Source: a virus
Lineage: Duplodnaviria > Heunggongvirae > Uroviricota > Caudoviricetes
Direction: 5' to 3' (one strand)
IMG/VR virus record: IMGVR_UViG_2703718869_000003
Coordinates: 1 to 20,713 of that record
Length of the DNA stretch: 20,713 bases
Shown: positions 1-20,713 of the stretch, piece after piece
How positions within the stretch are numbered: position 1 is the stretch's first letter
Layout: every line of letters begins with the position of its first letter
Program-made: the position numbers and the translations under genes
Notes under the pieces: model-generated
Seen by the model: only the letters and a program-made list of their open reading frames with translations
Database searches by the model: none
What the model was told of the DNA's origin: nothing

Positions 1-28
1 CTGGTCGCTGGTCGCTGGTCGCTGGTCT
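1..28. repeat. Heptamer tandem repeat (CTGGTCG) x3 plus one imperfect copy, truncated by the window edge
   Basis: Seen directly: ctggtcg ctggtcg ctggtcg ctggtct at positions 1-28. Context (coding or not) is unknown because the window starts inside it. Confidence 0.6.
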
Positions 29-210
29 GGCAGCATAAAATCATCCTTTTATGAAAATCAACGTTTTTTGAGCACTCGCACACAAAAAATTACCGCATTG
101 GTTGCAACGACAACCTGCATTTTGCGGAGCATATGACAAATAAAGTACGGGTGCGTTGAGGATGCCAGACACATCAGAGGTGGCGGGAGATTACTCCCCT
201 GCCTGGTCTC

Positions 211-366
211 TTACTTCTCAGATTCGTAGTCTACGAAGACAGCGACCTCCGTCTGGCCGGTTCGGATTCGTACCTCGCAGAAGTCTTTCCTCGTTACCAG
301 TGCTATCACTACGACGGTAATACAGATGACGATCAGGGCGATTAACATCGCCTTTTGCTGCTTCAT
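211..366 (-). CDS. hok: Hok/Gef-family small membrane toxin (type I toxin-antitoxin toxin), 51 aa
   Basis: Not in the ORF track (below its size cutoff). My translation of the minus strand gives MKQQKAMLIALIVICITVVVIALVTRKDFCEVRIRTGQTEVAVFVDYESEK. It has a hydrophobic N-terminal helix and the conserved RKDxCE...Y-E motif, and closely resembles HokD/RelF as I recall it. A GGAG ribosome-binding site lies about 9 nt upstream. Confidence 0.8.
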   Translation of the reverse strand: MKQQKAMLIALIVICITVVVIALVTRKDFCEVRIRTGQTEVAVFVDYESEK

Positions 367-565
367 AGCCTACTTCTCCTTGCCTTTCGGCACGTAAGAG
401 GCTAACCTAAGTTTGTAAGTCATAGATTTGGCCTCAGATTAATGTTAAGCGTCCTGCAAGACGCGTAATGTTAACTGGGGCTTTTCTCTGTCTGCCTTAC
501 GGCTGCATGCCCGAGGCAGACAGCCTCAAGCACCCGCAGCTATTCTACAGTAAAAACTCGCGCTT

Positions 566-991
566 TCAATTTCCCGCACGTCCGGCAAACTGACTGGCCT
601 GTGATCCTGATGGTTCACGCTCAACGTACCTGTCCATTTCCAGCTTTACTCCCTGCATGATCAACATCCCCTCAATAACACCTTCTGCTTTTTGCAGTAC
701 CCGCCCGGCCCAGCAATCAGAGCGCCCATGCTTACGGCCCAGTGACATAAGCGTCATCCCGAACACATAATAATCATACAGAAAATCATGCAAATCGCTG
801 TTGTTGACGTTCAGTTGCGCCATGCAATTGCTGATAATCAGCGCATCGTCATCGGTACACTGAGGCCGTGATTTAACCTTTGACGGGATCAGCCCCTTAA
901 ATCCGGCGGCAATGGGCGACCAGCTCACATCCTCATGATTATTGGCCACCCATGCGCCCCAGCGTTCAAGCACCTGCTGAATATCACGCAT
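566..991 (-). CDS. Q: Late-gene antiterminator Q (phage 82 / DLP12 QuuD type)
   Basis: From the internal Met, [45 protein letters not shown]... is nearly colinear with E. coli QuuD as I recall it. Position after ninG-ninH is canonical. The start is placed at the internal ATG (991) rather than the ORF-track start (1075), which would overlap ninH for about 90 nt. Confidence 0.85.
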
Positions 992-1184
992 CAGAGTCTT
1001 TACCCTTATCCCATCCACGATGGACCATAAGGACACCGTTGACGACGGCGTGCCGTTTGCCTTCTTTATCGCCAATATATTTTCTGACCGTGTTGCGACT
1101 ACAGTTCAGTATTCTGGCTACCTCGGTCTGATTTTCATATGCCTCAACGAGCATGTCAGGAATGGTTTTTACTGTGAACGTCAT
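984..1184 (-). CDS. ninH: NinH-like protein
   Basis: [58 protein letters not shown] matches lambda NinH almost residue for residue from memory. It overlaps ninG by 4 nt and the Q start by 8 nt. Confidence 0.85.
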
Positions 1185-1750
1185 GCGGCCTCACTTCTGC
1201 TGTTTCGCAGGTCTTTAAGTTTCTGCTGATACTTCGCCTTGATCGCCCTGCATTCTTCGACAGTCCAGCGATGGCGGTTATGGTTCGATTCGATTTCGTC
1301 TACTGCTTCCTGCCCGATGCGGTTAATCAGTTCGACGCGATACGGAACGAGATTTCCGCTTTTGTACTGGTTACACACCACGCATTGCTTATGGATATTG
1401 CGTTCATCAAATCTGAGCTGAGGTGCCGCAGCTGTTGTACGGTAATGGCCTGCATCCCACTGGGCTGAATCGAACGTCCCGCATGAAACACACGGCAAAT
1501 GACGGTCCCGCTCCCTGATATAAGCATTCACAGCCTGTTGTGCCTGCTTAATCCAGTAACTGCGGGGCTGTAAGTCCCTCCTGCGCGCTTTCAGCTTGTC
1601 TGCCTGCTCTTTTGCTGAAGCTATCGCCTTTTCTTTTCTGACCAGTTCCAGTGCGCACTGACCACAGCAAACTTTCTGATATGAGCGGAACGGCACAAAC
1701 GAGGAGCCGCACACTTTGCATTTTTTTGGTTTACGTTGCTTCATCATCAC
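1181..1750 (-). CDS. ninG: NinG/Rap-like recombination-promoting nuclease (structure-specific endonuclease)
   Basis: 189 aa with Cys clusters; the segment [30 protein letters not shown]...[65 protein letters not shown] matches lambda NinG as I recall it. Confidence 0.9.
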
Positions 1751-1751
1751 C

Positions 1752-2201
1752 TCAGAAAAACGACAGCAGGCGGTTATTCAGTTCAGGATTGTTTGAGCGC
1801 CCGAACACATGTTTTAACGCGGCATTAATCATTGCGTTGTAGCAACGTTCAAACTCATCCTGATCCATATTCGCGTAACTCAGGCTTTTTGCCCGATATC
1901 TCACCTCGCCTCTTATGGTTGTGACCACATCATAGAACCCGGCAAGAATTGTCAGATTTTTACGAAACTCATCAAACTGCGTCGCTTCATCAGAGAATTC
2001 GTATCCAGCATGTTCAGCGCACCAGTACTGAAAGCAGAAATTAAGAAAAGCGAACATCTTCCGGTGAAAAGATGGGTTACGGGTAAGTTTTGCTTCCAGT
2101 GTATACAGCTCACCGTTTTTAAATTTTGCCAGTCGGGGTAAATCGCGCTCATACGCCGGTACAAATACGCCATTAGCCGCCTTGATCATCTCTATTTCCA
2201 T
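1752..2201 (-). CDS. Phage protein, DUF1367-like (assignment from memory), function unknown
   Basis: 149-aa ORF coupled to its neighbours (1-nt gaps or overlaps) in the nin-region position. The family assignment is recollection only. Confidence 0.7.
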
Positions 2202-3172
2202 CAGGCAGCCTCCGCTTTGAATTTGCGCGTCAACACATGTTCACGGGCTTCACACCCCTGAATGAGCATGTCGTTAAAATCCGGCAAGTCAGGCCAGCGA
2301 ATGCTGACCTTCTCAACGTCATTACGACTCATGAGATTCTTATGCCCACATTTAAAGGCAGCCGCCAGACCTGCGCCGTGCTCATCATTGTCTGCAAAGA
2401 TAATCAGGTGATTAACGCCTGGTGGCGCAATAAACTTCTCCATAAAACCGGAGTTCATTGTTGACCACACATTGCAGCGGAAGATTTGACGGCATGAAAG
2501 CGCAGTTTCGATACCCTCGGCTATCCCCAGAGTGGACGACACCGGATACAGGCGTATTGCCACCGATTTGGCATGCTGCAAACCAGGCAACTCCTGTAGC
2601 GCGGTCATTTTTTTAGCCGCCTCTACATTCGCCTTGCGATCACCATCCAGCAACGTACGATGCAGATAGCAAAGAGAACCTCTGTCATCTGTTGCAATGG
2701 CGTAAATTGCCTGATATTCGCGCCCGCTGGCGATCTGACGGTCACAAAAACGCACGGATTCGGTCGGTAACTGGAGTATTCCCCTCCCCTGCAGGTACGC
2801 CTCACCTGTTGTGCCCCGCAGACACGGGAGTCCGGCAAACTTATCCATGACCAGCTCCCGCTTTCTGCTTATCTCTGTTACAGGCTGGCTGACTTTCTCC
2901 CTCTTCCAGGTATTTCCGATCAGCCGATCGATTTCATCACACAACGTCACCCAGGGCTTACCCGTGGCAAGTTGCAACAACTTCATCCCGTCCCCGTGAC
3001 CACAGACACAAATCCATGAACCGGAACAATCCTTATCATCACAGCGAAATTTACCTCTGGCACCACATATCGGGCAGGGGCCGCTATAATGTTTCAAGCC
3101 AGTAACAGGAGGCATGCCGTAATATTCAAAAATTCGCCCCCAATGCCCGGCCGCTGCCTTCTTAGTCTGCAT
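2201..3172 (-). CDS. DNA primase-like protein: N-terminal Cys-rich zinc ribbon plus Toprim domain
   Basis: Cys cluster CPICGARGKFRCDDKDCSGSWICVCGHGDG. Toprim-like acidic motifs IAEGIETALS and IIFADNDEHGAG. Overlaps the helicase gene by 11 nt. Confidence 0.8.
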   Translation of the reverse strand: MQTKKAAAGHWGRIFEYYGMPPVTGLKHYSGPCPICGARGKFRCDDKDCSGSWICVCGHGDGMKLLQLATGKPWVTLCDEIDRLIGNTWKREKVSQPVTEISRKRELVMDKFAGLPCLRGTTGEAYLQGRGILQLPTESVRFCDRQIASGREYQAIYAIATDDRGSLCYLHRTLLDGDRKANVEAAKKMTALQELPGLQHAKSVAIRLYPVSSTLGIAEGIETALSCRQIFRCNVWSTMNSGFMEKFIAPPGVNHLIIFADNDEHGAGLAAAFKCGHKNLMSRNDVEKVSIRWPDLPDFNDMLIQGCEAREHVLTRKFKAEAA

Positions 3173-4682
3173 GCTGGCCTCCTGTCATGGCTTTCTTGCG
3201 CCCTTTGGCATAGGCAATGGTCTTTGACTTGATGAAGTTGTACACTTCAACTGAGGTTTGCAGCGGCGCATTACTGAAGCCTTTAGGCCACACACCGAAC
3301 TTCTCCTTGTAGGTATGAGCGCACCATCCGTCACTCAGGGGTTTACCCGTCGCGTTGCGGTAATTCTGATAACCCTTGATCTCACTCCACCAACGCTGTT
3401 TTTCCTCACGGGTGTATTCGCGTTTCCCTTTGTTGACGCGTGAAAGCTTACGATCGCGATCTGTCGCCACGTCATCACCACCAAGTGGGCGAAATCCACA
3501 TTTGGGACACATGTGTACACCAGCAGGCTTCATGAAGTGGCATTTGGGGCATTCTCTGGGAAGTTTTTCAGCTTTAACCTCGCCACCGCCAGCAGACGCT
3601 TTCATTCCGTCATTTTTTCCCGGAAGTTCGTCATACTCGATATCCTCGGGGAAGCCCAGCCGATGAACCGTACCGGAATGGTCGAAAATCAATGCGCGTT
3701 TTTTACCAGACGCAGTACGTAACGCTCTCCCGATGCACTGCAACCAGCGGATTTCTGATTTGGTCGGACGGGCGTAGATCAGGCAGCGAACATCGCTGTC
3801 AAATCCCGCAACCAGTACGCCGACGTTGACAATTATTTTGGTCGCACCATCTTCAAAACGGCGAATGATATCCTGCCGTTCATCATGGGGGGTATCTGCC
3901 GTCATCACCTCTGCGCCAATGCCAGACTGTAAAAACTCACGGGTAACAAAGTTCGCATGAGCCACGTTCACGCAGAAGCAGATCGTCGGTAAATCCTCGC
4001 CATTCTCAAGCCAGTTGCTAACGATATCGCCAACCAGATCCGAACTCCCCATGATGGATGCGAGCTGTTCCTCGTTGTAATCCCGTCCAAATACGGTGTT
4101 ACTGGTTTTTACGCCAGTCAGATCAGGCATTGAGGGGGCAAAAAACTCGTAATCGCTCAGATCACCACGCTGAATAAGTTCACGAATCGTTGTAGGCTTG
4201 ATCAGGCATTCGTAGTACTTCCCCATCCAGGCTGCGAATGGGGTGCCGGAAAGTCCAAGAACCCTGATGTCTCTGTCCCGGATAACCTCAAGTAACGCAC
4301 GACGCTTCATGTGTGCTTCATCGATGATCAGCAGATCGATGTTGTCAGGAAACTCACGACGGATCAGCGTGTCGGCACTGGCAATCTGAATCAGTCGTGA
4401 CGGGTCATAGTTAGGGTGATCACGCCATACAAAACTGATTTCTTCCCACGGTAAACCGTATTCGGTGAAACGTTCCGCTGTCTGGTTCAGCAGGATGGTG
4501 TACGGACAGACAAACATCACCCGCATACCACGTTCAACCATTCCGGCGGTGACGAATGCTGCAAGACCAGTTTTGCCAGAGCCAGTGGGTGCGTACATCA
4601 AGTACGTGCGATGCTGTTTCCACTGGTGCCGCAGCTGGTTTAAACCGCGCTCCTGAGCAAAGTTTGGGATTATTTTCAGCAT
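3162..4682 (-). CDS. Superfamily-2 (DEAH-type) replicative helicase with C-terminal Cys4 zinc finger
   Basis: Walker A APTGSGKT, motif II LLIIDEAH, and CPKCHF...CPKCGF Cys4 pair. 506 aa. Sits in the position of lambda O/P. Confidence 0.9.
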   Translation of the reverse strand: MLKIIPNFAQERGLNQLRHQWKQHRTYLMYAPTGSGKTGLAAFVTAGMVERGMRVMFVCPYTILLNQTAERFTEYGLPWEEISFVWRDHPNYDPSRLIQIASADTLIRREFPDNIDLLIIDEAHMKRRALLEVIRDRDIRVLGLSGTPFAAWMGKYYECLIKPTTIRELIQRGDLSDYEFFAPSMPDLTGVKTSNTVFGRDYNEEQLASIMGSSDLVGDIVSNWLENGEDLPTICFCVNVAHANFVTREFLQSGIGAEVMTADTPHDERQDIIRRFEDGATKIIVNVGVLVAGFDSDVRCLIYARPTKSEIRWLQCIGRALRTASGKKRALIFDHSGTVHRLGFPEDIEYDELPGKNDGMKASAGGGEVKAEKLPRECPKCHFMKPAGVHMCPKCGFRPLGGDDVATDRDRKLSRVNKGKREYTREEKQRWWSEIKGYQNYRNATGKPLSDGWCAHTYKEKFGVWPKGFSNAPLQTSVEVYNFIKSKTIAYAKGRKKAMTGGQHAD

Positions 4683-5062
4683 GACGCCCCCTTGCTACGT
4701 GATTTACCCGTTGCCGGGATCACGTCGATCTCATCGCTAACGTATTGATCCGGATTACGTGAACAGCGCAGAAGCACGATACCAGGAATGCCGTATAGCT
4801 TGAGTCTGCGCAGTTTCAGTATTGAACGTGCCCGTGGTGACGCTCTGTCCACCTCGATCGCGCACCGTTCACCAGATGGGGCAACGACCATGATATCGAC
4901 GAATCCGCGCTTACCGTTGCCCATATCAACCAGATAATTACGTTCGATCGCCAGTCCGGCATCACGCAATTTGGCAGCCAGCACATAATCAAACGTGACC
5001 TTGTCTTTTCCGGTGTAGAATTTGTTTCCGAGCAGGCTGATAACCACATGTTTGATGAACAT
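4676..5062 (-). CDS. Hypothetical protein, first gene of the replication cluster; possible PD-(D/E)xK-like fold (speculative)
   Basis: 128-aa ORF overlapping the helicase start by 7 nt. The segment GFVDIMVV...CAIEVDR loosely resembles a nuclease-like beta-strand motif; this is weak. Confidence 0.6.
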   Translation of the reverse strand: MFIKHVVISLLGNKFYTGKDKVTFDYVLAAKLRDAGLAIERNYLVDMGNGKRGFVDIMVVAPSGERCAIEVDRASPRARSILKLRRLKLYGIPGIVLLRCSRNPDQYVSDEIDVIPATGKSRSKGASC

Positions 5063-5283
5063 GGTACTATTTCCACTGTGATAGTTAGCACAATAATAAT
5101 TTCGCCAGAAACTATCGCGCCCTATACAGTGATCTACCTAACCTATGGAGCTGCCTTCCTCTGGTAGTGCCCTTACGGGCACGGATGTTACAGATCTGCC
5201 CCCTTGCCCCCTTCTTAGTAAAATTTCAAGCCAAATAATTTCACATGAAATTATTTCACAAAAAATAATCACCTTGATGAGGT

Positions 5284-5565
5284 CTATTCCTTCCGTATCG
5301 CTACTGGCGAAAGCATCCAGCCACGGCTGGCTCTCGCGTACTTCTGGACATACACCCGTAACCGGGTGTTGGCGCTCCGTCTTGCCCTGTTGCCCTTCCT
5401 GAACGATACAGGCTCCTTGTCCCACTCTTCCTGGTACACTCTCGCGTACTCTGCTGCAATTTTTACCCGGGTGGTCGGGTCTAGCTGTAACAATTGCTCC
5501 TGTATCCAGTCCCGATCAGCATCACAGTACTGCTCGGGCATAACCATTTTGATTTGCCTGTTCAC
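5284..5565 (-). CDS. Hypothetical protein in the cII position, basic C-terminus
   Basis: 93-aa ORF with a GTG start preceded by GGAGG at 5-nt spacing, 30 bp downstream of the cro stop. No sequence similarity to lambda CII that I can recognise. Confidence 0.6.
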   Translation of the reverse strand: MNRQIKMVMPEQYCDADRDWIQEQLLQLDPTTRVKIAAEYARVYQEEWDKEPVSFRKGNRARRSANTRLRVYVQKYARASRGWMLSPVAIRKE

Positions 5566-5595
5566 TCACACCTCCGATGGGCTGTGTGTCCAGGA

Positions 5596-5798
5596 TTAAT
5601 CATCGCCTCTTACGAACGCAGGGAACGGTCGAACCTCTTCCGCCTCAACTCTGCCGTCATCAAAGGTTTTGACGTAAATTTCACGTCCGACAAGAAGCGC
5701 TTTACTGATCGCGCTCTGCGCCACACCAAAGTCCTTAGCGGCTTTCTTCTGACCGAACCTGTATACGTAATCAGCCAGGGTCTCTTTTTTCATCGCCA
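5596..5798 (-). CDS. cro: Cro repressor
   Basis: From the Met at 5798, [60 protein letters not shown] parallels lambda Cro (…[35 protein letters not shown]…AEEVKPFP). GAAGGAG ribosome-binding site 7 nt upstream. Divergent from cI. Confidence 0.9.
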
Positions 5799-5821
5799 TA
5801 ACTGACTCCTTCAAAATGCCC

Positions 5822-5894
5822 ATATCATTACGCACAGTTATTAAAATGTCAACACCGCAGATATTTCATTACATATAACCAAAGGTGATATGGT
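5822..5894. promoter_or_regulatory. oR-like operator/promoter region: three candidate operators, leftward pR for cro (-35 TTGACA on the minus strand at 5847-5852), rightward pRM for cI
   Basis: 75-bp divergent intergenic region. Sites at about 5822-5838 (ATATCATTACGCACAGT), 5848-5864 (TCAACACCGCAGATATT) and 5874-5890 (ATAACCAAAGGTGATAT) carry lambda-like half-sites (CACCGC / GGTGATA) at roughly 26-bp spacing. The cI ATG lies at the edge, consistent with a leaderless transcript. Confidence 0.55.
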
Positions 5895-6608
5895 ATGAAC
5901 ATGAAAAAGAAACCGTTAACCCCTGAGCAACTGGAAGACGCCAAGCGTCTGAAAAGTATTTTTAACGCTAAAAAGAAAGAGTTAGGCCTGTCGCAGGAAT
6001 CATTAGCCTATGAATTAGGTGTTACCCAAAGCGCTGTTAATCAGCTAATGGCTGGCATCAACGCCATAAATGCCAGCCACGCAGCACAGCTTGCTAAGAT
6101 ACTGAATGTAAAGGTCGGAGATTTCAGTCCCAGCCTGGCAAAATCTATTGCAGAAATGGCGCTCGCAATTGAAGAGCCATTAACTCGTGTCCCCGCTTAC
6201 GAATATCCGTTACTCTCCTGCGTACAAGCTGGCGCATTCTCAATGGATGATATTTCGTACACCGCAAAAGATGCGATTAAATGGATCTCCACCACCACAA
6301 AAGCCAGTGACAGGTCGTTCTGGCTGGAGGTCAAGGGGCATTCAATGACCGCACCGCAGGGTGGTAAACCCAGCTTCCCTGAAGGTATGCTGATACTCGT
6401 TGACCCTGAACGGGAAATCGAGGATGGCGATTTTTGCGTGGCCCGAATGAACGGCGATGAATTTACCTTCAAACGATTCATTCGTGAGAGCGGTAAAGCG
6501 TACCTGGAGCCGCTCAACCCACGATTCGACATGATTGAGTGTAACGAAAACTGCCAGTTTGTCGGAAAGGTCATCAAATCGCAGTGGAATGATGAGACTT
6601 TTGATTGA
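5895..6608 (+). CDS. cI: CI repressor (lambda cI-like; HTH N-domain plus S24 LexA-like autopeptidase C-domain)
   Basis: Starts [38 protein letters not shown]. Ala-Gly cleavage context VQAGAFS. C-domain [32 protein letters not shown]...[11 protein letters not shown] is close to lambda cI. Confidence 0.95.
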
Positions 6609-6621
6609 GCTCACAGAGTGA

Positions 6622-6662
6622 TTTGACATCCTTCACGCCTGCAGAATGTGGAGGATGTCAAA
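6622..6662. promoter_or_regulatory. 10-bp perfect inverted repeat (TTTGACATCC ... GGATGTCAAA) flanking a 21-nt spacer that contains CTGCAG (6639-6644); embedded TTGACA hexamers
   Basis: Seen directly in the cI-methyltransferase intergenic region, 40-80 bp upstream of the methyltransferase ATG. A second imperfect hairpin lies at about 6664-6688. Confidence 0.5.
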
Positions 6663-6702
6663 AGCACGTTGGCATCATCATGCCACGTAAAGAGGATTAG
6701 TT

Positions 6703-8172
6703 ATGCTTCAAAAGCTAGACGTCGCAGACAGCGTGCGTCGCGAGCTGTCTCCCCGTACCGCGCGTAAACACAAAGCTGAGTTCGGCCAGTTCATGACGCC
6801 TTCTGGCGTGGCCCGTTTTATGGCCTCCTTGTTTCCACCGAGCACAATGAAAACTTGCCGTCTACTGGACGCAGGCGCTGGTGTAGGCGCACTGTCTTGC
6901 GCCTTCCTCGACCGTTGGCTGGTTGGCGAGTTTGGCTTTGAGTCTGTCGAGGCAACAGCCTACGAAATAGACAAAAAGCTGTGTGGTCACCTTGCGAAGC
7001 ACTTAACCGGGTACAGGAGAGTGACGCCCCGCATCATCGAAGGGGATTATATTGAGCTGGCAACCGCCGAAGGTCTACAGGATCGAGGTTATACCCATGC
7101 AATACTTAATCCGCCTTACAAGAAGATCAATAGCCAGTCAGCCCACCGGCAGGCTCTTCGCACTGTCGGTATCGAGACGGTAAATCTGTATTCCGCCTTT
7201 GTTGCACTGGCTGTAGGTGAGGTTGCACCTGGCGGGCAGATAGTGGCCATAATCCCACGTAGTTTCTGCAACGGACCGTATTACCGTCCGTTCCGTAATT
7301 TCATACTTGAGCGGGCAGCAATCCGCCATATTCATTTGTTCGAATCACGTAGCAAAGCTTTCAGGGATGACGATGTGTTGCAGGAAAATATTATCATCCG
7401 CCTGGAGCGTGGAGGCCTTCAGGAGGCTGTTACAGTCACAACTTCGACCGATGATAGCTTTTTTGACCTGGTCACCTACGAACACCCATTTGACCAAATT
7501 GTGTACCCGGACGATTCGGAGCGGTTTATTCATGTGCCGACCACGCACGAGAAAAGCGCCATTGAGTTATCATCCGCCGTACAATGTTCGCTGGCTGATA
7601 TTGGCGTGAAGGTATCGACCGGACCGATAGTTGATTTCCGACTGAAAGCTCATTTGCGCAGCATGCCCGAAGAAGGAACTGTTCCCCTGATCTACCCGAG
7701 CCATTTGAGTATGAGTAGCACTGTCTGGCCTGTGGAAGGTTTGAAGAAACCCAACGCAATCATGCGCAACGACGAGACAGAAAAGTGGCTTTACCCGAAC
7801 GGTTTTTATTGTGTGGTGCGTCGTTTCTCGTCGAAGGAGGAAAAGCGCCGAGTGGTAGCAAGCGTCGTTGATCCTGCTACCTTCAGTGAGTATTCAGTGT
7901 TGGGATTTGAAAATCACATGAACGTGTTTCATGAGAACAAACATGGGTTACCCGAGGCGCTGGCCCGTGGCTTGGCCGTGTTCCTGAACACTACCGCAGT
8001 GGATAAGTATTTCCGTCGATTCAACGGGCATACACAGGTCAATGCAACCGACCTCAAGATGATTAAGTACCCAAGCCGTGACACTCTGATAGAGCTTGGC
8101 AAGTGGGCTATGCAACAAGAAACTCTCACGCAAGAACATATTGACGCTAAGCTAGGAGCTCTGACTGCATGA
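6703..8172 (+). CDS. N6-adenine DNA methyltransferase (NPPY class); putative M subunit of a PstI/BsuBI-like type II restriction-modification system
   Basis: FxTP motif (FGQFMTPSGVARFM), AdoMet-binding LLDAGAGVGAL, catalytic NPPY (HAILNPPYKK). 489 aa, about the size I recall for M.PstI/M.BsuBI. AAGAGG ribosome-binding site. Confidence 0.85.
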   Translation: MLQKLDVADSVRRELSPRTARKHKAEFGQFMTPSGVARFMASLFPPSTMKTCRLLDAGAGVGALSCAFLDRWLVGEFGFESVEATAYEIDKKLCGHLAKHLTGYRRVTPRIIEGDYIELATAEGLQDRGYTHAILNPPYKKINSQSAHRQALRTVGIETVNLYSAFVALAVGEVAPGGQIVAIIPRSFCNGPYYRPFRNFILERAAIRHIHLFESRSKAFRDDDVLQENIIIRLERGGLQEAVTVTTSTDDSFFDLVTYEHPFDQIVYPDDSERFIHVPTTHEKSAIELSSAVQCSLADIGVKVSTGPIVDFRLKAHLRSMPEEGTVPLIYPSHLSMSSTVWPVEGLKKPNAIMRNDETEKWLYPNGFYCVVRRFSSKEEKRRVVASVVDPATFSEYSVLGFENHMNVFHENKHGLPEALARGLAVFLNTTAVDKYFRRFNGHTQVNATDLKMIKYPSRDTLIELGKWAMQQETLTQEHIDAKLGALTA

Positions 8173-9122
8173 ACAACCAAAATGATTATATTGAGGCCGC
8201 TCAGCAAATTATAGCATCCTTAGGCCTGCCCAGAGCGCAGCAGAATGAGCGTTCTGCTTTGTGTTTGCTGGCACTCCTGAACCTCACACCGGGAAAAGCA
8301 TGGGCCAACGCGGAAAATCCGCTTGTGGGCATTACACCAATCATGAATTGGGTTCGGGAGCACTACGGCAAGGTCTACGCACCCAATACTCGTGAGACAT
8401 TCCGCCGCCAGTCTATGCATCAGTTCTGCGCTGCTGGAGTAGCCCTCTACAATCCGGACAAGCCCGATCGCCCAGTGAACAGCCCGAAGGCTGTTTATCA
8501 GATCGAACCTGCTGCTCTGTCCATGCTACGCACTTTCGGCAGCCCGGCATGGCACGATAGCCTTGCAACCTATTTAGCCGAGCGTGAAACGCTGGTTACC
8601 CGCTATGCTAAGGAGCGCGAACAGAATCGTATCCCTGTTGAAATTGCTGCGGGCCAGCAAATAACCCTCAGTCCCGGCGAGCACAGCGAACTTATCCGTG
8701 CCATAATAGAGGACTTCGCCCCACGTTTTGCTCCGGGTAGCGTGCTGGTCTATGCTGGCGACACTGGCGAAAAGTGGGGCTACTTCGACGCTCCACTGCT
8801 GGCCGGGCTAGGTGTTGATGTGGATTCACACGGTAAAATGCCAGATGTGGTGCTACATTTTACTGCGAAAAACTGGCTGCTACTGGTTGAGTCTGTCACC
8901 AGTCATGGACCGGTTGATGGGAAGCGGCATGCTGAGCTTGCCAGGCTGTTTGCCGGATCAACAGCCGGACTTGTCTATGTGACCGCTTTTCCAAATCGCT
9001 CCATCATGGGACGATATCTTGGTGAAATCGCATGGGAAACAGAGGTATGGGTGGCTGATGCACCTTCTCATCTTATTCACTTCAACGGAGTACGATTTCT
9101 TGGCCCCTACTCTACTGAATGA
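8169..9122 (+). CDS. Putative type II restriction endonuclease, BsuBI/PstI family (assignment by size, synteny and motif; not verified)
   Basis: 317 aa. Start overlaps the methyltransferase stop (ATGA). Contains a PD...E-like segment (GKMPDVVLHF...NWLLLVESVTSHG). Followed by an intrinsic terminator. Confidence 0.55.
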   Translation: MNNQNDYIEAAQQIIASLGLPRAQQNERSALCLLALLNLTPGKAWANAENPLVGITPIMNWVREHYGKVYAPNTRETFRRQSMHQFCAAGVALYNPDKPDRPVNSPKAVYQIEPAALSMLRTFGSPAWHDSLATYLAERETLVTRYAKEREQNRIPVEIAAGQQITLSPGEHSELIRAIIEDFAPRFAPGSVLVYAGDTGEKWGYFDAPLLAGLGVDVDSHGKMPDVVLHFTAKNWLLLVESVTSHGPVDGKRHAELARLFAGSTAGLVYVTAFPNRSIMGRYLGEIAWETEVWVADAPSHLIHFNGVRFLGPYSTE

Positions 9123-9142
9123 GTACAGGACCAGATAAATAG

Positions 9143-9169
9143 CCCGGCCCATGCGCCGGGTTTTTCTTT
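9143..9169 (+). terminator. Rho-independent terminator ending the cI/methyltransferase/endonuclease transcription unit
   Basis: Stem CCCGGC (9143-9148) / GCCGGG (9155-9160), 6-nt loop, then TTTTTCTTT. Confidence 0.65.
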
Positions 9170-9249
9170 GCATATCCCCTCCTGCTATCTGTCCCCTTCA
9201 AAAATAAATCACTTTAAAAATCAGTTAAGTAATATTTTCTTGCCCACAA

Positions 9250-9293
9250 TAACCACCAACGGTATTTACACAAAAATCACCGCAAGTTATATT
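9250..9293 (+). promoter_or_regulatory. pL-like promoter with overlapping oL-like operators
   Basis: -35 TTTACA (9265-9270), 17-bp spacer, -10 TATATT (9288-9293). The spacer contains AATCACCGCAAGTTAT, a lambda-operator-like half-site; an upstream ATAACCACCAACGGTAT is a second candidate. Confidence 0.5.
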
Positions 9294-9372
9294 TATTTCA
9301 AGCCAGAAACATCGCGCCCTTACACAGGGCTACATAAATCAGTCGTACGGCGCGACTTAACCCGCCGCAAAA

Positions 9373-9385
9373 TGCTCTTTAACAA
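9373..9385 (+). promoter_or_regulatory. boxA-like element (TGCTCTTTAACAA), identical to the E. coli rrn boxA core as I recall it
   Basis: Exact string about 80 nt downstream of the putative pL start; possible nutL-type or rrn-type antitermination site. Confidence 0.4.
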
Positions 9386-9689
9386 TCTGGAGCTTTACAG
9401 CGTCAATGACCTGTTTAGACCCCTACACGTAAACGTGCTGTATCATCGGGTGCGATCCGGTCGATGAGAGAGTATCCCCGCGCGAGAGCGAGAACGGCGT
9501 GAGAACGGGCAACACTGGCAGGAAGTTGGCGCTGACCAATACAGGGAAGGTTTTGGGGTGCAGGCAGCACCGCCAAAGCATTTCCGAGAAAGGATGGTAT
9601 TGACTGCGTGTGATGTCGGGGCTATATTTGGCGAACACCTCATAAAACGGGTGTCGGGATTAGGACCCCGCTGACAATCGAGGCGATAC

Positions 9690-9711
9690 AGACGCGCTAG
9701 CGTCTTTTTTT
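9690..9711 (+). terminator. Rho-independent terminator (tL-like) in the pL leader
   Basis: Stem AGACGC / GCGTCT with GCTA loop, followed by a run of 7 T. Confidence 0.7.
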
Positions 9712-9876
9712 GTATCGACATGCACGCACATCTTATCAATGGTGGGCTGTATGGGGCCGACTTCGGTCGGGCTGGTTCCCTTGATTGCCAGTAGTCCTAA
9801 CCCTGTACAGTCCACCGCCAGCGAGTTTAGGACCTCCGGCGGTGGTTATCAATCACCAATCAAGGAGGCTGCCACC

Positions 9877-10521
9877 ATGGCTACTATATCTCCCCTTTCT
9901 CGCCCATCCGTAACTATTGAAAACGGCAATGCCATCACTACGTCAATTGACATCGCAGAGTTCTTTGAGAAGCAGCATCACCATGTTGTTCAGAAAATAG
10001 AATCCCTTGAATGCTCTGAACAATTCTTAACCAGCAACTTTTCGCGGGTTAAATTCGAACACCGGGGTAATACCTATAACGCCTATCAAATCACCAAAAA
10101 CGGCTTCGTCTTCCTGGTGATGGGCTTCACTGGTAAAAAAGCCGCCGCTTTCAAAGAAGCCTACATCGCTGAATTCGATCGCATGGAAAAACAGCTATGG
10201 GAACAGAAACAACTGGCCCTGTCTTCTCCTGCGATGAATATCAATTTCCCTTTGTCGTGGTTTTCTGAGCATCACCCCTACGCCACGATGAATTATGTTG
10301 ATCGAAAAACATTGCAGCTTGATACCTCCGTCTTATTCGACATGCCAAGCCCTGCAATGCGCATATTTAATGAATTACGTCGCAACGGCTATAACGTTGA
10401 CGCCGCTGTCGCTGAATTTAACGCCTTCAAACATCTGACGGAAGAAATGCGCCGTACACTACAGGATATTTCAAGATTGTCAGATCAAAATGCCCGAAAA
10501 GGCTTCTCTGTAAGCCTCTAA
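9877..10521 (+). CDS. Rha-family phage regulatory protein / antirepressor-like, with a C-terminal domain shared with the next gene
   Basis: Start chosen at the ATG at 9877 (AAGGAGG 8 nt upstream) rather than the ORF-track start at 9739. N-terminal region ITTSIDIAEFFEKQHHHVVQKIE...YQITKNGFVFLVMGF resembles the Rha family from memory. Confidence 0.75.
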   Translation: MATISPLSRPSVTIENGNAITTSIDIAEFFEKQHHHVVQKIESLECSEQFLTSNFSRVKFEHRGNTYNAYQITKNGFVFLVMGFTGKKAAAFKEAYIAEFDRMEKQLWEQKQLALSSPAMNINFPLSWFSEHHPYATMNYVDRKTLQLDTSVLFDMPSPAMRIFNELRRNGYNVDAAVAEFNAFKHLTEEMRRTLQDISRLSDQNARKGFSVSL

Positions 10522-10559
10522 AGAACTAATAGTTTGACAAAGAACTAATAGTTTGACAA
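10522..10559 (+). repeat. Perfect 19-bp tandem direct repeat (AGAACTAATAGTTTGACAA x2), each copy with a TTGACA hexamer
   Basis: Seen directly, immediately after the Rha-like stop codon. Confidence 0.8.
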
Positions 10560-10608
10560 TGCCGCAGCGCTTATCGCATACTGACCGCACTACAACGTCA
10601 GCGGTCAA

Positions 10609-10637
10609 CCGCACCCGATAGCTTTGCGGCTTTTTTA
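10609..10637 (+). terminator. Candidate intrinsic terminator (stem CCGCA / TGCGG, then CTTTTTTAT)
   Basis: Seen directly about 50 bp downstream of the tandem repeat. The stem is short (5 bp) with an 11-nt loop. Confidence 0.45.
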
Positions 10638-10790
10638 TGCCTGTTCACAGGTATCGCCATATCAATGGCGGGTCGAGAGAGCCTAATACAACACCCTTTC
10701 GGGAAATACGCTCCGCCGTCTGACGCGGTAGTTGAAGCCCGCCACCCCACTAAGGTGGCAGTCAATACTAAAACGTCAGGAGTCATGATT

Positions 10791-11429
10791 ATGGCTAATC
10801 AACTCATCCCCGTATTCAACGGCACCATATCCAACGAAACAACTCTTTTAGTTAACGCTCGTGATCTACATTCTTTTCTTGGTGTGGGCAGAATGTTCGC
10901 GCACTGGGTTAAAGAGCGCATTGCTGAATATGGATTCGTTGAAAGCCAGGACTATATTTTGATTTGCCAAAATGGGCAAACCAAAGGTCGAGGAGGTAAT
11001 CGCCGTAGCAAGGACTACCACCTAACTCTCGACACAGCCAAAGAGCTGGCAATGGTTGAGCGCAACGAAAAAGGCCGCCAGATACGCCGCTACTTCATTG
11101 AGTGCGAGAAAAAGTTTCGCCAGAGTCTTTTACCTACACCAATGAACATCAACTACCCTCTCTCGTGGTTCTCAGATAACCATCCCTACGCCACGATGAA
11201 CTATGTTGATCGCAAGGTTATCAGCCTTGATGCTTCCGTGCTCTTCGATATGCCAAGCCCAACTATGCGCATCCTCAACGAGCTACACAGCAAGGGCTAT
11301 AACGTCGATGCAGCTGTCGCCGAATTTAACGCCTTCAAGCATCTGACGGAAGAAATGCGCCGTAAATTGCTGGATATTTCCCGCACATCGGAAAAGTCTT
11401 CCCGCTTTGGTTTCAACGTAAATCTTTAA
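10791..11429 (+). CDS. AntA/AntB-type antirepressor-like protein, with the same C-terminal domain as the Rha-like gene
   Basis: Start at 10791 (AGGAG 8 nt upstream). N-terminal LIPVFNGTISNETTLLVNARDLHSFLGV...QDYILICQNGQTKGRGGNRRSKDYHLTLDTAKELAMVERNEKGRQIRRYFIECEK resembles AntA-type antirepressors from memory. The C-terminal 95 aa is a paralogue of the Rha-like C-terminus. Confidence 0.75.
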   Translation: MANQLIPVFNGTISNETTLLVNARDLHSFLGVGRMFAHWVKERIAEYGFVESQDYILICQNGQTKGRGGNRRSKDYHLTLDTAKELAMVERNEKGRQIRRYFIECEKKFRQSLLPTPMNINYPLSWFSDNHPYATMNYVDRKVISLDASVLFDMPSPTMRILNELHSKGYNVDAAVAEFNAFKHLTEEMRRKLLDISRTSEKSSRFGFNVNL

Positions 11430-11499
11430 TTAACCCCATCCCCGACCACATATCGGGGATTAAATAAAATATCTGGATTAATTAACCGGAGGATTTGTC

Positions 11500-11712
11500 A
11501 TGCTCAAACCTCACTACGGAACCGCATTAGTTTCTCGCGAGGACGTTAAACCCGGTACAGCAATTCTTTACAACGGGCGTTATTACATGGCGTCAGCGAA
11601 CGTTAATAATGCACTTTACGCACATTCACTGATTGAAAAAATTCGCATTATCTCAGATGCAATAGAAGTTTACCTGAACAATAAAGGACAACCGTTAATC
11701 TCACCAGCCTGA
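11500..11712 (+). CDS. Hypothetical small protein (early-left accessory gene)
   Basis: 70-aa ORF with GGAGG ribosome-binding site at 8-nt spacing. Confidence 0.55.
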   Translation: MLKPHYGTALVSREDVKPGTAILYNGRYYMASANVNNALYAHSLIEKIRIISDAIEVYLNNKGQPLISPA

Positions 11713-11723
11713 AAGGAAATATC

Positions 11724-12005
11724 ATGCTCAATCAAAAAATAAATATCAATGTAAAAAGCGTCGTAACTCCAGCAGGAACGATAATGGGAGAAGTTTTTAT
11801 GGATGATAAAATCATCGCCTATTTTGTCGTCCTGCCTGATGAGGCTATTTCTGTTATTGATACGGAAGGCAATGTTATGTTTATCGCGGAACATCCAGAA
11901 GACATCGCATTACAGGCCGCTGCATATTTCTTTGCTAAAGAGCAGGAGGAAGAATGTAACTGCCCTGTCTGTCAGCTTTCCCGACAAATTAATTTAATGC
12001 ATTAA
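11724..12005 (+). CDS. Hypothetical small protein with a C-terminal CxCPxC motif
   Basis: 93-aa ORF in series with its neighbours; AT-rich. Confidence 0.55.
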   Translation: MLNQKININVKSVVTPAGTIMGEVFMDDKIIAYFVVLPDEAISVIDTEGNVMFIAEHPEDIALQAAAYFFAKEQEEECNCPVCQLSRQINLMH

Positions 12006-12025
12006 CCGGAATCAGGAGTTCCGCC

Positions 12026-12307
12026 ATGAACGCATACCTCACCTGCGACCGCATAGAGGAGCGTCGCTGGGTTAATCAGCAAATTCAGGATGAAAAGGAT
12101 AAATGGATTGATGATCGGGCGCAGGAGCTTATCAGCATGTTCCCCGATAAACCATTGCTTATGAGCAGCCTTTTTTTACCCAAAGAAGCCCAGCTGGCAC
12201 TCACTGGCGAAAAAGCTGAAGAGGCGTACAACGATTATATCTCAGCGATCGCCTATGCTCGGGCGGAAGAAGAATGGGAGAGAAAATTCTCCCCCTGTCC
12301 TTTCTGA
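12026..12307 (+). CDS. gam: Gam-like host-nuclease (RecBCD) inhibitor
   Basis: MNAYLTCDRIEERRWVNQQIQDEKDKW... parallels the short form of lambda Gam ([27 protein letters not shown]...). It sits immediately upstream of the annealase and exo genes as in lambda. AGGAG ribosome-binding site. Confidence 0.6.
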   Translation: MNAYLTCDRIEERRWVNQQIQDEKDKWIDDRAQELISMFPDKPLLMSSLFLPKEAQLALTGEKAEEAYNDYISAIAYARAEEEWERKFSPCPF

Positions 12308-12324
12308 TTTTCAGGACCAAAAAA

Positions 12325-13275
12325 ATGTTCGATATCGTTGAATTTGTTAAGCAGCAGGAGCGCTTTTTCTGCGAGGCATTAACTGAACCGACGCTGACAT
12401 GGGCGAAGGAAAGTCAGTTTGCAATTCAGCAATTCCAGAAAAATGCCTTTCTGGCTGACACAGCACGGGCAAATCTGCCCAGCGCACAGAACGCTATCAT
12501 CAATGTTGCCGCCATCGGCATAACCCTGAACCCGGCCAGCAAGCTGGCGTATCTGGTCCCACGAAAAAAGGCTGTATGCCTGGATATCAGTTATATGGGG
12601 CTTCTGCATCTGGCACAGGTCACAGGAGCCATTCAGTGGGGGCAATGCAAACTTGTTTACGAGAAGGACATTTACGAGTCCAACGGTATTGACTGCGCCC
12701 CCACGCACAAATACAACCCATTCGTAGACAGGGGCGCACGCATTGGCGGTTATTGTGTCGTAAAAACATCCGAAGGCGACTATCTGACCGAAGAGATGAG
12801 CAACAGGGAAATCGAGGTCATCAGGGCGTGCAGCAAAGCCGGAAATAACGGAGGAAGTAGCCCGTGGGATAGCTTCCCCGACGAAATGGCCAGAAAAGCC
12901 ATTGTTAAGCGCGCCAGCAAATACTGGCCCCGTCGCGATCGCCTGGATACAGCTATCGACTACCTGAACACTCAGGCCGGTGAAGGTATCATCCTGAATG
13001 CTGATCACATCCCTGAGCGTGACGTCACTCCCGCATCAGATGAGATTATCAATGAGATCACTCAGGCAATCACCGAAATTAACAAGACATGGGATGACCT
13101 GCTTCCCTTATGTTCCAAAACATTCCGTCGCACGATTGCATCACATGAATATCTCAGTCAGGAAGAAGCTGTCAAAACGCTTGATTTTGTCAAAAAGAAA
13201 GCTGCCAGAAACAAGGCCACGGCGGAAGCGAAAATTCACGCCACCACGGAAAATAACAGCGAGGCCGTGTCATGA
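12325..13275 (+). CDS. recT: Single-strand annealing protein: RecT-family core with a lambda Bet (Red-beta)-like C-terminal domain
   Basis: Core motifs resemble RecT (…[16 protein letters not shown]…[14 protein letters not shown]). The C-terminal ~60 aa ([64 protein letters not shown]) parallels the lambda Bet C-terminus as I recall it. Start is ambiguous: ATG at 12325 or the upstream in-frame ATG at 12274. Confidence 0.8.
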
Positions 13276-13961
13276 CACCAGAAATTATTCTCCAGCGAAC
13301 TGGCGTGGATATTACCAGCCTCGACCAGGGCGATGATGGATGGCACAAGCTGAGACTCGGTGTTATCACTGCTTCAGAAGTTCACAATGTGATAGCAAAG
13401 CCACGTTCCGGCAGCAAATGGCCTGATACAAAAATCTCATACTTCCACACCCTGCTGGCTGAAGTTTGTACCGGCGTGGCACCGGAAGTTAACGCTAAGT
13501 CGCTCGCATGGGGAAAGCAATACGAAGATGATGCCCGTGCCCTCTTCGAATTTATCGCGGATGTTACCGTCTCGGAAACGCCAATAATTTTTCGTGACGA
13601 AAGCATGCGCACCGCCTGCTCTCCCGACGGTTTATGCAGCGACGGTAACGGTCTTGAGCTTAAATGCCCTTTTACTTCCCGCGACTTCATGAAATTCCGG
13701 CTTGGCGGCCTTGACGCTATCAAGCCTGCTTACATGGCCCAGGTGCAATTCAGCATGTGGGTTACAGACAAGGACGCCTGGTACTTCGCCAACTACGACC
13801 CACGCATGAAGCGTGAAGGCCTGCATTATGTCGTGGTCGAACGGGATGAAAAGTACATGGCGAGTTTTGATGAGATGGTGCCGGAGTTTATCGACAAAAT
13901 GGACGAAGCACTGGCGGAAATTGGTTTTGTATTTGGAGAACAATGGGGGGTTAATAACTAA
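13272..13961 (+). CDS. exo: Lambda-type 5'-3' exonuclease (Red-alpha / YqaJ family)
   Basis: [47 protein letters not shown]...[20 protein letters not shown]...[14 protein letters not shown] matches lambda Exo almost throughout from memory. ATGA overlap with the annealase stop. Confidence 0.95.
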
Positions 13962-14548
13962 TGGATGAAGTGATTTTTACTTATAACGAAGAATCAGCAC
14001 TGACCGCCGGACAAGGTGGTTTTATTACCGAAACGGGTGCGCATATCATTAACATCACCGAAGCAGAACTCAAGCAATCAGAAAAAGGTGCCCGATTCAT
14101 TGAGTTTTCTGGAGAATCCGACGACGGACGGAAAATCCAATATCTCAGTGTTTGTGTTCAGAAGAATGACGGCACTGAAAATAAATTTGGGGCGAGCATT
14201 ATTCACGCCATGATGGGATGCACAGGAATTGGGCAGTTAACGCAGCATATGGTTTCCGTCAGTAAATATGTTGCACCTGAGTTTCACGGAAAGAAAATCG
14301 GACTCGTCCTCCAGAAAGTATTAACCACAAACAGAAAGACTGGCGCAGACGGTTACCAGATGGAAATCTGCATTCCATTCATTGCAGAAACAGGGCAGAC
14401 ACTGAAAGAAAAAGCTGAAGGAAAGAAACCAGAAACGGTAGCAAATATGGTTTCCACTCTCAAAGACAAAGACAATCGCAGAAAAAACGTAAACCCGAAT
14501 CACACGGACGCCCCGGGTTACTGGCAGTACGGCAGCGATAGTTTTTAA
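13961..14548 (+). CDS. Hypothetical protein coupled to exo (1-nt overlap); function unknown
   Basis: 195-aa ORF. No motif I can assign. C-terminus ends ...GYWQYGSDSF. Confidence 0.6.
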   Translation: MDEVIFTYNEESALTAGQGGFITETGAHIINITEAELKQSEKGARFIEFSGESDDGRKIQYLSVCVQKNDGTENKFGASIIHAMMGCTGIGQLTQHMVSVSKYVAPEFHGKKIGLVLQKVLTTNRKTGADGYQMEICIPFIAETGQTLKEKAEGKKPETVANMVSTLKDKDNRRKNVNPNHTDAPGYWQYGSDSF

Positions 14549-14622
14549 TTCACAAACAAAACCAGGCTTTAAATGCAGTGAACAACTGAAGCCTTAACAC
14601 ACCTCTACACGGAGATATTAAT

Positions 14623-14970
14623 ATGAACCAGCATCAAACTGATGTTAATGTTTTCATTAACGACCTCGACGGCGGGGTATTTGTAAACAAACTTGGTGCG
14701 GTATTAAGTGAAGTTGCCTTTGGCGTAAACAGCACAAACAAAAAAGGAAAGGTATGTGTTGAATTCGAATTATCTTCACTTGATGAAAATCGCGTATCAG
14801 TTTCCCATAAACTAAAATTCACACGCCCGACAATGCGTGGTAGTAAATCAGAAGAAGACACAACTAACACCCCGATGTTTGTAAATAAAGGTGGTGAGCT
14901 TACTTTGTTCCAGAAAGACCAGGGGCAGCTTTTTGATAAACAGGGCCAACATGACGCTGTTTTACGCTGA
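14623..14970 (+). CDS. Hypothetical protein
   Basis: 115-aa ORF; GGAG about 8 nt upstream of the ATG. Confidence 0.55.
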   Translation: MNQHQTDVNVFINDLDGGVFVNKLGAVLSEVAFGVNSTNKKGKVCVEFELSSLDENRVSVSHKLKFTRPTMRGSKSEEDTTNTPMFVNKGGELTLFQKDQGQLFDKQGQHDAVLR

Positions 14971-15033
14971 ATAATCCCCGCCTTAAAACGCTCGCGCATT
15001 ATCCCTAAATACATAAATTAAAGTTAAATATAC

Positions 15034-15855
15034 ATGTCTCAGTTAGATAGCAATGCCATTAAAGAAATTGTAAAACTCACCACTACTGCTTTTTCTGGTG
15101 AAAATTTGCCGCTTACGGAATGCCCTGTTGCGTTATTGCCGGACAATGTAAATATCGAAAGTCTGGAACGATTCATGACAGAACGTTTTCGTTTCCGTGG
15201 AGTCATGACCACAACCAGTATTGATGACTTTGTTGAATACAGCAAAGGGTATGCCGATGAGCACTCCCGCTGCTTCATTAACGCGGAAACGATGAAAGCA
15301 GTCACTGTGTTCAATATCGGCACTCTGGAGCAACCTGGACACGCTGACAACAAGGCACTGCTGGAACTGAAAGCCACATCACCATATCGCGCATTGCTTG
15401 AGGTGGACGGCAAAAAACAACTCCAGAAATCTCTCGCTGAATGGCTGGAAGACTGGGCCGACTTCCTCACAGCCTGTGACAGCGACGGTAATGTGCTGGA
15501 TATCAAACAGGCTATCTCTGCTGTCCGTCGTCTTACCATCGACGCAAAACGCAGTGCTGAATATGAAGAGCAAAACTTCAGCGGTAGCCGCTCAGTCATG
15601 GAGTCCGTTGAGGCTAAAAGCAAAGAAATCATGCCTGCCACTTTCCGCTTTGAATGCATCCCATACGAGGGCCTGGGCAACAGGGAATTCACGCTGCGAT
15701 TAAGCATTCTGACAAGCGAACAACCTGTTCTGGTGCTACGTATCGTGCGTGTTGAAGCTGCGGAAGAAGAAATTGCCAAAGAGTTCCGTGACCTGCTGAA
15801 AGAGCGTTTCGAAGAAGAAGATATCTTAACCTTCATCGGCACGTTCTCAGTGTGA
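15034..15855 (+). CDS. DUF2303 / YfdQ-like prophage protein (assignment from memory)
   Basis: 273-aa ORF with protein-like composition. The fully antisense 267-aa ORF (15039-15842) is Ser/Arg-rich and judged spurious. Confidence 0.7.
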   Translation: MSQLDSNAIKEIVKLTTTAFSGENLPLTECPVALLPDNVNIESLERFMTERFRFRGVMTTTSIDDFVEYSKGYADEHSRCFINAETMKAVTVFNIGTLEQPGHADNKALLELKATSPYRALLEVDGKKQLQKSLAEWLEDWADFLTACDSDGNVLDIKQAISAVRRLTIDAKRSAEYEEQNFSGSRSVMESVEAKSKEIMPATFRFECIPYEGLGNREFTLRLSILTSEQPVLVLRIVRVEAAEEEIAKEFRDLLKERFEEEDILTFIGTFSV

Positions 15856-15931
15856 TGAAATCTGTGACAGGGACGTCACGACATATCGCTCATATTTCAC
15901 GAGAAAATACACAGTTCTTGGAGGGTATACT

Positions 15932-16408
15932 ATGCAATTTAAAGATTTACCAGAGGATATTCAGAAAATAGCTGCGGATACGCTTAAAGACCATTTATCG
16001 GTGATAAATTTAACAAAGGAACCAAAGGCGAATCTGGAAAATATATCCCGTAACATGCGAGATGTTTTTGTCGGGATGTATGCTTATGACAATGAAAAGC
16101 ACGAGGAACATATTCAAAATTGCCGCCTTAATAAAGGACAACAAAACATCAAACACAATATAACAGAAAACGACAAATCAATTAATTCTGTTGAAAGAGT
16201 GAATAATTCGCAGAAAACAGACCCATTGGTATTCTGGAATATCGTTCAGGCTTTTGCCTTGAGCAAGGTGTATGAGTTTAACAACATCAATCATTCAGGG
16301 ATCGACACTCATCAATCATCACATCGTGAGGGGGTGTCCATGCTTCTGTCTCTGTTACAAGAGCAAGGCGAATATCCTCAGCCGACATCAAACGATACTG
16401 AGCAATAG
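15932..16408 (+). CDS. Hypothetical protein encoded by a markedly AT-rich gene (candidate moron)
   Basis: 158-aa ORF, Asn/Lys/Ile-rich, visibly lower GC than its flanks. Ribosome-binding site GGAGGG. Flanked by intergenic regions on both sides. Confidence 0.6.
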   Translation: MQFKDLPEDIQKIAADTLKDHLSVINLTKEPKANLENISRNMRDVFVGMYAYDNEKHEEHIQNCRLNKGQQNIKHNITENDKSINSVERVNNSQKTDPLVFWNIVQAFALSKVYEFNNINHSGIDTHQSSHREGVSMLLSLLQEQGEYPQPTSNDTEQ

Positions 16409-16515
16409 TCTATTCTCGTACGCTGCAACGTGAGGTCGTACCCCGGACACGGGTAAACATCCGGCAATTCCAGCTTACCACCTATTTAACCCCCTCCCCG
16501 TAACGAGACGAAGAA

Positions 16516-17394
16516 ATGAGCACTCATCATGTTGTGAGTTTTTCAGGCGGTCGGACATCGGCGTACCTCGTCCACCTTATGGAGCAACGCAGAAAAGCTG
16601 GTGAAAACGTTCATTACATACTCATGGATACGGGATGTGAACACCCGCTGACGTACCGATTTATTCGGGAGGTTGTGAAGTTCTGGGATATTCCGCTAAC
16701 CGTGTTGCAGGTCGATATAAATCCAGAGCTTAGGCAGCCAAATGGTTATACGGAATGGGAACCAAAGGATATTCAGACGCGAATGCCGGTGCTTAAACCG
16801 TTTATGGACATGGTAAAAAAATATGGCACGCCATACATCGGCGGCGCGTTCTGCACTGACAGATTAAAACTCACCCCCTTCACAAAATACTGCGATGACC
16901 ATTTCGGACAAGGGAACTACATCACGTGGCTGGGTATTCGTGCAGACGAACCCCGTAGGCTGAAACCGAAACCGGGCGTCCGGTATCTTGCCGAACTGTC
17001 AGATTTTGATAAGTCGGATGTTATCCGGTGGTGGCGAAAACAACCTTTTGATTTGCAAATCCCGGAGCACCTCGGGAACTGTGTTTTCTGCATCAAAAAG
17101 TCAACGCAAAAGCTGGGGCTTGCATGTAAAGACGAACCTGGTCTGATGCGGGTTTTTAATGAACTGGTTACAGGCAAACACGTCAGGGATGGTCATCGCA
17201 GAACAGGTAAAGACGTTATGTACCGTGGTCACCTGACGCTTGACGGGATTGCCAGGATGTATGCCGACAGCGACTACAGCAATTTGTATCAAGCGATGGT
17301 GCTGGCCAAGCGGTTTGATACTGGTTCGTGTTCCGAATCATGTGAAATCTGGGGTGACCAATTGGAGTTGAAATTCGAAGAGGTAGTGGCATGA
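16516..17394 (+). CDS. Phosphoadenosine-phosphosulfate (PAPS) reductase-family protein (PP-loop ATP pyrophosphatase fold)
   Basis: N-terminal PP-loop VVSFSGGRTSAYL. 292 aa. First gene of a chain of start/stop-overlapping ORFs. Confidence 0.8.
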   Translation: MSTHHVVSFSGGRTSAYLVHLMEQRRKAGENVHYILMDTGCEHPLTYRFIREVVKFWDIPLTVLQVDINPELRQPNGYTEWEPKDIQTRMPVLKPFMDMVKKYGTPYIGGAFCTDRLKLTPFTKYCDDHFGQGNYITWLGIRADEPRRLKPKPGVRYLAELSDFDKSDVIRWWRKQPFDLQIPEHLGNCVFCIKKSTQKLGLACKDEPGLMRVFNELVTGKHVRDGHRRTGKDVMYRGHLTLDGIARMYADSDYSNLYQAMVLAKRFDTGSCSESCEIWGDQLELKFEEVVA

Positions 17395-17594
17395 CAATCG
17401 TAAAAACCCATACCGGCATTGTGATCACCAAAGGCGGCCCGCAGGTAAAAAAACTTCACCAGACAGAGCGGATGTGGGTCGTCGGCAAAAACGAGTTTTA
17501 CCACAAAGAAACCGGACGCCGCCACTTTGCAGAAAATACGCGCCGCAGACTGCTGATCGACACAATCAAGCCTGTCGAGGTGAAGCATGTTTAA
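17391..17594 (+). CDS. Hypothetical small protein (ATGA overlap with the PAPS-reductase-like gene)
   Basis: 67-aa ORF, translationally coupled on both sides. Confidence 0.5.
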   Translation: MTIVKTHTGIVITKGGPQVKKLHQTERMWVVGKNEFYHKETGRRHFAENTRRRLLIDTIKPVEVKHV

Positions 17595-17826
17595 ACAGAA
17601 CGAAAAATCTATCGCTCAAATTGCTGAGTATATCCCGCGTACGTGCCGGGGTATGCAGTTGCAGGAAGCCAAAGCGCGCCTGGAGAAAAAAATTGCGCTC
17701 TATATCGATGACGGCTGTGATGCTGCCGTTCTTAACGCGGCTTTCGCACCAGCTCTTAACTGTCATACGCGGGAATCTTTTTTTTCGTGCATCGCAGCGC
17801 AGATCCACAAAGGAGGCAACCAGTGA
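17587..17826 (+). CDS. Hypothetical small protein ending in ...KGGNQ
   Basis: 79-aa ORF. Its 3' end carries the conserved junction CAAAGGAGGCAACCAGTGAGC that forms the start of the next gene. Confidence 0.5.
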   Translation: MFKQNEKSIAQIAEYIPRTCRGMQLQEAKARLEKKIALYIDDGCDAAVLNAAFAPALNCHTRESFFSCIAAQIHKGGNQ

Positions 17827-18587
17827 GCAAAATTGACTATCAGGTATTGCGTGACGTGTCGGAACGCGCAATTACAGCGATGACACATCTGTCAATATTA
17901 CCAGGTGATGATGATTTATTAAGCGAAAAGAAGCTCAAGGAGCTTGGTATTGATATTGATGCGATTCACGCCTTTAAAATTATGGCCGGGCCAGAAACCG
18001 TGCTGTCACTACTGGATGAACGAGATGCATTAAACGAACGCATGGCCGAACTGGAGGCTAATTTAGCGAAGCTGGCCGAAGACCAACAGAAAGCGATTGA
18101 GTCAATTAAGCAGGCTGATTCGGCTGTTAAGTTGGCACACGAGAAGTTTTCGGCTCTGGCGGCGGAGAATGCGGAGTTGAAGGCCTTCAAAACAGCAGTT
18201 TATCAGCAGATGGGCGTCGGATGTGATGCTCCTGAATTCTCCATTACGGTAGGTTTGAGTAACTTACGTCGTTTTGCTGACACACTCCACGCCATTGAGC
18301 GTGAGTTCTTTACCAAAGAGCTACCTGATGAAGAGCACGAAGGCGAAACATTCAATGAATGTCCACTTAGCTGGGGAATGAGCGTCGAACAGTACGTTTC
18401 CGAGTTTCGCAAATGCCTGGCTGAAGTACGGGCGCAGGGCGTGGAGATGCTGGCAAAAAATCATCAGAGTATCGTCAATGCACTTAAGGGAGATTCTTTA
18501 TTTTCTGATGGTGAATACCGGCATGCAATTATCGCTTCCGCAGCAACATCTTTCGCCGCTGAGCTTCGCAAAGGAGGCAACCAGTGA
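17823..18587 (+). CDS. Ea22-like protein (coiled-coil), GTG start
   Basis: GTG at 17823 preceded by AGGAGG at 6-nt spacing. N-terminus VSKIDYQVLRDVSERA. Central heptad-like region (LNERMAELEANLAKLAEDQQKAIESIKQ). Ends ...LRKGGNQ. Confidence 0.7.
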   Translation: MSKIDYQVLRDVSERAITAMTHLSILPGDDDLLSEKKLKELGIDIDAIHAFKIMAGPETVLSLLDERDALNERMAELEANLAKLAEDQQKAIESIKQADSAVKLAHEKFSALAAENAELKAFKTAVYQQMGVGCDAPEFSITVGLSNLRRFADTLHAIEREFFTKELPDEEHEGETFNECPLSWGMSVEQYVSEFRKCLAEVRAQGVEMLAKNHQSIVNALKGDSLFSDGEYRHAIIASAATSFAAELRKGGNQ

Positions 18588-19132
18588 GCGAAATTAATTA
18601 CCAGGCACTGCGTGAGGCGGCAGTAGCAATTGAAACAGTAGCAACGCCTCAAAAATTGCTGGCATTTCGTATGAAAGCCACACCTCAGGTTGTGCTGGCG
18701 CTACTGGATGAGTTGGAAGCAGCAAAATCAAAACTCAACGAGCAGCGTGAGTATTACGAGGGAGTAATCGCGGATGGAAGTAAGCGCATAGCCGAACAGG
18801 AGAAAAGCGAAGAGCAACTCATTAATGAGCGTGACCATGCTGAGTCTGCTTTAGCTGATATGTATTTTGCAGCAACCGGGGACAGGCCGGAATGGAGTAA
18901 CTGTTTCAGTTTTTCAGATGCAGTAGATGCCGTGGTTGACAGAATTGCTGATTTAGAAGCTAAACAGGCATCGCCAGTAGTACCGGAAGAACTGATTAAA
19001 GCAGTGCGCTTTTATGAACAGGTAAAGCGTGAGAATCCATCTGTTGAAACCGGAGCATGGAAAGACGCTGTTGACTGGGTACTCAAAGAGGCTTGCCAGG
19101 CTGTAAGCATTCGCATCAAAGGAGGTGAGTAA
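18584..19132 (+). CDS. Ea22-like protein (second copy, divergent)
   Basis: MSEINYQALREAAV...AKSKLNEQREYYEGVIADGSKRIAEQEK resembles lambda Ea22 from memory. Same GTGA-overlap junction as the previous gene. Confidence 0.7.
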   Translation: MSEINYQALREAAVAIETVATPQKLLAFRMKATPQVVLALLDELEAAKSKLNEQREYYEGVIADGSKRIAEQEKSEEQLINERDHAESALADMYFAATGDRPEWSNCFSFSDAVDAVVDRIADLEAKQASPVVPEELIKAVRFYEQVKRENPSVETGAWKDAVDWVLKEACQAVSIRIKGGE

Positions 19133-19287
19133 TGCGTGTGGCATGTATCGGCTTGTTACCGTATCCGACTCGTTTTTGGGCTTCTGCGCTAATTGCAAAG
19201 AACATCATCCCGACACCAAAGCGCCGCCATACCGGTATTGCAGCGGCACGACGAGCAGCAAAGAGATGCAGGAGAGCAAAACGATGA
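19132..19287 (+). CDS. Small highly basic ORF (51 aa)
   Basis: Not in the ORF track. ATG at 19132 overlaps the upstream stop (TAATG), with AGGAGG at 6-nt spacing. Translation MRVACIGLLPYPTRFWASALIAKNIIPTPKRRHTGIAAARRAAKRCRRAKR. An alternative reading is the 115-aa frame (19125-19472). Confidence 0.4.
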   Translation: MRVACIGLLPYPTRFWASALIAKNIIPTPKRRHTGIAAARRAAKRCRRAKR

Positions 19288-19472
19288 AAAACCGTAAAGC
19301 AAAGATTCTGTTAGTTCGTAGAAACGCTCCTGGCGTCTGGCAGTGGGTGAGACTCAGCAACCGACGGATGGGGTTGATGAAATATTACGGGATGATGGAT
19401 TGTGGTTTTTGCAAAAAGCCCAGCGCGGAGCAAAACCGCTGGAAAAACCACTTGCGCACTAAAGGAGAGTGA
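19284..19472 (+). CDS. Small hypothetical protein (62 aa)
   Basis: ATG at 19284 with AGGAGAG 7 nt upstream, overlapping the stop of the 51-aa ORF (ATGA). It is the 3' part of ORF-track entry 19125-19472. Confidence 0.45.
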   Translation: MKNRKAKILLVRRNAPGVWQWVRLSNRRMGLMKYYGMMDCGFCKKPSAEQNRWKNHLRTKGE

Positions 19473-19473
19473 T

Positions 19474-19683
19474 ATGGCTATTGCTGCAAGTTACACCATG
19501 CATCTCTATTGTGATTGCCTCCAGTGTACAGATGGCAAATATAAGTCGCCAGACTTCGGTGAGTATATAGGTACGTCATGGGCTGGCTGTGCAAAAGAGG
19601 CGCGCAAGGATGGCTGGCGAATAAGCAAAGACAAAACGCGTGCTTTTGCGCCCGGGCATAAAGTTTTGAGGATTAACAAATGA
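19474..19683 (+). CDS. Small Cys-containing hypothetical protein (69 aa)
   Basis: ATG at 19474 with AAGGAGAG upstream. Sequence MAIAASYTMHLYCDCLQCTDGKYKSPDFGEYIGTSWAGCAKEARKDGW.... Confidence 0.5.
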   Translation: MAIAASYTMHLYCDCLQCTDGKYKSPDFGEYIGTSWAGCAKEARKDGWRISKDKTRAFAPGHKVLRINK

Positions 19684-20713
19684 CCACTATTACCAAAGAG
19701 CGACTGCTGACAATCAAGCAGTGGCGCGAAACATACGGACCTGGTAGCAACGTTGTACTGCCAGCAGAAGAAGCGGAAGAACTGGCACGGATTGCTCTGG
19801 CATCGCTGGAAGCAAAACCAATAGGTGCATTTCACATTGCAGAACAGCAAGTTGACGGCACAAGTGACTACATCAAGGATGGGGAGTGGCCTATTGATAA
19901 TGGGACAATTGAAGTATACGCCGCCCCTCCAGCGCCAGTAGTACCGGAAGAAAAACCAATGCCTAACCCTCTTGGCATGTACGCGGTTGATGCTGTTGCT
20001 GCTATTGCAGAGGTGAGAGGCTGGAACGCCTGCCGCGCCGCCATGCTTCAGTCCGGAAACTTTCGGGAAAACAATAATTCGTCAACCAATAATTTTCGGG
20101 AAATCGCGGAAACGTCAACCAACTATCCGATAATTCCTAGTGAGGTGTTGTCCGCAATCCTGAAGGTTGCCAAGATTCGTGCCGATTTCGATGATTTTGA
20201 CGGTGACAGGCGAGGTATCGGTGATTGTCTGGATGAGGCTGAGCAAGAGCTTATCGTTACCATTAACAAATATGCCAGTCAGTTGGCAGCAGAACCGATA
20301 GCGACTAATGACGTTCGAGAGCAAACAGCCGTTCCGCCAGTTCCTGTAATACAGGCTGATGTCGCGCAGGCAATTGAAAAACTCAAACGGAAATTAGTGG
20401 AATGCAATCGCTATAACTACTGCGCAGATGCAGTTAAGGGCGTTGAGTATGCCTGCCACGCTGCCATGCTTCAGGGTAGCCAACCTGTAAGCCAAACTTA
20501 CAAGTTTCCAGTTAATACACCTTGCCAGGATGCGCCAGCCCATATCTGGCTGCAAACAGCTGGAGTATGGCCAGAAGATGGCGAGTTAAGCGAATTAACG
20601 TGGTGCAGCCACAATCAGCACCATGATGACACGCTATATGTTCGAGCTGACTTGGTAAATGGCAATTCTCCGGTAACTCCGGATGGTTGGATAAGCTGTA
20701 GTGAGCGAATGCC
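19680..20713 (+). CDS. Long hypothetical protein, 3'-truncated by the window end (at least 344 codons open)
   Basis: Absent from the ORF track because no stop occurs before the window end. I translated it codon by codon from ATG 19680 (ATGA overlap with the previous stop) and found no stop through 20713. Contains internal repeats. Confidence 0.65.
   Translation, partial: MTTITKERLLTIKQWRETYGPGSNVVLPAEEAEELARIALASLEAKPIGAFHIAEQQVDGTSDYIKDGEWPIDNGTIEVYAAPPAPVVPEEKPMPNPLGMYAVDAVAAIAEVRGWNACRAAMLQSGNFRENNNSSTNNFREIAETSTNYPIIPSEVLSAILKVAKIRADFDDFDGDRRGIGDCLDEAEQELIVTINKYASQLAAEPIATNDVREQTAVPPVPVIQADVAQAIEKLKRKLVECNRYNYCADAVKGVEYACHAAMLQGSQPVSQTYKFPVNTPCQDAPAHIWLQTAGVWPEDGELSELTWCSHNQHHDDTLYVRADLVNGNSPVTPDGWISCSERM

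Follow-up and report, generated by a model that had tools for sequence, protein, structure and literature searches.

The described systems closest to the locus considered here are the hokW/mokW/sokW genes of the Stx2 phage 933W and the Sakai prophage Sp5 and the archetypal hok/mok/sok genes of plasmid R1. Experimental work on hokW/sokW of Sp5 has established that HokW is toxic and that a 71-nt RNA, SokW, counteracts it, that upon RecA-dependent induction SokW vanishes and HokW is then produced, and that deletion of the locus halves phage release; the cause of SokW removal upon induction was left open by the authors (Takada et al., 2021, PMC8621323). From work on R1, its authors concluded no more than that ribosomes must translate mok “at least up to the hok SD” (PMC9841398).

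The window analyzed here is a stretch of 20,713 nucleotides, positions 1 to 20,713 of the caudoviricete IMG/VR record IMGVR_UViG_2703718869_000003, and by its sequence it carries a genuine hok/mok/sok type I toxin-antitoxin cassette that is ordinary in kind. Megablast delimits window positions 141-548 as a discrete block of homology, 91% identical to Stx phages, the counterpart of which in 933W is annotated as mokW, hokW, and sokW. Homologues of the cassette are present in 4693 of 5426 complete Escherichia coli genomes, the median number being two. The toxin gene and the phage genes upstream of it are arranged as follows.

1181..1750, minus strand: NinG, upstream on the same strand
984..1184, minus strand: NinH, upstream on the same strand
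566..991, minus strand: antiterminator Q, 141 aa, the last pR-operon gene before the cassette (Pfam PF06530, E 8.7e-48)
381-376, minus strand: hok SD, AAGGAG
211..366, minus strand: hok toxin ORF (Pfam HOK_GEF, HokW identity, WP_000813244.1)
211-213, minus strand: hok stop codon

A preliminary description of this DNA had claimed a Hok-family ORF of 51 codons, and this is borne out by the Pfam match given below and by an Rfam match (RF01794, E 8e-27); the ORF is also co-oriented with Q and begins, exactly as reported, 200 bp past the Q stop codon (566-568, against the hok ATG at 366). The encoded peptide of 51 aa, MKQQKAMLIALIVICITVVVIALVTRKDFCEVRIRTGQTEVAVFVDYESEK, matches the HOK_GEF profile (PF01848) over its full length with an E-value of 7.1e-22 and a score of 77 bits, the cut-off being 22. 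It scores below the curated cut-off of the NCBIfam Hok subfamily, as does a HokW-like control peptide. RefSeq holds the ORF as WP_000813244.1, “Hok/Gef family protein,” and the hok gene itself is not new, since identical copies are already annotated under that name. The peptide falls in the HokD/HokW group and is identical to HokW at 47 of 51 positions (92%), the differences being L16I, I19V, T21I, and L29F, among which T21I and L29F are private to the lineage of the window. Position 29 precedes the conserved Cys, where Leu is presumably the residue of R1 Hok, HokA-E, SrnB, and PndA; the window Hok has Phe, a departure that speaks against its activity. The commonest peptide among related cassettes is MKQQKAMLIALIVICLTVIVTALVTRKDLCEVRIRTGQTEVAVFTAYEPEE, and plasmid copies are named “HokD” by PGAP.

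The cassette has the promoter and the RNA elements of its characterized relatives, and these are listed here in terms of the hok-sense transcript.

542..569, minus strand: hok promoter, with -35 TTGAAA (569-564), a 16-nt spacer, and -10 TAGAAT (547-542)
141..535, minus strand: predicted full-length hok mRNA of about 395 nt, beginning at tac and ending a little beyond fbi (from homology over 141-548, the Rfam start at 535, and the fold)
524..535, minus strand: tac element at the mRNA 5′ end, GGGUGCUUGAGG, which pairs with fbi
477..534, minus strand: imperfect 5′ leader hairpin with 21-nt arms (477-497 and 514-534), the first stem of the RF01794 alignment
476..482, minus strand: ucb, mRNA nt 54-60, assigned from its folding partners
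223..237, without strand: perfect palindrome (7+1+7) TTCGTAG-T-CTACGAA, within the 3′ part of hok
149..161, minus strand: fbi element at the mRNA 3′ end, CCUCAACGCACCC, which pairs with tac

The hok promoter agrees with the consensus at 10 of 12 positions and is the sole promoter-like site near hok. Its -35 hexamer (569-564) overlaps the Q stop codon (568-566) and is TTGAAA in all Q-linked copies, with TTGCGG or TTGGCG in other cassettes, and its -10 hexamer belongs to the conserved cassette and is found in unrelated contexts as well. A search for Rfam hok and Sok models, which the preliminary description had proposed, returned RF01794 at 361-535 on the hok-sense (minus) strand with 118 bits (gathering score 59), all model positions from 1 to 157 being matched and the 3′ end of the match reaching the hok SD and start codon. 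Because the match aligns to the hok-sense leader, it certifies the locus and not the expression of Sok. At a permissive threshold, no further Rfam match was found in window positions 1-700, where a plus-strand “sok” match of 16 bits is noise. RF01794 is named “sok antitoxin” and yet models the hok-sense strand, the true Sok strand scoring merely 16 bits; antitoxin strand calls made from this model will be mislabeled.

Folding of the predicted hok mRNA gives -152.5 kcal/mol (z = -6.1 against dinucleotide shuffles), with tac and fbi joined by 12 pairs and one bulge in the minimum free energy and centroid structures alike, so that the fold-back elements looked for in the preliminary description are predicted in both folds. 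Both elements are invariant among about 110 related cassettes, save for the bulged base of fbi, and a compensatory difference separates GGCGC.../...GCGCC of an R1-type plasmid locus from GGGUGC.../...GCACCC of the hokW type. The 9-bp inverted repeat previously noted at 488-496 (CTGTCTGCC) and 515-523 (GGCAGACAG) is exact and forms the core of the longer leader hairpin. A palindrome had also been placed at the hok stop, at 223-235; it is real, but the stated position was 1 nt off and the repeat extends to 237; counted back from the stop codon, it occupies the stretch 10-26 nt upstream, inside the ORF. A predicted helix joins it to the start region of hok (mRNA nt 163-175 with 297-309). At full length, the RNA is predicted to fold with its mok SD base-paired to nt 57-60. 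A version shortened by 40 nt at its 3′ end is predicted to rearrange, nt 53-59 now being bound by tac and nt 125-128 by the mok SD, with the mok AUG lying within a 21-nt loop. This predicted ucb/dcb switch after 3′ trimming reproduces the R1 model (PMC9841398).

The antitoxin is encoded on the opposite strand.

380..408, plus strand: Sok promoter, with -35 TTGCCT (380-385), a 17-nt spacer, and -10 TAACCT (403-408), at the position of the sokW promoter
415..485, plus strand: predicted Sok RNA of about 71 nt, with coordinates transferred from the 933W sokW annotation

The candidate Sok promoter TTGCCT-17-TAACCT put forward earlier stands at the position annotated for the sokW promoter in 933W; its hexamers were correctly identified, and its span is 380-408 in place of the approximate 377-405 first given. 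Its -10 is also the hexamer that was mutated in sokW: in the “pro-less” construct, bases of the -10 were changed, which silenced sokW (Takada et al., 2021, PMC8621323). The identity of this hexamer was deduced from primer YO-421, which replaces TAGGTTAG on the hok strand; TAGGTTAG is the complement of TAACCT, and the hexamer is identical in the window. The promoter is kept in all Q-linked copies. The predicted Sok folds at -27.8 kcal/mol (z = -5.1 against dinucleotide shuffles) into a tail, a long hairpin, and a U-rich end, and its 15-nt 5′ tail is complementary to the mok start region, such that, as far as can be read from the DNA, the putative antitoxin has both a convergent promoter of its own and complementarity to the mok start. 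The segment encoding the mok start and the Sok 5′ tail (window 409-423) is the most variable part of a cassette that is otherwise 91-93% identical, with ATGACTTACAAAC in the window, ATGCTGAACACAT in 933W, and ATGTCACACAACC in the related locus L124; this variability fits a diversifying Sok-target specificity among co-resident cassettes.

The feature that sets the window copy apart is its mok frame.

435-432, minus strand: mok SD, GAGG
370..423, minus strand: truncated mok, with ATG at 423-421, 17 codons (MTYKLRLASYVPKGKEK), and TAG at 372-370, from frame translation

An overlapping mok frame had been expected in the preliminary description, and a mok frame is present; it is, however, in frame with hok and ended by a TAG before the hok ATG. 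The annotation of 933W gives mokW as hokW extended by 19 codons in the same frame, and the 933W sequence has CAG where the window has the TAG (372-370), one codon before the hok ATG and 3 nt away from it. The frame crosses the hok SD before it ends. A degenerate probe fetched 120 IMG/VR cassettes, every one with CAG; a TAG-specific probe fetched 12 IMG/VR loci, all with the same Q and promoter upstream as the window, and found no match in species-representative genomes. As TAG is restricted to Q-linked loci and absent from other cassettes, the allele is, on this sampling of sequences, private to the Q-linked lineage of the window. Elsewhere, hok and mok are both open in 109 of 111 complete cassettes.

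The probable effect of this stop codon can be judged against R1. In saturation mutagenesis of R1, loss-of-function stop mutations were recovered in five of the six mok codons that precede the hok AUG and can mutate to a stop, six being our own count from the numbering of the paper, the main text of which names no individual mok stop mutants. Synonymous A-to-G changes between the hok SD and the AUG were also loss-of-function in that study. By analogy, a stop at positions -6 to -4 may abolish Hok synthesis. The C-to-U change that creates the UAG is, moreover, predicted to strengthen the helix formed by the hok start region with the 223-237 palindrome and to bury the AUG, the predicted probability of which being unpaired is 0.00-0.27 with UAG versus 0.45-0.65 with CAG. 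The mok stop may thus weaken the cassette. Since mok ends at the UAG before the hok AUG, any mok-hok coupling that survives must, from the arrangement of the frames, run by termination-reinitiation.

Q-linked copies are present in 29 E. coli genomes and in IMG/VR loci. The state of the cassette next to Q was compared in 13 such copies, drawn from one phage and a set of complete genomes.

mok TAG, hok intact: 4 copies (L001, L003, L126, L133)
+1 T in hok codon 9: 6 copies (L124, L125, L130, L131, L136, L137)
-1 T in hok codon 30: 1 copy (L132)
fully intact: 2 copies (L134, L135)

Being related, these copies count as about four events and not as independent samples. A generalization from the first nine sampled, that all Q-linked cassettes are damaged (9/9), was withdrawn because L134 and L135 are fully intact. 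Two further TAG copies from IMG/VR, L138 and L140, differ from the window by one base in 408 nt, which is hok Q4*; they are the only complete TAG copies in which the hok ORF is not intact, and a random substitution gives a hok nonsense codon about 1.6% of the time. The occurrence of Q4* on the TAG background hints at selection against residual Hok and suggests that the TAG allele is not fully silent. Taken together, the four independent lesions (mok UAG, hok Q4*, and the +1 and -1 frameshifts) point to repeated loss of Hok at the Q-linked site; by these sequences, decay of the cassette is under way at this locus, and the frameshifted sister copies are to be read as dead. One of them, in E. coli JNEC-KY173 (L132 1630-2101), is a mosaic with flanks and promoter like those of the frameshifted sisters and a mok/Sok-tail segment like that of 933W, which suggests recombination between co-resident hok cassettes.

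The position of the cassette relative to the late promoter bears directly on how it would be expressed. The gene at 566..991 is held in RefSeq as “antiterminator Q family protein,” and its product is 73% identical to Q of H-19B and of Stx1a phages, besides being a distant relative of Q21 (PDB 6P18). The H-19B DNA that begins 28 nt before its Q stop codon has no match adjoining Q in the window; it matches L001, the locus that covers the window’s own prophage and extends beyond the window, at 2612->2303, and the related loci L125 at 1621->1314 and L126 at 1425->888, each time after HsdM/S genes and just ahead of tRNAs or stx. Within this segment, TTTACR-16-TATCAT and an early hairpin are followed, at a distance of about 258 nt, by a second terminator, a geometry that agrees with the mapped pR′-tR′ distance of 258 nt (Sy et al., PMC7547250), and its assignment agrees with the placing of a pR′ primer at the 3′ end of H-19B Q (PMC6266700). 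The pR′-tR′-like unit thus lies beyond the window, about 3.6 kb past hok in the downstream direction, and Q is separated from pR′ by a block of about 3.9 kb that holds hok/sok, a heptamer-repeat tract, an HsdM-family methyltransferase, and an S subunit. As the pR′-tR′ homologue lies beyond this restriction-modification block, hok is, by sequence homology, upstream of the late promoter and hence outside the transcript made by Q-modified RNA polymerase. In L001, tRNA-Ile/Arg/Arg and a SASA esterase come after the unit, and no stx gene does; the StxS small RNA of the Sakai phages derives from such a unit, which is conserved here but parted from Q. In Stx1c- and Stx2b-type prophages, the hok/sok and restriction-modification block parts Q from the late promoter, and “Q-stx” or “pR′” typing, as well as the modeling of toxin expression, should allow for it. 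In the papers searched, nothing was found on hok in Stx1c or Stx2b phages. Steyert et al. (2012, PMC3491183, Fig. 5) depict, for some Stx phages, a methylase between Q and tRNA/stx, as in L001 and L124-L126, and make no mention of hok, a displaced pR′, or the heptamer repeat.

That repeat is a perfect tandem array of the heptanucleotide GCTGGTC (CGACCAG on the gene strand), which occupies window positions 1-27 and runs on outside (L001 5811-6027), between the hok cassette and the co-oriented HsdM-family methyltransferase. There are 31 copies in the window’s own prophage and from 15 to 119 across nine related prophages, always 100% perfect. Start codons are found upstream of the tract (GTG at window position 83 and ATGs 23 and 15 nt before the tract), and these join the HsdM frame at only some heptamer copy numbers; annotators call a “YXWGXW repeat” ORF on the strand opposite to the HsdM frame. 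The tract looks as though it lets a prophage restriction-modification enzyme undergo simple-sequence phase variation, or else gives that enzyme an N-terminal (RPATSDQ)n extension of variable length; no account of it turned up in the papers searched. Elsewhere in the prophage, in its early-left part, the plus strand at window 9635-9822 has two adjacent Rfam matches that exceed the gathering score, isrK (RF01394) at 64 bits and C4 antisense RNA (RF01695) at 79 bits. IsrK controls an anti-Q protein in Salmonella Gifsy-1, and the isrK-like locus could, by analogy, bear on the function of Q in this phage.

That the ORF and its repeats are chance features of intergenic DNA, with no real gene among them, might be entertained for an ORF of 51 codons that falls under a 60-aa ORF track, but it is practically untenable in the face of Pfam and Rfam E-values of 7e-22 and 8e-27, of 91% identity to an experimentally characterized locus, and of homologues throughout the complete E. 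coli genomes counted above, which together refute it. The preliminary description had also raised the prospect that the position of hok, between Q and the expected late operon, makes its expression dependent on Q, for instance by way of the Q-modified late transcript. The gene is indeed co-oriented with Q and 200 bp downstream of it, and related prophages with this arrangement continue into stx2b (04-00955) or stx1c (2013C-3033), so that hok lies between Q and the late genes. The pR′-tR′ homologue, however, is found past hok and the restriction-modification block and matches the 258-nt interval, on which ground Q-dependent expression was rejected; the -10 of the promoter at 542-569 recurs in hok cassettes from unrelated contexts, and by eye this promoter is unlike the H-19B pR′ region, the alignment breaking down after ...GTTGAGCGTGAA. 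Expression under Q is accordingly very improbable. Read-through from the early promoter pR is a different matter: because hok points the same way as the pR operon and a search for minus-strand terminators in the Q-hok interval found none, transcription begun at pR could plausibly continue into the cassette and meet the Sok promoter head-on. The co-orientation of hok with upstream genes in 33 of 41 flank groups, a count for which the ORF caller mis-called 933W, was dropped as support for read-through, phage genes being generally co-oriented and the count thus non-discriminating.

The reading towards which we lean is that 141-569 is a hokW-type cassette that would work by the R1/hokW mechanism, independently of Q, and is attenuated but probably still toxic when de-repressed. 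The promoter overlapping the Q stop codon would yield a hok mRNA of roughly 395 nt, kept inert at full length by the pairing of tac at its 5′ end with fbi at its 3′ end and by the holding of the mok ribosome-binding site on the upstream box. Slow 3′ trimming would free tac to take the upstream box and thereby expose the mok start in a loop, the presumed target of the 5′ tail of the unstable, convergent Sok (415-485, plus strand). Once Sok falls, mok would be translated across the hok SD, and the membrane toxin Hok would be made. With the C-to-T change in the window lineage, mok would stop at the UAG and Hok would be produced solely by termination-reinitiation. The cassette being at the distal end of the pR operon, prophage induction might send read-through head-on against the Sok promoter. 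For the window allele, we infer transcription, processing, reinitiation, toxicity, and read-through from sequence, and toxicity and its neutralization, as known for the 91% identical hokW/sokW, would carry over by homology. The sequences themselves show the family to which the cassette belongs, its full complement of elements, where it stands with respect to pR′, and how the lesions are distributed. Less probable is a toxin-silent remnant, in which the mok UAG would abolish Hok translation and the locus would make only inert hok mRNA and Sok, the latter able at most to cross-neutralize related hok mRNAs from co-resident prophages. The R1 stop mutants, loss-of-function in five of six codons, agree with silence, as do the predicted sequestration of the hok AUG, the confinement of TAG to one lineage and its absence from the 120 IMG/VR cassettes and the species-representative genomes, the frameshifts in sister Q-linked copies, and the lineage-private T21I and L29F; with a median of two cassettes per E. 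coli genome, a Sok-only copy could also have targets. Residual activity is favored, on the other hand, by a mok frame that runs over the hok SD, which is the extent that the R1 authors require (PMC9841398), and by a stop that follows this SD at 3 nt from the AUG, the classic geometry of reinitiation. Q4* as the sole change in 408 nt of two TAG copies would be unexpected were hok already silent, and the variability of the Sok 5′-tail target region argues against broad cross-neutralization. A further reading goes beyond the preferred one and is unlikely: located distally in the pR operon and driven by a stronger, hybrid promoter to which the end of Q contributes, the cassette would be an induction-coupled hok/sok switch, in which early read-through collides with the Sok promoter and releases Hok. 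If this were true, the copy would be unusually costly, which would explain four independent lesions at the Q site against 109 of 111 cassettes intact elsewhere, and the mok UAG would be a tuned-down, reinitiation-coupled allele and not a dead one; it might also explain the removal of SokW on induction, by read-through in 933W from pL past attP in the excised circle.

Whichever of these readings applies, the Q-linked site offers a natural allelic series at one position (intact, mok stop, hok nonsense, and two frameshifts) that is usable for the study of mok-hok coupling in the in-frame (hokW/hokC) class and for asking whether prophage hok contributes to the timing of lysis.

Compared with described systems, the window cassette resembles hokW/mokW/sokW of 933W and Sp5 in its tac, fbi, and hok SD, in the hexamers of the Sok promoter and the Sok hairpin, in having mok in frame with hok, and in its host, a lambdoid Stx-type prophage. 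It differs in location, the 933W copy standing at the far right end of the genome beside L0136-L0142 and the window copy abutting Q; in the mok frame, which is open (CAG) in 933W (Plunkett, 1999, annotation) and closed by TAG in the window; in the -35 of the hok promoter, TTGCGG in 933W versus TTGAAA in the window; and in the mok N-terminus and Sok 5′ tail, which are ATGCTGAACACAT in 933W versus ATGACTTACAAAC in the window. The hokD (relF) gene of the E. coli K-12 Qin prophage reportedly lacks the upstream mok/sok/tac region and is placed after relBE, whereas the window copy has a complete leader. With hok/mok/sok of R1, represented in the sequence comparisons by the R1-type plasmid locus L128, the window shares the pairing of the tac and fbi ends, the ucb/dcb switch, a presumed dependence of hok translation on mok, a convergent Sok with its promoter over the hok SD and start region, and the RF01794 leader match, at least as far as folding and homology predict. 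Identity of the toxins is only about 44%, a figure that refers to HokW against R1 Hok, and the R1-type mok overlaps hok out of frame at an offset of 58 nt, whereas that of the window is in frame with hok at 57 nt and is stopped ahead of it.

Follow-up and report, generated by a model that had tools for sequence, protein, structure and literature searches.

The closest described counterpart of the locus analyzed here is RM.EcoGIII, a restriction-modification system of Shiga-toxin (Stx) phages, including the one in the E. coli O104:H4 strain that caused the outbreak of 2011. This system is already characterized and named, with a literature that dates back to about 2012, and its genes are routinely annotated. 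According to one report (PMC6602927), the methylase M.EcoGIII belongs to a PstI-like system in which CTGCAG is both methylated and cleaved, lysogens have 100% of their CTGCAG sites methylated, lambda-like phages are restricted by EcoGIII, and deletion of EcoGIII in O104:H4 alters ~1,950 host transcripts. Similarly, 98.8% of CTGCAG sites were methylated in the O145 strain RM13514, which has the cassette in a Stx2a prophage, compared with 0% in strain RM13516 without the cassette (PMC3893438). The cloned system was functional on a plasmid, where it was driven by a promoter of the vector, pBAD18Kn; EcoGIII cut plasmid entry ~10^4-fold, and A-methylation blocked cleavage (PMC7736820, PMC4288162). 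This phage-borne restriction system shields Shiga-toxin lysogens against plasmids and other phages, and it also rewrites the host methylome and transcriptome.

We found that the window, i.e., the whole stretch of 20,713 nucleotides of phage DNA that was analyzed, carries a cassette which is very probably an intact EcoGIII (type IIP) allele and serves as cargo in the immunity operon of a lambdoid prophage that is Oslovirus-type and Stx-phage-like. The cassette is not new, because EcoGIII of Shiga-toxin phages has already been characterized. It consists of the M.EcoGIII allele (6703..8172, + strand), which codes for a gamma-type N6-adenine DNA methyltransferase of 489 aa (M), and the R.EcoGIII allele (8169..9122, + strand), which codes for a BsuBI/PstI-family type IIP restriction endonuclease of 317 aa (R). 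Both the near-identity of the two proteins and the genomic context placed this pair with the O104:H4 Stx2 phage system. For example, M was identical to ORF31 of phage P13374 at 485 of 489 residues and R to its ORF30 at 316 of 317 (five amino-acid substitutions in total, at 99% DNA identity over 4 kb), and R was 99% identical to protein C22711_2126 of C227-11. Positions 5800-9795 showed 99.0% identity to DNA of the O104:H4 Stx2 phage system (query 1-3996 of 5800-9800), and this block was 99% identical to Stx2 phages P13374, TL-2011c, phi191 and Ss-VASD. In addition, the rare-codon positions published for EcoGIII (AUA15, CCC21 and AGA22 in R; CUA5 and CCC17 in M; PMC6456624) all matched the window sequence.

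An earlier note on this DNA had proposed a PstI/BsuBI-family pair composed of a 489-aa NPPY-class N6-adenine methyltransferase and a 317-aa ORF whose start overlaps the methyltransferase stop (ATGA). Our analysis agreed with this proposal in ORF sizes, overlap and family, as both endonuclease domains and an adjoining NPPY N6-adenine methyltransferase were present. The motifs named in the note were found in the translation of M as FMTP (residues 30-33), LLDAGAGVGAL (54-64) and NPPY (136-139), and M matched the PADLOC MTase_II profile over its full length (1-489, E 3.9e-248). In Pfam, an N6-adenine methylase domain was detected in M as anticipated (E 3.3e-9), but the family was the Eco57I-type one and not N6_Mtase. 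The predicted N- and C-domain matches of R were both recovered, BsuBI_PstI_RE_N at residues 7-143 (E 1.7e-54) and BsuBI_PstI_RE at residues 155-307 (E 4.6e-61), each scoring far above its gathering score. R also matched PADLOC REase_II (E 3.5e-168) and, over its full length, the SdaI crystal structure 2ixs (E 6e-77, residues 8-315 against 14-322). Like SdaI, it joins a winged-helix domain for DNA binding at the N terminus to a nuclease domain of PD-(D/E)XK type at the C terminus. At the junction, the ATG of R (8169-8171) lies over the TGA of M (8170-8172), with four shared bases. This arrangement suggests that translation of the two genes may be coupled, and the order of M before R suggests that methylation would precede restriction. 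A Shine-Dalgarno-sequestering fold at the junction was considered as evidence for obligatory coupling and rejected, as it was no better than shuffled sequences (z +0.77). This structure is at chance level and R has its own Shine-Dalgarno-like AGGAG (8154..8158, + strand) within the 3' end of M, 10 nt 5' of the ATG, so strict coupling is no more than a prediction.

Since four residues in M and one in R differ from the characterized allele, we likewise infer that the window allele would be active. Papers on the 99%-identical proteins (PMC6602927, PMC3893438, PMC7736820) point to CTGCAG specificity and m6A protection for this allele as well. M would thus place an N6-methyl group on the CTGCAG adenine across the lysogen chromosome, and R would cut CTGCAG sites that enter the cell unmethylated on phage or plasmid DNA. 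It is extremely improbable that the window copy is instead an inactive or orphan remnant, in which the nuclease is dead or the methylase stands alone. Such a fate is illustrated by the relative PhiR12_3, in which residues 214-317 of R alone remain, and window R has T244 at the position of SdaI K251. However, T244 is also found in active EcoGIII, both M and R are full-length and 99% identical to active enzymes, and strains E2855 and 09-00049 carry cassette DNA with 100% identity to that of the window.

The surroundings of the pair were those of a lambdoid immunity region. The cI repressor (5895..6608, + strand; Pfam HTH_3 and Peptidase_S24) is a full-length homologue of lambda cI, with residues 3-236 matching the lambda repressor structure 3bdn (E 4.8e-92). 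On the opposite strand, cro (5596..5800; Pfam Cro, E 4.9e-33) has a likely start at ATG 5800-5798, with AAGGAG ahead of it. Between the two genes is the divergent oR/pR/pRM region (5801..5894), where a promoter scan identified a pR-like TTGACA-17-AATGAT at 5852-5824 on the - strand, and half-sites of lambda-like operators were located at 5850-5866 and 5874-5890. Downstream of R, the intrinsic terminator of the immunity operon (9141..9170, + strand) consists of an 8-bp stem rich in G+C and a U-run after it. The terminator precedes a promoter-like TTTACA-17-TATATT, the candidate pL (9265..9293, + strand), whose two hexamers enclose the lambda-like operator AATCACCGCAAGTTATA (9275-9291), and a nutL-like leader (9373..9560, + strand) that shares 94% identity with the nutL region annotated in phi80 and contains a boxA-like TGCTCTTTA at 9373-9381. 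The earlier note had placed the pair between cI and a terminator followed by pL, in the position of lambda rexAB, and this placement held: M and R are on the cI strand, extending from the stop of a homologous cI to the terminator before oL/pL, and phi80 is an annotated comparator, with gene 40A in the same slot and an annotated order of cI, gene 40A, oL/pL and nutL. No Rex family match was obtained in Pfam, NCBIfam or PADLOC, and the cassette is a positional analogue of rexAB only. A 2015 paper located no operators in this phage group (PMC4587872), for which the candidate lambda-like operators and pL are a modest addition.

The 94-nt gap between cI and M contained two hairpins, both without U-tracts, which the earlier note did not mention. 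The first is a conserved inverted repeat with a 15-16 bp stem at the end of the cI module (6622..6662, + strand). The second, a small one (6666-6688), belongs to the cassette leader (6666..6702, + strand) together with the Shine-Dalgarno sequence of M, GAGG at 6692-6695. RNA of positions 6600-6710 folded at -37.3 kcal/mol (z -3.5). The note's statement that no terminator separates M from cI was supported by a + strand scan of the gap, which gave no intrinsic-terminator-like site, and neither a sigma-70 scan nor inspection by eye revealed a promoter-like site on either strand of 6609-6702. Because the pair has no recognizable promoter or terminator of its own, its transcription most likely starts at pRM and is shared with cI, as in the case of rexAB, and upon infection it would be transcribed from the establishment promoter. 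The missing sigma-70 promoter and intrinsic terminator between cI and M fit read-through from pRM and do not prove it, and the complete methylation described for lysogens is likewise indirect evidence; a literature search found no transcript-mapping study of the cI-M-R operon. Transcription from pRM would make the pair active in the lysogen, where on the repressed early operons it would be silent.

Type II systems usually have their own promoters. An autonomous cassette, expressed from a promoter in the 3' end of cI or at the TTGACA of the left hairpin arm (6623-6628) whatever the state of pRM and of lysogeny, was also weighed. Such a promoter could sit inside cI or depart from the consensus. 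The activity of the cloned system is uninformative here, since a vector promoter drove it. Nevertheless, we consider this quite improbable, as the stretch 16-18 nt past the TTGACA lacks a -10 element that has A2 and T6 as required and the scan of 6609-6702 was empty. Besides, the hairpin is still there with unrelated cargo and thus belongs to the cI module and not to the cassette, whose leader is merely 40 nt from the slot boundary to the ATG of M. Co-transcription from pRM is the preferred reading, and the strong post-cI hairpin could attenuate or process the resulting transcript, which might also be subject to Rho-dependent termination.

Comparison with relatives carrying other cargo showed that the cassette fills a swappable slot which extends from the post-cI hairpin, its left edge, to the shared terminator, its right edge. 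Flank identity was exact up to 6662/6667 and again from 9143; in the STEC1585 prophage, for example, homology resumes at 9143, and the slot holds a 245-aa ORF with no family match. In O103:H2 12009 and Lyz12581Vzw, the same slot is occupied by the restriction-modification genes together with a SocA/Panacea-domain ORF and a 126-aa ORF. Across four cargo and loop variants, the stem of the hairpin was preserved and the loop differed. It is a tentative and rather unlikely idea that the immunity operon in this group of Stx phages contains a defined cargo-exchange slot with a functional hairpin, acting in processing or attenuation or as a recombination boundary. If it is correct, the hairpin as an RNA signal would set the dose of the cargo, which includes a potentially lethal nuclease, relative to cI, and the hairpin as a recombination boundary would allow exchange of defence cargo. 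The loop in the window contains CTGCAG near its center (6639-6644), owing to a window-specific SNP. Methylation-sensitive self-regulation through this site was considered and rejected, since the same loop position reads CTGAAG in P13374 and CCCTGAAG in O103/Lyz12581Vzw, and PhiR12_3 and STEC1585 have an unrelated loop; the loop CTGCAG is no regulatory feature. Avoidance of CTGCAG in the window (2 sites vs 6.3 expected) was not significant.

The same cI-M-R-terminator block was detected in 97 phage records at 95-99% identity, with GER2 being the best phage match of the window. No diverged PstI-family nucleases were found in 50,697 phage records; all 98 matches were at least 95% identical. Of 5426 complete E. 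coli genomes, 139 carried the cassette, in each case on the chromosome. A query with joined flanks identified no empty slot in the 5426 genomes, only the variant with an R remnant; this decay variant (PhiR12_3 type) occurred in 5 E. coli genomes. The modest additions of this survey are the exact slot boundaries, a slot that was occupied throughout the genomes searched with other cargo only occasional, and a cassette in which no promoter of its own was found. Type II systems can reportedly act as addiction modules, as described by Kobayashi and colleagues, and the main selected role of the cassette might be prophage addiction (post-segregational killing once the prophage is lost) and/or epigenetic reprogramming of the host instead of defence. 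The presence of the cassette in 139 of 147 E. coli genomes with its flanks and the change in ~1,950 transcripts upon EcoGIII deletion are in line with this possibility, which deserves some weight but appears somewhat unlikely. Restriction of lambda-like phage and plasmids has been demonstrated, and addiction or reprogramming would be compatible with defence. Decay variants occur in nature, which indicates that loss of the cassette is survivable.

The SdaI nuclease, whose site is the 8-bp CCTGCAGG, shares with window R the P-D...E core, represented here by D226 and E241, but the positions of its K251 and K253 are T244 and H246 in R. The PstI genes of Providencia stuartii are divergently transcribed, whereas the window pair is phage-borne, M precedes R in tandem, the two genes share four bases, and no promoter belonging to the pair itself is recognizable. 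What the window pair has in common with PstI and with BsuBI of Bacillus subtilis are the family-defining Pfam domains in R, an NPPY N6-adenine M and, according to the EcoGIII literature, CTGCAG specificity. The closest correspondence is with RM.EcoGIII of C227-11 and of phages P13374, TL-2011c, phi191, Ss-VASD and the PA2/PA8 'PST2' phages, which have the same genes, cI, position, terminator and pL leader. In lambda, the rexAB genes at this position are expressed in the lysogen and exclude other phages, and their co-transcription with cI is proven; exclusion there is by abortive infection, whereas here it would be by DNA restriction.

The window is the early region of a lambdoid prophage, in which the genes for the Q antiterminator (566–1075), NinG, primase, helicase and cro lie on the minus strand and cI (5895–6608) on the plus strand. 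cI is followed on the plus strand by a 489-aa ORF (the methylase, M; 6703–8172) and a 317-aa ORF (the nuclease, R; 8169–9122), with the start ATG of R overlapping the stop of M (ATGA), and then by a terminator with a G+C-rich 8-bp stem and a U-run (9141–9170). The ORFs, the overlap and the terminator were all re-found where the earlier note had placed them, as were the motifs it listed for M: FMTP (residues 30–33), LLDAGAGVGAL (54–64) and NPPY (136–139). The cI product is a full-length homologue of the lambda repressor (structure 3bdn, E 4.8e-92, residues 3–236). Lambda-like operator half-sites of the TATCACCGC type were found between cro and cI (5850–5866 and 5874–5890) and at 9275–9291, exactly between the hexamers of a promoter-like site, TTTACA-17-TATATT (9265–9293), the candidate pL. 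The leader after it begins with a boxA-like TGCTCTTTA (9373–9381, plus strand) and, over 9373–9560 of the same strand, is 94% identical to the annotated nutL region of phi80, a phage whose annotated order is cI, gene 40A, oL/pL, nutL and N. Because of these operator, pL and nutL positions and the phi80 gene order, the M–R pair occupies the slot of lambda rexAB, past cI on the same strand and ahead of the terminator and pL, which bears out the position originally proposed. No homology of M or R to RexA or RexB was detected with Pfam, NCBIfam and PADLOC profiles, and no N-like ORF was recognized among the ORFs listed downstream of the nutL-like leader. Elsewhere in the window, a hok/sok toxin-antisense module lies beyond the Q gene (211–366 and 361–535, minus strand; Hok/gef Pfam E 7e-22, sok Rfam 118 bits), a 292-aa ORF of the pL operon (16516–17394, plus strand) carries a PAPS-reductase domain (E 1.6e-8), and a DUF2303 ORF (15034–15855) and Ead/Ea22-like ORFs (17787–19132) are present.

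As had been predicted, R matched the pair of Pfam domains by which BsuBI/PstI endonucleases are defined (HTH at the N terminus, E 1.7e-54; catalytic, E 4.6e-61); it also matched the PADLOC type II nuclease profile over its full length (E 3.5e-168) and aligned end to end with the SdaI crystal structure (2ixs, E 6e-77). M was covered entirely by the PADLOC type II methyltransferase profile (E 3.9e-248). The N6_Mtase match predicted for it held at the level of N6-adenine methylases, but the Pfam domain found was of the Eco57I type. SdaI and R share the P-D...E core (D226 and E241 of R; residues 226–246, window 8844–8909), whereas the SdaI lysines K251 and K253 correspond to T244 and H246 in aligned R. 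Since this member of the enzyme family has been reported to be active, the catalytic lysine of R may be located elsewhere in the protein.

The cassette formed by M and R has a leader of its own of only 40 nt, the sequence scan of the cI–M gap revealed neither a promoter-like site nor a plus-strand terminator-like site, and the cassette ends at the immunity-operon terminator. The simplest reading of these features is that it would be transcribed with cI from pRM and, upon infection, also from the establishment promoter; as the terminator scan is blind to Rho-dependent termination, this case covers intrinsic sites. The strong hairpin after cI (fold of 6600–6710, −37.3 kcal/mol, z −3.5) could lead to attenuation or processing of the transcript. 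Translational coupling would fit the ATGA overlap, but R has its own AGGAG (8154–8158), and the M/R junction showed no RNA structure beyond chance, so that coupling and the "methylase first" timing stay conjectural.

This hairpin also marks the left boundary of the slot, which lies at the 3' arm of its 15–16-bp stem (6622–6662); the stem is retained across cargo variants while the loop differs. On the right, the slot is bounded by the first base of the terminator stem. In the prophage of E. coli STEC1585, homologous to the window at 2611–6667 and 9143–9560, the cassette is replaced, between the same hairpin and terminator, by an unrelated 245-aa ORF (locus L006, 4080–4817) that had no Pfam or PADLOC match and is a candidate for a lysogen-expressed function. 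In phage PhiR12_3, homology extends up to 6662 and resumes at 8806, so that the slot holds ~160 bp of different DNA plus the final third of R only; five E. coli genomes matched this junction at full coverage with >99% identity. E. coli O103:H2 12009 and phage Lyz12581Vzw carry the same cassette (~95% DNA identity, measured for O103:H2 12009), followed between the nuclease gene and pL by a SocA/Panacea-domain ORF (E 4.5e-22) and a 126-aa ORF without match (L004 5695–6545 in O103:H2 12009, L003 4986–5836 in Lyz12581Vzw), probably a toxin-antitoxin pair and second cargo of the same slot. Lyz12581Vzw-type phages, like O103:H2 12009, have a different N-terminal, DNA-binding half of cI (5895–6196) and share the C-terminal half (from 6197) and the cassette. 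This places a recombination breakpoint inside cI, and the cargo thus occurs with two immunity types. Joined flanks free of cargo were not found in any of 5426 complete E. coli genomes. One of the two CTGCAG sites in the 20.7 kb lies in the hairpin loop; regulation through this self-site was rejected, as it is a single-base peculiarity of the window, absent in all relatives examined.

Downstream of the candidate pL, an isrK-type Hfq-binding sRNA (9635–9710, plus strand; Rfam 64 bits), with TTGACT-17-TATATT upstream (9600–9628) and a terminator at its end (9690–9712), is directly followed by a P1-type C4 antisense RNA (9735–9822, plus strand; 79 bits), both above gathering score. The C4 RNA overlaps the 5' end of a 260-aa Rha/Ash ORF, which therefore probably starts at a later position. 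In their arrangement, these elements resemble an immI-like antirepressor control module at the position of lambda N. Translations and BLAST cross-matches revealed a paralogous C-terminal segment of ~90 aa, with the motif NI(N/Y)xPLSWFS...HPYATMNYVDRK..., in this Rha-domain ORF (9739–10521) and an AntA-domain ORF (10665–11429), at 10234–10472 and 11142–11380 (plus strand).

The block 5800–9800 (4 kb) matched 97 phage records at 99% identity (range 95–99%), including P13374 and phiON-2011 (O104:H4), TL-2011c (O103:H25), phi191, Ss-VASD and the O157 phages PA2 and PA8, whose annotations name the two cassette genes as BsuBI or PstI methylase and endonuclease. M and R were identical to the P13374 proteins at 485 of 489 and 316 of 317 residues, R was 99% identical to a C227-11 strain protein, and the EcoGIII rare-codon positions tabulated in PMC6456624 agreed with the window codon for codon. 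The cassette was found in 139 of the 5426 complete E. coli genomes, always on the chromosome, and was 100% identical in strains E2855 and 09-00049. RM.EcoGIII, the name given to this system in published papers, is a PstI-like type II system of the Stx phage; it methylates CTGCAG and cuts it, confers protection from lambda-like phages and influences ~1,950 host genes. Methylation was complete in the two lysogens studied, at all 2,390 or 2,434 sites (PMC6602927; PMC4659465). In O145 RM13514, with the cassette on a Stx2a prophage and an R gene identical to that of the biochemically active C227-11 enzyme, 98.8% of CTGCAG was methylated, compared with 0% in RM13516, which lacks it (PMC3893438). EcoGIII reduced pESBL plasmid entry ~10^4-fold, and no cleavage occurred when the A was modified (PMC7736820, PMC4288162). 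In the window's host, M would likewise modify CTGCAG throughout the lysogen and R would cut unmodified DNA on entry. The family matches and this near-identity bear out the type II reading of the earlier note: the pair is EcoGIII, a well-documented and already known system of Stx phages, which a 2015 paper had located in the early region of "PST2" Stx2a phages (PMC4587872). What our analysis adds to it is small: the architecture of slot and hairpin, and the candidate operators.

Follow-up and report, generated by a model that had tools for sequence, protein, structure and literature searches.

A palindrome between the cI gene and the RM.EcoGIII genes of an Stx2a-converting phage is probably a relic of an IS609-type right end

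Results

Genes of the immunity region and the RM.EcoGIII system

The stretch of DNA analysed here (20,713 nt, hereafter the window) represents the immunity and early region of a Stx2a-converting lambdoid phage of the O104:H4 / phi191 / TL-2011c type, and its positions 5500-9600 share 99% identity with about 100 deposited phage genomes. Gene calling placed cro on the minus strand (5835-5596) and a cI-type repressor gene on the plus strand (5895-6608). The cI product carries HTH_3 and Peptidase_S24 domains, and the stop codon of the gene is located 13 nt 5' of the palindrome under study (6622-6662). On the same strand follow a gene for an M.EcoGIII-type N6-adenine methyltransferase of 489 amino acids with an Eco57I-type methylase domain (6703-8172; M), assigned by domain search and from the literature, and a gene for an R.EcoGIII-type endonuclease of the BsuBI/PstI family, 317 amino acids in size (8169-9122; R), whose start overlaps the stop of M by 4 nt (ATGA). 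Folding of the M leader revealed a small plus-strand hairpin (6666-6688; ACGU-UGGCAU-CAUC-AUGCCA-CGU, -9.8 kcal/mol) directly 5' of the Shine-Dalgarno sequence GAGG at 6692-6695; this hairpin is present solely where the M gene is present. The cI-M-R unit is closed by an intrinsic terminator-like hairpin with a T-run (9141-9162, plus strand) that was detected by scanning.

The nuclease matched both Pfam BsuBI_PstI_RE domains, the N-terminal and the catalytic one (E-values of 4.6e-61 and 1.7e-54), and together with the adjacent N6-adenine methyltransferase it forms a type II restriction-modification (R-M) system of the PstI/BsuBI family. Two papers that cite the original work on O104:H4 C227-11 report that M.EcoGIII methylates CTGCAG and that R.EcoGIII is active (PMC3893438, PMC6602927). 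In lysogens, 98.8-100% of the CTGCAG sites are methylated, the value for O145 RM13514 being 98.8% (PMC3893438, PMC6602927). A PstI/BsuBI-type system with CTGCAG specificity had been proposed in an earlier sequence-only reading of this DNA, and both the Pfam matches and the RM.EcoGIII literature agree with that proposal. As for control by a C protein, there is no ORF between the end of cI (6608) and the start of M (6703), M and R overlap at ATGA, and no controller gene with a C-box was found. Among the phage records with the M gene we looked for an R-M cassette lacking the palindrome and found none; the palindrome was present in 97 of 97.

Further downstream on the plus strand, two RNA families scored above the Rfam gathering score: the Hfq-binding sRNA isrK (64.2 bits; 9635-9710) and, truncated by the end of the search range, the C4 antisense RNA (47.3 bits; 9735-9800). 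They lie just upstream of, and overlap, a Rha/Ash-family ORF (9739-10521) and an AntA antirepressor gene (10665-11429), and the region resembles an ImmI-like antisense control module of the P1/P7 kind, here for an antirepressor of the Stx phage.

Structure of the palindrome

The sequence-only reading had described a perfect 10-bp palindrome with CTGCAG in its loop and a TTGACA hexamer in each arm. All of these sequences and positions proved exact, with the arms TTTGACATCC at 6622-6631 and GGATGTCAAA at 6653-6662, CTGCAG between them at 6639-6644, and a second CTGCAG at 2789-2794 in the primase gene. The repeat is, in fact, longer than was described, as the arms can be extended to 15 nt (6622-6636 and 6648-6662) with one T:G position. 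As RNA, the palindrome folds into 16 contiguous pairs with a 9-nt loop (-22.0 kcal/mol; z = -5.96 relative to shuffled sequences), so the suggestion that it could form an RNA hairpin was well founded. Both imperfections of the stem are G:U on the cI sense strand and C:A on the opposite strand (-22.0 versus -17.8 kcal/mol).

Perfect 10-bp inverted repeats with loops of 3-30 nt occur five times in the window, representing four distinct elements, against 0.59 ± 0.98 in dinucleotide shuffles, an excess of about eight-fold. Because of this excess, the palindrome is not a chance product. A similar perfect 10-bp inverted repeat was seen within the cI coding region at 6049-6079 (TGGCTGGCAT / ATGCCAGCCA, with an 11-nt spacer).

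Identity with the right end of IS609

On an IncI2 plasmid (L076), a TnpB gene (NCBIfam guided_TnpB, 389 bits) is followed, 13 nt after its stop codon, by a copy in which the element ends, on the tnpB sense strand, with ...GGAAT-CCACGTCC-TTTA-GGGCGTGG-AGGATGTCAA. This insertion sequence is IS609 (insQ), of which copies were found in 5049 of 5426 E. coli genomes (93%) at many loci, the homology always starting at the terminus. IS609 has been reported to be cleaved at TTAT on the left and TCAA on the right (PMC6906374). In IS608, TnpA binds the subterminal hairpins; TCAA is located 10 nt 3' of the foot of the right hairpin and a 4-nt guide 5' of the foot, and TnpA requires pairing of this guide with the cleavage site (PMC3201880).

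The palindrome matches about 31 nt at the extremity of the IS609 right end, comprising the subterminal hairpin and the 10-nt tail ending in TCAA. In the window, the right tail AGGATGTCAA (6652-6661, plus strand), with TCAA at 6658-6661, is identical to the IS609 right-end terminus and cleavage site as defined by the IS609 copies at many loci and by the literature (PMC6906374, PMC3201880). The hairpin core TCAC-GCCTGCAGAAT-GTGG (6633-6651, plus strand) aligns with the subterminal hairpin CCACGTCC-TTTA-GGGCGTGG; it retains the imperfect palindrome of the family, the shared core CCACG...CGTGG having degenerated to TCACG...TGTGG, and its loop is flipped relative to IS609 and to the prophage PhiR12_3. 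The left 10 nt, TTGACATCCT (6623-6632, plus strand), are the reverse complement of the right-end tail and stand where intact IS609, as in the IncI2 plasmid copy, has its guide side (...GGAAT). The same architecture was found in the other solo copies: between the hairpin foot and TCAA they equal the right end of IS609, with PhiR12_3 differing at 2 of 31 positions, and they carry the mirror-image tail TTGACATCCT on the side where the intact IS has its guide. The two TTGACA hexamers consequently represent the IS609 terminus ...GGATGTCAA (TGTCAA), once as its complement and once as its copy, and there are two of them because the IS tail is mirrored on both sides of the hairpin.

Other parts of an IS are missing at this locus. 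The four nucleotides 5' of the foot are TCCT (6629-6632) instead of the IS609 guide GAAT, neither a linked tnpB or tnpA nor a same-strand left end was found, the neighbours being cI and M, and a search of the window for further copies of the arm with at most three mismatches gave none that was convincing. A metagenome-assembled genome (MAG) of Oxalobacter also has a tnpB end of the same architecture, with a loop that matches the solo copies of that genome. Judged from these alignments, the palindrome is a derivative of an IS200/IS605 end, a known kind of element; for the symmetrical solo form we could not find a published description.

Occurrence in other genomes and at module junctions

In the window, the symmetrised palindrome (6622-6662) occupies the junction between the cI module and variable cargo, as delimited by homology breakpoints at 6621/6622 and 6662. 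In PhiR12_3 and its relatives, cI and the stem are kept, the loop is GTCCTTTGGGGC, and the homology with the window ends exactly at 6662; past the foot, a 160-bp segment derived from the 3' end of a Rha gene precedes what is left of R. These prophages have thus lost M and the 5' part of R (L001 3105-3264, L073 3501-3660), and the 160-bp replacement matches the 3' end and downstream part of a Rha-family gene from a P4-like satellite integrated at tRNA-Pro, fused directly to the palindrome foot. The other breakpoint is provided by a prophage of E. coli 2018-166 (L003), which has the same cI, no palindrome and different cargo. Its homology with the window breaks at 6621/6622, the next bases past the left foot are TAAT on the relevant strand, compared with the published TTAT target, and on the right side there is the different cargo. 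This cargo (L003 2622-4825) encodes a small membrane protein, a serine protease of the SDH family with a Clp fold, and a HicAB toxin-antitoxin pair. The slot downstream of cI is a general cargo position. A more distant cI, 70% identical, is found in E. coli A34, where a perfect stem with the loop GCCATAAATGAC and a compensatory change from C-G to A-T is accompanied by convergent relE/parE and no R-M genes.

Pattern scans recovered the same arms in the Oxalobacter MAG, in Lyngbya and Fusicatenibacter, and at several metagenomic and viral loci, in all cases with unrelated flanks. The Oxalobacter MAG, whose genome also carries the IS, contains at least five solo copies with matching loops between housekeeping genes. 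No transposase was seen beside the solo copies, their neighbours being housekeeping genes. An adaptor or assembly artefact was considered for the cross-phylum copies and rejected, since these copies are found within contigs, with intact genes on both sides. Solo palindromes were also found on P1-like plasmids and on about 900 mostly Klebsiella plasmids.

At two loci the origin of the solo copy could be judged. On a P1-like plasmid (L074) the sequence reads ...TCAA|GCAACATGACC where relatives have TTAT|GCAACATAACC, the canonical IS609 target. Upstream of fecI in K-12 (L081 2498-2533) there is a right-end remnant of the native type, GAAAT-CCCCATCC-TTTA-GGGCAGTG-AGGATGTCAA|TAATAGCAGACC, truncated by IS1F, and the one plasmid read out of the about 900 of the Klebsiella type (L075 4001-4040) has the symmetrical palindrome at the same junction. 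As read from these two loci, solo copies arise in place from IS insertions and not as arriving units. The K-12 remnant overlaps the annotated small gene ykiE. In the Stx phages, the P1-like plasmids and the fec loci, the palindrome usually sits where homology between relatives breaks.

The inner segment varies among relatives, with lengths of 10, 11, 12, 13, 14 and 26 nt. Positions outside the searched core co-vary among the solo copies, which indicates that the geometry of the hairpin, but not the loop, is maintained. In Fusicatenibacter, one copy (L044 6319-6356) has its inner segment inverted within identical flanks (cacctgtagaggtg versus cacctctacaggtg in L041 and L042), showing that the spacer between the arms can flip. 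The loops of the R-M phages and of PhiR12_3 are likewise in opposite orientation.

Distribution and origin of the CTGCAG site

The CTGCAG in the loop (6639-6644) is the recognition site of RM.EcoGIII, and of about 134 E. coli prophages with the module, 9 carry it. Allele-specific searches of 5,426 complete E. coli genomes typed the loop in 123 genomes with the cI-palindrome-M-R module: GCCTGCAGAAT, with CTGCAG, in nine, and GCCTGAAGAAT, with CTGAAG and no site, in 114. The loop of O104:H4 2011C-3493 has CTGAAG, and the O145 phage Lyz12581Vzw (strain RM12581), with full-length M and R, has the loop GCCCTGAAGAAT, in which CCCTGAAG replaces CTGCAG. The IMG/VR contigs with the same flanks as the window (n = 15) comprised 13 with CTGAAG and one each with CCCTGAAG and CTGCAG. 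Among deposited phage genomes, the site was absent from 98 of 98 checked; none was identical to the window over 6560-6720, the best reaching 99.4%. The cognate site is therefore not conserved among homologous systems, contrary to the expectation for a methylation-sensitive R-M promoter.

The genomes with the CTGCAG allele differ from the window by only 2-3 substitutions over 5.9 kb, whereas O104 differs at several linked sites, and for this reason the C at 6642, judged from sequence comparison, is one derived change of single origin that marks one small sublineage. The solo copies commonly have the loop GTCCTT(C/T)AGGGC, of which the R-M phages carry the flipped version. The loops can be arranged as a series from GCCCTGAAGGAC through GCCCTGAAGAAT (O145) and GCCTGAAGAAT (O104 and the majority) to GCCTGCAGAAT (the window), with a corresponding series of core hexamers, CTAAAG in IS609, CTGAAG in most phages and CTGCAG in the sublineage of the window. 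Given the loop skeleton CCT-NN-AG, NN = GC alone suffices for CTGCAG, and the A-to-C change at 6642 leaves the hairpin energy at -22.0 kcal/mol for both alleles.

RM.EcoGIII works in phages without the loop site. For O104:H4, the allele was read in 2011C-3493 (CTGAAG), and the enzymes are those described from C227-11 (PMC3893438); for O145, the methylation data come from RM13514 and the allele (CCCTGAAG) was read in the RM12581 phage.

The sequence-only reading had proposed counting CTGCAG as a check for site avoidance. The window contains two sites where 5-10 are expected, and the related 61.6-kb phage P13771 contains 10 where about 15-24 are expected, an about two-fold depletion that ranks 15th among the 64 six-base palindromes. 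Specific avoidance of CTGCAG was rejected, since in both the window and P13771 many other six-base palindromes are similarly or more depleted; the depletion is ordinary. P13771 (L079, L080), which matches window positions 1-20713 and beyond, lacks CTGCAG in its first 21 kb, from the integrase through the immunity and R-M genes; the tail-fibre region at 40-45 kb holds a cluster of 6 of its 10 sites. Apart from the copy in the primase gene, the loop site is the sole CTGCAG of this otherwise site-free stretch in the window.

Promoter, terminator, RNA family and coding signals

No sigma-70-like promoter was found by scanning 6600-6702. At 16-18 nt from TTGACA, direct reading gave AATGTG, ATGTGG and TGTGGA on the plus strand and GCGTGA on the minus strand, none usable as a -10 box, and the CTGCAG site overlaps no -35 or -10 box of a functional M or R promoter. 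With neither a -10 box nor a scan match, the promoter reading was rejected. The sequences that follow the stem (AAAAGCACG and ATCACTCTG on the plus and minus strand, respectively) are not U-tracts and the scan called no terminator, so an intrinsic terminator was rejected as well. Rfam searches over 6603-6680 returned only sub-threshold chance matches, such as MIR394 with 23 bits against a gathering score of 60. A likeness of the O145 loop to the lambda nutL boxB (GCCCTGAAGAA) was considered a coincidence, as the complementary 3' half is missing.

The palindrome can also be read in frame as DILH-xxxx-VEDV on both strands, and on a P1-like plasmid it lies within an ORF of 79 amino acids. A coding function was rejected because the flanking peptides are unrelated and stops occur within a few residues in most copies; in addition, inner segments of 10, 11, 13, 14 and 26 nt break the frame, and the overlapping ORFs searched against Pfam gave no match.

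Discussion

Most probably, and with good confidence, we interpret 6622-6662 as an IS609-type right-end relic at the junction of cI and its cargo, with no dedicated role in R-M control. The reading builds on the sequence identity with the IS609 end, the non-conservation of the site, the occurrence of the palindrome without R-M genes, and its position at a junction. The relic of an IS609-type element (IS200/IS605 family, TnpB-carrying) would have kept the right-end hairpin and the 10-nt TCAA tail, and a mirror-image copy of the tail would have been added on the opposite side of the hairpin, giving TTGACATCCT-hairpin-AGGATGTCAA. To produce this mirroring, two IS copies in opposite orientation may have recombined through their palindromic hairpins, an event that would also bring unrelated flanks together; alternatively, a quasi-palindrome may have been corrected by template switching. 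The relic would then lie at the meeting point of the cI immunity module and interchangeable cargo, here RM.EcoGIII, and the CTGCAG in the loop would go back to one late base substitution. Transcription of M and R most likely starts at the cI promoter and reads through, M probably being translated from its own leader, which contains the small hairpin and a Shine-Dalgarno sequence, and R presumably being coupled to M through the ATGA overlap. Beyond forming a stem-loop in this transcript, the relic would have no dedicated function. The IS origin is proposed from sequence identity and by analogy with other loci, as there is no transposase gene or left end near the palindrome.

The sequence-only reading had favoured regulation through the element. 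Its observation, the PstI/BsuBI system, the cognate site and the hairpin all stand, while regulation mediated by the site does not, and the stem also occurs without R-M. In its main form, a conserved CTGCAG in the loop would feed methylation by M.EcoGIII back on the expression of M and R. CTGCAG is indeed the true recognition site and is located 59 nt upstream of the M start codon, and methylation-sensitive promoters are known in other R-M systems, e.g., CfrBI. However, the site is missing in 114 of the 123 allele-typed E. coli genomes, in the O104:H4 and O145 phages with active R-M and in all deposited phage genomes checked; it has a single origin, no promoter overlaps it, and the palindrome exists without R-M, which makes such feedback extremely improbable. 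We conclude that there is no built-in R-M control switch at this position, because the restriction site is a one-base change limited to a small sublineage. The TTGACA hexamers had also been read as an internal promoter or operator, in which they would serve as -35 boxes for M and R or for divergent transcription and the dyad would serve as a repressor site. A perfect TTGACA is present on both strands, but a usable -10 hexamer 16-18 nt downstream is lacking on either strand, the scan found no promoter, the variable arm spacing among relatives is unsuited to a dimeric operator, and the hexamers are accounted for by the IS terminus TGTCAA; we regard this possibility as very unlikely.

A minor yet real possibility is that the relic has been co-opted as an RNA element, the 16-bp stem-loop acting in the cI-M-R transcript as a 3' stabiliser of cI, as an RNase III site, or as a partial barrier reducing M and R compared with cI. 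Effects on upstream genes are known for REP hairpins situated near stop codons. The palindrome folds strongly (-22 kcal/mol, z = -6), and the retention of the stem both in about 140 prophages and with a second lineage of cI, the compensatory change in A34, and the pattern of G:U on the cI sense strand and C:A on the other could mean such co-option. On the other hand, the L003 prophage has the same cI without the hairpin, identical palindromes occur in all kinds of intergenic context in other bacteria, including between divergent genes, there is no U-tract, the inner stem is decaying in the R-M phages, and the G:U pattern represents one or two mutational events. It is less likely, and on the whole doubtful, that the solo palindrome is an active recombination site, one that IS609 TnpA still recognises or that SbcCD cleaves as a hairpin, and that drives the exchange of cargo 3' of cI. 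In the Stx phages, the P1-like plasmids and the fec loci, the breakpoints of homology fall precisely on the two feet, the positions of TCAA cleavage on either strand, loop inversions are seen, and IS609 is present in 93% of E. coli genomes. Still, the 4 nt 5' of the foot are TCCT and not the GAAT guide that IS608 TnpA needs (PMC3201880), and breakpoints at the feet are also expected from junctions inherited from the original IS insertions.

[quoted passage not shown] The palindrome shares with it the core, the 10-nt tail, the terminal TCAA (14 of 14 nt in the 3' arm), the distance from foot to TCAA and, at other loci, the TTAT-type target junctions, but the phage element has no tnpA, tnpB or left end nearby, its GAAT guide side is replaced by the complement of the tail, and its inner stem is degenerate. 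PATEs and REP/REPIN sequences, non-autonomous palindromes tied to IS200/IS605 ends and mobilised by TnpA or RAYT, are similarly short, intergenic and multi-copy (at least five solo copies in the Oxalobacter MAG). They differ in that the solo element lacks a 5' motif of the GTAG type, no RAYT was seen in the 8-kb loci, the solo element is a single hairpin instead of a left and a right end, and an in-place origin is indicated at the two judged loci. With R-M systems regulated through their own site, such as the CfrBI promoter, the locus has in common a cognate site 5' of the methyltransferase gene, in this sublineage only; the phage site is not conserved, overlaps no promoter and lies inside an IS-derived hairpin loop. 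Lambda rexA-rexB and other cargo downstream of cI provide a parallel of a different kind, in which defence genes directly follow cI in the same orientation, end at a terminator and are presumably driven by the repressor promoter in lysogens; here, the cargo is instead a type II R-M system and the cI junction carries the IS609 relic.

The RM.EcoGIII system of outbreak-type Stx2a phages thus has no conserved self-site switch, and its known genome-wide effects should therefore not be modelled with methylation-sensitive autoregulation at this hairpin. For annotators and motif hunters, a perfect palindrome bearing TTGACA is easily mistaken for a promoter, an operator or a terminator. The 40-nt mirror-image derivative of the IS609 right end is widespread, occurring in Stx phages, P1-like plasmids, about 900 mostly Klebsiella plasmids and several phyla, repeatedly at module breakpoints. 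As a speculation to which we give a limited chance, the symmetrical solo palindrome (TTGACATCCT-hairpin-AGGATGTCAA) might be a recurrent, unrecognised by-product or derivative of IS609 that acts as a portable recombination joint, marking and perhaps creating the points at which phages and plasmids exchange cargo (R-M, toxin-antitoxin and lysis or iron-uptake modules), and that also multiplies in a REP-like manner, as in the Oxalobacter MAG. If true, this would tie IS200/IS605 ends to the shuffling of modules and to the origin of REP-like repeats.

Follow-up and report, generated by a model that had tools for sequence, protein, structure and literature searches.

It has already been published that Eru1/Oslovirus Stx2a phages, represented by P13374 (the O104:H4 outbreak phage), TL-2011c and PA2 / VT2phi_272 (from O157:H7 strains), lack N, CII and CIII, and lysogenic instability has been studied in two Eru1 phages (PMC8044961). 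The DNA analysed here, 20,713 nucleotides in length and hereafter called the window, is an Eru1/Oslovirus Stx2a prophage of the P13374/TL-2011c type. The gene order is cro on the minus strand and cI on the plus strand, a restriction-modification pair, a terminator, pL, and then rha-antB-kil-gam-recT-exo. This order agrees with an earlier, sequence-only reading that took the interval before rha to be the pL leader of the early-left operon; the interval is the untranslated leader of a CI-controlled, lambdoid-type early-left (pL) operon. The leader carries, within 9373-9876, two stacked RNA devices, one at 9373-9534 and one at 9600-9876. The former is a candidate for the signal that serves the left operon. 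Features from 9141 onwards are on the plus strand.

The interval follows the intrinsic terminator (9141-9162, the minus strand scores as well) of the operon encoding cI, a methylase and a BsuBI-PstI endonuclease. The approximately 700 bp before 9877 had been described as free of protein-like ORFs and of an N gene, and both descriptions hold. Only short or implausible ORFs are listed within 9163-9876, and none of the submitted small ORFs of 9168-9674 matched a PHROG family, the 12-codon ORF being below the searchable length. The only PHROG matches in the interval come from the translated C4 region described below. No N-like ORF was found in the interval. The search for N across the rest of the prophage, which the sequence-only reading had proposed, was done as a tblastn search of the whole window with phi80 'N', Edno5 N and other leader-proximal proteins, and gave no match. 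A tRNA scan of the window found none; the leader of one related locus (L157) contains a tRNA-Ile, and other leaders hold tRNA-like fragments only.

The plausible pL that had been proposed together with operator half-sites was recovered as a promoter-like TTTACA-17-TATATT at 9265-9293, with 10 of 12 consensus matches. With the operator-like 17-mers at 9249-9265, chosen by eye, and 9275-9291 (11 of 14 matches to the lambda-type consensus), it makes up a predicted oL/pL at 9249-9293. The same operator consensus has its best match in the window at oR (5874-5890, 13/14), and the total count of operator-like 17-mers in the window is not above chance. The predicted pL position agrees with the annotated O-L/pL of phi80 and HK225. 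Further downstream, the terminator scan flagged a small hairpin, AGUCGUACGGCGCGACU (9341-9357), located 15 nt 5' of a boxA; phi80-type leaders have a different hairpin immediately 5' of boxA.

The boxA itself, TGCTCTTTAACAA (9373-9385), was correctly recognised earlier as an rrn-type core. It is the sole exact copy in the window, where about 6e-4 copies of an exact 13-mer are expected by chance in 2 x 20.7 kb, and its sequence is that of the rrn consensus, UGCUCUUUAACAA. It is predicted to bind NusB/NusE. A boxA-like string is present at the corresponding position in 24 of 24 representative sequences, and boxA is kept across all classes of the element. In rrn antitermination, boxA acts with NusB/E, NusA, NusG, SuhB and S4. 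The window shares with it the UGCUCUUUAACAA core, the absence of a phage protein and a long untranslated RNA to be protected. It differs in that the sequence 3' of boxA is unrelated to rrn leaders. In rrn leaders a boxB hairpin lies upstream of boxA and a boxC downstream; the window has the 9341-9357 hairpin upstream of boxA. It should be noted that the main effect of rrn complexes is to counter Rho and that they act weakly on intrinsic terminators, whereas the obvious barrier in the window is an intrinsic terminator. Homology to rrn leaders was rejected; K-12 matches beginning exactly at boxA are the phi80 prophages of DH10B/TOP10-type strains and not rrn.

That barrier belongs to the downstream device, 9600-9876, which is securely identified as a translational-control module of the known P1-immI / Gifsy-1-isrK type. 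It begins with a promoter-like site, TTGACT-17-TATATT (9600-9628, a consensus match only), and the Rfam match to the sRNA IsrK starts 7 nt 3' of its -10 hexamer. IsrK (9635-9710) is a full-length match, 1-77, to RF01394, its 64.2 bits exceeding the gathering score of 50. Its 5' part weakly resembles RF03163 c4-a1b1 (18.6 bits, below the 46.7 cut-off). The IsrK terminator is a hairpin at 9690-9705 followed by a U-run; from 9.2 to 20.7 kb the plus strand has no other clean intrinsic terminator. The internal terminator of the sequence-only reading is thus real, but it is not a bare barrier in the leader; it is the 3' end of IsrK, an RNA with a promoter-like site of its own. Nor are the 165 nt that follow it plain leader. 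They hold a C4 antisense RNA and its targets, which identifies 9600-9876 as the known module. The features named in the sequence-only reading were all found where it had placed them, and its inventory was incomplete, since it missed the promoter-like site at 9600-9628, IsrK and C4.

The C4 antisense RNA (9735-9822) matches RF01695 over its full length, 1-87, and at 78.9 bits likewise exceeds the gathering score, here 45. C4 RNAs of the P1/P7 type are cut from the transcript that also carries their target, and they repress the anti-repressor operon at the level of translation. Its single-stranded stretches, CCUUGAUUG (9779-9787) and GUCCUAA (9794-9800), face two mRNA targets within 9827-9868, UUAGGAC (9827-9833) and CAAUCAAGG (9857-9865), and the latter overlaps the Shine-Dalgarno sequence AAGGAGG (9862-9868). 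Copies of the targets are found within IsrK as UUAGGAC (9660-9666) and CAAUCGAGG (9675-9683). Exact or G-U complements of the two C4 loops recur in unchanged order, 3' at the Shine-Dalgarno site and 5' inside IsrK, and the C4 duplex energies are better than 295 of 300 shuffles. The first gene, rha (9877-10521), encodes a Rha-family, anti-repressor-like regulator according to Pfam (Phage_pRha, 4.9e-26), PHROG anti-repressor families and the annotation of P13374 ORF29. Its ATG at 9877 shares its reading frame with another ATG, at 9739 within C4, where the public records start the gene. Next in the operon, antB (10665-11429) encodes an AntA/AntB-type anti-repressor, as judged from domain and PHROG matches, and is preceded by a promoter-like site at 10553-10582.

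The mechanism of the module is taken from its homologues. In brief, the local promoter would produce IsrK, with most transcripts ending at the IsrK terminator. Read-through RNA would carry C4, whose loops would pair with UUAGGAC and the Shine-Dalgarno site CAAUCAAGG of rha and hold off translation of Rha and AntB. As IsrK holds copies of both target sites, it could act as a competitor for C4, or it could remodel the read-through RNA, as in Gifsy-1. In the isrK-orf45-anrP-isrJ region of Gifsy-1, isrK is transcribed from a promoter of its own and ends in a leaky terminator, as we propose for the window; part of isrK transcription passes this terminator into orf45-anrP, and translation of anrP increases about 140-fold when IsrK is provided in trans (Hershko-Shalev et al. 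2016, PMC4825925). Both regions have a C4-like region followed by an anti-repressor-like gene, and an IsrK complementary to the downstream RNA. In Gifsy-1, orf45 is separate and translationally coupled to anrP, whereas in the window the frame is fused to rha, a strong Shine-Dalgarno sequence precedes ATG 9877 and the cassette is located after pL and a boxA leader. The Rfam search gave no isrJ match in the window. The immI region of P1/P7 (a1 b1 - c4 - a2 b2 - icd - ant) shares the element order, the C4 fold (RF01695), two C4 loops complementary to sites at the first gene's ribosome binding site and to upstream copies, and a downstream anti-repressor gene. The window differs from it in having no icd, a Rha-family first gene in frame with the C4 region, upstream copies that lie inside a separately terminated IsrK, and a location within a lambdoid pL operon. 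The same isrK-C4 cassette is also found in unrelated ash/icd-like islands.

The upstream device consists of boxA and a conserved structured leader RNA of about 140 nt (9398-9534). Twin stem-loops or a boxB had been suggested for the leader; the fold is instead a three-hairpin junction closed by three stacked helices, P1 (9398-9405/9527-9534), P2 (9410-9415/9517-9522) and P3 (9421-9423/9507-9509). The hairpins are P4 (9426-9437), P5 (9438-9472) and P6 (9475-9502), and the hairpin noticed earlier at 9443-9467 is real and forms the core of P5. We define the family by a boxA, a spacer of approximately 12-16 nt, P1-P2-P3 around three hairpins, and the P5 core CGGGYGCGAUCCGGUCG, and the window fits this definition. 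The P5 core was the search pattern by which the loci were collected, so its invariance is partly forced; variants such as CGGCGGCGAACCGG do occur. At 9555-9574, further downstream, is a short stem, GGGGUGC-AGGCA-GCACC(G)CC, with CAAAGCAUUUC after it. In a by-eye comparison with related leaders it appears as what is left of the long variable stem with which the leaders of related phages end.

The covariance model R1 gives the element of the window 199.8 bits over its full length with filters off. The alignment behind R1 contains the window sequence; independent evidence comes from covariation, which the sequence-only reading had proposed to examine across homologues. Among 26 diverse sequences, helices P2-P7 are 94-100% paired, and both-sided changes in 22 of 42 pairs give compensatory support for the structure. 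The covariation score is 0.275, as against 0.114 for shuffled alignments (0 of 500 reach the observed value) and 0.03-0.06 for slid controls. P1 is maintained with different sequences in each class. The folding energy of the single sequence is unremarkable (z = -0.87).

Conservation of the leader had also been named as a check, and the element is conserved in related phages, with 93-95% identity to phi80, HK225 and KO-TP1 and 78% to Edno5. We found 103 instances among 120 IMG/VR pattern hits, and 249 of 5426 complete E. coli genomes (approximately 5%) carry the element. A P5-pattern scan of genome contigs was dominated by chance matches in GC-rich genomes, with 2 of the 120 rows listed being real. 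There is one element per locus, positioned 3' of pL in every annotated phage checked. Searches with R1 and boxA found no second copy in the pR operon and no boxA- or nutR-like partner after cro. An intrinsic terminator follows the element after 0.15-0.7 kb in the window, HK225 and phi80, and the genes 3' of the element are mutually unrelated across loci. Rfam at E<=10 over 9120-9900 matched C4, isrK, a weak c4-a1b1 overlap and a chance Acido-1, and left the element unmatched. It is unannotated in 25 of the 25 records listed and in every record inspected, phi80 and HK225 included. We found nothing relevant in the literature on phi80 nutL and put-like elements, where older papers may discuss the phi80 leader as 'nutL'. 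We propose the boxA-linked pL leader RNA as a new, apparently undescribed RNA family.

A comparison of 137 loci, all sharing one pL leader start, indicates what else may occupy this site. The slot holds the element in 69 loci, an HK639-type put RNA in 29, another boxA-linked sequence ('typeX') in 13, and in the remaining 26 mostly a boxA with a short boxB hairpin. An N-like ORF is present within 1.6 kb in 20 of these 26 loci and in none of the loci with the element, a put-like RNA or typeX. The annotated putL-like antiterminator of HK639 is preceded by the same pL leader start as the elements of phi80 and HK225. Lambda/P22/933W-type nutL with N has the same leader position, also with boxA first, and occupies this slot in sister loci; as in the window, a terminator (tL1 in lambda) follows shortly downstream. 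Unlike nutL, the element has no short boxB hairpin, with its GNRA-like, purine-rich loop, 6-8 nt after boxA. Instead, the 12 nt 3' of boxA run into P1, and the nearest small hairpin, P4, is 40 nt away inside the junction. There is also no N in the window or in any of the 69 canonical loci.

The location in the putL/nutL slot, the boxA, and the restriction of N to the remainder group lead us to read 9373-9534 as a candidate N-independent, boxA-linked, cis-acting antitermination RNA, a functional analogue of putL/nutL. We suggest that boxA on the nascent pL transcript would recruit NusB/NusE, and that the folded domain would replace boxB and N, either by contacting the elongation complex itself or by holding the Nus factors on it. 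After inactivation of CI, polymerases initiated at pL would then ignore the IsrK terminator and express rha-antB-kil-gam-recT-exo. They would also resist any Rho-dependent polarity in the approximately 580-nt untranslated leader. Polymerases from the isrK promoter would not carry the signal and would mostly stop, yielding IsrK. An N-less pL leader that combines the IsrK-C4 module with a boxA-junction antitermination RNA is our best joint explanation of the locus, and one on which our confidence is evenly balanced. Slightly short of that, it is a tentative but serious proposal that, next to nut/N and put, boxA and the junction RNA form a third kind of early antitermination signal in phages, using host NusB/E and no phage protein and resisting both intrinsic and Rho-dependent terminators. 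The typeX sequence of 13 sister loci could be a fourth kind.

The sequence-only reading had guessed at RNA-based or host-factor antitermination as in the put sites or rrn operons. Comparison lends support to this guess, in that the boxA is part of a conserved structured RNA in the putL/nutL slot of a leader without N; homology to put was not found. HK022 putL/putR and the HK639 putL-like RNA are likewise found directly 3' of pL in phages without N, and HK639 resembles the element in that only a left-operon putL is annotated; lambda nut and HK022 put have a second copy in the pR operon. It is nevertheless very improbable that the element belongs to the HK022/HK639 put family as a diverged member. 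R1 scored 8 bits (E=7, off target) on HK022 putL/putR and found nothing in HK639 or the put-like loci searched, and a by-eye local comparison revealed shared short strings only, so membership was rejected. Put RNAs consist of two stem-loops of about 70 nt, and boxA is present in 0 of 32 put loci; the element, of putative activity, is a six-helix junction twice as long, always preceded by boxA. Put RNAs work on RNA polymerase by themselves, and mutations in the beta-prime zinc-binding domain block them. An unlikely alternative, though less so, is a nut-type site that needs an N-type protein unrecognised here or supplied in trans by another lambdoid prophage, with P4 or P5 as boxB. STEC strains usually harbour several lambdoid prophages. 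With four base pairs and an A-rich loop, P4 could pass for a boxB, but the loop is variable (UAAA, AAAA, AGAAA, CAAA, UUAA and AAUG). A divergent variant of the element lies directly 5' of N genes bearing an arginine-rich motif in Edno5 and L044 (75-aa N) and in L139, L161 and L220 (51-aa mini-N), and the fold could thus amount to a nut-type site of elaborate form, or to a feature of the leader that has nothing to do with termination. The nutR boxB of Edno5 (GCGCC-GAUACA-GGCGC) has, however, no counterpart in the Edno5 element. The phi80 record labels a 98-aa gene next to the element 'N', yet the product lacks an arginine-rich motif at its N-terminus, its sole PHROG match is to a family of unknown function, and it occurs in 6 of 104 loci. 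No N that we tested resembles anything in the window, and the distribution of N among the 137 loci also speaks against a nut-type site.

We consider it somewhat unlikely, but worth weighing, that the fold has another job in the leader, such as RNA processing or stability, translation control or release of an sRNA, with no effect on intrinsic terminators. BoxA would then act against Rho only, as boxA alone does in rRNA, CRISPR arrays and other RNAs that are not translated, and the IsrK terminator would be passed by passive read-through. Gifsy-1 isrK transcripts indeed partly pass their terminator without a known antiterminator (PMC4825925), and the long variable stem that ends related leaders resembles by eye the RNase III hairpin in the leader of lambda N. 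The unrelated genes 3' of the element argue against gene-specific translational control. Such a role would also leave unexplained why one site is occupied alternatively by the element, put or boxA-boxB/N, and why N is absent exactly where the element or put is present. Alternatively, the element may be an inherited remnant in this prophage, where an isrK-C4-rha cassette has replaced the following gene and isrK and internal promoters, e.g. 10553-10582, serve the early-left genes. Homology to phi80-type leaders ends near 9590, just 5' of the isrK promoter, and the recurrence of the cassette in unrelated islands and the promoter-like site before antB would suit such a replacement. We regard it as quite improbable, given that the full element, boxA and leader-stem remnant are intact, as are pL and the operator-like sites. 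The element, boxA and stem remnant are also at least 99% identical in 147 E. coli genomes, which mostly reflects recent spread and is therefore weak evidence.

If the proposed function fails, the region is an ordinary mosaic of a known sRNA cassette and a conserved leader. If it is true, an antiterminator RNA that depends on boxA and needs no phage protein would form a bridge between the rrn, nut and put mechanisms. The element is carried by phi80, which is found in common laboratory strains, by HK225, by approximately 5% of complete E. coli genomes, and by the Stx2a phages of O104:H4 and other hypervirulent STEC. In the window, the first two genes behind the element are of anti-repressor type and predicted to be under an IsrK/C4 RNA switch, which bears on prophage induction and hence on toxin release, as does the candidate antitermination signal.

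The window covers the part of a lambdoid-type prophage that holds its immunity and early genes. The minus strand encodes Q (566-1075), NinG, a primase, a DEAD-box helicase and Cro (5596-5835). An S24/HTH CI repressor (5895-6608) on the plus strand is followed by an Eco57I-type methylase and a BsuBI/PstI endonuclease (6703-9122) and, from 9877, by a Rha-family gene, AntA/AntB, RecT and a YqaJ exonuclease on the same strand. This order, cI, accessory genes, terminator, pL and early-left genes, makes it sound to treat 9170-9876 as a pL leader. The type II restriction-modification pair occupies the position of rexAB in lambda, within the cI operon, which ends at a terminator (9141-9162). Positions 9100-9900 are 95-98% identical to the Stx2a phages P13374, TL-2011c, phi191, PA2 and VT2phi_272 (genus Oslovirus), the 'Eru1' phages, and 100% identical to one E. 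coli chromosome. Elsewhere in the window, a hok/sok-type toxin-antitoxin adjoins Q (156-535, minus strand; sok Rfam match at 361-535, 118 bits; Hok-like ORF of 51 aa, MKQQKAMLIALIVICITVV..., at 211-366). AT-rich direct repeats tgtgaaataatttcatgtgaaattatttggcttgaaatttt (5225-5290, minus strand reading), in the non-coding gap downstream of small pR-proximal ORFs, may be an origin or iterons, and a promoter-like TTGACA-18-CATACT (10553-10582) lies between rha and the AntB gene.

All features that a sequence-only reading had named in this leader were found where it had placed them. The proposed pL is a promoter-like TTTACA-17-TATATT (9265-9293), with a lambda-type operator-like 17-mer between the two hexamers; the best-scoring such site of the window is oR. 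The rrn-type boxA, TGCTCTTTAACAA (9373-9385), is the sole exact copy in the window. A hairpin does lie at 9443-9467, and a terminator at 9690-9711. The interval was said to be non-coding, and its ORFs are indeed short or run through the promoter. The submitted ORFs of the interval gave no match in PHROG, matches being confined to a translated C4 RNA region, and no relatives of the proteins that follow pL in related phages were found anywhere in the window. The statement that there is no N gene is correct, but had been published before. Just upstream of the rha Shine-Dalgarno, CCGGCGGTGGTTAT (9836-9849) repeats the operator-like ATAACCACCAACGG of pL (9249-9262) in inverted orientation and looks like half of a lambda-type operator; it may be a CI site where rha begins, or be due to chance.

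The 3' part of the interval, 9600-9876, is a known RNA module. Rfam searches at gathering thresholds identified isrK (9635-9710, 64.2 bits) and a C4 antisense RNA (9735-9822, 78.9 bits). IsrK has a promoter-like site of its own, TTGACT-17-TATATT (9600-9628), ending 7 nt before the match, so that the 'clean intrinsic terminator' belongs to IsrK (tIsrK). Two C4 stretches, CCUUGAUUG (9779-9787) and GUCCUAA (9794-9800), are complementary to the downstream sites CAAUCAAGG (9857-9865), which overlaps the Shine-Dalgarno AAGGAGG (9862-9868) of the ATG at 9877, and UUAGGAC (9827-9833). Copies of both targets lie upstream within IsrK (UUAGGAC, 9660-9666; CAAUCGAGG, 9675-9683). This is an a1b1-c4-a2b2 arrangement, and the 5' part of IsrK weakly resembles the Rfam c4-a1b1 model, under that family's cut-off. 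In public records the Rha gene starts at an ATG inside C4 and is 260 aa long (window 9739-9876; 6640-7425 in the related locus L002). Several PHROG 'transcriptional regulator' families, e.g. phrog_29966 and phrog_995, match translated C4, and thus some protein families seem to include translated non-coding RNA. The isrK-C4 cassette also adjoins ash/icd-like genes in other E. coli islands. In P1/P7 immI, C4 reportedly occludes the first gene's ribosome-binding site and so brings about Rho-dependent polarity on ant (Citron and Schuster; Biere et al.). In Gifsy-1, isrK transcription partly passes the IsrK terminator into orf45-anrP, and IsrK in trans raises anrP translation approximately 140-fold (PMC4825925). 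The window differs from Gifsy-1 in that its equivalent of the orf45 frame (ATG 9739) forms a single reading frame with rha.

A conserved, structured RNA (the element, 9398-9534) has the boxA at its 5' end. Positions 9373-9560 are 93-94% identical to phi80 (X13065 and the prophage of TOP10/DH10B-type strains) and Klebsiella phage KO-TP1, as are 9373-9523 to HK225, and the sequences flanking the shared stretch are unrelated. With Edwardsiella phage Edno5, a shorter core (9418-9502) has 78% identity. In every annotated phage the match sits just after pL, with one copy per locus and none found in pR operons. A search of IMG/VR with a hairpin-core pattern gave 120 matches, 103 of them true instances, falling into 24 clusters at 95% identity; the element is present in 249 of 5426 complete E. 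coli genomes. No annotated feature lies beneath the match in the records examined, and Rfam gave no match to it at E<=10.

The fold and a covariance model, R1, were derived from the recovered IMG/VR instances. In brief, P1 (9398-9405/9527-9534), P2 (9410-9415/9517-9522) and P3 (9421-9423/9507-9509) close a junction with the hairpins P4 (9426-9437), P5 (9438-9472) and P6 (9475-9502). Among 62 distinct sequences 94% of the cells pair, with changes on both sides in 20 of 42 pairs, in alignments fitted to the model and with the P5 core as the search pattern that fished the instances. A more diverse set (n=26), likewise fitted, has P2-P7 paired at 94-100%, double changes in 22/42 pairs and a covariation score of 0.275, against 0.114 for shuffles (none of 500 as high) and 0.03-0.06 for slid partners. 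In the alignment the classes do not share a register for P1, yet every class has this helix in a sequence of its own (CAGCGUCA/UGGCGCUG, GCACU/GGUGC, GCACAU/GUGUGC, CAGCAC/GUGCUG and GUCACA/UGUGAU). The HK225 element (3000-3173 of its locus, L003) is a hybrid of a class-A 5' part and a class-B 3' strand of P1, and keeps P1 by G-U pairs only (GCGUC/GAGGUGC). For the window sequence alone, the fold is not exceptionally stable (z = -0.87).

R1 did not match HK022 putL/putR or HK639. The annotated 'putL-like antiterminator RNA' of HK639 sits behind a pL leader start, CATCGAAACGAAACATCGA...GCCAGCGGCG, that phi80, HK225 and KO-TP1 also have, there ahead of boxA and the element. A scan of IMG/VR for this leader start gave 137 loci that extend far enough downstream to be classified. 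The slot held the canonical element in 69 loci, a put-like RNA without boxA in 29 and 'typeX', a different boxA-linked sequence of approximately 170 nt, in 13; the remaining 26 mostly had boxA and a short boxB-type hairpin. ORFs related to the P22/933W-type N, with an ARM such as MNS(R/K).. and a C-terminal CLPxVA..AG.RK, were found in 20 of these 26 and in none of the 69 element, 29 put-like and 13 typeX loci. R1 matched none of the put, typeX and nutL loci searched.

The typeX sequence, which contains CTCCTGGCAAA, lies in the first approximately 250 nt after the leader start (e.g. L131, L178, L184, L187, L202, L211 and L221) and may be another unannotated leader RNA. Several different leader modules are followed by a mini-ORF that is conserved and has a strong Shine-Dalgarno, AGAGGAG-N7-ATG AAG CAC TAA (variants MKQ*, MQQ*, MEH* and MK*), then GCGGACAGACCGC; it lies just after the element or typeX, e.g. 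in L089, L103, L108, L131, L181, L216 and L221, and is absent from the window. The variable stem that closes these pL leaders (GGGRTGTGGTG ... CACCACAYCACCAAAGC) often contains inserts with tRNA-like T-arm sequences (L157, 8159-8228, minus strand; L185, L188, L193, L203 and L213), and ARAGORN predicted a tRNA-Ile about 130-200 nt downstream of the L157 leader start. This stem is shrunk to 9555-9574 in the window, and PA2 and VT2phi_272 have approximately 105 additional bases in the region.

The genes that immediately follow the element in different loci are mutually unrelated. The phi80 'N' (98 aa) lacks an arginine-rich N-terminus, matches only PHROG 25091 (unknown function) and was found in just 6 of 104 loci. 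An intrinsic terminator lies within 0.15-0.7 kb downstream of the element in three cases: tIsrK in the window, its sole clean plus-strand terminator up to 20.7 kb, and 3821-3838 of L003 (HK225) and 4648-4666 of L001 (phi80). Taken together, copy number, slot occupancy, distribution of N, downstream genes and terminators indicate that the element fills the same functional slot as nutL/N and putL, and its boxA suggests a link to host Nus factors. Antitermination by RNA or host factors, as the sequence-only reading had proposed, is thus plausible and has gained comparative support, but the terminator and the next 165 nt belong to the isrK-C4 module that it had missed.

Alternatively, the element may be a complex nut site, or have a role unrelated to termination. 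This is favoured by a divergent variant that co-occurs with N genes in Edno5 and L044 (N of 75 aa) and in L139, L161 and L220 (mini-N of 51 aa). Edno5 nutR is ordinary (boxA and GCGCC-GAUACA-GGCGC), but no counterpart of its boxB is visible within the Edno5 element, which speaks against a nut site. On these grounds, the element may have originated within nut-type leaders. The mini-N (MNSKQKRRAWRHERRQNEREIL...LFAAGFRKSESLTAR), whose gene directly follows a divergent copy of the element, retains both ends of the P22/933W-type N, the arginine-rich N-terminus and the C-terminal motif, without its middle.

For an element acting in antitermination, we suggest the following model. In the lysogen, pL would be repressed by CI, and the isrK promoter would yield IsrK, with slight read-through supplying C4, by homology with Gifsy-1. 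C4, complementary to the rha ribosome-binding site, would occlude it. When CI is inactivated, transcripts from pL contain boxA and the P1-P6 domain, which may assemble a termination-resistant complex with NusB/E. Such a complex would pass tIsrK, withstand Rho across the approximately 580-nt untranslated leader and express rha, antB, kil, gam, recT and exo. IsrK, with both target sites, might titrate C4 or remodel the long RNA. Within the tools used and the literature searched, the boxA-linked structured leader RNA appears to be undescribed, and it is the part of the region that deserves follow-up.

Follow-up and report, generated by a model that had tools for sequence, protein, structure and literature searches.

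Two adjacent antirepressor-like genes with antisense-RNA leaders and a shared C-terminal module in a lambdoid prophage of E. coli

The window, by which we mean the whole 20,713-nt stretch of viral DNA that was analysed, holds a locus of an E. coli lambdoid prophage that is P13374-like (O104:H4 Stx2a-phage type); the prophage cI is 100% identical to that of the O104:H4 outbreak Stx2a phage P13374. With the cI-linked restriction-modification insert on one side and kil-gam-recT-exo on the other, the locus holds two adjacent genes on the same strand, of near-identical length and with the same cassette layout, in which an RNA leader is followed by a two-domain protein. The features, in order, are:

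9600..9628, + strand: promoter-like site of cassette 1, TTGACT-17-TATATT (consensus scan, 10/12 matches)
9635..9710, + strand: IsrK-type short RNA (Rfam RF01394, 64.2 bits, GA 50, E 6e-12)
9735..9822, + strand: C4-type antisense RNA of cassette 1 (RF01695, 78.9 bits, GA 45, E 3e-14, full-length model)
9827..9867, + strand: C4 targets in the leader of gene 1 (UUAGGAC, 9827-9833; CAAUCAAGG, 9857-9865)
9877..10521, + strand: gene 1, Rha N-domain (~9937-10191) and shared C-domain type 1 (10234-10518)
10234..10526, + strand: repeat copy 1, C-domain DNA and 5 nt beyond the stop codon
10521-10539 and 10540-10558, + strand: perfect tandem 19-nt repeat, AAGAACTAATAGTTTGACA x2 (sequence)
10553-10582, + strand: promoter-like site of cassette 2, its -35 being the second TTGACA of the 19-nt tandem
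10585..10637, + strand: short hairpin GACCGC..GCGGUC, then terminator-like CCGCA..UGCGG and a T-run (sequence, fold)
10667..10751, + strand: C4-like antisense RNA (sRNA-Xcc1 type) of cassette 2 (RF02221, 52.7 bits, E 6e-8, full-length)
10774..10782, + strand: target CGUCAG(G) in the leader of gene 2, overlapping the Shine-Dalgarno CAGGAG (sequence, complementarity)
10791..11429, + strand: gene 2, AntA N-domain (~10851-11066) and shared C-domain type 2 (11142-11426)
11142..11434, + strand: repeat copy 2, C-domain DNA
11438..11460, + strand: hairpin AUCCCCGA..UCGGGGAU after gene 2 (sequence)

The Rha-like and AntA-like N-terminal domains that a sequence-only reading of this DNA had proposed both scored above the curated Pfam cut-offs. 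Phage_pRha (PF09669) matched residues 21-105 of gene 1 (E 4.9e-26, 91.6 bits, cut-off 29.9), which was also matched by TIGR02681 (82.1 bits against a cut-off of 45.95), and AntA (PF08346) matched residues 22-93 of gene 2 (E 4.9e-28, 98 bits, cut-off 27). Gene 1 is enclosed by an ORF (9739-10521) that begins in frame at ATG 9739, and its RefSeq start, at 9751, is in frame through the C4 RNA; the likely start is ATG 9877, 9 nt after AAGGAGG. Gene 2 is likewise enclosed by an ORF (10665-11429), in frame from ATG 10665 through the C4-like RNA, and here the RefSeq start is ATG 10791. The interval first singled out, 9877-11429, captures the gene pair but overlooks the antisense-RNA leaders, whose start lies before 9877. 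The hairpin after gene 2 is a possible weak terminator, which the terminator scan did not call.

The C-terminal domains of the two proteins are identical at 73/95 residues (77%, no gaps, BLASTP E 5e-57), a similarity far beyond chance, and the two DNA copies, 908 nt apart from start to start, are identical at 217/293 positions (74%). This bears out the shared ~95-aa C-terminus and the imperfect ~290-bp direct repeat described earlier. Homology begins at the M of MNIN(F/Y)PLSW and ends a few bases past the stop codon, and the flanks of the two copies are unrelated on either side. Differences fall 19/11/44 by codon position, with dN 0.17, dS 1.6 and dN/dS 0.10; the C-domain is thus under purifying selection. 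The repeat is old and not a fresh duplication: what had been called a duplicated domain is indeed present in two copies, but a dS of ~1.6 speaks against a recent duplication in situ.

As to the origin of the pair alone, one gene might have been duplicated in tandem in place, followed by fast divergence or replacement of its N-terminal half. The shared orientation, length and layout of the neighbouring genes would fit this, and a very remote homology between the N-domains is possible, yet we consider such an origin improbable: the high dS within the C-domain is found together with unrelated flanks, and the Rha and AntA tandem occurs in only 7 of the 5426 complete E. coli genomes, against 698 with some copy. 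Further, strains differ in whether the second gene at this locus is AntA or ORF6N; the type-2 C-domain follows ORF6N here in other strains, and in P13374 it follows AntA at a different position. Across E. coli prophages the C-domain is a mosaic of exchanged blocks (1-1-1, 2-2-2, 1-2-2, 1-2-1 and 2-2-1), and it is found behind 8 Pfam families, with modules that include Rha, AntA, ORF6N, KilA-N, Bro-N, P22_AR_N and Ash. Block mosaicism and this range of N-terminal partners point to exchange between pre-existing diverged alleles, and the 1-1-1 / 2-2-2 pattern, being common to different loci, gives tandem duplication no support. These comparisons indicate that modular recombination between diverged alleles, and not a recent duplication, brought the shared C-module here; the conserved core of the module may have served as the crossover point, swapping N-modules together with their RNA leaders. 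The combinatorial evolution suggested by the sequence-only reading is therefore upheld by the 8 partner families, the AntA/ORF6N swap and the patchwork C-domain.

Single-gene loci are exactly 908 nt shorter and carry a hybrid C-domain, with SNPs of copy 1 at its 5′ end and, starting near nt 72 and continuing into the flank downstream, SNPs of copy 2; recombination therefore happens inside the repeat. The proposal that the repeat is a substrate for deletion holds to this extent, but deletion and insertion are indistinguishable in these loci, and the repeat is a poor substrate because the copies are only 74% identical and their longest perfect match is 25 nt. Interchangeable N- and C-modules are also a trait of the domain-shuffled BRO, KilA-N, Rha, AntA and ORF6N regulators, and shuffling has reportedly been described among phage regulators of the BRO / KilA-N type. 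What differs here is that the C-module lies outside Pfam and NCBIfam, and that the shuffling is seen at one locus, in one species, with visible crossover points. The locus illustrates phage module exchange clearly and is an informative but fairly ordinary case of gene-module shuffling.

Ahead of gene 1, the promoter-like site ends 6 nt before the isrK match and, placed relative to it, corresponds to PisrK of Gifsy-1 (PMC4825925). The fold of a conserved 340-nt non-coding stretch (9294-9634) was not significantly stabler than those of shuffled sequences (z -1.8). The IsrK-type RNA, which a weak c4-a1b1 match overlaps, has an intrinsic terminator (9690-9705) with a T-run (terminator scan) and holds decoys of both C4 targets (UUAGGAC, 9660-9666; CAAUCGAGG, 9675-9683). 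The antisense elements of the C4-type RNA, CCUUGAUUG (9779-9787) and GUCCUAA (9794-9800), are Watson-Crick complements, without mismatch, of the 9-nt and 7-nt targets in the gene 1 leader, and the CAAUCAAGG target overlaps the Shine-Dalgarno AAGGAGG (9861-9867).

In cassette 2 the AAGAACTAATAGTTTGACA tandem begins at the last base of the gene 1 stop codon. The short hairpin RNA that follows is the positional counterpart of IsrK; the isrK family match is confined to cassette 1, and the hairpin and terminator of cassette 2 are analogous but unrecognised. This hairpin RNA holds a decoy target, CGUCAG (10596-10601), and P13374 antB1 shares this layout but has another target sequence. The next RNA, whose antisense loop is CUGACG (10720-10725), is treated as C4-like by position and layout. 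Its RF02221 (sRNA-Xcc1) score is 0.3 bits under the gathering score (GA 53), and its pairing element, a single one found upstream and at the Shine-Dalgarno, is only 6-7 nt long; both count against the antirepressor reading given below. The assignment is backed by homologous leaders in other prophages, which score 65-80 bits ahead of AntA and ORF6N genes, and by covariation of loop and target.

Exact complementarity joins the C4 loops to the Shine-Dalgarno region and to a further target copy in the upstream short RNA, and loop, Shine-Dalgarno target and upstream decoy covary three ways across five cassettes. At least 9 pairing sequences form an allelic series among the 73 cassette genes scanned, which come from 60 IMG/VR loci, the window and loci L002, L003 and L012. 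RNAs of these families lie ahead of all the homologous genes examined (L002, L003, P13374 and Gifsy-1). Each gene of the pair appears to be silenced by an antisense RNA of its own. Whole-RNA duplex energies were too permissive to inform, and exact-stretch searches, used instead, found no run of at least 7 complementary nt between the cassette 1 RNA and the cassette 2 leader, or the reverse. Since the pairing sequences differ (CAAUCAAGG/UUAGGAC versus CGUCAG), the two cassettes are probably switched independently. Neither LexA boxes nor copies of the cI operator were found near either cassette promoter, and the missing LexA box counts against the antirepressor reading; Ant of Salmonella phage SPC32H is controlled by LexA.

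The arrangement resembles immI of P1/P7, where c4 RNA is reported to repress ant (Citron & Schuster 1990). There, as in both cassettes, the repressed gene has a C4-family RNA co-transcribed ahead of it, and two target sets flank this RNA, the distal one over the ribosome-binding site; in cassette 1 there are two elements, both of which occur upstream and again at or near the Shine-Dalgarno, and in cassette 2 there is one. The AntA N-domain of gene 2 is named after the P7/P1 antirepressor, and pairing sequences differ between P1 and P7 as they do between the alleles here. In contrast to immI, which has icd, the window cassettes have an in-frame upstream ORF through the RNA; no icd or KilAC/ANT match was found on either protein or between RNA and gene. 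The P1/P7 C-terminus is KilAC/ANT, whereas here it is an unannotated 95-aa module, and the window differs further in having two cassettes in tandem and a terminated IsrK-type decoy RNA before the C4 RNA.

The isrK-orf45-anrP locus of Gifsy-1 has the same order of PisrK, IsrK with its terminator, C4-type RNA (the orf45/STnc1160 region) and antirepressor-like gene, and both it and the window have Rfam isrK, C4 and c4-a1b1 matches. In Gifsy-1, IsrK supplied in trans raises anrP translation ~140-fold (Hershko-Shalev et al. 2016, PMC4825925), and expression of AnrP induces the prophage; orf45 is fused to the downstream gene in Shigella dysenteriae (PMC4825925). The Gifsy-1 locus differs, however, in being a single cassette downstream of Q, whereas two lie in the early-left region here, and in its pairing sequences; AnrP is an ORF6N protein whose C-terminus is unrelated to the C-domain. 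We rejected AnrP as a protein homologue (BLASTP against gene 1, E 3.5); the RNA leader alone is common to the two, which counts against the antirepressor reading.

P22 Ant (P22_AR_N + P22_AR_C; sar antisense RNA, Arc, Mnt), the antirepressor archetype, is also antisense-controlled, although by an RNA family different from that of the window cassettes. Its linker LEGEF(I/L)GKQE is shared with distant members of the C-module family, in which it precedes the C-module. BLASTP and hhalign against P22 Ant were negative save for this 11-residue linker, P22_AR_C is unlike the C-domain, and neither window protein has a P22_AR_N or P22_AR_C match in Pfam. P22 Ant and Phi24B Ant, the latter of P22_AR_C type (Fogg et al. 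2011, PMC3064807), were thus discarded as relatives of the C-domain.

The sequence-only reading had allowed that the shared region might prove to be a common, promiscuous domain with no link to repressor antagonism. It proved to be rare and remotely linked to an antirepressor, because no Pfam or NCBIfam model matches it, it forms only 24 representative clusters among 1.84 billion (1.84e9) protein representatives, and it has a reciprocal link to SPC32H Ant. Named members are all from Gammaproteobacteria. A scan of GTDB genomes with C-domain alignment A1 gave no confirmed locus, and a Rha protein of a Paenibacillus phage, whose tblastn alignment seemed to extend across the C-domain, was rejected when its similarity turned out to be confined to the N-domain. 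Against SPC32H Ant (PDB 5d50, chain name 'Anti-repressor protein') the C-domain gave a phmmer E of 0.0047, reciprocal PHROG matches (phrog_450/15539 and phrog_1760/17980) and, in hhalign profile-profile comparison (A4 versus A3), 95% probability with E 3.9e-8 over 47 columns. These columns span the invariant core GY(N/D)V..A.AE..A, which aligns with Ant residues 26-72 and the motif S..M.(I/L)L.EL...G(Y/F).V....AE..A. By these alignments, the C-domain core is a remote, partial homologue of the 86-aa Ant. That the alignment covers only ~47 columns at 32% identity counts against the antirepressor reading, and fold searches against 5d50 chain E did not confirm the similarity. Ant has a solved structure and is an experimentally characterised antirepressor, the only detectable C-domain homologue with known function. 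The SPC32H / epsilon15-type Ant (phrog_450) stands alone, whereas here DNA-binding-type N-domains precede the module in a fusion protein, and it is RNA-gated.

We lean, by a little, towards reading the locus as a tandem of two complete antirepressor cassettes, each controlled by an antisense RNA of its own and each encoding a C-module that inactivates a phage repressor. A cassette would consist, in order, of a sigma-70 promoter, a terminated short decoy RNA, a C4/sRNA-Xcc1-type RNA, a target copy at the Shine-Dalgarno and a two-domain protein. By analogy with P1 immI and Gifsy-1 isrK, the structured C4-type RNA, made from read-through transcripts, would pair with the Shine-Dalgarno region and leave the gene untranslated, until accumulating decoy RNA titrated it and turned translation on. 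The proteins would join a winged-helix-type N-module (Rha or AntA), possibly adding DNA or target localisation, to the one shared 95-aa C-module. For both proteins we infer antirepressor activity and its target: the C-module would bind and inactivate a phage repressor, either the resident S24-type cI or the repressors of co-resident prophages, and so favour prophage induction. The prophage cI is an HTH and S24 peptidase protein, and its comparison with SPC32H Rep, the known partner of Ant, gave no similarity, which counts against this reading; cI can also, in principle, self-cleave, and an antirepressor is not obviously needed.

Alternatively, the proteins may be DNA-binding transcription regulators in which the N-module does the work and the C-domain is merely a helical oligomerisation module, the resemblance to Ant reflecting a shared multimerising helix pair and not repressor binding. 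RefSeq calls gene 1 a 'Rha family phage regulatory protein', the two N-domains match one common segment of phrog_63 and phrog_373, as members of a single DNA-binding superfamily might, and a module behind many unrelated N-domains is typical of oligomerisation domains; SPC32H Ant itself is reportedly a tetramer. We nevertheless hold this alternative to be unlikely, if a serious one, since Ant is little more than the C-module and yet suffices for antirepression, the C-domain also occurs in stand-alone proteins of 99-129 aa, and C4-type antisense control is the hallmark of the P1/P7 antirepressor genes and of the Gifsy-1 inducer AnrP.

The antisense RNAs might also serve to shut off, in the lysogen, toxic or takeover functions aimed at the host (KilA/BRO-like growth inhibitors, exclusion, anti-defence). 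KilA-N and Bro-N are among the N-module partners, the locus adjoins kil among early-left accessory genes, and phi80 Rha impairs growth on hosts deficient in IHF. The over-expressed Gifsy-1 cascade arrests growth as well, but this toxicity was traced to AntQ, downstream of AnrP, and not to AnrP itself (PMC4825925). With an antirepressor as the sole detectable C-domain homologue of known function, such a role seems to us very unlikely.

The cassettes belong to the control region of prophages that share the P13374 cI, where induction governs toxin release. Were the C-module of the antirepressor reading to bind repressors, this would give a function to a domain outside Pfam and NCBIfam coverage, explain the two or three such genes in many STEC prophages, and provide RNA-coded, SOS-independent routes of induction and crosstalk between prophages. 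A broader combination of these ideas is doubtful. It would make the 95-aa C-module a portable, Ant-like unit for binding repressors, fitted by phages to a variety of DNA-binding heads, and the locus a two-input OR gate, in which two non-cross-reacting RNA switches converge on one effector domain and could induce O104:H4-type or co-resident prophages with no need for cI cleavage mediated by RecA. Across the population, the series of pairing sequences would then be a second, RNA-based code of immunity and crosstalk among STEC prophages, the decoy and C4 RNAs of one prophage switching the same-code antirepressor of another. The leaders also bear on annotation: the RefSeq-style call stretches gene 1 through the C4 RNA, and the 'antB2' CDS of P13374 is probably an RNA.

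The best-supported reading of this locus is that of two tandem antirepressor cassettes, independently gated by RNA, whose products carry a common Ant-like effector module. The parts of the two cassettes lie in the window as follows:

9635-9710, upstream of gene 1: isrK (Rfam, 64.2 bits)
9735-9822, directly upstream of gene 1: C4 antisense RNA (Rfam, 78.9 bits)
9877-10521, same strand as gene 2: gene 1, with ATG 9877 as its most likely start, 9 nt after AAGGAGG
10553-10582: promoter-like site, preceding the hairpin with CGUCAG of cassette 2
10667-10751, upstream of gene 2: sRNA-Xcc1-type RNA (more permissive Rfam scan, 52.7 bits, GA 53, E 6e-8)
10791-11429, same strand as gene 1: gene 2

The sequence-only reading had described two adjacent genes with different N-terminal domains and a duplicated C-terminal domain, and this was confirmed. 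By Pfam, gene 1 carries Phage_pRha (E 4.9e-26) and gene 2 carries AntA (E 4.9e-28); the final ~95 residues of both proteins gave no match in Pfam or NCBIfam. These C-terminal 95 residues align gap-free with 77% identity (BLASTP E 5e-57), and the corresponding DNA (10234-10526 and 11142-11434) shows 74% identity, with the offset staying at 908 nt throughout. The shared homology extends from MNIN(F/Y)PLSW to a few bases past the stop codon, the sequence flanking both copies being unrelated on either side. The copies differ at 19, 11 and 44 sites in codon positions 1, 2 and 3, respectively, and their longest perfect match is 25 nt. With dN of 0.17, dS of 1.6 and dN/dS of 0.10, the alleles are, therefore, old and under purifying selection, not a fresh duplication. 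In phrog_63 and in phrog_373, one and the same segment is matched by both the Rha (9877-10191) and the AntA (10791-11141) N-domain (E 1e-17 to 1e-25); N-modules described as 'different' may, thus, belong to a single superfamily as very distant members.

The RNA leaders of both cassettes had escaped the sequence-only reading. In the leader of cassette 1, the C4 element CCUUGAUUG (9779-9787) is exactly complementary to CAAUCAAGG (9857-9865), a target that overlaps the Shine-Dalgarno sequence AAGGAGG, and the element GUCCUAA (9794-9800) is exactly complementary to UUAGGAC (9827-9833). IsrK RNA repeats both C4 targets, at 9675-9683 (with one G-U pair) and 9660-9666, and is overlapped by a weak c4-a1b1 match in the more permissive Rfam scan. 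This layout is that of phage P1 immI (a1b1 / c4 / a2b2). In cassette 2, the loop CUGACG (10720-10725) is complementary to CGUCAG at the Shine-Dalgarno sequence of gene 2 (10774-10779); a second CGUCAG lies in an upstream hairpin (10596-10601), which is followed by a terminator-like hairpin. From the last base of the gene 1 stop codon, the 19-mer AAGAACTAATAGTTTGACA occurs twice in perfect tandem (10521-10558), placing two TTGACA -35 boxes ahead of cassette 2; the homologous cassettes of comparison locus L002 and of phage P13374 have a single copy.

The same RNA families were found ahead of every homologue examined: isrK with C4 at the Rha genes, sRNA-Xcc1 at the ORF6N gene (79.6 bits) and at P13374 antB1 (65.4 bits), and isrK with C4 and c4-a1b1 at Gifsy-1 anrP. 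Loop, Shine-Dalgarno target and upstream decoy vary jointly across five cassettes, and a scan of 73 cassette genes, from the window, comparison loci L002, L003 and L012, and 60 IMG/VR loci, shows at least nine pairing sequences. AntA cassettes carry CTTCAAAG, GGACATAAAA, TCGAAA, CGTCAG (the window), CAGCAAG or CTTACAAG, ORF6N cassettes CAAGTAG or GAAACC(A), and Rha cassettes CAATCAAGG. A search between the two cassettes of the window revealed no cross-complementarity reaching 7 nt. In our reading, the covariation is good evidence that both leaders act as functional antisense switches with different specificities. In Gifsy-1, IsrK in trans increases anrP translation ~140-fold, and AnrP induces the prophage (PMC4825925); in P1 and P7, as cited in later literature, ant is repressed by c4 RNA. 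By analogy with these systems, the C4-type RNAs would block translation and the short RNAs would relieve the block.

At the 5′ edge of each C4-type RNA an ATG opens an ORF of 42-46 codons (9739-9876 and 10665-10790) that traverses the RNA and joins the main gene in frame; because of this frame, RefSeq starts gene 1 at 9751. At this position, the upstream ORF of Gifsy-1 orf45 and of the ORF6N cassette is a separate one. The fused ORF may serve translational coupling, or may be an annotation artefact. In P13374, a 48-aa CDS (12956-13102) annotated 'antB2, anti-repressor' coincides with an sRNA-Xcc1 match (12984-13067, 79.6 bits), and probably represents not an antirepressor but an RNA gene or an upstream ORF in the leader.

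The C-domain is rare: when 1.84 billion representative proteins were searched exhaustively with a profile, only 24 clusters came up at E <= 1e-3, with named members in E. coli, Salmonella, Citrobacter, Providencia, Halomonas and Pseudomonas oleovorans. It is placed C-terminally to partner modules, by Pfam KilA-N (5 proteins), Rha (4), ORF6N (3), Bro-N and Ash (2 each), and AntA, P22_AR_N and ORF6C (1 each), and is also found nearly alone, in proteins of 99-129 aa. Its sole informative PDB match is 5d50 chain E (E 0.0047), the 86-aa antirepressor Ant of Salmonella phage SPC32H, in a structure that includes its repressor. The PHROG link with Ant is reciprocal, since the C-domain matches phrog_450, which contains Ant, and phrog_15539, and Ant also matches phrog_1760 and phrog_17980, both containing the C-domain. 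Profile comparison gave 87% probability for Ant alone against an alignment and 95% (E 3.9e-8) for family against family, spanning the invariant core S-x-x-M-x-(I/L)-L-x-E-L-x3-G-(Y/F)-x-V-x4-A-E-x2-A. The main rival explanation takes the C-domain for a mere oligomerisation helix pair and the N-modules for the active DNA-binding regulators. A fold comparison of the C-domain with SPC32H Ant did not confirm the sequence link. The repressor of SPC32H, Rep, is not related to the cI of this prophage. As an Ant-like effector, the C-domain would bind a repressor, and the outcome would be prophage induction. The linker LEGEF(I/L)GKQE, which precedes P22_AR_C in P22 Ant (L006, residues ~191-201), also stands ahead of the C-domain in distant KilA-N, Bro-N and ORF6N proteins (alignment A3), and may be a conserved joint for C-module swaps. 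The ingredients are all known already (P1 immI, Gifsy-1 isrK-anrP, shuffled BRO/KilA/Rha/AntA proteins and SPC32H Ant); in the literature searched we found no description of the unannotated C-module as Ant-like, of its fusion behind DNA-binding heads, or of tandem cassettes that differ in RNA specificity and share one effector domain.

In other strains, the N-module at the same locus is ORF6N, which has an RNA leader of its own and stands ahead of a type-2 C-domain (the version in gene 2; type 1 is that in gene 1). The C-domain comprises three variable blocks with near-invariant stretches between them, found in the combinations 1-1-1, 2-2-2, 1-2-2, 1-2-1 and 2-2-1. Four loci have a single gene; L003, L008 and L009 are shorter by exactly 908 nt and L010 by 905 nt. 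Their C-domain carries copy-1 SNPs to ~nt 60 and copy-2 SNPs from ~nt 72, a copy-2 pattern that in L003 was traced into the downstream flank. Such hybrids are the product expected of a crossover between the repeats within 10276-10304, a 29-nt stretch with one mismatch. The earlier proposal that the repeat is a substrate for deletion fits the shorter hybrid loci, which reciprocal insertion would explain equally well. The junction is identical in all four loci, which, therefore, may stem from one old event. Single cassettes dominate the 60 IMG/VR loci (Rha 26, AntA 13, ORF6N 15), tandems being rare (Rha + ORF6N 3, Rha + AntA 1).

The window stretch is 100% identical to bovine and human STEC prophages (for example, E. 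coli E2855, O111:H8 strains), with the order cro, cI, methylase and PstI-family endonuclease, gene 1, gene 2, kil, gamL, recT, exo. Among 5426 complete E. coli genomes, the Rha + AntA tandem is present in only 7 and some copy in 698. The local cI (HTH and S24 peptidase) and the cI of P13374, the Stx2a phage of the O104:H4 outbreak, are 100% identical; P13374 has the same layout with an ORF6N-type second gene instead, and a third copy, antB1, near int. The Eco57I-like methylase and BsuBI/PstI-family endonuclease (6703-9122) lie directly downstream of cI, the position of lambda rexAB; in the heteroimmune relative L003 this slot is filled by HicB, a Panacea-domain protein and a hypothetical protein, and it resembles an interchangeable defence insert. 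A non-coding stretch of ~340 nt (9287-9634) ahead of the isrK promoter is 99% identical in L003, whose cI is only 70% identical. It gave no Rfam match, and the stability of its fold was not significant (z -1.8); no lambda-N-like gene was seen among the annotated genes of this region, and the stretch could hold early-left control signals. A 70-aa ORF at 11500-11712 is annotated elsewhere as a cell division inhibitor (Kil, WP_000917252.1) and lacks annotation in the identical RefSeq record NZ_AP018796. A sok antitoxin RNA match (361-535, minus strand; Rfam RF01794, 118 bits) points to a toxin-antitoxin locus of the hok/sok type at the border of the replication region of the prophage.

Follow-up and report, generated by a model that had tools for sequence, protein, structure and literature searches.

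A promoter and target-mimic leader that probably head a second c4-type antirepressor control cassette in a lambdoid prophage

The c4 antisense RNA of the immI region of phages P1 and P7, said to have been described by Citron and Schuster in 1990, reportedly has an upstream pair of targets, a1b1, and a downstream pair, a2b2. In P1, as in the IsrK system of Gifsy-1, a C4-type RNA is processed out of a longer primary transcript (for P1 c4, by RNase P) and blocks the ribosome-binding site (RBS) of an antirepressor gene, and an upstream copy of the target competes. In P22 immI, the sar RNA is transcribed from the opposite strand, and two proteins, Mnt and Arc, repress at operators that have been defined. 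Antisense-RNA-mediated transcription attenuation is known from pT181 and pIP501. Finally, sRNA-Xcc1 is said, in work of Chen and colleagues from 2011, to be an integron-encoded small RNA (sRNA) of Xanthomonas.

In Rfam, C4 is family RF01695 and the “a1, b1 targets of C4 antisense RNA” are family RF03163; C4 and c4-a1b1 motifs were listed by Weinberg et al. 2010 (PMC2864571). With regard to Gifsy-1, it has been reported that the IsrK terminator is read through into orf45-anrP, that an RNA of ~80 nt processed from the read-through transcript is complementary to IsrK, and that IsrK activates translation of the antirepressor anrP in trans (Hershko-Shalev et al. 2016, PMC4825925). As quoted in another paper, sRNA-Xcc1 acts in trans and is carried by integrons, transposons and plasmids (PMC7313666). 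A 2025 review treats IsrK and c4 as unrelated items. A paper on APSE phages notes that IsrK and c4 co-occur and places sRNA-Xcc1 upstream of an ORF6N protein, giving no mechanism, and the paper of Tree et al. 2014 on EHEC prophage sRNAs makes no mention of antirepressor, IsrK, Xcc1 or C4.

We analyzed a viral contig of 20,713 nt (IMGVR_UViG_2703718869_000003; the whole stretch is called the window below), in particular the interval 10522-10637, which lies between two genes that a preliminary description had called antirepressor-like. Pfam assigned them to Phage_pRha (rha) and AntA (antA), respectively. Features are listed in Table 1, together with three that did not figure in the preliminary description, namely the C4-like RNA, the leader copy of the antA RBS target and the isrK-C4 module before rha.

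Table 1. Features of the window that are discussed in the text.
Feature	Coordinates	Strand	Remarks
Cro	5596-5835	-	Lambdoid immunity region
CI-like HTH/S24 repressor	5895-6608	+	
Upstream sister module isrK-C4-rha	9600-10521	+	Rfam, promoter/terminator scan, Pfam
Promoter of sister module	9600-9628	+	Promoter scan
IsrK	9635-9710	+	Rfam RF01394, 64.2 bits; scan at gathering thresholds
C4 antisense RNA	9735-9822	+	Rfam RF01695, 78.9 bits, directly before rha
rha (Phage_pRha)	9877-10521	+	Pfam; ATG 9877 start with Shine-Dalgarno support
Repeat unit 1, AGAACTAATAGTTTGACAA	10522-10540	+	Extra copy; TTGACA 10534-10539 without a -10 partner
Repeat unit 2, AGAACTAATAGTTTGACAA	10541-10559	+	Contains the predicted functional -35 TTGACA, 10553-10558
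Predicted sigma-70-type promoter	10553-10582	+	-35 TTGACA 10553-58, 18-bp spacer, -10 CATACT 10577-82
Long-range helix, 5' strand	10561-10576	+	Inside promoter spacer; pairs with 10616-10630
Leader target mimic a1b1	10589-10606	+	ACUACAACGUCAG at 10589-10601, then GCGG(UC)
Mini-hairpin GCGG/CCGC	10601-10612	+	GCGG 10601-04, CCGC 10609-12; in minimum free energy (MFE) structures
Weak hairpin and U6	10609-10636	+	CCGCA 10609-13 / UGCGG 10625-29, then U6 10631-36
C4-like (sRNA-Xcc1-type) antisense RNA	10667-10751	+	Rfam RF02221, sensitive scan of 10400-10850
Target a2b2, ACUAAAACGUCAG	10767-10779 (element 10767-10782)	+	Overlaps antA Shine-Dalgarno CAGGAG 10777-82
antA (AntA/AntB-family antirepressor), regulated gene	10791-11429	+	Pfam AntA, E 4.9e-28

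All of this lies in an immunity and early region of lambdoid type, in which the CI/Cro region is followed by a PstI-type restriction-modification pair and the downstream part of the window contains RecT, a YqaJ-type exonuclease and other genes. The ATG of antA has Shine-Dalgarno (SD) support and is identical to the start in the PGAP annotation of E. coli E2863. Rfam matches and promoter layout at both sites indicate that the window contains two tandem cassettes with one grammar, which is promoter, short leader with a U-tract, C4-type RNA and antirepressor gene. The second of these has its promoter and leader in the interval 10522-10637, into which transcripts of the sister module would run. 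Separately, a third module is located downstream in strain E2863 (L001, 20280-20429), past the end of the window; an Rfam scan of 19500-20713 gave no match.

In our view, the interval probably heads a second cassette for antirepressor control, one that is self-contained and of the P1 immI (c4) kind. From the TAA of rha (10519-10521), which repeat unit 1 abuts, the sequence runs through two copies of AGAACTAATAGTTTGACAA, TGCCGCAGCGCTTATCG, CATACT, GACCGCACTACAACGTCAGCGGTCAA, CCGCA-CCCGATAGCTT-TGCGG (10609-29), C and TTTTTT. The preliminary description had proposed that the second TTGACA and a CATACT 18 bp further on may form a promoter for the downstream AntA-like gene, and this proposal gained support. 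Of the two TTGACA, the promoter scan paired only the second with CATACT (10 of 12 matches), CATACT itself agreeing with the -10 consensus at just 4 of 6 positions. In all 20 distinct variants, a -35 hexamer (TTGACA/T/G or TTTACA) stands 16-18 bp from a -10 hexamer with A2 and T6. Even in L066, a recombinant with unrelated DNA 5' of the -10, TTGACT-18-GATACT is still supplied, and homology resumes at ATACTGACCGC. No other conserved promoter was found for the C4-like RNA and antA. The second TTGACA and CATACT, conserved in every homologue, are very probably a real promoter of the antA cassette. The Rfam model of IsrK begins 7 nt past the -10 of IsrK, and by analogy with this spacing we place the predicted start of the antA cassette transcript at about A10589. 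A small ORF in the leader (ATG 10559, a frame of 20 codons) was rejected, as it has no SD and its ATG is absent in homologues.

The third element of the cassette, the C4-like RNA, was matched full-length by the sRNA-Xcc1 model at 52.7 bits (gathering score 53; E 1.1e-8). Homologous modules score 64-79 bits to the same model, and 11 related modules, from 10 related loci, had above-threshold Xcc1 matches at the corresponding place. The RNA is shaped like C4: a long, acceptor-like stem closes it, two hairpins lie inside, and CCACCCC forms the 3' tail. It contains a b' loop CUGACG (10720-25), followed by GG and a' UAGU (10729-32). The C4 model (RF01695) gave no match at 10667-10751, where Xcc1 alone was reported. 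C4 or Xcc1 also occurred upstream of AntA-family genes in Yersinia, Pasteurellaceae, Marinomonas and other taxa. An Rfam scan of 12 loci revealed a clean split between C4 cassettes, which had IsrK/c4-a1b1 leaders, and Xcc1 cassettes, which did not; in these 12 loci the leaders of all Xcc1 cassettes (types A, B and C) had no Rfam match at E≤0.1. RF03163 matches were located upstream of C4 in Gifsy-1, L003, L053, L063 and L082, overlapping IsrK. In the scan of 10400-10850, which includes the leader of the antA cassette, no match to c4-a1b1 (RF03163), IsrK (RF01394) or IsrJ (RF01393) was detected at E≤10. Several other candidates were rejected. IsrJ of Gifsy-1 (L087 33406-33480, 100 bits), which lies at the corresponding place 3' of the antirepressor gene, had no covariance-model match here and its sequence looked unrelated; the microRNA-size RNA 24B_1 of Phi24B, between lom and vb_24B_43, gave only noise in blastn against the window region; and a search for tRNA or tmRNA found none.

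The leader is related to the downstream part of the cassette by its very first nucleotides. RNA begun at the predicted +1 reads ACUACAACGUCAG-CGGUC and the antA initiation region reads ACUAAAACGUCAG-GAG, such that 12 of 13 positions agree between leader 10589-10601 and the RBS site. Both copies are complementary to the C4-like RNA at 10720-10732, the complementarity of the full leader element extending over 10714-10733. The loop CUGACG pairs with CGUCAG (10774-79), which overlaps the SD; as in P1-type c4, the antisense loop is therefore predicted to pair with the RBS of the regulated gene. In the window allele the b' pairing is short (6-bp core plus 4 bp). The calculated duplex of leader and C4-like RNA (-23.1 kcal/mol) was stronger than that of RBS and C4-like RNA (-14.5 kcal/mol) because GCGG in the leader also pairs with the 5' stem of the C4-like RNA hairpin.

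In at least 11 specificity types, a change at the leader site goes along with changes in the RNA loop and at the RBS site. Site and loop are ACGTCAG/CUGACG in the window, CTTCAAAG/CUUUGAAG in L005, CTTACAAG/CUUGUAAG in L014, CTTAAAGG/CCUUUAAG in L090, TGCAAAG/CUUUGCA in L012, CAGCAAG/CUUGCUG in L004, TCGAAAG/CUUUCGA in L027, CAAGTAG/CUACUUG in L003, P13374 and L091, TCAGTGAG/CUCACUGA in L071, and TACAAG/CUUGUA in L080. The shorter a site also co-varies; for example, type B has GCTGAACACA in both the leader and the downstream region, which pairs with GUGUUCA in the RNA. Judged by duplex energies, C4-like RNAs pair far better with their own RBS region and their own leader than with those of other cassettes, and none of 20,000 permutations, including permutations within one leader type, beat the cognate assignment. 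In terms of predicted pairing, the leader is a c4-a1b1 by function, that is, a sense-strand upstream copy of the antisense target.

The same evidence bears on the expectation, expressed in the preliminary description, of a device like that of P22 immI. By general analogy of antirepressor genes under RNA control, one might expect the opposite strand to give a sar-like antisense RNA that covers the start of antA. However, no promoter-like site was found on the minus strand of 10522-10950, the Rfam scan of 10400-10850 gave no minus-strand match except for noise at E 6.2, and the conserved structured RNA and both target copies are all on the plus strand. We regard such an arrangement as extremely improbable, and the P22 analogy is not supported at this locus.

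Following the leader target, the preliminary description had noted a hairpin and T-run at 10609-10637. These are present (to 10636), but as a terminator the hairpin is weak: it has 5 bp and an 11-nt loop, its energy of -5.9 kcal/mol is no better than that of shuffled sequences, and it was left uncalled by the terminator scan. In addition, the MFE structure of RNA begun at +1 forms GCGG:CCGC, which occupies the 5' arm of the terminator hairpin, and this mini-hairpin is predicted to compete with that arm in own-promoter transcripts. A gene for an sRNA of 45-50 nt had also been suggested. The size fits, as a transcript stopping at the T-run would have ~49 nt, but with a hairpin that is by itself a poor terminator a leader is a better description than a stand-alone sRNA gene. 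It is possible, though unlikely, that the main product is a free RNA of ~49 nt (10589-10636) acting in trans, like IsrK, on the cassette transcript or on host targets. The order of promoter, short RNA and U-tract parallels that of IsrK at 9635-9710, IsrK itself is a short RNA that acts in trans (PMC4825925), and a strong binding site for the C4-like RNA is predicted in the leader. On the other hand, the hairpin at the U-tract is weak or unformed in the MFE structures of own-promoter transcripts, whereas the IsrK terminator is canonical in the terminator scan, with a 6-bp GC-rich stem and a 4-nt loop, and substantial read-through is required since the C4-like RNA and antA have no other conserved promoter. 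A free RNA would in any case overlap with the cassette-head reading and does not exclude it.

Termination appears in a different light when the promoter spacer is part of the RNA. The 3' strand of the long-range helix (10616-10630) consists of the hairpin loop and 3' arm, and its partner in the spacer is contained only in transcripts coming from upstream. RNA 10555-10640 folds at -29.7 kcal/mol (z -3.6), with a 14-bp helix that ends directly at the U-tract. In 17 of 20 variants, the MFE structure puts a helix beside the U-tract only with the spacer included. Compensatory changes were found in L090 (CCGCAAAGcCUAUCG with CGAUAGCUUUGCGG), L091 (CCGCAAAAGCUGUCG with CGACAGCAUUUGCGG, an A-U pair changed to G-C) and L015 (UCCAAUACUGAC with GUCAGUGUUGGA, 12 of 12 paired); the helix of L026 is CCGCAU..ACGGG with CCCGU..AUGCGG. 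Duplexes of spacer and terminator had energies of -19 to -24 kcal/mol, compared with about -8 for shuffled sequences; those of type A beat 500 of 500 shuffles, and those of types B and C beat most. Cognate types also beat most cross-type pairs, except for type B spacers with type C terminators, two types with a common loop sequence. In an unfitted MAFFT alignment, the helix derived from the window was paired in 74.5% of cells versus 31-41% in slid controls, four pairs changed on both sides, and the score was attained by 0 of 500 shuffles. RNAalifold, run on the mixed-type alignment, recovered the local weak hairpin alone and missed the long helix because its register differs between types; an explicit pair count and duplex tests were used for the helix instead. 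Several of its pairs are G-U and would be A-C mismatches on the other strand, which assigns the helix to plus-strand RNA. As L066 and L071 lack the helix, and L003, L084 and P13374 have only a weak one, it is not essential.

This stable helix directly before U6 could also be taken to mean that the element is a mere intrinsic terminator of the isrK-C4-rha operon, directly after whose last stop codon it lies, with TTGACA/CATACT and the likeness of leader and RBS being incidental. We consider this distinctly improbable. The element also occurs at prophage ends near ynfF or ymdF, without a preceding co-directional phage gene; the promoter geometry is conserved, including in L066; and the leader site co-varies with loop and RBS, which is not expected of a plain terminator.

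The most conspicuous feature of the interval, the two perfect tandem 19-bp copies with which the preliminary description began, is real (TRF: period 19, 2.1 copies, 100% match). The window has only these two copies at ≤3 mismatches, and none of 100 shuffles yielded two. The repeat, however, is not conserved. Homology begins at about 10552 or a few bases 5', i.e. at or just before the second TTGACA; over 100 loci of phages and about 375-480 of E. coli show this, all of them with a single copy. No second copy was found in 80 IMG/VR loci collected via the AntA protein, the exact 19-mer had no match among 2.9 million IMG/VR contigs, and the degenerate pattern AGAACNNNNNGTTTGACAA gave only chance single matches in unrelated IMG/VR contigs. 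The duplicated junction was present in 6 of 5,426 complete E. coli genomes (E2863, E2855, 2013C-3250 and three O111:H8 strains), each of which matched the query of 171 nt with 100% identity. The O104:H4 Stx2a phage P13374, a representative of phages that have the same methylase-endonuclease-IsrK-C4-rha context as the window, carries one divergent, non-palindromic copy, AGAACAGATCGTTTGACAA, after the rha stop, followed by another leader type; strain ERL04-3476 resembles P13374 at this junction. A type-A module at a prophage end reads ...CTCATAGTTTGACAAATCC. These two kinds of junction suggest that the 19-mer arose as a hybrid and was later duplicated: it looks like a fusion of the rha 3' flank (AGAAC) and the upstream end of a native type-A module (TAATAGTTTGACAA). 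From this distribution, the tandem repeat is a recent, lineage-specific duplication of a junction that contains the -35 box.

The preliminary description had alternatively seen in the repeat an operator, and the two units might be bound by CI, Cro, Rha or another regulator. Each unit holds a perfect 11-bp palindrome, AACTAATAGTT, abutting TTGACA, the repeat is far beyond chance, and the antA promoter would be controlled by a protein bound there, as the sites overlap or adjoin the -35 box. Yet palindromes with 5-bp arms are expected ~20 times per 20 kb by chance, and two sites whose centres are 19 bp apart do not lie in helical phase. The palindrome is not conserved among relatives; P13374 and other close relatives have only one divergent copy, as mentioned above. 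Neither the cI-cro intergenic region nor the rest of the window contains a related site, and a lambda-type operator pattern was absent. A repeat that is private to one lineage, with a palindrome that has no counterpart, is in our judgement not an operator array; we consider operator function very improbable, and this part of the preliminary description was not borne out, the repeat being absent from the conserved homologous regions. The duplication is probably neutral, although it may have a newly arisen function; as it stands, the tandem repeat has no demonstrated importance.

From the order, conservation and covariation of these sequence features we infer the following mechanism for the cassette. 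The sigma-70 promoter would start an RNA near 10589 with a1b1, the near-copy of a2b2, at its front; this RNA would then pass the weak hairpin and U-tract, the C4-like RNA and antA. The promoter may be constitutive in the lysogen, supplying C4-like RNA, whose loop would pair with the RBS site and block translation of antA. Since the C4-like RNA pairs better with the leader copy, the leader may serve as a decoy or anti-antisense, like IsrK in Gifsy-1, and would set a threshold for antA expression, either in cis before processing or in trans if terminated. The leader may also sense abundant C4-like RNA, favoring termination: C4-like RNA on the nascent leader would free CCGCA, allowing the terminator hairpin to form, a negative feedback possible in types A and B only, as the GCGG/CCGC antiterminator idea fails for type C leaders. 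In addition, complementarity of the spacer to the hairpin loop and 3' arm suggests that transcripts from upstream isrK-C4-rha would form the 14-bp helix and terminate, and own-promoter transcripts, without the spacer strand, would read through. The terminator would thus be strong against read-through from isrK-C4-rha or other neighbors and leaky for its own promoter, a leakiness that the cassette would require in order to make its own C4-like RNA. Altogether, this RNA switch probably keeps the prophage antirepressor antA silent.

Antirepressors can switch a prophage on, and the phages concerned here are Shiga-toxin-type lambdoid phages of pathogenic E. coli, in which prophage induction controls toxin release and phage spread. 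Our analysis suggests that in many such phages the antirepressor genes (antA, ORF6N and KilAC) are guarded by an RNA switch like that of P1. Its specificity alleles are swapped from phage to phage. The sRNA-Xcc1 family would gain a likely function, and IsrK and c4-a1b1 would be tied to a wider set of leader RNAs. If true, the conditional terminator would offer a mobile cassette, or a dangerous gene, compact protection against transcription from its neighbors. We put forward only tentatively, leaning slightly against it as a whole, the joint proposal that the Xcc1 family is a second c4-type lineage of antirepressor regulators with unannotated mimic leaders and at least 10 interchangeable immunity specificities in Stx and other lambdoid prophages, together with an origin-dependent terminator.

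In comparison with known systems, the predicted layout is that of a1b1/c4/a2b2 of P1/P7 immI. As in the latter, a promoter and an upstream target copy are followed by a structured RNA of ~85 nt and by targets at the RBS of the regulated gene; this RNA is closed by a stem, has two hairpins within and ends in a CCACC tail; all parts are on one strand and predicted to be co-transcribed, the regulated gene being an antirepressor; and specificity resides in short loop sequences that differ between phages (heteroimmunity). Unlike in P1/P7, the RNA here probably belongs to the sRNA-Xcc1 sequence class and not to C4, a cutoff as loose as E≤10 still gives no c4-a1b1 match to the leader, the a and b sites adjoin each other (13 nt in total) at the predicted 5' end of the leader, and no icd-like ORF is present between the RNA and the antirepressor gene. 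Also unlike P1, the host is a lambdoid prophage with CI/Cro and without the P1 C1 operator.

The layout also resembles that of IsrK-orf45(STnc1160)-anrP of Gifsy-1, where a short leader with a U-tract precedes a C4-type RNA and then an antirepressor gene. There, leader and downstream RNA (~80 nt) are complementary to each other, and read-through of the leader terminator makes the mRNA. A true IsrK-C4-rha module sits 0.9 kb upstream in the window. The leader of the antA cassette differs from IsrK in that it lacks sequence or covariance-model similarity, is ~49 nt long rather than 77 nt, is without the two 5' hairpins of IsrK, and has a terminator that is weak unless upstream RNA is present. The shared layout, combined with the absence of a family match, makes this leader a functional counterpart of a1b1/IsrK and not a family member. 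The sRNA-Xcc1 model RF02221 matches the C4-like RNA from end to end, with a score just below the gathering score; unlike sRNA-Xcc1 as described, with no such target logic, this RNA lies in phage antirepressor cassettes with cis-encoded target copies. Rfam places sRNA-Xcc1 outside its C4 clan.

The resemblance to other systems is more limited. As in P22 immI, antirepressor expression would be held down in the lysogen partly through RNA, but an antisense promoter and conserved operators were not found here. As in pT181 and pIP501, a small RNA on the nascent leader could switch between a GCGG/CCGC antiterminator and the terminator hairpin, but the helices are just 4-5 bp here, and leaders of type C cannot form the alternative pairing. 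The concept of such an RNA switch is already known from P1 immI and IsrK. What appear to be new are the leader class, its link to sRNA-Xcc1-type RNAs, and the helix between promoter spacer and terminator, which to our knowledge has not been described for P1.

In the module directly upstream of rha, the a and b sites of a C4-type RNA and its targets can both be recognised. For the a sites these are a1 AUUAGGAC (leader copy, in an IsrK loop), a' GUCCUAA (antisense site) and a2 UUUAGGAC (target at the regulated gene); for the b sites they are b1 CAAUCGAGG, b' CCCUUGAUUG and b2 CAAUCAAGGAGG, the last at the rha Shine-Dalgarno (SD) sequence. The presence of these sites in the IsrK-C4-rha module (IsrK and C4 at window positions 9635-9822) supports the interpretation that IsrK serves C4 as its a1b1 decoy, a connection made neither in the 2016 IsrK paper (PMC4825925) nor in a 2025 review. 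A comparable arrangement was found in Glaesserella parasuis, where a C4 RNA and an AntA gene are directly preceded by AaHKsRNA82 (“Aggregatibacter sRNA 82”), in which both C4 targets are found as copies, ATTGCAGT and CTAATTAGAG (the version at the gene's ribosome-binding site is TTAATTAGAG). AaHKsRNA82 looks like another family of a1b1 leaders.

Features in the window and in the Glaesserella parasuis locus
Feature	Position	Strand	Remarks
sok antitoxin RNA, full-length	361-535	-	Rfam, 118 bits
Short tandem repeats, AAATAATTTCACAAA x2.5 (first) and TGCCCCCT x2.1 (second)	5233-5269 and 5197-5213		Downstream of cro
Eco57I-type methylase and BsuBI/PstI-type endonuclease	6703-9122	+	Immediately 3' of CI-like repressor gene, co-directional
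Terminator-like hairpin	about 9141-9168		
IsrK and C4	9635-9822	+	Rfam; directly 5' of rha
ORF continuing in frame into rha	9739-10521	+	Starts at AUGG of C4
ORF continuing in frame into antA	10665-11429	+	Starts at AUGG of C4-like RNA
AaHKsRNA82	L097 (G. parasuis) 967-1134		Rfam

E. coli E2863 (L001) is identical to the window throughout the promoter and leader of the second antirepressor cassette, and it contains a third cassette farther downstream, past the window's end (L001 20280-20429, then 20529-21695). The leader of this cassette is type-A-like, with 79% identity to window 10552-10696, and precedes antA in truncated form together with a complete Ant gene, a pair that also occurs in TOE17. 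At prophage ends adjoining ynfF, a variable tandem repeat, GGAAGAAAAG, was observed just 5' of type-A cassettes (related loci L002, 2455-2485, and L059).

A C-terminal segment, FDMPSP.M...FKHLTEEM, is common to the Rha-family and AntA-family proteins of the window (10400-10521 versus 11300-11429), and in other genomes the same rha 3' end is joined to ORF6N-domain and Ant proteins. Together, these observations suggest a C-terminal domain that is mobile among antirepressors.

Between the endonuclease gene and IsrK, E2863 has approximately 1 kb of extra sequence (L001 8869-9719 versus window about 9122-9600), which encodes one Panacea-domain and one hypothetical protein and is missing from the window. 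The restriction-modification system itself is probably expressed in the lysogen. Near the Q/nin end of the prophage, the match to sok RNA implies a candidate toxin-antitoxin locus of the hok/sok type.

Directly 3' of the C4-like RNA, the window also has a hairpin, CCACC-CCACUAA-GGUGG (10742-10758, plus strand), which shares the 3' strand of the closing stem of this RNA. Counterpart hairpins were found after C4, at 9811-9847, and after the corresponding RNAs of cassettes with other leader types. The hairpin at 10742-10758 may be an alternative structure connected either with processing or with making a2 accessible.

Finally, the 5' stems of the two C4-type RNAs share a conserved AUGG, at which reading frames begin that cover window 9739-9876 and 10665-10790 (plus strand) and run on in frame into rha and antA. 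The Rha CDS annotated by PGAP in E2863 has its start within the C4 RNA; the rha start backed by an SD sequence is ATG 9877. These starts inside C4-type RNAs resemble the issue of orf45 in Gifsy-1, the ORF of the IsrK locus that precedes anrP.

Follow-up and report, generated by a model that had tools for sequence, protein, structure and literature searches.

A RecT-type annealase with a lambda Redβ-type C-terminal domain in a Shiga-toxin phage, and the association of that domain with lambda-type exonuclease genes

The annealase encoded by the Shiga-toxin phage analyzed here (the window, a whole stretch of 20,713 nucleotides) is a mosaic, in which a RecT-subfamily body is joined to a tail domain of the lambda Redβ type. 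Its gene and the gene for a lambda-type exonuclease (Exo) are adjacent and co-oriented, as in two-component exonuclease–annealase recombinases (SynExo or EATR; Table 1). Comparison with about 120 related loci, drawn from phage records and from a single genome for each species, shows apparent exchange of the C-terminal domain (CTD) between different annealase cores, as well as co-variation of this domain with the exonuclease. We consider it likely that this mosaic single-strand annealing protein and the downstream exo gene form a lambda-Red-like two-component recombinase, the CTD being an adaptor cassette that stays with exo.

Table 1. Features of the recombination region, in positions of the window
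Feature	Coordinates	Strand	Length or basis
gam-like host-nuclease inhibitor (GamL type, 93 aa), first gene of the module	12026..12307	+	phrog_1050, E 9.6e-49
Annealase: RecT-type core, linker, Redβ-type CTD, short tail	12325..13275	+	316 aa
RecT-subfamily DNA-binding/oligomerization core (putative function), residues 1-214	12325..12966	+	PF03837, TIGR00616, AF2, Foldseek
Disordered linker, residues 215-231, mosaic joint	12967..13017	+	AF2 pLDDT <50
Three-helix CTD homologous to the lambda Redβ CTD, residues 232-299	13018..13221	+	phmmer, Foldseek
17-residue C-terminal extension, residues 300-316	13222..13272	+	alignment, low pLDDT
Lambda-type 5'-3' exonuclease, 229 aa	13272..13961	+	86.7% identity to lambda Exo over 225 aa
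Exo residues 83-95, helix E equivalent, predicted Redβ-CTD docking ridge (Q83, D87, A90, L91, F94, I95)	13518..13556	+	residue mapping
195-aa protein, PHROG annotated single-strand DNA-binding protein	13961..14548	+	phrog_743, 6.1e-68

The first-pass annotation of this DNA had given the annealase 317 aa. The protein has 316 aa followed by a stop codon, and the protein strings quoted in that annotation are all present in the open reading frame at 12325-13275. The ATG at 12325 is the start in an identical database protein (P0030, 316 aa) and agrees with the N-termini of homologs; the rival ATG at 12274 would run into the upstream gam-like gene, which also precedes rec in phi80 and CobraSix. The protein cluster P0030, grouped at 90% identity, has 831 database members and is named "RecT."

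The RecT-like nature of the body, proposed from the sequence alone, was borne out by profile searches. PF03837 matches residues 31-204 with 86.9 bits (cut-off 24, E 1.7e-24), and TIGR00616 ("rect") scores 65.8 bits, above its cut-off of 52.65, while the Rac RecT equivalog NF007351 gives 71.8 bits, below its cut-off of 296. TIGR01913 ("bet_lambda") had no match to the window annealase at E≤0.01 and scored 169.5 bits with lambda Bet itself. The window annealase is placed in phrog_148 (RecT-like), by a match that covers residues 4-315 and so includes the CTD, and lambda Bet in phrog_252 (Bet-like). In the AF2 model (core pLDDT about 90), the core has a predicted RecT-type fold: its top PDB match in Foldseek is the RecT of Listeria phage A118 (LiRecT, 7ub2; E 2e-6, 197 columns, 15% identity), and no Redβ N-terminal domain (NTD) structure is among the 50 Foldseek matches listed for the model. 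The annealase had been described as belonging to a different family from Bet; its core does differ from that of Bet, but only at the level of subfamily, since the lambda Bet core also matches PF03837. Single-stranded DNA binding and annealing are putative activities of the window protein.

The C-terminal part of the protein gave a different set of matches. A phmmer search of PDB sequences aligned residues 225-299 with the Redβ CTD chains 8tfu_A (E 8.2e-19) and 6m9k_D (E 1.1e-14), and these E-values are far beyond chance. A Bet-like sequence had been assigned to the last ~60 residues; the homology holds, but it extends over about 75 residues and is followed by the 17-residue extension, which is without counterpart in lambda Bet or phi80 Rec. 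The modeled CTD helices comprise residues 239-251, 256-266, and 279 onward (pLDDT 86-92), and the domain matches structures of the three-helix Redβ CTD (Redβ residues ~183-261) in Foldseek with TM 0.88-0.94, rmsd 0.6-0.9 Å, and 52-55% identity. The structural paper on the Redβ CTD reports no significant sequence homology of that domain to other proteins (PMC6393309).

The switch of family along the protein that had been proposed is present, at the linker (about residues 215-231). An alignment as an ordinary Bet or an ordinary RecT from end to end, which would have refuted the proposal, was not obtained. BLASTP against lambda Bet (NC_001416) gave 43% identity over residues 178-300 (E 5e-24) and no alignment for residues 1-177, and similarity to relatives of the E212 type stops at the linker. 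In related Stx2a phages an IS is inserted in the linker after residue ~231. These phages match only residues 1-230 and were considered as cases of natural tail replacement, a possibility that was ruled out by the transposase ORFs of the IS.

The description of the next gene as a near-lambda exo with an overlapping start was accurate. Its ATG overlaps the TGA of the annealase gene (ATGA, 13272-13275), and a GAGG ribosome-binding site 7 nt upstream (13261-13264) sits in the DNA that encodes the C-terminal extension of the annealase. PF09588 (YqaJ) matches window Exo with 98.3 bits (E 6.9e-28), and TIGR03033 gives 54.6 bits, below its cut-off of 68.05. Window Exo is identical to lambda Exo in the stretch SPDG...LELKCP, which we take to hold the catalytic residues of the lambda enzyme.

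The earlier statement that the Bet C-terminal domain contacts lambda Exo agrees with published work, as binding of the Redβ CTD to Exo has been established experimentally (Caldwell 2019, PMC6393309). In that study, from which we took the Exo contact residues for the Redβ CTD, mutation of Exo L91 and F94 and of Redβ L223 and F249 abolishes formation of the lambda complex. All 4 residues are conserved in the window pair, the two in Redβ as L262 and F288 of the window annealase. By residue mapping, the predicted Exo/SSB-binding pocket of the window CTD consists of L262, T266, F288, and V289, with the changes I227T (T266) and L250V (V289) relative to lambda; the ridge of window Exo differs from that of lambda Exo by T90A and T95I and keeps L91 and F94. 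Because two pocket and two ridge residues differ from lambda, the geometry of the interface may differ. A specific physical complex between window annealase and Exo is suggested by these conserved, co-varying interface residues.

To follow the distribution of the CTD, we examined 80 loci with the RecT core, taken from species-representative genomes. In 27 of 27 loci with a Bet-like CTD on the RecT core, a lambda-type Exo is encoded directly downstream (HMM 287-405 bits). In another 15 of the 80 loci, a core that is just as close (68-71% identity to that of the window) is joined to a C-terminus of the E212 type, and no such nuclease occurs within 3.5 kb; in 14 of these 15 the next ORF is of the Sipho_Gp157 family (Pfam checked on E212). 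The record name "Mu Gam-like" for the ORF after the E212 and PA-1 annealases was rejected, as Pfam assigns it to Sipho_Gp157 (PF05565). The other 38 of the 80 loci have other or truncated C-termini and distant YqaJ nucleases or none.

Annealases with Bet-type cores were also compared. Phages of Pasteurella, Pseudomonas, Ralstonia, Acinetobacter, and Iodobacter have cores that share 51-68% identity with the lambda Bet NTD, and Serratia phage Eta has one that shares 39%. These proteins diverge completely past "GIYDxDEAERI," a CTD-HMM found no match in them at E≤10, and the nucleases of their loci are short YqaJ proteins, DUF3799/PD-(D/E)XK proteins annotated RecE/exonuclease VIII, or a 531-aa YqaJ protein. 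Klebsiella phage Mulock has a third core, of a divergent Bet type, together with the CTD and a lambda-type Exo 84.5% identical to that of lambda. phi80 Rec and the annealase of phage CobraSix also combine a RecT core with a Bet-like CTD, as do annealases from Serratia, Yersinia, Morganella, Proteus, Klebsiella, and further prophages of other genera. The natural domain swap proposed for this phage is therefore backed as an exchange by the comparative loci, but it is not singular to the window phage (phi80, CobraSix, Enterobacterales prophages). Wider searches with the CTD alone gave 7 matches in a collection of 5.8 billion proteins, all short fragments, and 22 in a representative library of 1.84 billion, mostly short fragments and without a new architecture; an IMG/VR scan with a 5-sequence CTD alignment found 80 loci, in all of which the CTD is 99-100% identical to that of lambda Bet, and no new cores.

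Pairwise identities of 29 core/CTD/Exo triplets were compared by Spearman and Mantel tests. The identity of the CTD follows that of Exo (Spearman 0.91, Mantel p 5e-4) more closely than that of the core (Spearman 0.41), and the partial correlations are 0.89 for CTD and Exo given core and 0.03 for CTD and core given Exo. Compared with loci L010-L012, the window has 73% identity in the core, 27-34% in the CTD, and 50-58% in Exo, and compared with L033 and L034 it has 48-49, 63, and 80-82%, respectively. The nearest cores to that of the window belong to lineages with other CTD/Exo subtypes or without Exo, and the CTD and Exo of the window are a lambda-like subtype.

Synonymous divergence changes in the same mosaic fashion. 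Between L010 and L043, dS is 1.9 in the core, 1.08 in the CTD, and 0.31 in exo. Between phi80 and L028, dS is 0.24, 1.07, and 0.43, and amino-acid identity is 100% in the core, 58% in the CTD, and 98% in Exo; here the CTD has been replaced next to a nearly constant Exo, so the coupling between CTD and Exo is not absolute, and one Exo type appears to be served by several CTD alleles. The interface residues at Exo 90/91/94/95 and CTD 223/227/249/250 read TLFT and LIFL in the lambda group, MTFY and FKML in Morganella/Proteus, LLFE and ALSM in Yersinia, and ALFI and LTFV in the window. Exchange of the CTD between cores, together with its co-variation with the exonuclease, is what modularity predicts, and on this sequence evidence the earlier suggestion of a modular partner specificity located at the C-terminus seems sound.

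The direction proposed for the exchange, in which a RecT annealase acquired the tail of the resident exonuclease's partner, was not supported: the window CTD is only 52% identical to that of lambda, nucleotide similarity between window and lambda begins only at the exo start codon, and we see no recent donor. On the grounds of this identity and this late onset of similarity, we also rejected the idea that lambda itself had recently passed its CTD to the window phage. Nucleotide homology between phi80 and lambda begins at about Bet residue 185, the start of the CTD and the equivalent of the joint at the window linker.

Under the reading that we favor, the Exo trimer would resect the 5' strand at a DNA end while the CTD clamps helix E of Exo in its hydrophobic pocket (L262/T266/F288/V289 against Exo A90/L91/F94/I95). 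Docking would position the RecT-type core for loading onto the emerging 3' single strand, and the same pocket might then bind the C-terminal tail of host SSB, which would direct the filament to the lagging strand, the site of annealing. As an adaptor cassette kept with the exonuclease gene, the CTD would have been joined repeatedly, by recombination in the disordered linker, to unrelated cores of the RecT/Redβ superfamily. These cores are the lambda Bet type, the divergent Bet type of Klebsiella phage Mulock, and the RecT type shared by phi80 and the window. Contact between the two window proteins, loading, hand-off to SSB, and activity of the pair as a recombinase are what we infer by homology to lambda Red. 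A further possibility, to which we give less than even weight, is that the linker is a selected recombination joint, that the CTD and exo form a portable cassette for any core, and that lineage-specific interface codes create mutually orthogonal pairs among co-resident prophages. The apparently reciprocal Exo T95I and CTD I227T of the window, alongside L250V and Exo T90A, are a candidate for such a code.

The same data could in principle reflect vertical descent at unequal rates, in which an ancestral RecT/Redβ protein already had the CTD and the cores diverged beyond recognition with no domain exchange. The shared Pfam family of Bet and RecT cores, a lambda/window BLAST alignment that reaches back to residue 178 (inside the last conserved core helix), and the wide occurrence of the architecture within one RecT clade are in keeping with this. 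Under vertical descent, however, the trees of core and CTD should agree and dS should be even along the gene, and the present data point the opposite way: much closer core relatives lack the CTD (E212-type, 66-71%; Pasteurella/Pseudomonas Bet, 66-68%), CTD and core identities are uncorrelated given Exo, synonymous divergence changes several-fold at the linker, and the phi80 CTD is 74% identical to that of lambda although the phi80 core has no alignment to that of lambda. We regard descent without exchange as very unlikely. It is more improbable still that the C-terminal similarity is functionally irrelevant, as a relic domain or as part of a non-interacting pair in which the annealase acts alone like a single-stranded DNA recombineering protein. 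That two pocket and two ridge residues differ from lambda would fit such a relic, and the IS at the linker of related Stx2a phages removes the CTD, so its loss is tolerated in prophages. Against this, CTD dN/dS is 0.10-0.42, well below 1 in every comparison with estimable dS, the predicted fold is confident, the essential hydrophobic residues and the translational coupling to exo are kept, and the cluster of the annealase is large.

A more serious contender, though still unlikely in our judgment, is that the CTD is primarily an adaptor to host SSB. A shared host range and tight physical linkage, and not docking of Exo, would then account for its occurrence next to lambda-type Exo. The SSB C-terminal tail binds the Redβ CTD at a site that overlaps the Exo site (PMC6393309; titles of PDB 8tfu and 8tg7), and CTD alleles can be swapped against a near-constant Exo, as in phi80 and L028. 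All Bet-like CTDs found belong to Enterobacterales apart from one in a Pseudoalteromonas phage, and with this near confinement host SSB could be a confounding driver. Yet E212-type annealases in the same hosts (Salmonella, Enterobacter, and Klebsiella) carry a different C-terminus whenever Exo is absent, CTD and Exo identities are strongly correlated with contact residues that co-vary on both sides, and the CTD is decoupled from its own core, which lies just as close to it as exo does, an asymmetry that linkage alone does not explain.

Among known systems, the window pair resembles lambda Red (Redβ/Bet with lambda Exo/Redα; PDB 6M9K, 8TFU) in the order gam, annealase, exo with an overlapping stop and start, in an Exo 87% identical, in a homologous three-helix CTD, and in the conserved residues essential for the complex. 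It differs from lambda Red in a core that is not Bet-type (by TIGR01913, BLAST before residue 178, PHROG, and Foldseek), in other pocket and ridge residues, in the extra 17-residue tail, and in a short, GamL-type Gam. The architecture of phi80 Rec ("RecTΦ80") with Exo, and of CobraSix-type phages, is identical to that of the window: GamL, then RecT core with Bet-like CTD, then lambda-type Exo. Over its full length phi80 Rec is 54% identical to the window annealase, but its core is of another subclade (56% identity), it has no C-terminal extension, and its CTD is nearer to that of lambda than to that of the window (58%). Recombinase activity in vivo has been reported for the phi80 ortholog (De Paepe 2014, PMC3945230).

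Rac RecT with RecE is likewise a two-component exonuclease/annealase recombinase, with a core of the same subfamily (TIGR00616) and a pair-specific interaction (review PMC11611040). The window protein differs from Rac RecT in falling short of the equivalog model, and its partner is a trimeric nuclease of the lambda Exo/YqaJ type, not RecE. Whether the RecT C-terminus works like that of Redβ is considered open in the 2023 review (PMC11611040). LiRecT (PDB 7UB2), the best structural match to the window core, has about 26 residues past its core, against the ~70-residue CTD of the window annealase (PMC11611040). The E212/Salmonella-type RecT annealases have cores nearer to that of the window than the phi80 core is, but their C-terminal ~75 residues are unlike those of the window, and a PF05565 (Gp157) ORF adjoins them instead of an exonuclease gene. 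Three helices are predicted for the E212-type C-terminus, and Foldseek found no match of it to the Redβ CTD.

A full-text literature search found no description of a RecT/Bet chimera; the phi80 genome paper (PMC3510586) and Iyer et al. 2002 (PMC101383), which were outside that search, may mention one. Since mosaic joints at domain boundaries are to be expected in phages, the finding is moderately surprising. The results place the Redβ CTD in many RecT-type annealases, only where a lambda-type Exo adjoins, and the apparent repeated swaps at the linker between unrelated cores provide a natural experiment in support of a modular C-terminal determinant of partnering with Exo, and probably with SSB. 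They suggest concrete chimeras and point swaps for recombineering, and they indicate to annotators that the names "RecT" and "Bet" conceal domain mosaics. If the cassette reading is true, partner specificity would be readable and could be re-engineered through a few CTD and helix E residues, and grafting the CTD alone could re-pair RecT-type recombineering proteins with lambda Exo. In its other features, the recombination module of this Shiga-toxin phage is an ordinary one of the lambda Red kind. The 195-aa protein encoded after exo has no Pfam or NCBIfam match, and the overlap of its start with the exo stop (TAATG) makes it a possible further member of the recombination module.

The annealase of the window is a protein of 316 residues, one fewer than the first-pass annotation gave, and all of the sequence strings quoted for it there are present. 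Its start at 12325 is that of an identical database protein (831 member sequences, named "recombinase RecT") and is favored by database proteins and homolog N termini over an in-frame upstream ATG (12274-12324), which would yield a 333-residue product and a 34-nt overlap with the gam-like gene.

The annealase body matches Pfam RecT, and the protein exceeds the cut-off of the NCBIfam "rect" subfamily without matching "bet_lambda", the reverse of what is found for lambda Bet (Redβ); the two fall in PHROGs 148 and 252, respectively. In a BLASTP comparison with lambda Bet (from NC_001416), residues 178-300 align (43% identity, E = 5e-24) and residues 1-177 do not. The sole PDB sequence matches are chains of the lambda Redβ C-terminal domain (8tfu_A, E = 8.2e-19, query residues 225-299; 6m9k_D, E = 1.1e-14). 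In an AlphaFold2 model made from 42 homologs (pLDDT 83), residues 1-214 form a confidently predicted core and 215-231 a disordered linker; three C-terminal helices (the CTD) follow, and after them an extra tail of 17 residues. When this model was compared with the PDB by Foldseek, the best match of the predicted core was Listeria RecT (7UB2, E = 2e-6), no Redβ N-terminal domain structure was among the 50 matches listed, and the C-terminal helices superposed on 6M9K/8TFU (TM ∼0.9, rmsd 0.6-0.9 Å). The product of the following gene, whose ATG overlaps the annealase stop codon, is 86.7% identical to lambda Exo. By membership tests, the core is a RecT-subfamily member, neither a Rac RecT equivalog nor a Bet; the CTD is a homolog of the Redβ CTD, and the nuclease belongs to the lambda Exo family. 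Because the sequence, family, PHROG, and model-structure matches agree, the earlier reading of a RecT-like body, a Bet-like C terminus, and an adjoining near-lambda Exo with an overlapping start is confirmed with small corrections: the family does change along the protein when it is aligned with Bet, and the C-terminal homology holds but covers ∼75 residues rather than ∼60.

The fusion is not an event unique to this phage. The phi80 Rec protein (305 residues) is 54% identical to the annealase along its whole length; over its final 76 residues it shares 74% identity with lambda Bet, and it is followed by a lambda-type Exo 85% identical to lambda's. Nucleotide homology between phi80 and lambda (75% over 908 nt) runs from about Bet residue 185, the start of the CTD, through exo; that between the window and lambda starts only at the exo start codon. 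A Bet-like C terminus is present in ∼86 of the best 120 annealase homologs (57-100% identity), from Serratia, Yersinia, Morganella, Providencia, Proteus, Klebsiella, and Rosenbergiella, and ∼30 (Salmonella, Enterobacter, Klebsiella, and Lelliottia) have a different C terminus, of the type seen in phage E212. Since phi80 Rec and these ∼86 homologs share it, the Bet-tailed architecture is standard across a large clade of annealases from enterobacterial prophages.

We classed the C termini and neighbors of 80 loci with this RecT core, taken from species-representative genomes, by using HMMs made from phage examples. A lambda-type Exo was directly downstream at all 27 loci with a Bet-like CTD (287-405 bits). 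At the 15 loci with an E212-type annealase (core 68-71% identical to the window's), there was no nuclease within 3.5 kb; 14 had downstream a ∼160-residue ORF detected with an HMM built from E212 and PA-1 (the E212 copy is Pfam Sipho_Gp157, PF05565), and the other was at a contig end. The remaining 38 loci, mostly from beta- and gamma-proteobacteria, had another or a truncated C terminus and either lacked a nuclease or had only distant YqaJ ones. The E212-type C terminus, also predicted to have three helices (L013-L025, L032, and L048), and the ∼160-residue ORF may be a second partner-specific pairing of tail and neighbor. Two ∼1.9-kb contigs labeled Micromonospora sp. (L014, NZ_JBFAML010000068.1) and Streptomyces sp. 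(L015, NZ_JBEOWA010000074.1) carry an enterobacterial-type E212-like annealase (core 70% identical to the window's) with this ORF downstream, and are probably contamination of those assemblies.

Phages of Pasteurella, Pseudomonas, Ralstonia, Acinetobacter, and Iodobacter encode Bet-type cores that share 51-68% identity with the lambda Bet N-terminal domain, and Serratia phage Eta encodes one at 39%. These annealases diverge completely just past GIYDxDEAERI (Bet residue ∼178), the CTD HMM does not match them even at E ≤ 10, and their nucleases are a ∼205-residue YqaJ, a DUF3799/PD-(D/E)XK protein annotated RecE/exonuclease VIII, or a 531-residue YqaJ. Short acidic C termini resembling the SSB C-terminal tip (DDDIPF) occur among these Bet-type annealases of non-enteric phages (Serratia Eta, TDDDVPFE; Ralstonia Albius, RRDEIPAF; Pasteurella Pm86, GEDIPL; Iodobacter PLPE, EDELPM); by imitating SSB tails, they may gain access to a nuclease or to host proteins that interact with SSB. 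A third core is that of Klebsiella phage Mulock, a TIGR01913 member with the same CTD and no BLAST alignment to the lambda Bet N-terminal domain; its adjoining Exo is 84.5% identical to lambda's.

Pairwise identities among 29 RecT-core/Bet-like-CTD/Exo triplets showed that the CTD follows Exo (Spearman 0.91, Mantel p = 5e-4) far more closely than it follows the core (0.41); the partial correlations were 0.89 for CTD and Exo given core and 0.03 for CTD and core given Exo. Because the CTD lies between its own core and exo, simple linkage leaves this asymmetry unexplained. The window annealase itself shows the incongruence: compared with L010-L012, which have the closest cores, identities are 73% (core), 27-34% (CTD), and 50-58% (Exo), and compared with L033/L034 they are 48-49, 63, and 80-82%. 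Synonymous divergence along annealase-exo is mosaic, with dS for core, CTD, and exo of 0.24, 1.07, and 0.43 between phi80 and L028 and of 1.9, 1.08, and 0.31 between L010 and L043. Vertical descent at unequal rates, without domain exchange, is contradicted by these dS jumps, by the null partial correlation of CTD with core, and by the existence, for both core types, of closer relatives that lack the CTD.

The coupling of CTD to Exo is not absolute, because phi80 and L028 have the same core (100%) and Exo (98%; 89% for the related L029) but only 58% amino acid identity in the CTD, where dS is roughly 2.5- to 4-fold higher than in the flanking parts. The L028 CTD differs by a single residue from that of phage CobraSix, and a ∼200-nt gap separates the L028 annealase from exo. 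The contrast between phi80 and L028 looks like a replacement of the CTD only.

[quoted passage not shown] 2019, PMC6393309). The window pair keeps these four essential residues (annealase Leu-262 and Phe-288; Exo Leu-91 and Phe-94) and differs at Ile-227 (Thr-266), Leu-250 (Val-289), and Exo Thr-90 (Ala) and Thr-95 (Ile). Both sides change together from lineage to lineage: Exo 90/91/94/95 with CTD 223/227/249/250 are TLFT with LIFL (lambda group), MTFY with FKML (Morganella/Proteus/Xenorhabdus), LLFE with ALSM (Yersinia/Serratia), and ALFI with LTFV (window). This pattern is consistent with a mode of docking that is conserved and with predicted contacts that co-evolve within each lineage.

By homology, the window system would work like lambda Red. 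The phi80 ortholog of the annealase acts as a recombinase in vivo (PMC3945230). Exo would resect the DNA end, the CTD would dock on Exo helix E and place the RecT-type core to load the nascent 3' strand, the same pocket would afterwards engage the host SSB tail, and the annealase filament would anneal at the replication fork. The Redβ CTD is bound to the SSB C-terminal peptide in structures 8TFU/8TG7, and a contribution of SSB to the role of the CTD is likely. The proposal that SSB is its only partner is weakened by the E212-type annealases, which in the same host genera have another C terminus where Exo is absent, and by the co-variation of the Exo contact residues. A relic domain is unlikely: CTD dN/dS is 0.10-0.42 wherever dS is estimable, and the CTD is therefore under purifying selection, its predicted fold is confident, and translational coupling to exo is kept.

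The annealase and exo genes as such have been known and annotated for a long time. The Redβ CTD was said to be without sequence homologs (PMC6393309), the use of such a domain by RecT proteins was called unknown (PMC11611040), and De Paepe et al. gave as description of phi80 RecT only its 32% identity to Redβ (PMC3945230). We found no description of a natural RecT-Bet chimera in the searchable literature, whose coverage was incomplete; the novelty lies in reading the annealase domain by domain and in the comparative support for a CTD-exo cassette.

The window comes from a Shiga-toxin (Stx2a) converting phage with a short tail, of which it is the early region. Its 1.6-kb annealase-exo stretch shares 99.5% identity with Escherichia phage Lyz12581Vzw and 99.4% with both TL-2011c and O104:H4 phage P13374, and the entire window is alignable to such Stx2a phages at ∼96%. 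Gene order was taken from the RefSeq annotation of Lyz12581Vzw and our own scans. The restriction-modification pair consists of a 489-residue Eco57I-family methylase domain protein and a 317-residue BsuBI/PstI-type endonuclease. The SSB-like protein has no Pfam or NCBIfam match; its start sits on the exo stop codon (TAATG), which makes co-translation with the recombination genes probable. In Stx2a phages JNE082642, JNE102208, and JNE082796, the annealase is 99% identical to about residue 230, where an insertion carrying two transposase-like ORFs (296 and 108 residues, opposite strand) begins in the linker, equivalent to window position ∼13017; the CTD is lost, and the core is parted from the downstream sequence.

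Positions of genes in the window and of features in compared loci
Feature	Sequence	Position	Remark
cI	window	5895-6608	first gene of listed order
PstI/BsuBI-type restriction-modification pair	window	6703-9122	between cI and Rha/AntA-type regulator genes
Rha-like and AntA-like regulators	window		after restriction-modification pair
kil	window		between Rha/AntA-like regulators and GamL-type gene; Lyz12581Vzw annotation only
GamL-type nuclease inhibitor	window	12026-12307	directly before annealase
Annealase	window	12325-13275	
exo	window	13272-13961	
SSB-like protein	window	13961-14548	195 aa; phrog_743, PHROG annotated single-strand DNA-binding protein
DUF2303, then further genes	window		after SSB-like protein
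CTD-replacement comparison	L028	3483-5286	
CTD-replacement comparison	L095 (CobraSix)	1799-3393	
CTD-replacement comparison	L003 (phi80)	2989-4583	
E212-type C terminus	L016	3441-4867	example
E212-type C terminus	L004 (phage E212)	2501-3869	
SSB-tip-like tail	L089	3200-3283	
SSB-tip-like tail	L091	3330-3418	
SSB-tip-like tail	L093	3350-3436	
SSB-tip-like tail	L094	3260-3340	
Stx2a insertion	L002 (LC727855.1)	3001-5000

Follow-up and report, generated by a model that had tools for sequence, protein, structure and literature searches.

A phage lambda ninC ortholog in an Stx-type E. coli prophage and its possible role as a DNA-acting counter-defence enzyme

The gene at positions 16516-17394 (plus strand, ATG to TGA) of the window, the 20,713-nucleotide stretch of phage DNA analysed here, is an ortholog of phage lambda ninC, an already-known gene. 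Its 292-residue product is predicted from sequence to be a PP-loop ATP-pyrophosphatase of the PAPS-reductase superfamily. We propose, with somewhat less than even confidence, that NinC acts on DNA as an enzyme of phage counter-defence and that its most probable target is phosphorothioate-dependent restriction. This role is the likeliest because a NinC-family fusion protein, p0018 of Vibrio phage 44E38.1, belongs to a cassette that overcomes the Dnd system of its host. Lambda NinC is a non-essential accessory gene (PMC10695390), and it is among the few lambda genes without a function in the literature that we retrieved; a search for its direct function returned no relevant paper and no assigned function. 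Virome studies, for their part, routinely tag NinC homologues as "auxiliary metabolic genes" of sulfur metabolism.

Identity and conserved motifs of NinC

The window protein and Lambdavirus lambda NinC shared 79.5% amino acid identity over residues 5-292 (99% of the protein), and the identity rose to 99-100% with the annotated NinC proteins of PA2-like and VT2phi_272-like Stx phages. The protein also matched phrog_424 (PHROG 424) over residues 2-291 with an E-value of 9.7e-93, and the matches of a BFVD fold search were all phage PAPS-reductase-like proteins that had either no name or a generic annotation. The preliminary description had spoken of a "stand-alone" PAPS-reductase-like copy; the gene does not encode a novel enzyme but is the classical lambda ninC. 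The window itself is a PA2/Oslovirus-like, Shiga-toxin (Stx)-type E. coli prophage. Within it, ninC lies inside the long early-left (pL) transcription unit, 3' of the RecT, exonuclease, SSB-like and DUF2303 genes, and the pR-side nin region contains DUF1367, NinG and Q only. The GC content is 48.7% for both ninC and the whole window. Of 5426 complete E. coli genomes, 886 contained ninC-like DNA. The gene, the genes around it and their arrangement are common among sequenced Stx-type prophages, and nothing in the window is new in this respect.

The assignment of the SGGRTS motif to a PP-loop of the PAPS-reductase superfamily was borne out. The motif, which binds the alpha/beta-phosphates of ATP, occupies residues 10-15 (codons at 16543-16560, plus strand), has the form SGGxxS and stands at the N-terminus of a Rossmann-like alpha/beta fold. 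Residues S10-S15 were invariant or nearly so among 24 close and 109 distant members of the family, and SxSGGxTS was the dominant form across the family. The complete family signature comprises SxSGGxTS, DTGxEH, C113, GIRxDEPxR, GNC189xxC192xKK and the tail motif C272xxxC276; the whole set is present in the window protein and was invariant or at least 90% conserved in the 24 and 109 homologues. In particular, C189 was invariant, and C113, C192, C272 and C276 were each conserved in at least 90% of the 109 representatives. C113 (codon at 16852-16854) together with C189 and C192 (codons C189-V-F-C192 at 17080-17091, plus strand, inside the conserved GNCxFCxKK) forms a candidate ligand set for a metal or an Fe-S centre. 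C272 and C276 (codons C272-S-E-S-C276 at 17329-17343, plus strand) lie in a C-terminal tail that is predicted to be disordered, with a pLDDT below 50 over residues 266-292, and may be mobile catalytic or persulfide-carrying cysteines. The gene is strongly constrained, with a pN/pS of approximately 0.1. The loss of conserved cysteines and ATP-binding residues had been named as one observation that would count against the original proposal; upon examination, the ATP-binding motif and the conserved cysteines were intact.

Possible function of NinC and alternative readings

Comparison with defence-system profiles upheld the suggested kinship to DNA-phosphorothioation enzymes, as SspD, BrxP and DndC were the closest among the defence families. 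The PADLOC SspD model matched NinC with an E-value of 6.3e-15 and 53.6 bits, and it matched 108 of the 109 NinC-family representatives. SspD thus appears to be the nearest defence-system relative of NinC but not an ortholog, because just profile positions 1-121 of 277 align. NinC was rejected as a DndC (17.4 bits with TIGR03183 against a cut-off of 290.4, and 18 bits with the PADLOC DndC models) and as a BrxP (15.4 bits over residues 5-58 only, against a profile of 779 positions); BrxP of BREX type 4 has a large multidomain architecture (PMC12839542). No dndA/B/D/E, sspA/B/C or brx neighbours were found in the window or in 80 related loci, where all genes were phage genes.

The only recurrent fusion partners of the NinC family were N6-adenine DNA methyltransferases, which occurred in at least four architectures and belonged to PF05869 (phage Dam) and PF02086 (D12). 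Piel et al. demonstrated experimentally that p0018 and p0019 of Vibrio phage 44E38.1 together overcome host Dnd, so that the escape phenotype belongs to the two-gene cassette and not to the PAPS domain alone (10.1101/2021.05.05.442762). We found that the PAPS domain of p0018 (P0091) is of the NinC family, with 56% identity to the window protein at 95% coverage and with all family motifs. The earlier guess at an anti-restriction function is therefore reasonable, but it is not new, because this 56%-identical relative has already been tied to Dnd escape.

In the counter-defence reading, NinC would use ATP to adenylate its substrate, and its cysteines would deliver sulfur, as with DndC and SspD; they may comprise an Fe-S centre and mobile thiols in the tail, which IscS, the cysteine desulfurase of the host, would charge. 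The target would be Dnd, possibly Ssp or BREX type 4, and the outcome would be that phage DNA is marked as "self" or that the balance of host modification and restriction is disturbed. The adenine-methyltransferase domain would give DNA-site recognition in the fused relatives, and the stand-alone NinC of the window would act alone or with host factors.

A more specific proposal is that NinC is a self-sufficient, phosphorothioation-type DNA sulfur-insertion enzyme that takes its sulfur from host IscS and is led to its sites by an adenine methyltransferase, which we regard as unlikely. Some phages would have the guide fused to NinC; in lambda and Stx phages, the Dam of the host or a methyltransferase of the phage would take this part. 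If this were true, lambda-type phages would carry, on the backbone or the bases of their DNA, a partial modification that has escaped detection until now and that makes Dnd/Ssp-type restriction ineffective; a classical lambda gene would gain a function, and a minimal one-protein phosphorothioation system would be at hand.

It is likewise improbable that NinC modifies RNA, with tRNA as the likeliest substrate of a thiolation- or lysidine-type reaction, instead of DNA. Such an enzyme could tune translation or shield tRNAs from host anticodon nucleases. However, the fusion partner families PF05869 and PF02086 are defined by DNA adenine methylation, the HMM relatives of NinC among defence-system families are SspD, BrxP and DndC, with the tRNA-modifying PP-loop enzymes scoring lower (NCBIfam TilS, 14.8 bits), and NinC contains no RNA-binding domain of the THUMP, PUA or TilS C-terminal type. 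Additionally, escape from a DNA-based defence is the only phenotype known for the family.

That same phenotype is compatible with inhibition as well as with modification, so NinC might be a non-catalytic or partly catalytic decoy that titrates a host protein with which DndC or SspD works (IscS/DndA, DndD/E or SspB/C), or binds the restriction module, and so blocks the defence while phage DNA stays unmodified. Mimicry of host components is frequent among anti-defence proteins, NinC resembles only the N-terminal half of SspD, and the phage encodes no partners for it. Nevertheless, we consider a decoy rather improbable. The PP-loop, DTGxEH, RxDE and five cysteines are kept down to approximately 30% identity, and this conservation, together with the low pN/pS, favours retained catalysis; moreover, the several independent architectures in which the family is fused to a seemingly active methyltransferase would be superfluous for a decoy.

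The genomic position of the gene could also suggest an accessory enzyme of recombination, replication or the nucleotide pool (e.g., for damaged or modified nucleotides) that is unrelated to defence. In lambda, ninC adjoins the NinB(Orf)...NinG(Rap) genes, and in the window it follows the RecT, exonuclease, SSB-like and DUF2303 genes; in many relatives a YfdR/YfbR-like HD gene overlaps its start, and in Chi-like phages ThyX and a gene annotated as nucleoside 2-deoxyribosyltransferase flank it. Such a role is nonetheless very unlikely, as the neighbours of ninC vary across phage families, the literature searched reports no recombination phenotype, and the methyltransferase fusions and the Dnd-escape result would be left unexplained.

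Finally, the annotation given in many virome papers would make NinC a true PAPS/APS reductase, the product of an auxiliary metabolic gene, that raises sulfate assimilation during infection. In its favour, the Pfam PAPS_reduct profile (PF01507) scored 35.2 bits against a gathering threshold of 22.5, and CysH and APS reductase gave the best PDB matches in sequence and in fold. However, this sole Pfam domain of the protein spans residues 5-71 only, and the CysH models fell far below their cut-offs (NF002537, 23.6 bits against 154; TIGR00434, 16.5 bits against 165.1). A regex search of the NinC C-terminus (DTGSCSESCEIWG...) found no ECG[LI]H catalytic motif, and the C-terminal half of NinC is unrelated by sequence to the CysH/APS reductases (PDB 1sur, 6vpu and 2goy). 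Whereas NinC retains a full SGGxxS, the aligned CysH/APS-reductase chains are degenerate at the PP-loop (SSSFG/SFSGAED). E. coli itself carries cysH, and the known fusions and the known phenotype indicate DNA. Judged by these failed membership tests, the reductase reading appears largely refuted and is hardly credible. The sulfur-metabolism label is accordingly disfavoured because the CysH tests fail, SspD is the nearest defence relative, methyltransferase fusions recur and there is an anti-Dnd precedent.

Genes and junctions around ninC

The ORF that precedes ninC (15932-16408, plus strand, ATG to TAG, 158 aa) is AT-rich, as had been reported, with a GC content of 38.4% and a GC3 of 40.3% compared with 48.7% for the window. 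Other AT-rich genes in the operon lie at 11724-12005 (39.0% GC), 14623-14970 (40.8%) and 11500-11712 (42.3%). Its description as an orphan was nearly correct in that we found no Pfam or NCBIfam match and few homologues (only 18 clusters, each of them from E. coli, in a search of 5.8 billion proteins), but the ORF is a member of PHROG 1363 (phrog_1363, 2.5e-56). Its relatives carry an optional insert of approximately 100 aa, and its pN/pS was 0.55-0.73. An AF2 model built from a 12-sequence alignment had a pLDDT of 44.5 and a pTM of 0.29 and therefore provided no usable fold. A weak PADLOC match to a CorA-like model (20.8 bits, E=7.7e-5) was judged uninformative. The ORF is a fast-evolving, modular gene that is restricted to E. 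coli prophages and occupies a variable slot; both its AT-richness and this position are compatible with the recent acquisition that had been suggested.

The 5' border of the slot is a DUF2303/YfdQ-family gene (15034-15855, plus strand, 273 aa; PF10065, E=1e-65), which is a conserved upstream anchor and was located approximately 1.5 kb 5' of ninC in most of the 80 related loci, even at 53% identity. The 107-nt spacer between the AT-rich ORF and ninC (16409-16515) contained no detectable promoter, terminator or stable RNA structure: a promoter and terminator scan of 14400-17600 placed no site in it, and its predicted folding had a z-score of +0.77. A repeat search of 15700-17700 gave only short two-copy matches, which were taken as chance.

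Downstream of ninC, all genes are on the plus strand. A 67-aa ORF (p67, 17391-17594; phrog_1226) overlaps the ninC stop by ATGA (17394/17391), and a 79-aa ORF (p79, 17587-17826; phrog_1344) overlaps p67 by 8 nt (17594/17587). Two Ead/Ea22-like genes with GTG starts follow, at 17823-18587 (PF13935, E=7e-15) and 18584-19132 (PF13935, E=1e-10), each entered through a GTGA overlap (17826/17823 and 18587/18584). The four remaining ORFs have ATG starts. The first, of 51 aa (19132-19287), has a 1-nt overlap with the upstream stop (19132/19132) and homologues of 77-98% identity in related loci, and the second, of 62 aa (19284-19472; phrog_1380), has an ATGA overlap (19287/19284). A 69-aa ORF (19474-19683; phrog_926) lies after a 1-nt gap (19472/19474), and a long ORF (19680-20713, ATGA overlap at 19683/19680) leaves the window end. 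A DUF551-type segment begins in its final residues within the window (compare the DUF551 protein of PA2 and the chimera P0020).

The chain of overlapping ORFs that had been described after ninC was thus confirmed as eight consecutive junctions with an overlap of 1-8 nt or a 1-nt gap, values that presuppose GTG starts at 17823 and 18584 and ATG starts at 19132, 19284, 19474 and 19680. Start 17823 is backed by a phrog_368 match that sets in there, at residue 13 of the longer ORF, and starts 19284 and 19474 by their PHROG matches; start 18584 corresponds to the one in the ORF list, and the starts at 19132 and 19680 follow from ORF structure alone. Tight packing begins at ninC, since gaps of 63-107 nt separate the genes at the four junctions directly 5' of it (14548 to 16516); comparable overlaps of 1-4 nt are present farther upstream (8172/8169, 13275/13272 and 13961/13961).

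This shift in packing, and the presence of p67 and p79 after ninC in approximately half of the close loci, could suggest that ninC heads an accessory operon with the downstream ORFs as functional partners, or that it forms a two-gene unit with the AT-rich ORF. The neighbourhood comparison already contradicts both, which makes them highly improbable. We found the AT-rich ORF before ninC in only 13 of the 80 close loci, with unrelated genes elsewhere, and it is a swappable neighbour, not a partner. The remaining half of these loci lack p67 and p79, and there an Ea22-like gene directly overlaps the ninC stop. These 80 loci are relatives in viral contigs, all at least 92% identical, and they inform on the variability of the slot and not on deep neighbourhood conservation. 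The YfdR/YfbR-like HD-domain gene that stands immediately 5' in many relatives had a Pfam match just under the curated cut-off (24.2 against 25.9 bits). Distant NinC homologues have none of the window's neighbours, and no constant partner gene was found across T1-like, Chi-like and several Vibrio phage types and a Moritella contig. The position of operon head that had been given to ninC was also not sustained, as promoter- and terminator-like sites in 14400-17600 did not exceed the shuffle expectation and ninC is within the pL unit. The AT-rich ORF and the small overlapping downstream ORFs would rather be separate late-pL accessory cassettes than components of a NinC system, and their packing would serve translational coupling.

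Comparison with known systems

Among solved structures, the NinC family profile matched chain C of PDB 21fy, "PptA" (270 aa), with an E-value of 3.2e-6; this was the only other chain detected that was neither a CysH nor a GMP synthase. The two proteins align at the PP-loop region, a "CT..LK" segment and an "NCVxC" motif, but PptA is distant, with approximately 31-37% identity over 60 residues to diverged NinC-family members and a degenerate PP-loop (SCGAPS). A literature search on PptA (PDB 21fy) found no relevant paper, and a homology search with the PptA fragment gave only two short relatives, in inovirus-like contigs. The [4Fe-4S]-dependent PP-loop sulfur-insertion enzymes TtuA, NcsA and 4Fe-4S LarE share just 13-15% identity with NinC, which lacks their zinc-finger or RNA-binding modules and probably acts on a different class of substrate.

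Lambda NinC (nin-region ORF-290) is of the same length class as the window protein (290-292 aa) and has the same motifs. Whereas lambda ninC is flanked by ninB and ninF in the nin region of pR, the window gene is in the pL operon. The p0018 gene of 44E38.1 lies 5' of DUF1367 and NinG, in a nin-like position, and its product differs from the 292-aa window NinC in having a C-terminal PF05869 Dam domain; no PF05869 gene was found among the window genes scanned. The host and the Dnd system of 44E38.1 are those of Vibrio, in contrast to the E. coli prophage of the window.

SspD, DndC and BrxP have the superfamily and the canonical PP-loop in common with NinC, which differs from them in being phage-borne and solitary. 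DndC is described as coordinating a 4Fe-4S centre with three cysteines and as possessing further sulfur-carrying cysteines (PMC10853773). NinC likewise has conserved cysteines, and their metal binding is putative.

Identity and prophage setting of ninC

The gene at 16516-17394 (+) was found to be ninC. Its product, which begins MSTHHVVSFSGGRTS and carries the PP-loop at residues 10-15, showed 79.5% identity to Lambdavirus lambda NinC over 99% of its length (tblastn) and matched phrog_424 at 1e-92, and the matching gene is annotated as NinC in several phage records. T1-like, Chi-like and numerous Vibrio phages were among the 565 of 50,697 phage records with a homologue, and 886 of the 5426 complete genomes of E. 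coli carried ninC-like DNA. When E. coli genomes were queried with 15800-17600, 179 of the 1018 matching places were on plasmids; E. coli plasmids therefore commonly carry such genes as well, and those that do may be phage-plasmids. The pN/pS of ninC (0.09-0.17) indicated strong purifying selection. Lambda ninC is dispensable, as its apparent essentiality under CRISPRi vanishes with plasmid-supplied Q (PMC10695390), and a 2024 paper still flagged the PAPS-reductase homologues of lambda and other phages for further investigation (PMC11437467). Some Stx2a phages (LC727854, LC727848, LC727865 and LC727870; matches H76-H79) have kept the last 54 ninC codons alone, 100% identical, and in the chimeric homologue P0020 a DUF551 C-terminus follows NinC residues 1-~232; thus, ninC has repeatedly been truncated or recombined in its region.

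The window belongs to an E. coli lambdoid prophage whose Stx-phage type is PA2/VT2phi_272/ArgO145 (Oslovirus); positions 15800-17600 were 97.9% identical to phages of this type and 99.9-100% identical to STEC chromosomes (O111:H8 and O157:H7). The gene, its neighbours and their arrangement occur at 99-100% identity in public genomes, under a classical name. The early-left operon (+ strand, starting at ~5895) encodes a cI-like S24/HTH repressor (5895-6608), a PstI/BsuBI-type restriction-modification pair (6703-9122), Rha/Ash and AntA antirepressors, Kil, a Gam-like protein, RecT, an exonuclease, an SSB-like protein, a 115-residue protein and DUF2303/YfdQ, followed by an AT-rich ORF (15932-16408), ninC and a series of small or Ea22-like ORFs. 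The rightward operon (566-4682, - strand) encodes an SF2 helicase, a Toprim/zinc-ribbon primase, DUF1367, NinG and Q. Lambda ninC lies in the nin region between NinB and NinF, and neither NinB nor NinC was found at that position in the rightward operon here; therefore, ninC has changed operon relative to lambda.

Directly downstream of the repressor gene, the type II restriction-modification module is complete, the stop of its Eco57I-family methyltransferase (489 residues) overlapping the start of its BsuBI/PstI-family endonuclease (317 residues), and is a prophage-borne defence module within the early-left operon. Matches at the Rfam gathering level to isrK (9635-9710, +, 64 bits) and C4 antisense RNA (9735-9822, +, 79 bits) lie just before the Rha/Ash-type antirepressor gene (9739-10521) and overlap its start, an arrangement that looks like a P1/P7-style antisense-controlled antirepressor switch. 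A strong Rfam match to sok antitoxin RNA (361-535, -, 118 bits) implies a putative hok/sok-type toxin-antitoxin locus adjoining the Q gene (566-1075, -). In PA2, outside the window, an MT-A70-family gene for an adenine methyltransferase, interrupted by an IS3-family element (17095-17490 and 18837-19034 of locus L001), follows ninC in its operon at a distance of about 6.5 kb; one study describes a prophage-encoded ribosomal RNA methyltransferase, possibly the product of this gene, in strains PA2 and PA8, whose prophages differ by an IS629 insertion (PMC10810198).

Methyltransferase fusions, fold and conserved residues

Among 109 NinC family representatives (clusters at 50% identity), N6-adenine DNA methyltransferases were the sole recurrent extra domains, with PF05869 (phage Dam) in five and PF02086 (D12 class) in one. 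The architectures comprised NinC-Dam (P0121, P0082, P0110, P0091 and P0100), Dam-NinC (P0124 and P0126), NinC-D12 (P0127) and a NinC subfamily with an insertion, also fused to Dam (P0129 and P0158). Several fused proteins have unfused proteins as their closest relatives, which indicates that fusion occurred repeatedly and independently. As judged from sequence, these recurrent fusions are the strongest argument for a link to DNA, and they suggest that DNA is the target of NinC or, at the least, that NinC acts in concert with adenine methylation. We tentatively favour a stand-alone NinC that would act on DNA as a counter-defence enzyme through ATP- and sulfur-transfer chemistry.

In fold comparison, the window protein scored 12.9 against APS reductase 2goy, 12.2-12.5 against PAPS reductases, 12.2 against the [4Fe-4S] thiolase NcsA, 12.0 against [4Fe-4S] LarE, 11.9 against TilS and 11.7 against TtuA, a spread that indicates a generic PP-loop ATP-pyrophosphatase fold. 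The modelled fold is closest to the sulfonucleotide-reductase branch, yet indistinguishable from sulfur-inserting tRNA enzymes; an RNA or tRNA target seems unlikely, as the DNA methyltransferase fusions point elsewhere.

Residues kept down to about 30% identity were S10, G11, G12, S15, T39, G40, E42, C113, G140, R142, D144, E145, R148, G187, N188, C189, C192, K195, C272 and C276; thus, the ATP-binding loop is intact and five cysteines are conserved, of which two sit on a C-terminal tail predicted to be disordered. A lack of conserved cysteines and ATP-binding residues on alignment, which the preliminary description had named as grounds against its proposal, was not observed. The PP-loop enzyme signature is intact and under strong constraint; beside it, a NinC serving as a decoy or inhibitor appears rather improbable.

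Neighbourhood of ninC

Both ORFs are present as previously described, with a 38.4% GC content for 15932-16408 (window, 48.7%); three other operon genes are similarly AT-rich. The chain of close-packed ORFs was also confirmed: eight consecutive junctions from the ninC stop have 1-8 nt overlaps or a 1-nt gap, assuming starts at 17391, 17587, 17823 (GTG), 18584 (GTG), 19132, 19284, 19474 and 19680, of which 17823, 19284 and 19474 are backed by PHROG matches and 19132 and 19680 by ORF structure only. The four junctions immediately before ninC are gaps of 63-107 nt, so the change in packing at ninC is real. Promoter- and terminator-like sites in 14400-17600 were no more frequent than in shuffled sequence; the 107-nt spacer upstream of ninC contained none and folded as RNA no better than shuffles. 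The scan thus gave no sign that ninC heads its own transcription unit, as had been proposed.

The AT-rich ORF (158 residues) had no Pfam or NCBIfam domain and yielded no usable structure model (pLDDT 44.5). Its homologues formed only 18 clusters, all from E. coli; it is modular, with relatives carrying an extra ~100-residue insert or different C-termini, and evolves fast (pN/pS 0.55-0.73). Across 80 related loci (NinC at least 92% identical), DUF2303 usually lies about 1.5 kb upstream of ninC and the gene between them varies. The AT-rich ORF occupies this slot in 13 of the 80; many loci carry a gene for a YfdR/YfbR-like HD-domain protein, its stop overlapping the start of ninC (Pfam match of 24.2 bits, just under the 25.9-bit cut-off), and others an unrelated 230-242-residue protein that begins MKERGMIFNDEMVRAILEGRKTQTRR and has no Pfam match (examples of these slot genes: L025 4462-5010, L016 4269-4997 and L058 4447-5010). 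The slot is thus variable, and the AT-rich ORF is one of the cassettes that fill it; this fits the recent acquisition suggested earlier, but the ORF is not functionally tied to ninC. The HD protein is a putative 5'-deoxynucleotidase, and its recurrent coupling to NinC might be functionally meaningful. Downstream, the small ORFs at 17391-17594 and 17587-17826 occur in about half of the 80 loci; loci lacking them have an Ea22-like gene directly overlapping the ninC stop, and xis-like and integrase-like ORFs, called from sequence alone, follow soon after in some prophages.

In Chi-like virulent phages (Salmonella phage ER24, L088 2962-4334), ninC follows a ThyX-containing early cluster and its stop overlaps a gene annotated as nucleoside 2-deoxyribosyltransferase (Pfam DUF7768), which hints at a genomic context tied to nucleotides or to DNA modification. 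A role for NinC as an accessory of recombination or of the nucleotide pool would suit such surroundings, and we consider it improbable beside the methyltransferase fusions.

A true PAPS reductase is very improbable: the Pfam PAPS_reduct match covers residues 5-71 only (35 bits), NCBIfam CysH equivalogs scored 16.5-23.6 bits against cut-offs of 154-165, and the window protein lacks ECG[LI]H, the catalytic motif of CysH. The DndC equivalog scored 17.4 bits against a cut-off of 290. The widespread 'sulfur-metabolism AMG' label for NinC-type genes is thus not borne out by explicit membership tests. Given the variable slot and the spacer without promoter- or terminator-like sites, a two-gene unit with the AT-rich ORF, or ninC heading its own operon, is likewise very improbable.

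Comparison with Dnd escape and phosphorothioation enzymes

Against anti-phage defence models, the window protein matched SspD (6.3e-15), DndC (about 2e-4) and BrxP (1e-3), and matches among the 109 representatives numbered 108, 16 and 44, respectively, with only the N-terminal half aligning; by this comparison, NinC is related to phosphorothioation enzymes. A NinC-family profile also matched the solved PDB 21fy chain C 'PptA' (270 residues, E=3e-6) at the PP-loop, 'CT..LK' and 'NCVxC' motifs; our literature search found no paper on it. Its closest database relatives (68-79% identical) are short ORFs (L089-L091) on contigs with the inovirus genes Phage_CRI, Zot and DUF2523.

The fused homologue P0091 is a 479-residue protein of Vibrio phage 44E38.1 (MW824392), published as p0018 with an N-terminal PAPS domain and a C-terminal Dam domain (Piel et al., 10.1101/2021.05.05.442762). 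Only two genes are specific to phages infecting Dnd-carrying V. crassostreae, and p0018 is one of them; a sensitive sister phage into which it was recombined together with p0019 reached 10^11 PFU/ml on a Dnd+ (delta-retron) host (10.1101/2021.05.05.442762), a Dnd-escape phenotype shown for the two genes together. The protein has been cited as an example of a phage PAPS reductase that promotes evasion of Dnd, and PAPS reductases have been reported in Aca-regulated anti-defence operons (PMC13551039); a virome preprint reported AntiDefenseFinder calls of an anti-Dnd gene named 'adnd_p0020'. The anti-restriction idea thus has partial experimental precedent and is already in recent literature.

As a counter-defence enzyme, NinC would most probably use ATP-dependent activation followed by cysteine- or Fe-S-mediated sulfur transfer with host IscS, and phage DNA would be marked or host phosphorothioate-dependent restriction disturbed. 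Lambda itself offers a direct test system for this anti-Dnd/Ssp hypothesis. The NinC-Dam fusion of 44E38.1 immediately precedes DUF1367 and NinG; ninC of the window lies in the early-left operon. DndC holds a 4Fe-4S cluster on three cysteines and has an additional cysteine dyad (PMC10853773). By analogy with DndC and CysH/APS reductase, C113 and C189xxC192 are a possible three-cysteine metal or Fe-S site of NinC, and we infer that the tail cysteines may be mobile sulfur carriers.
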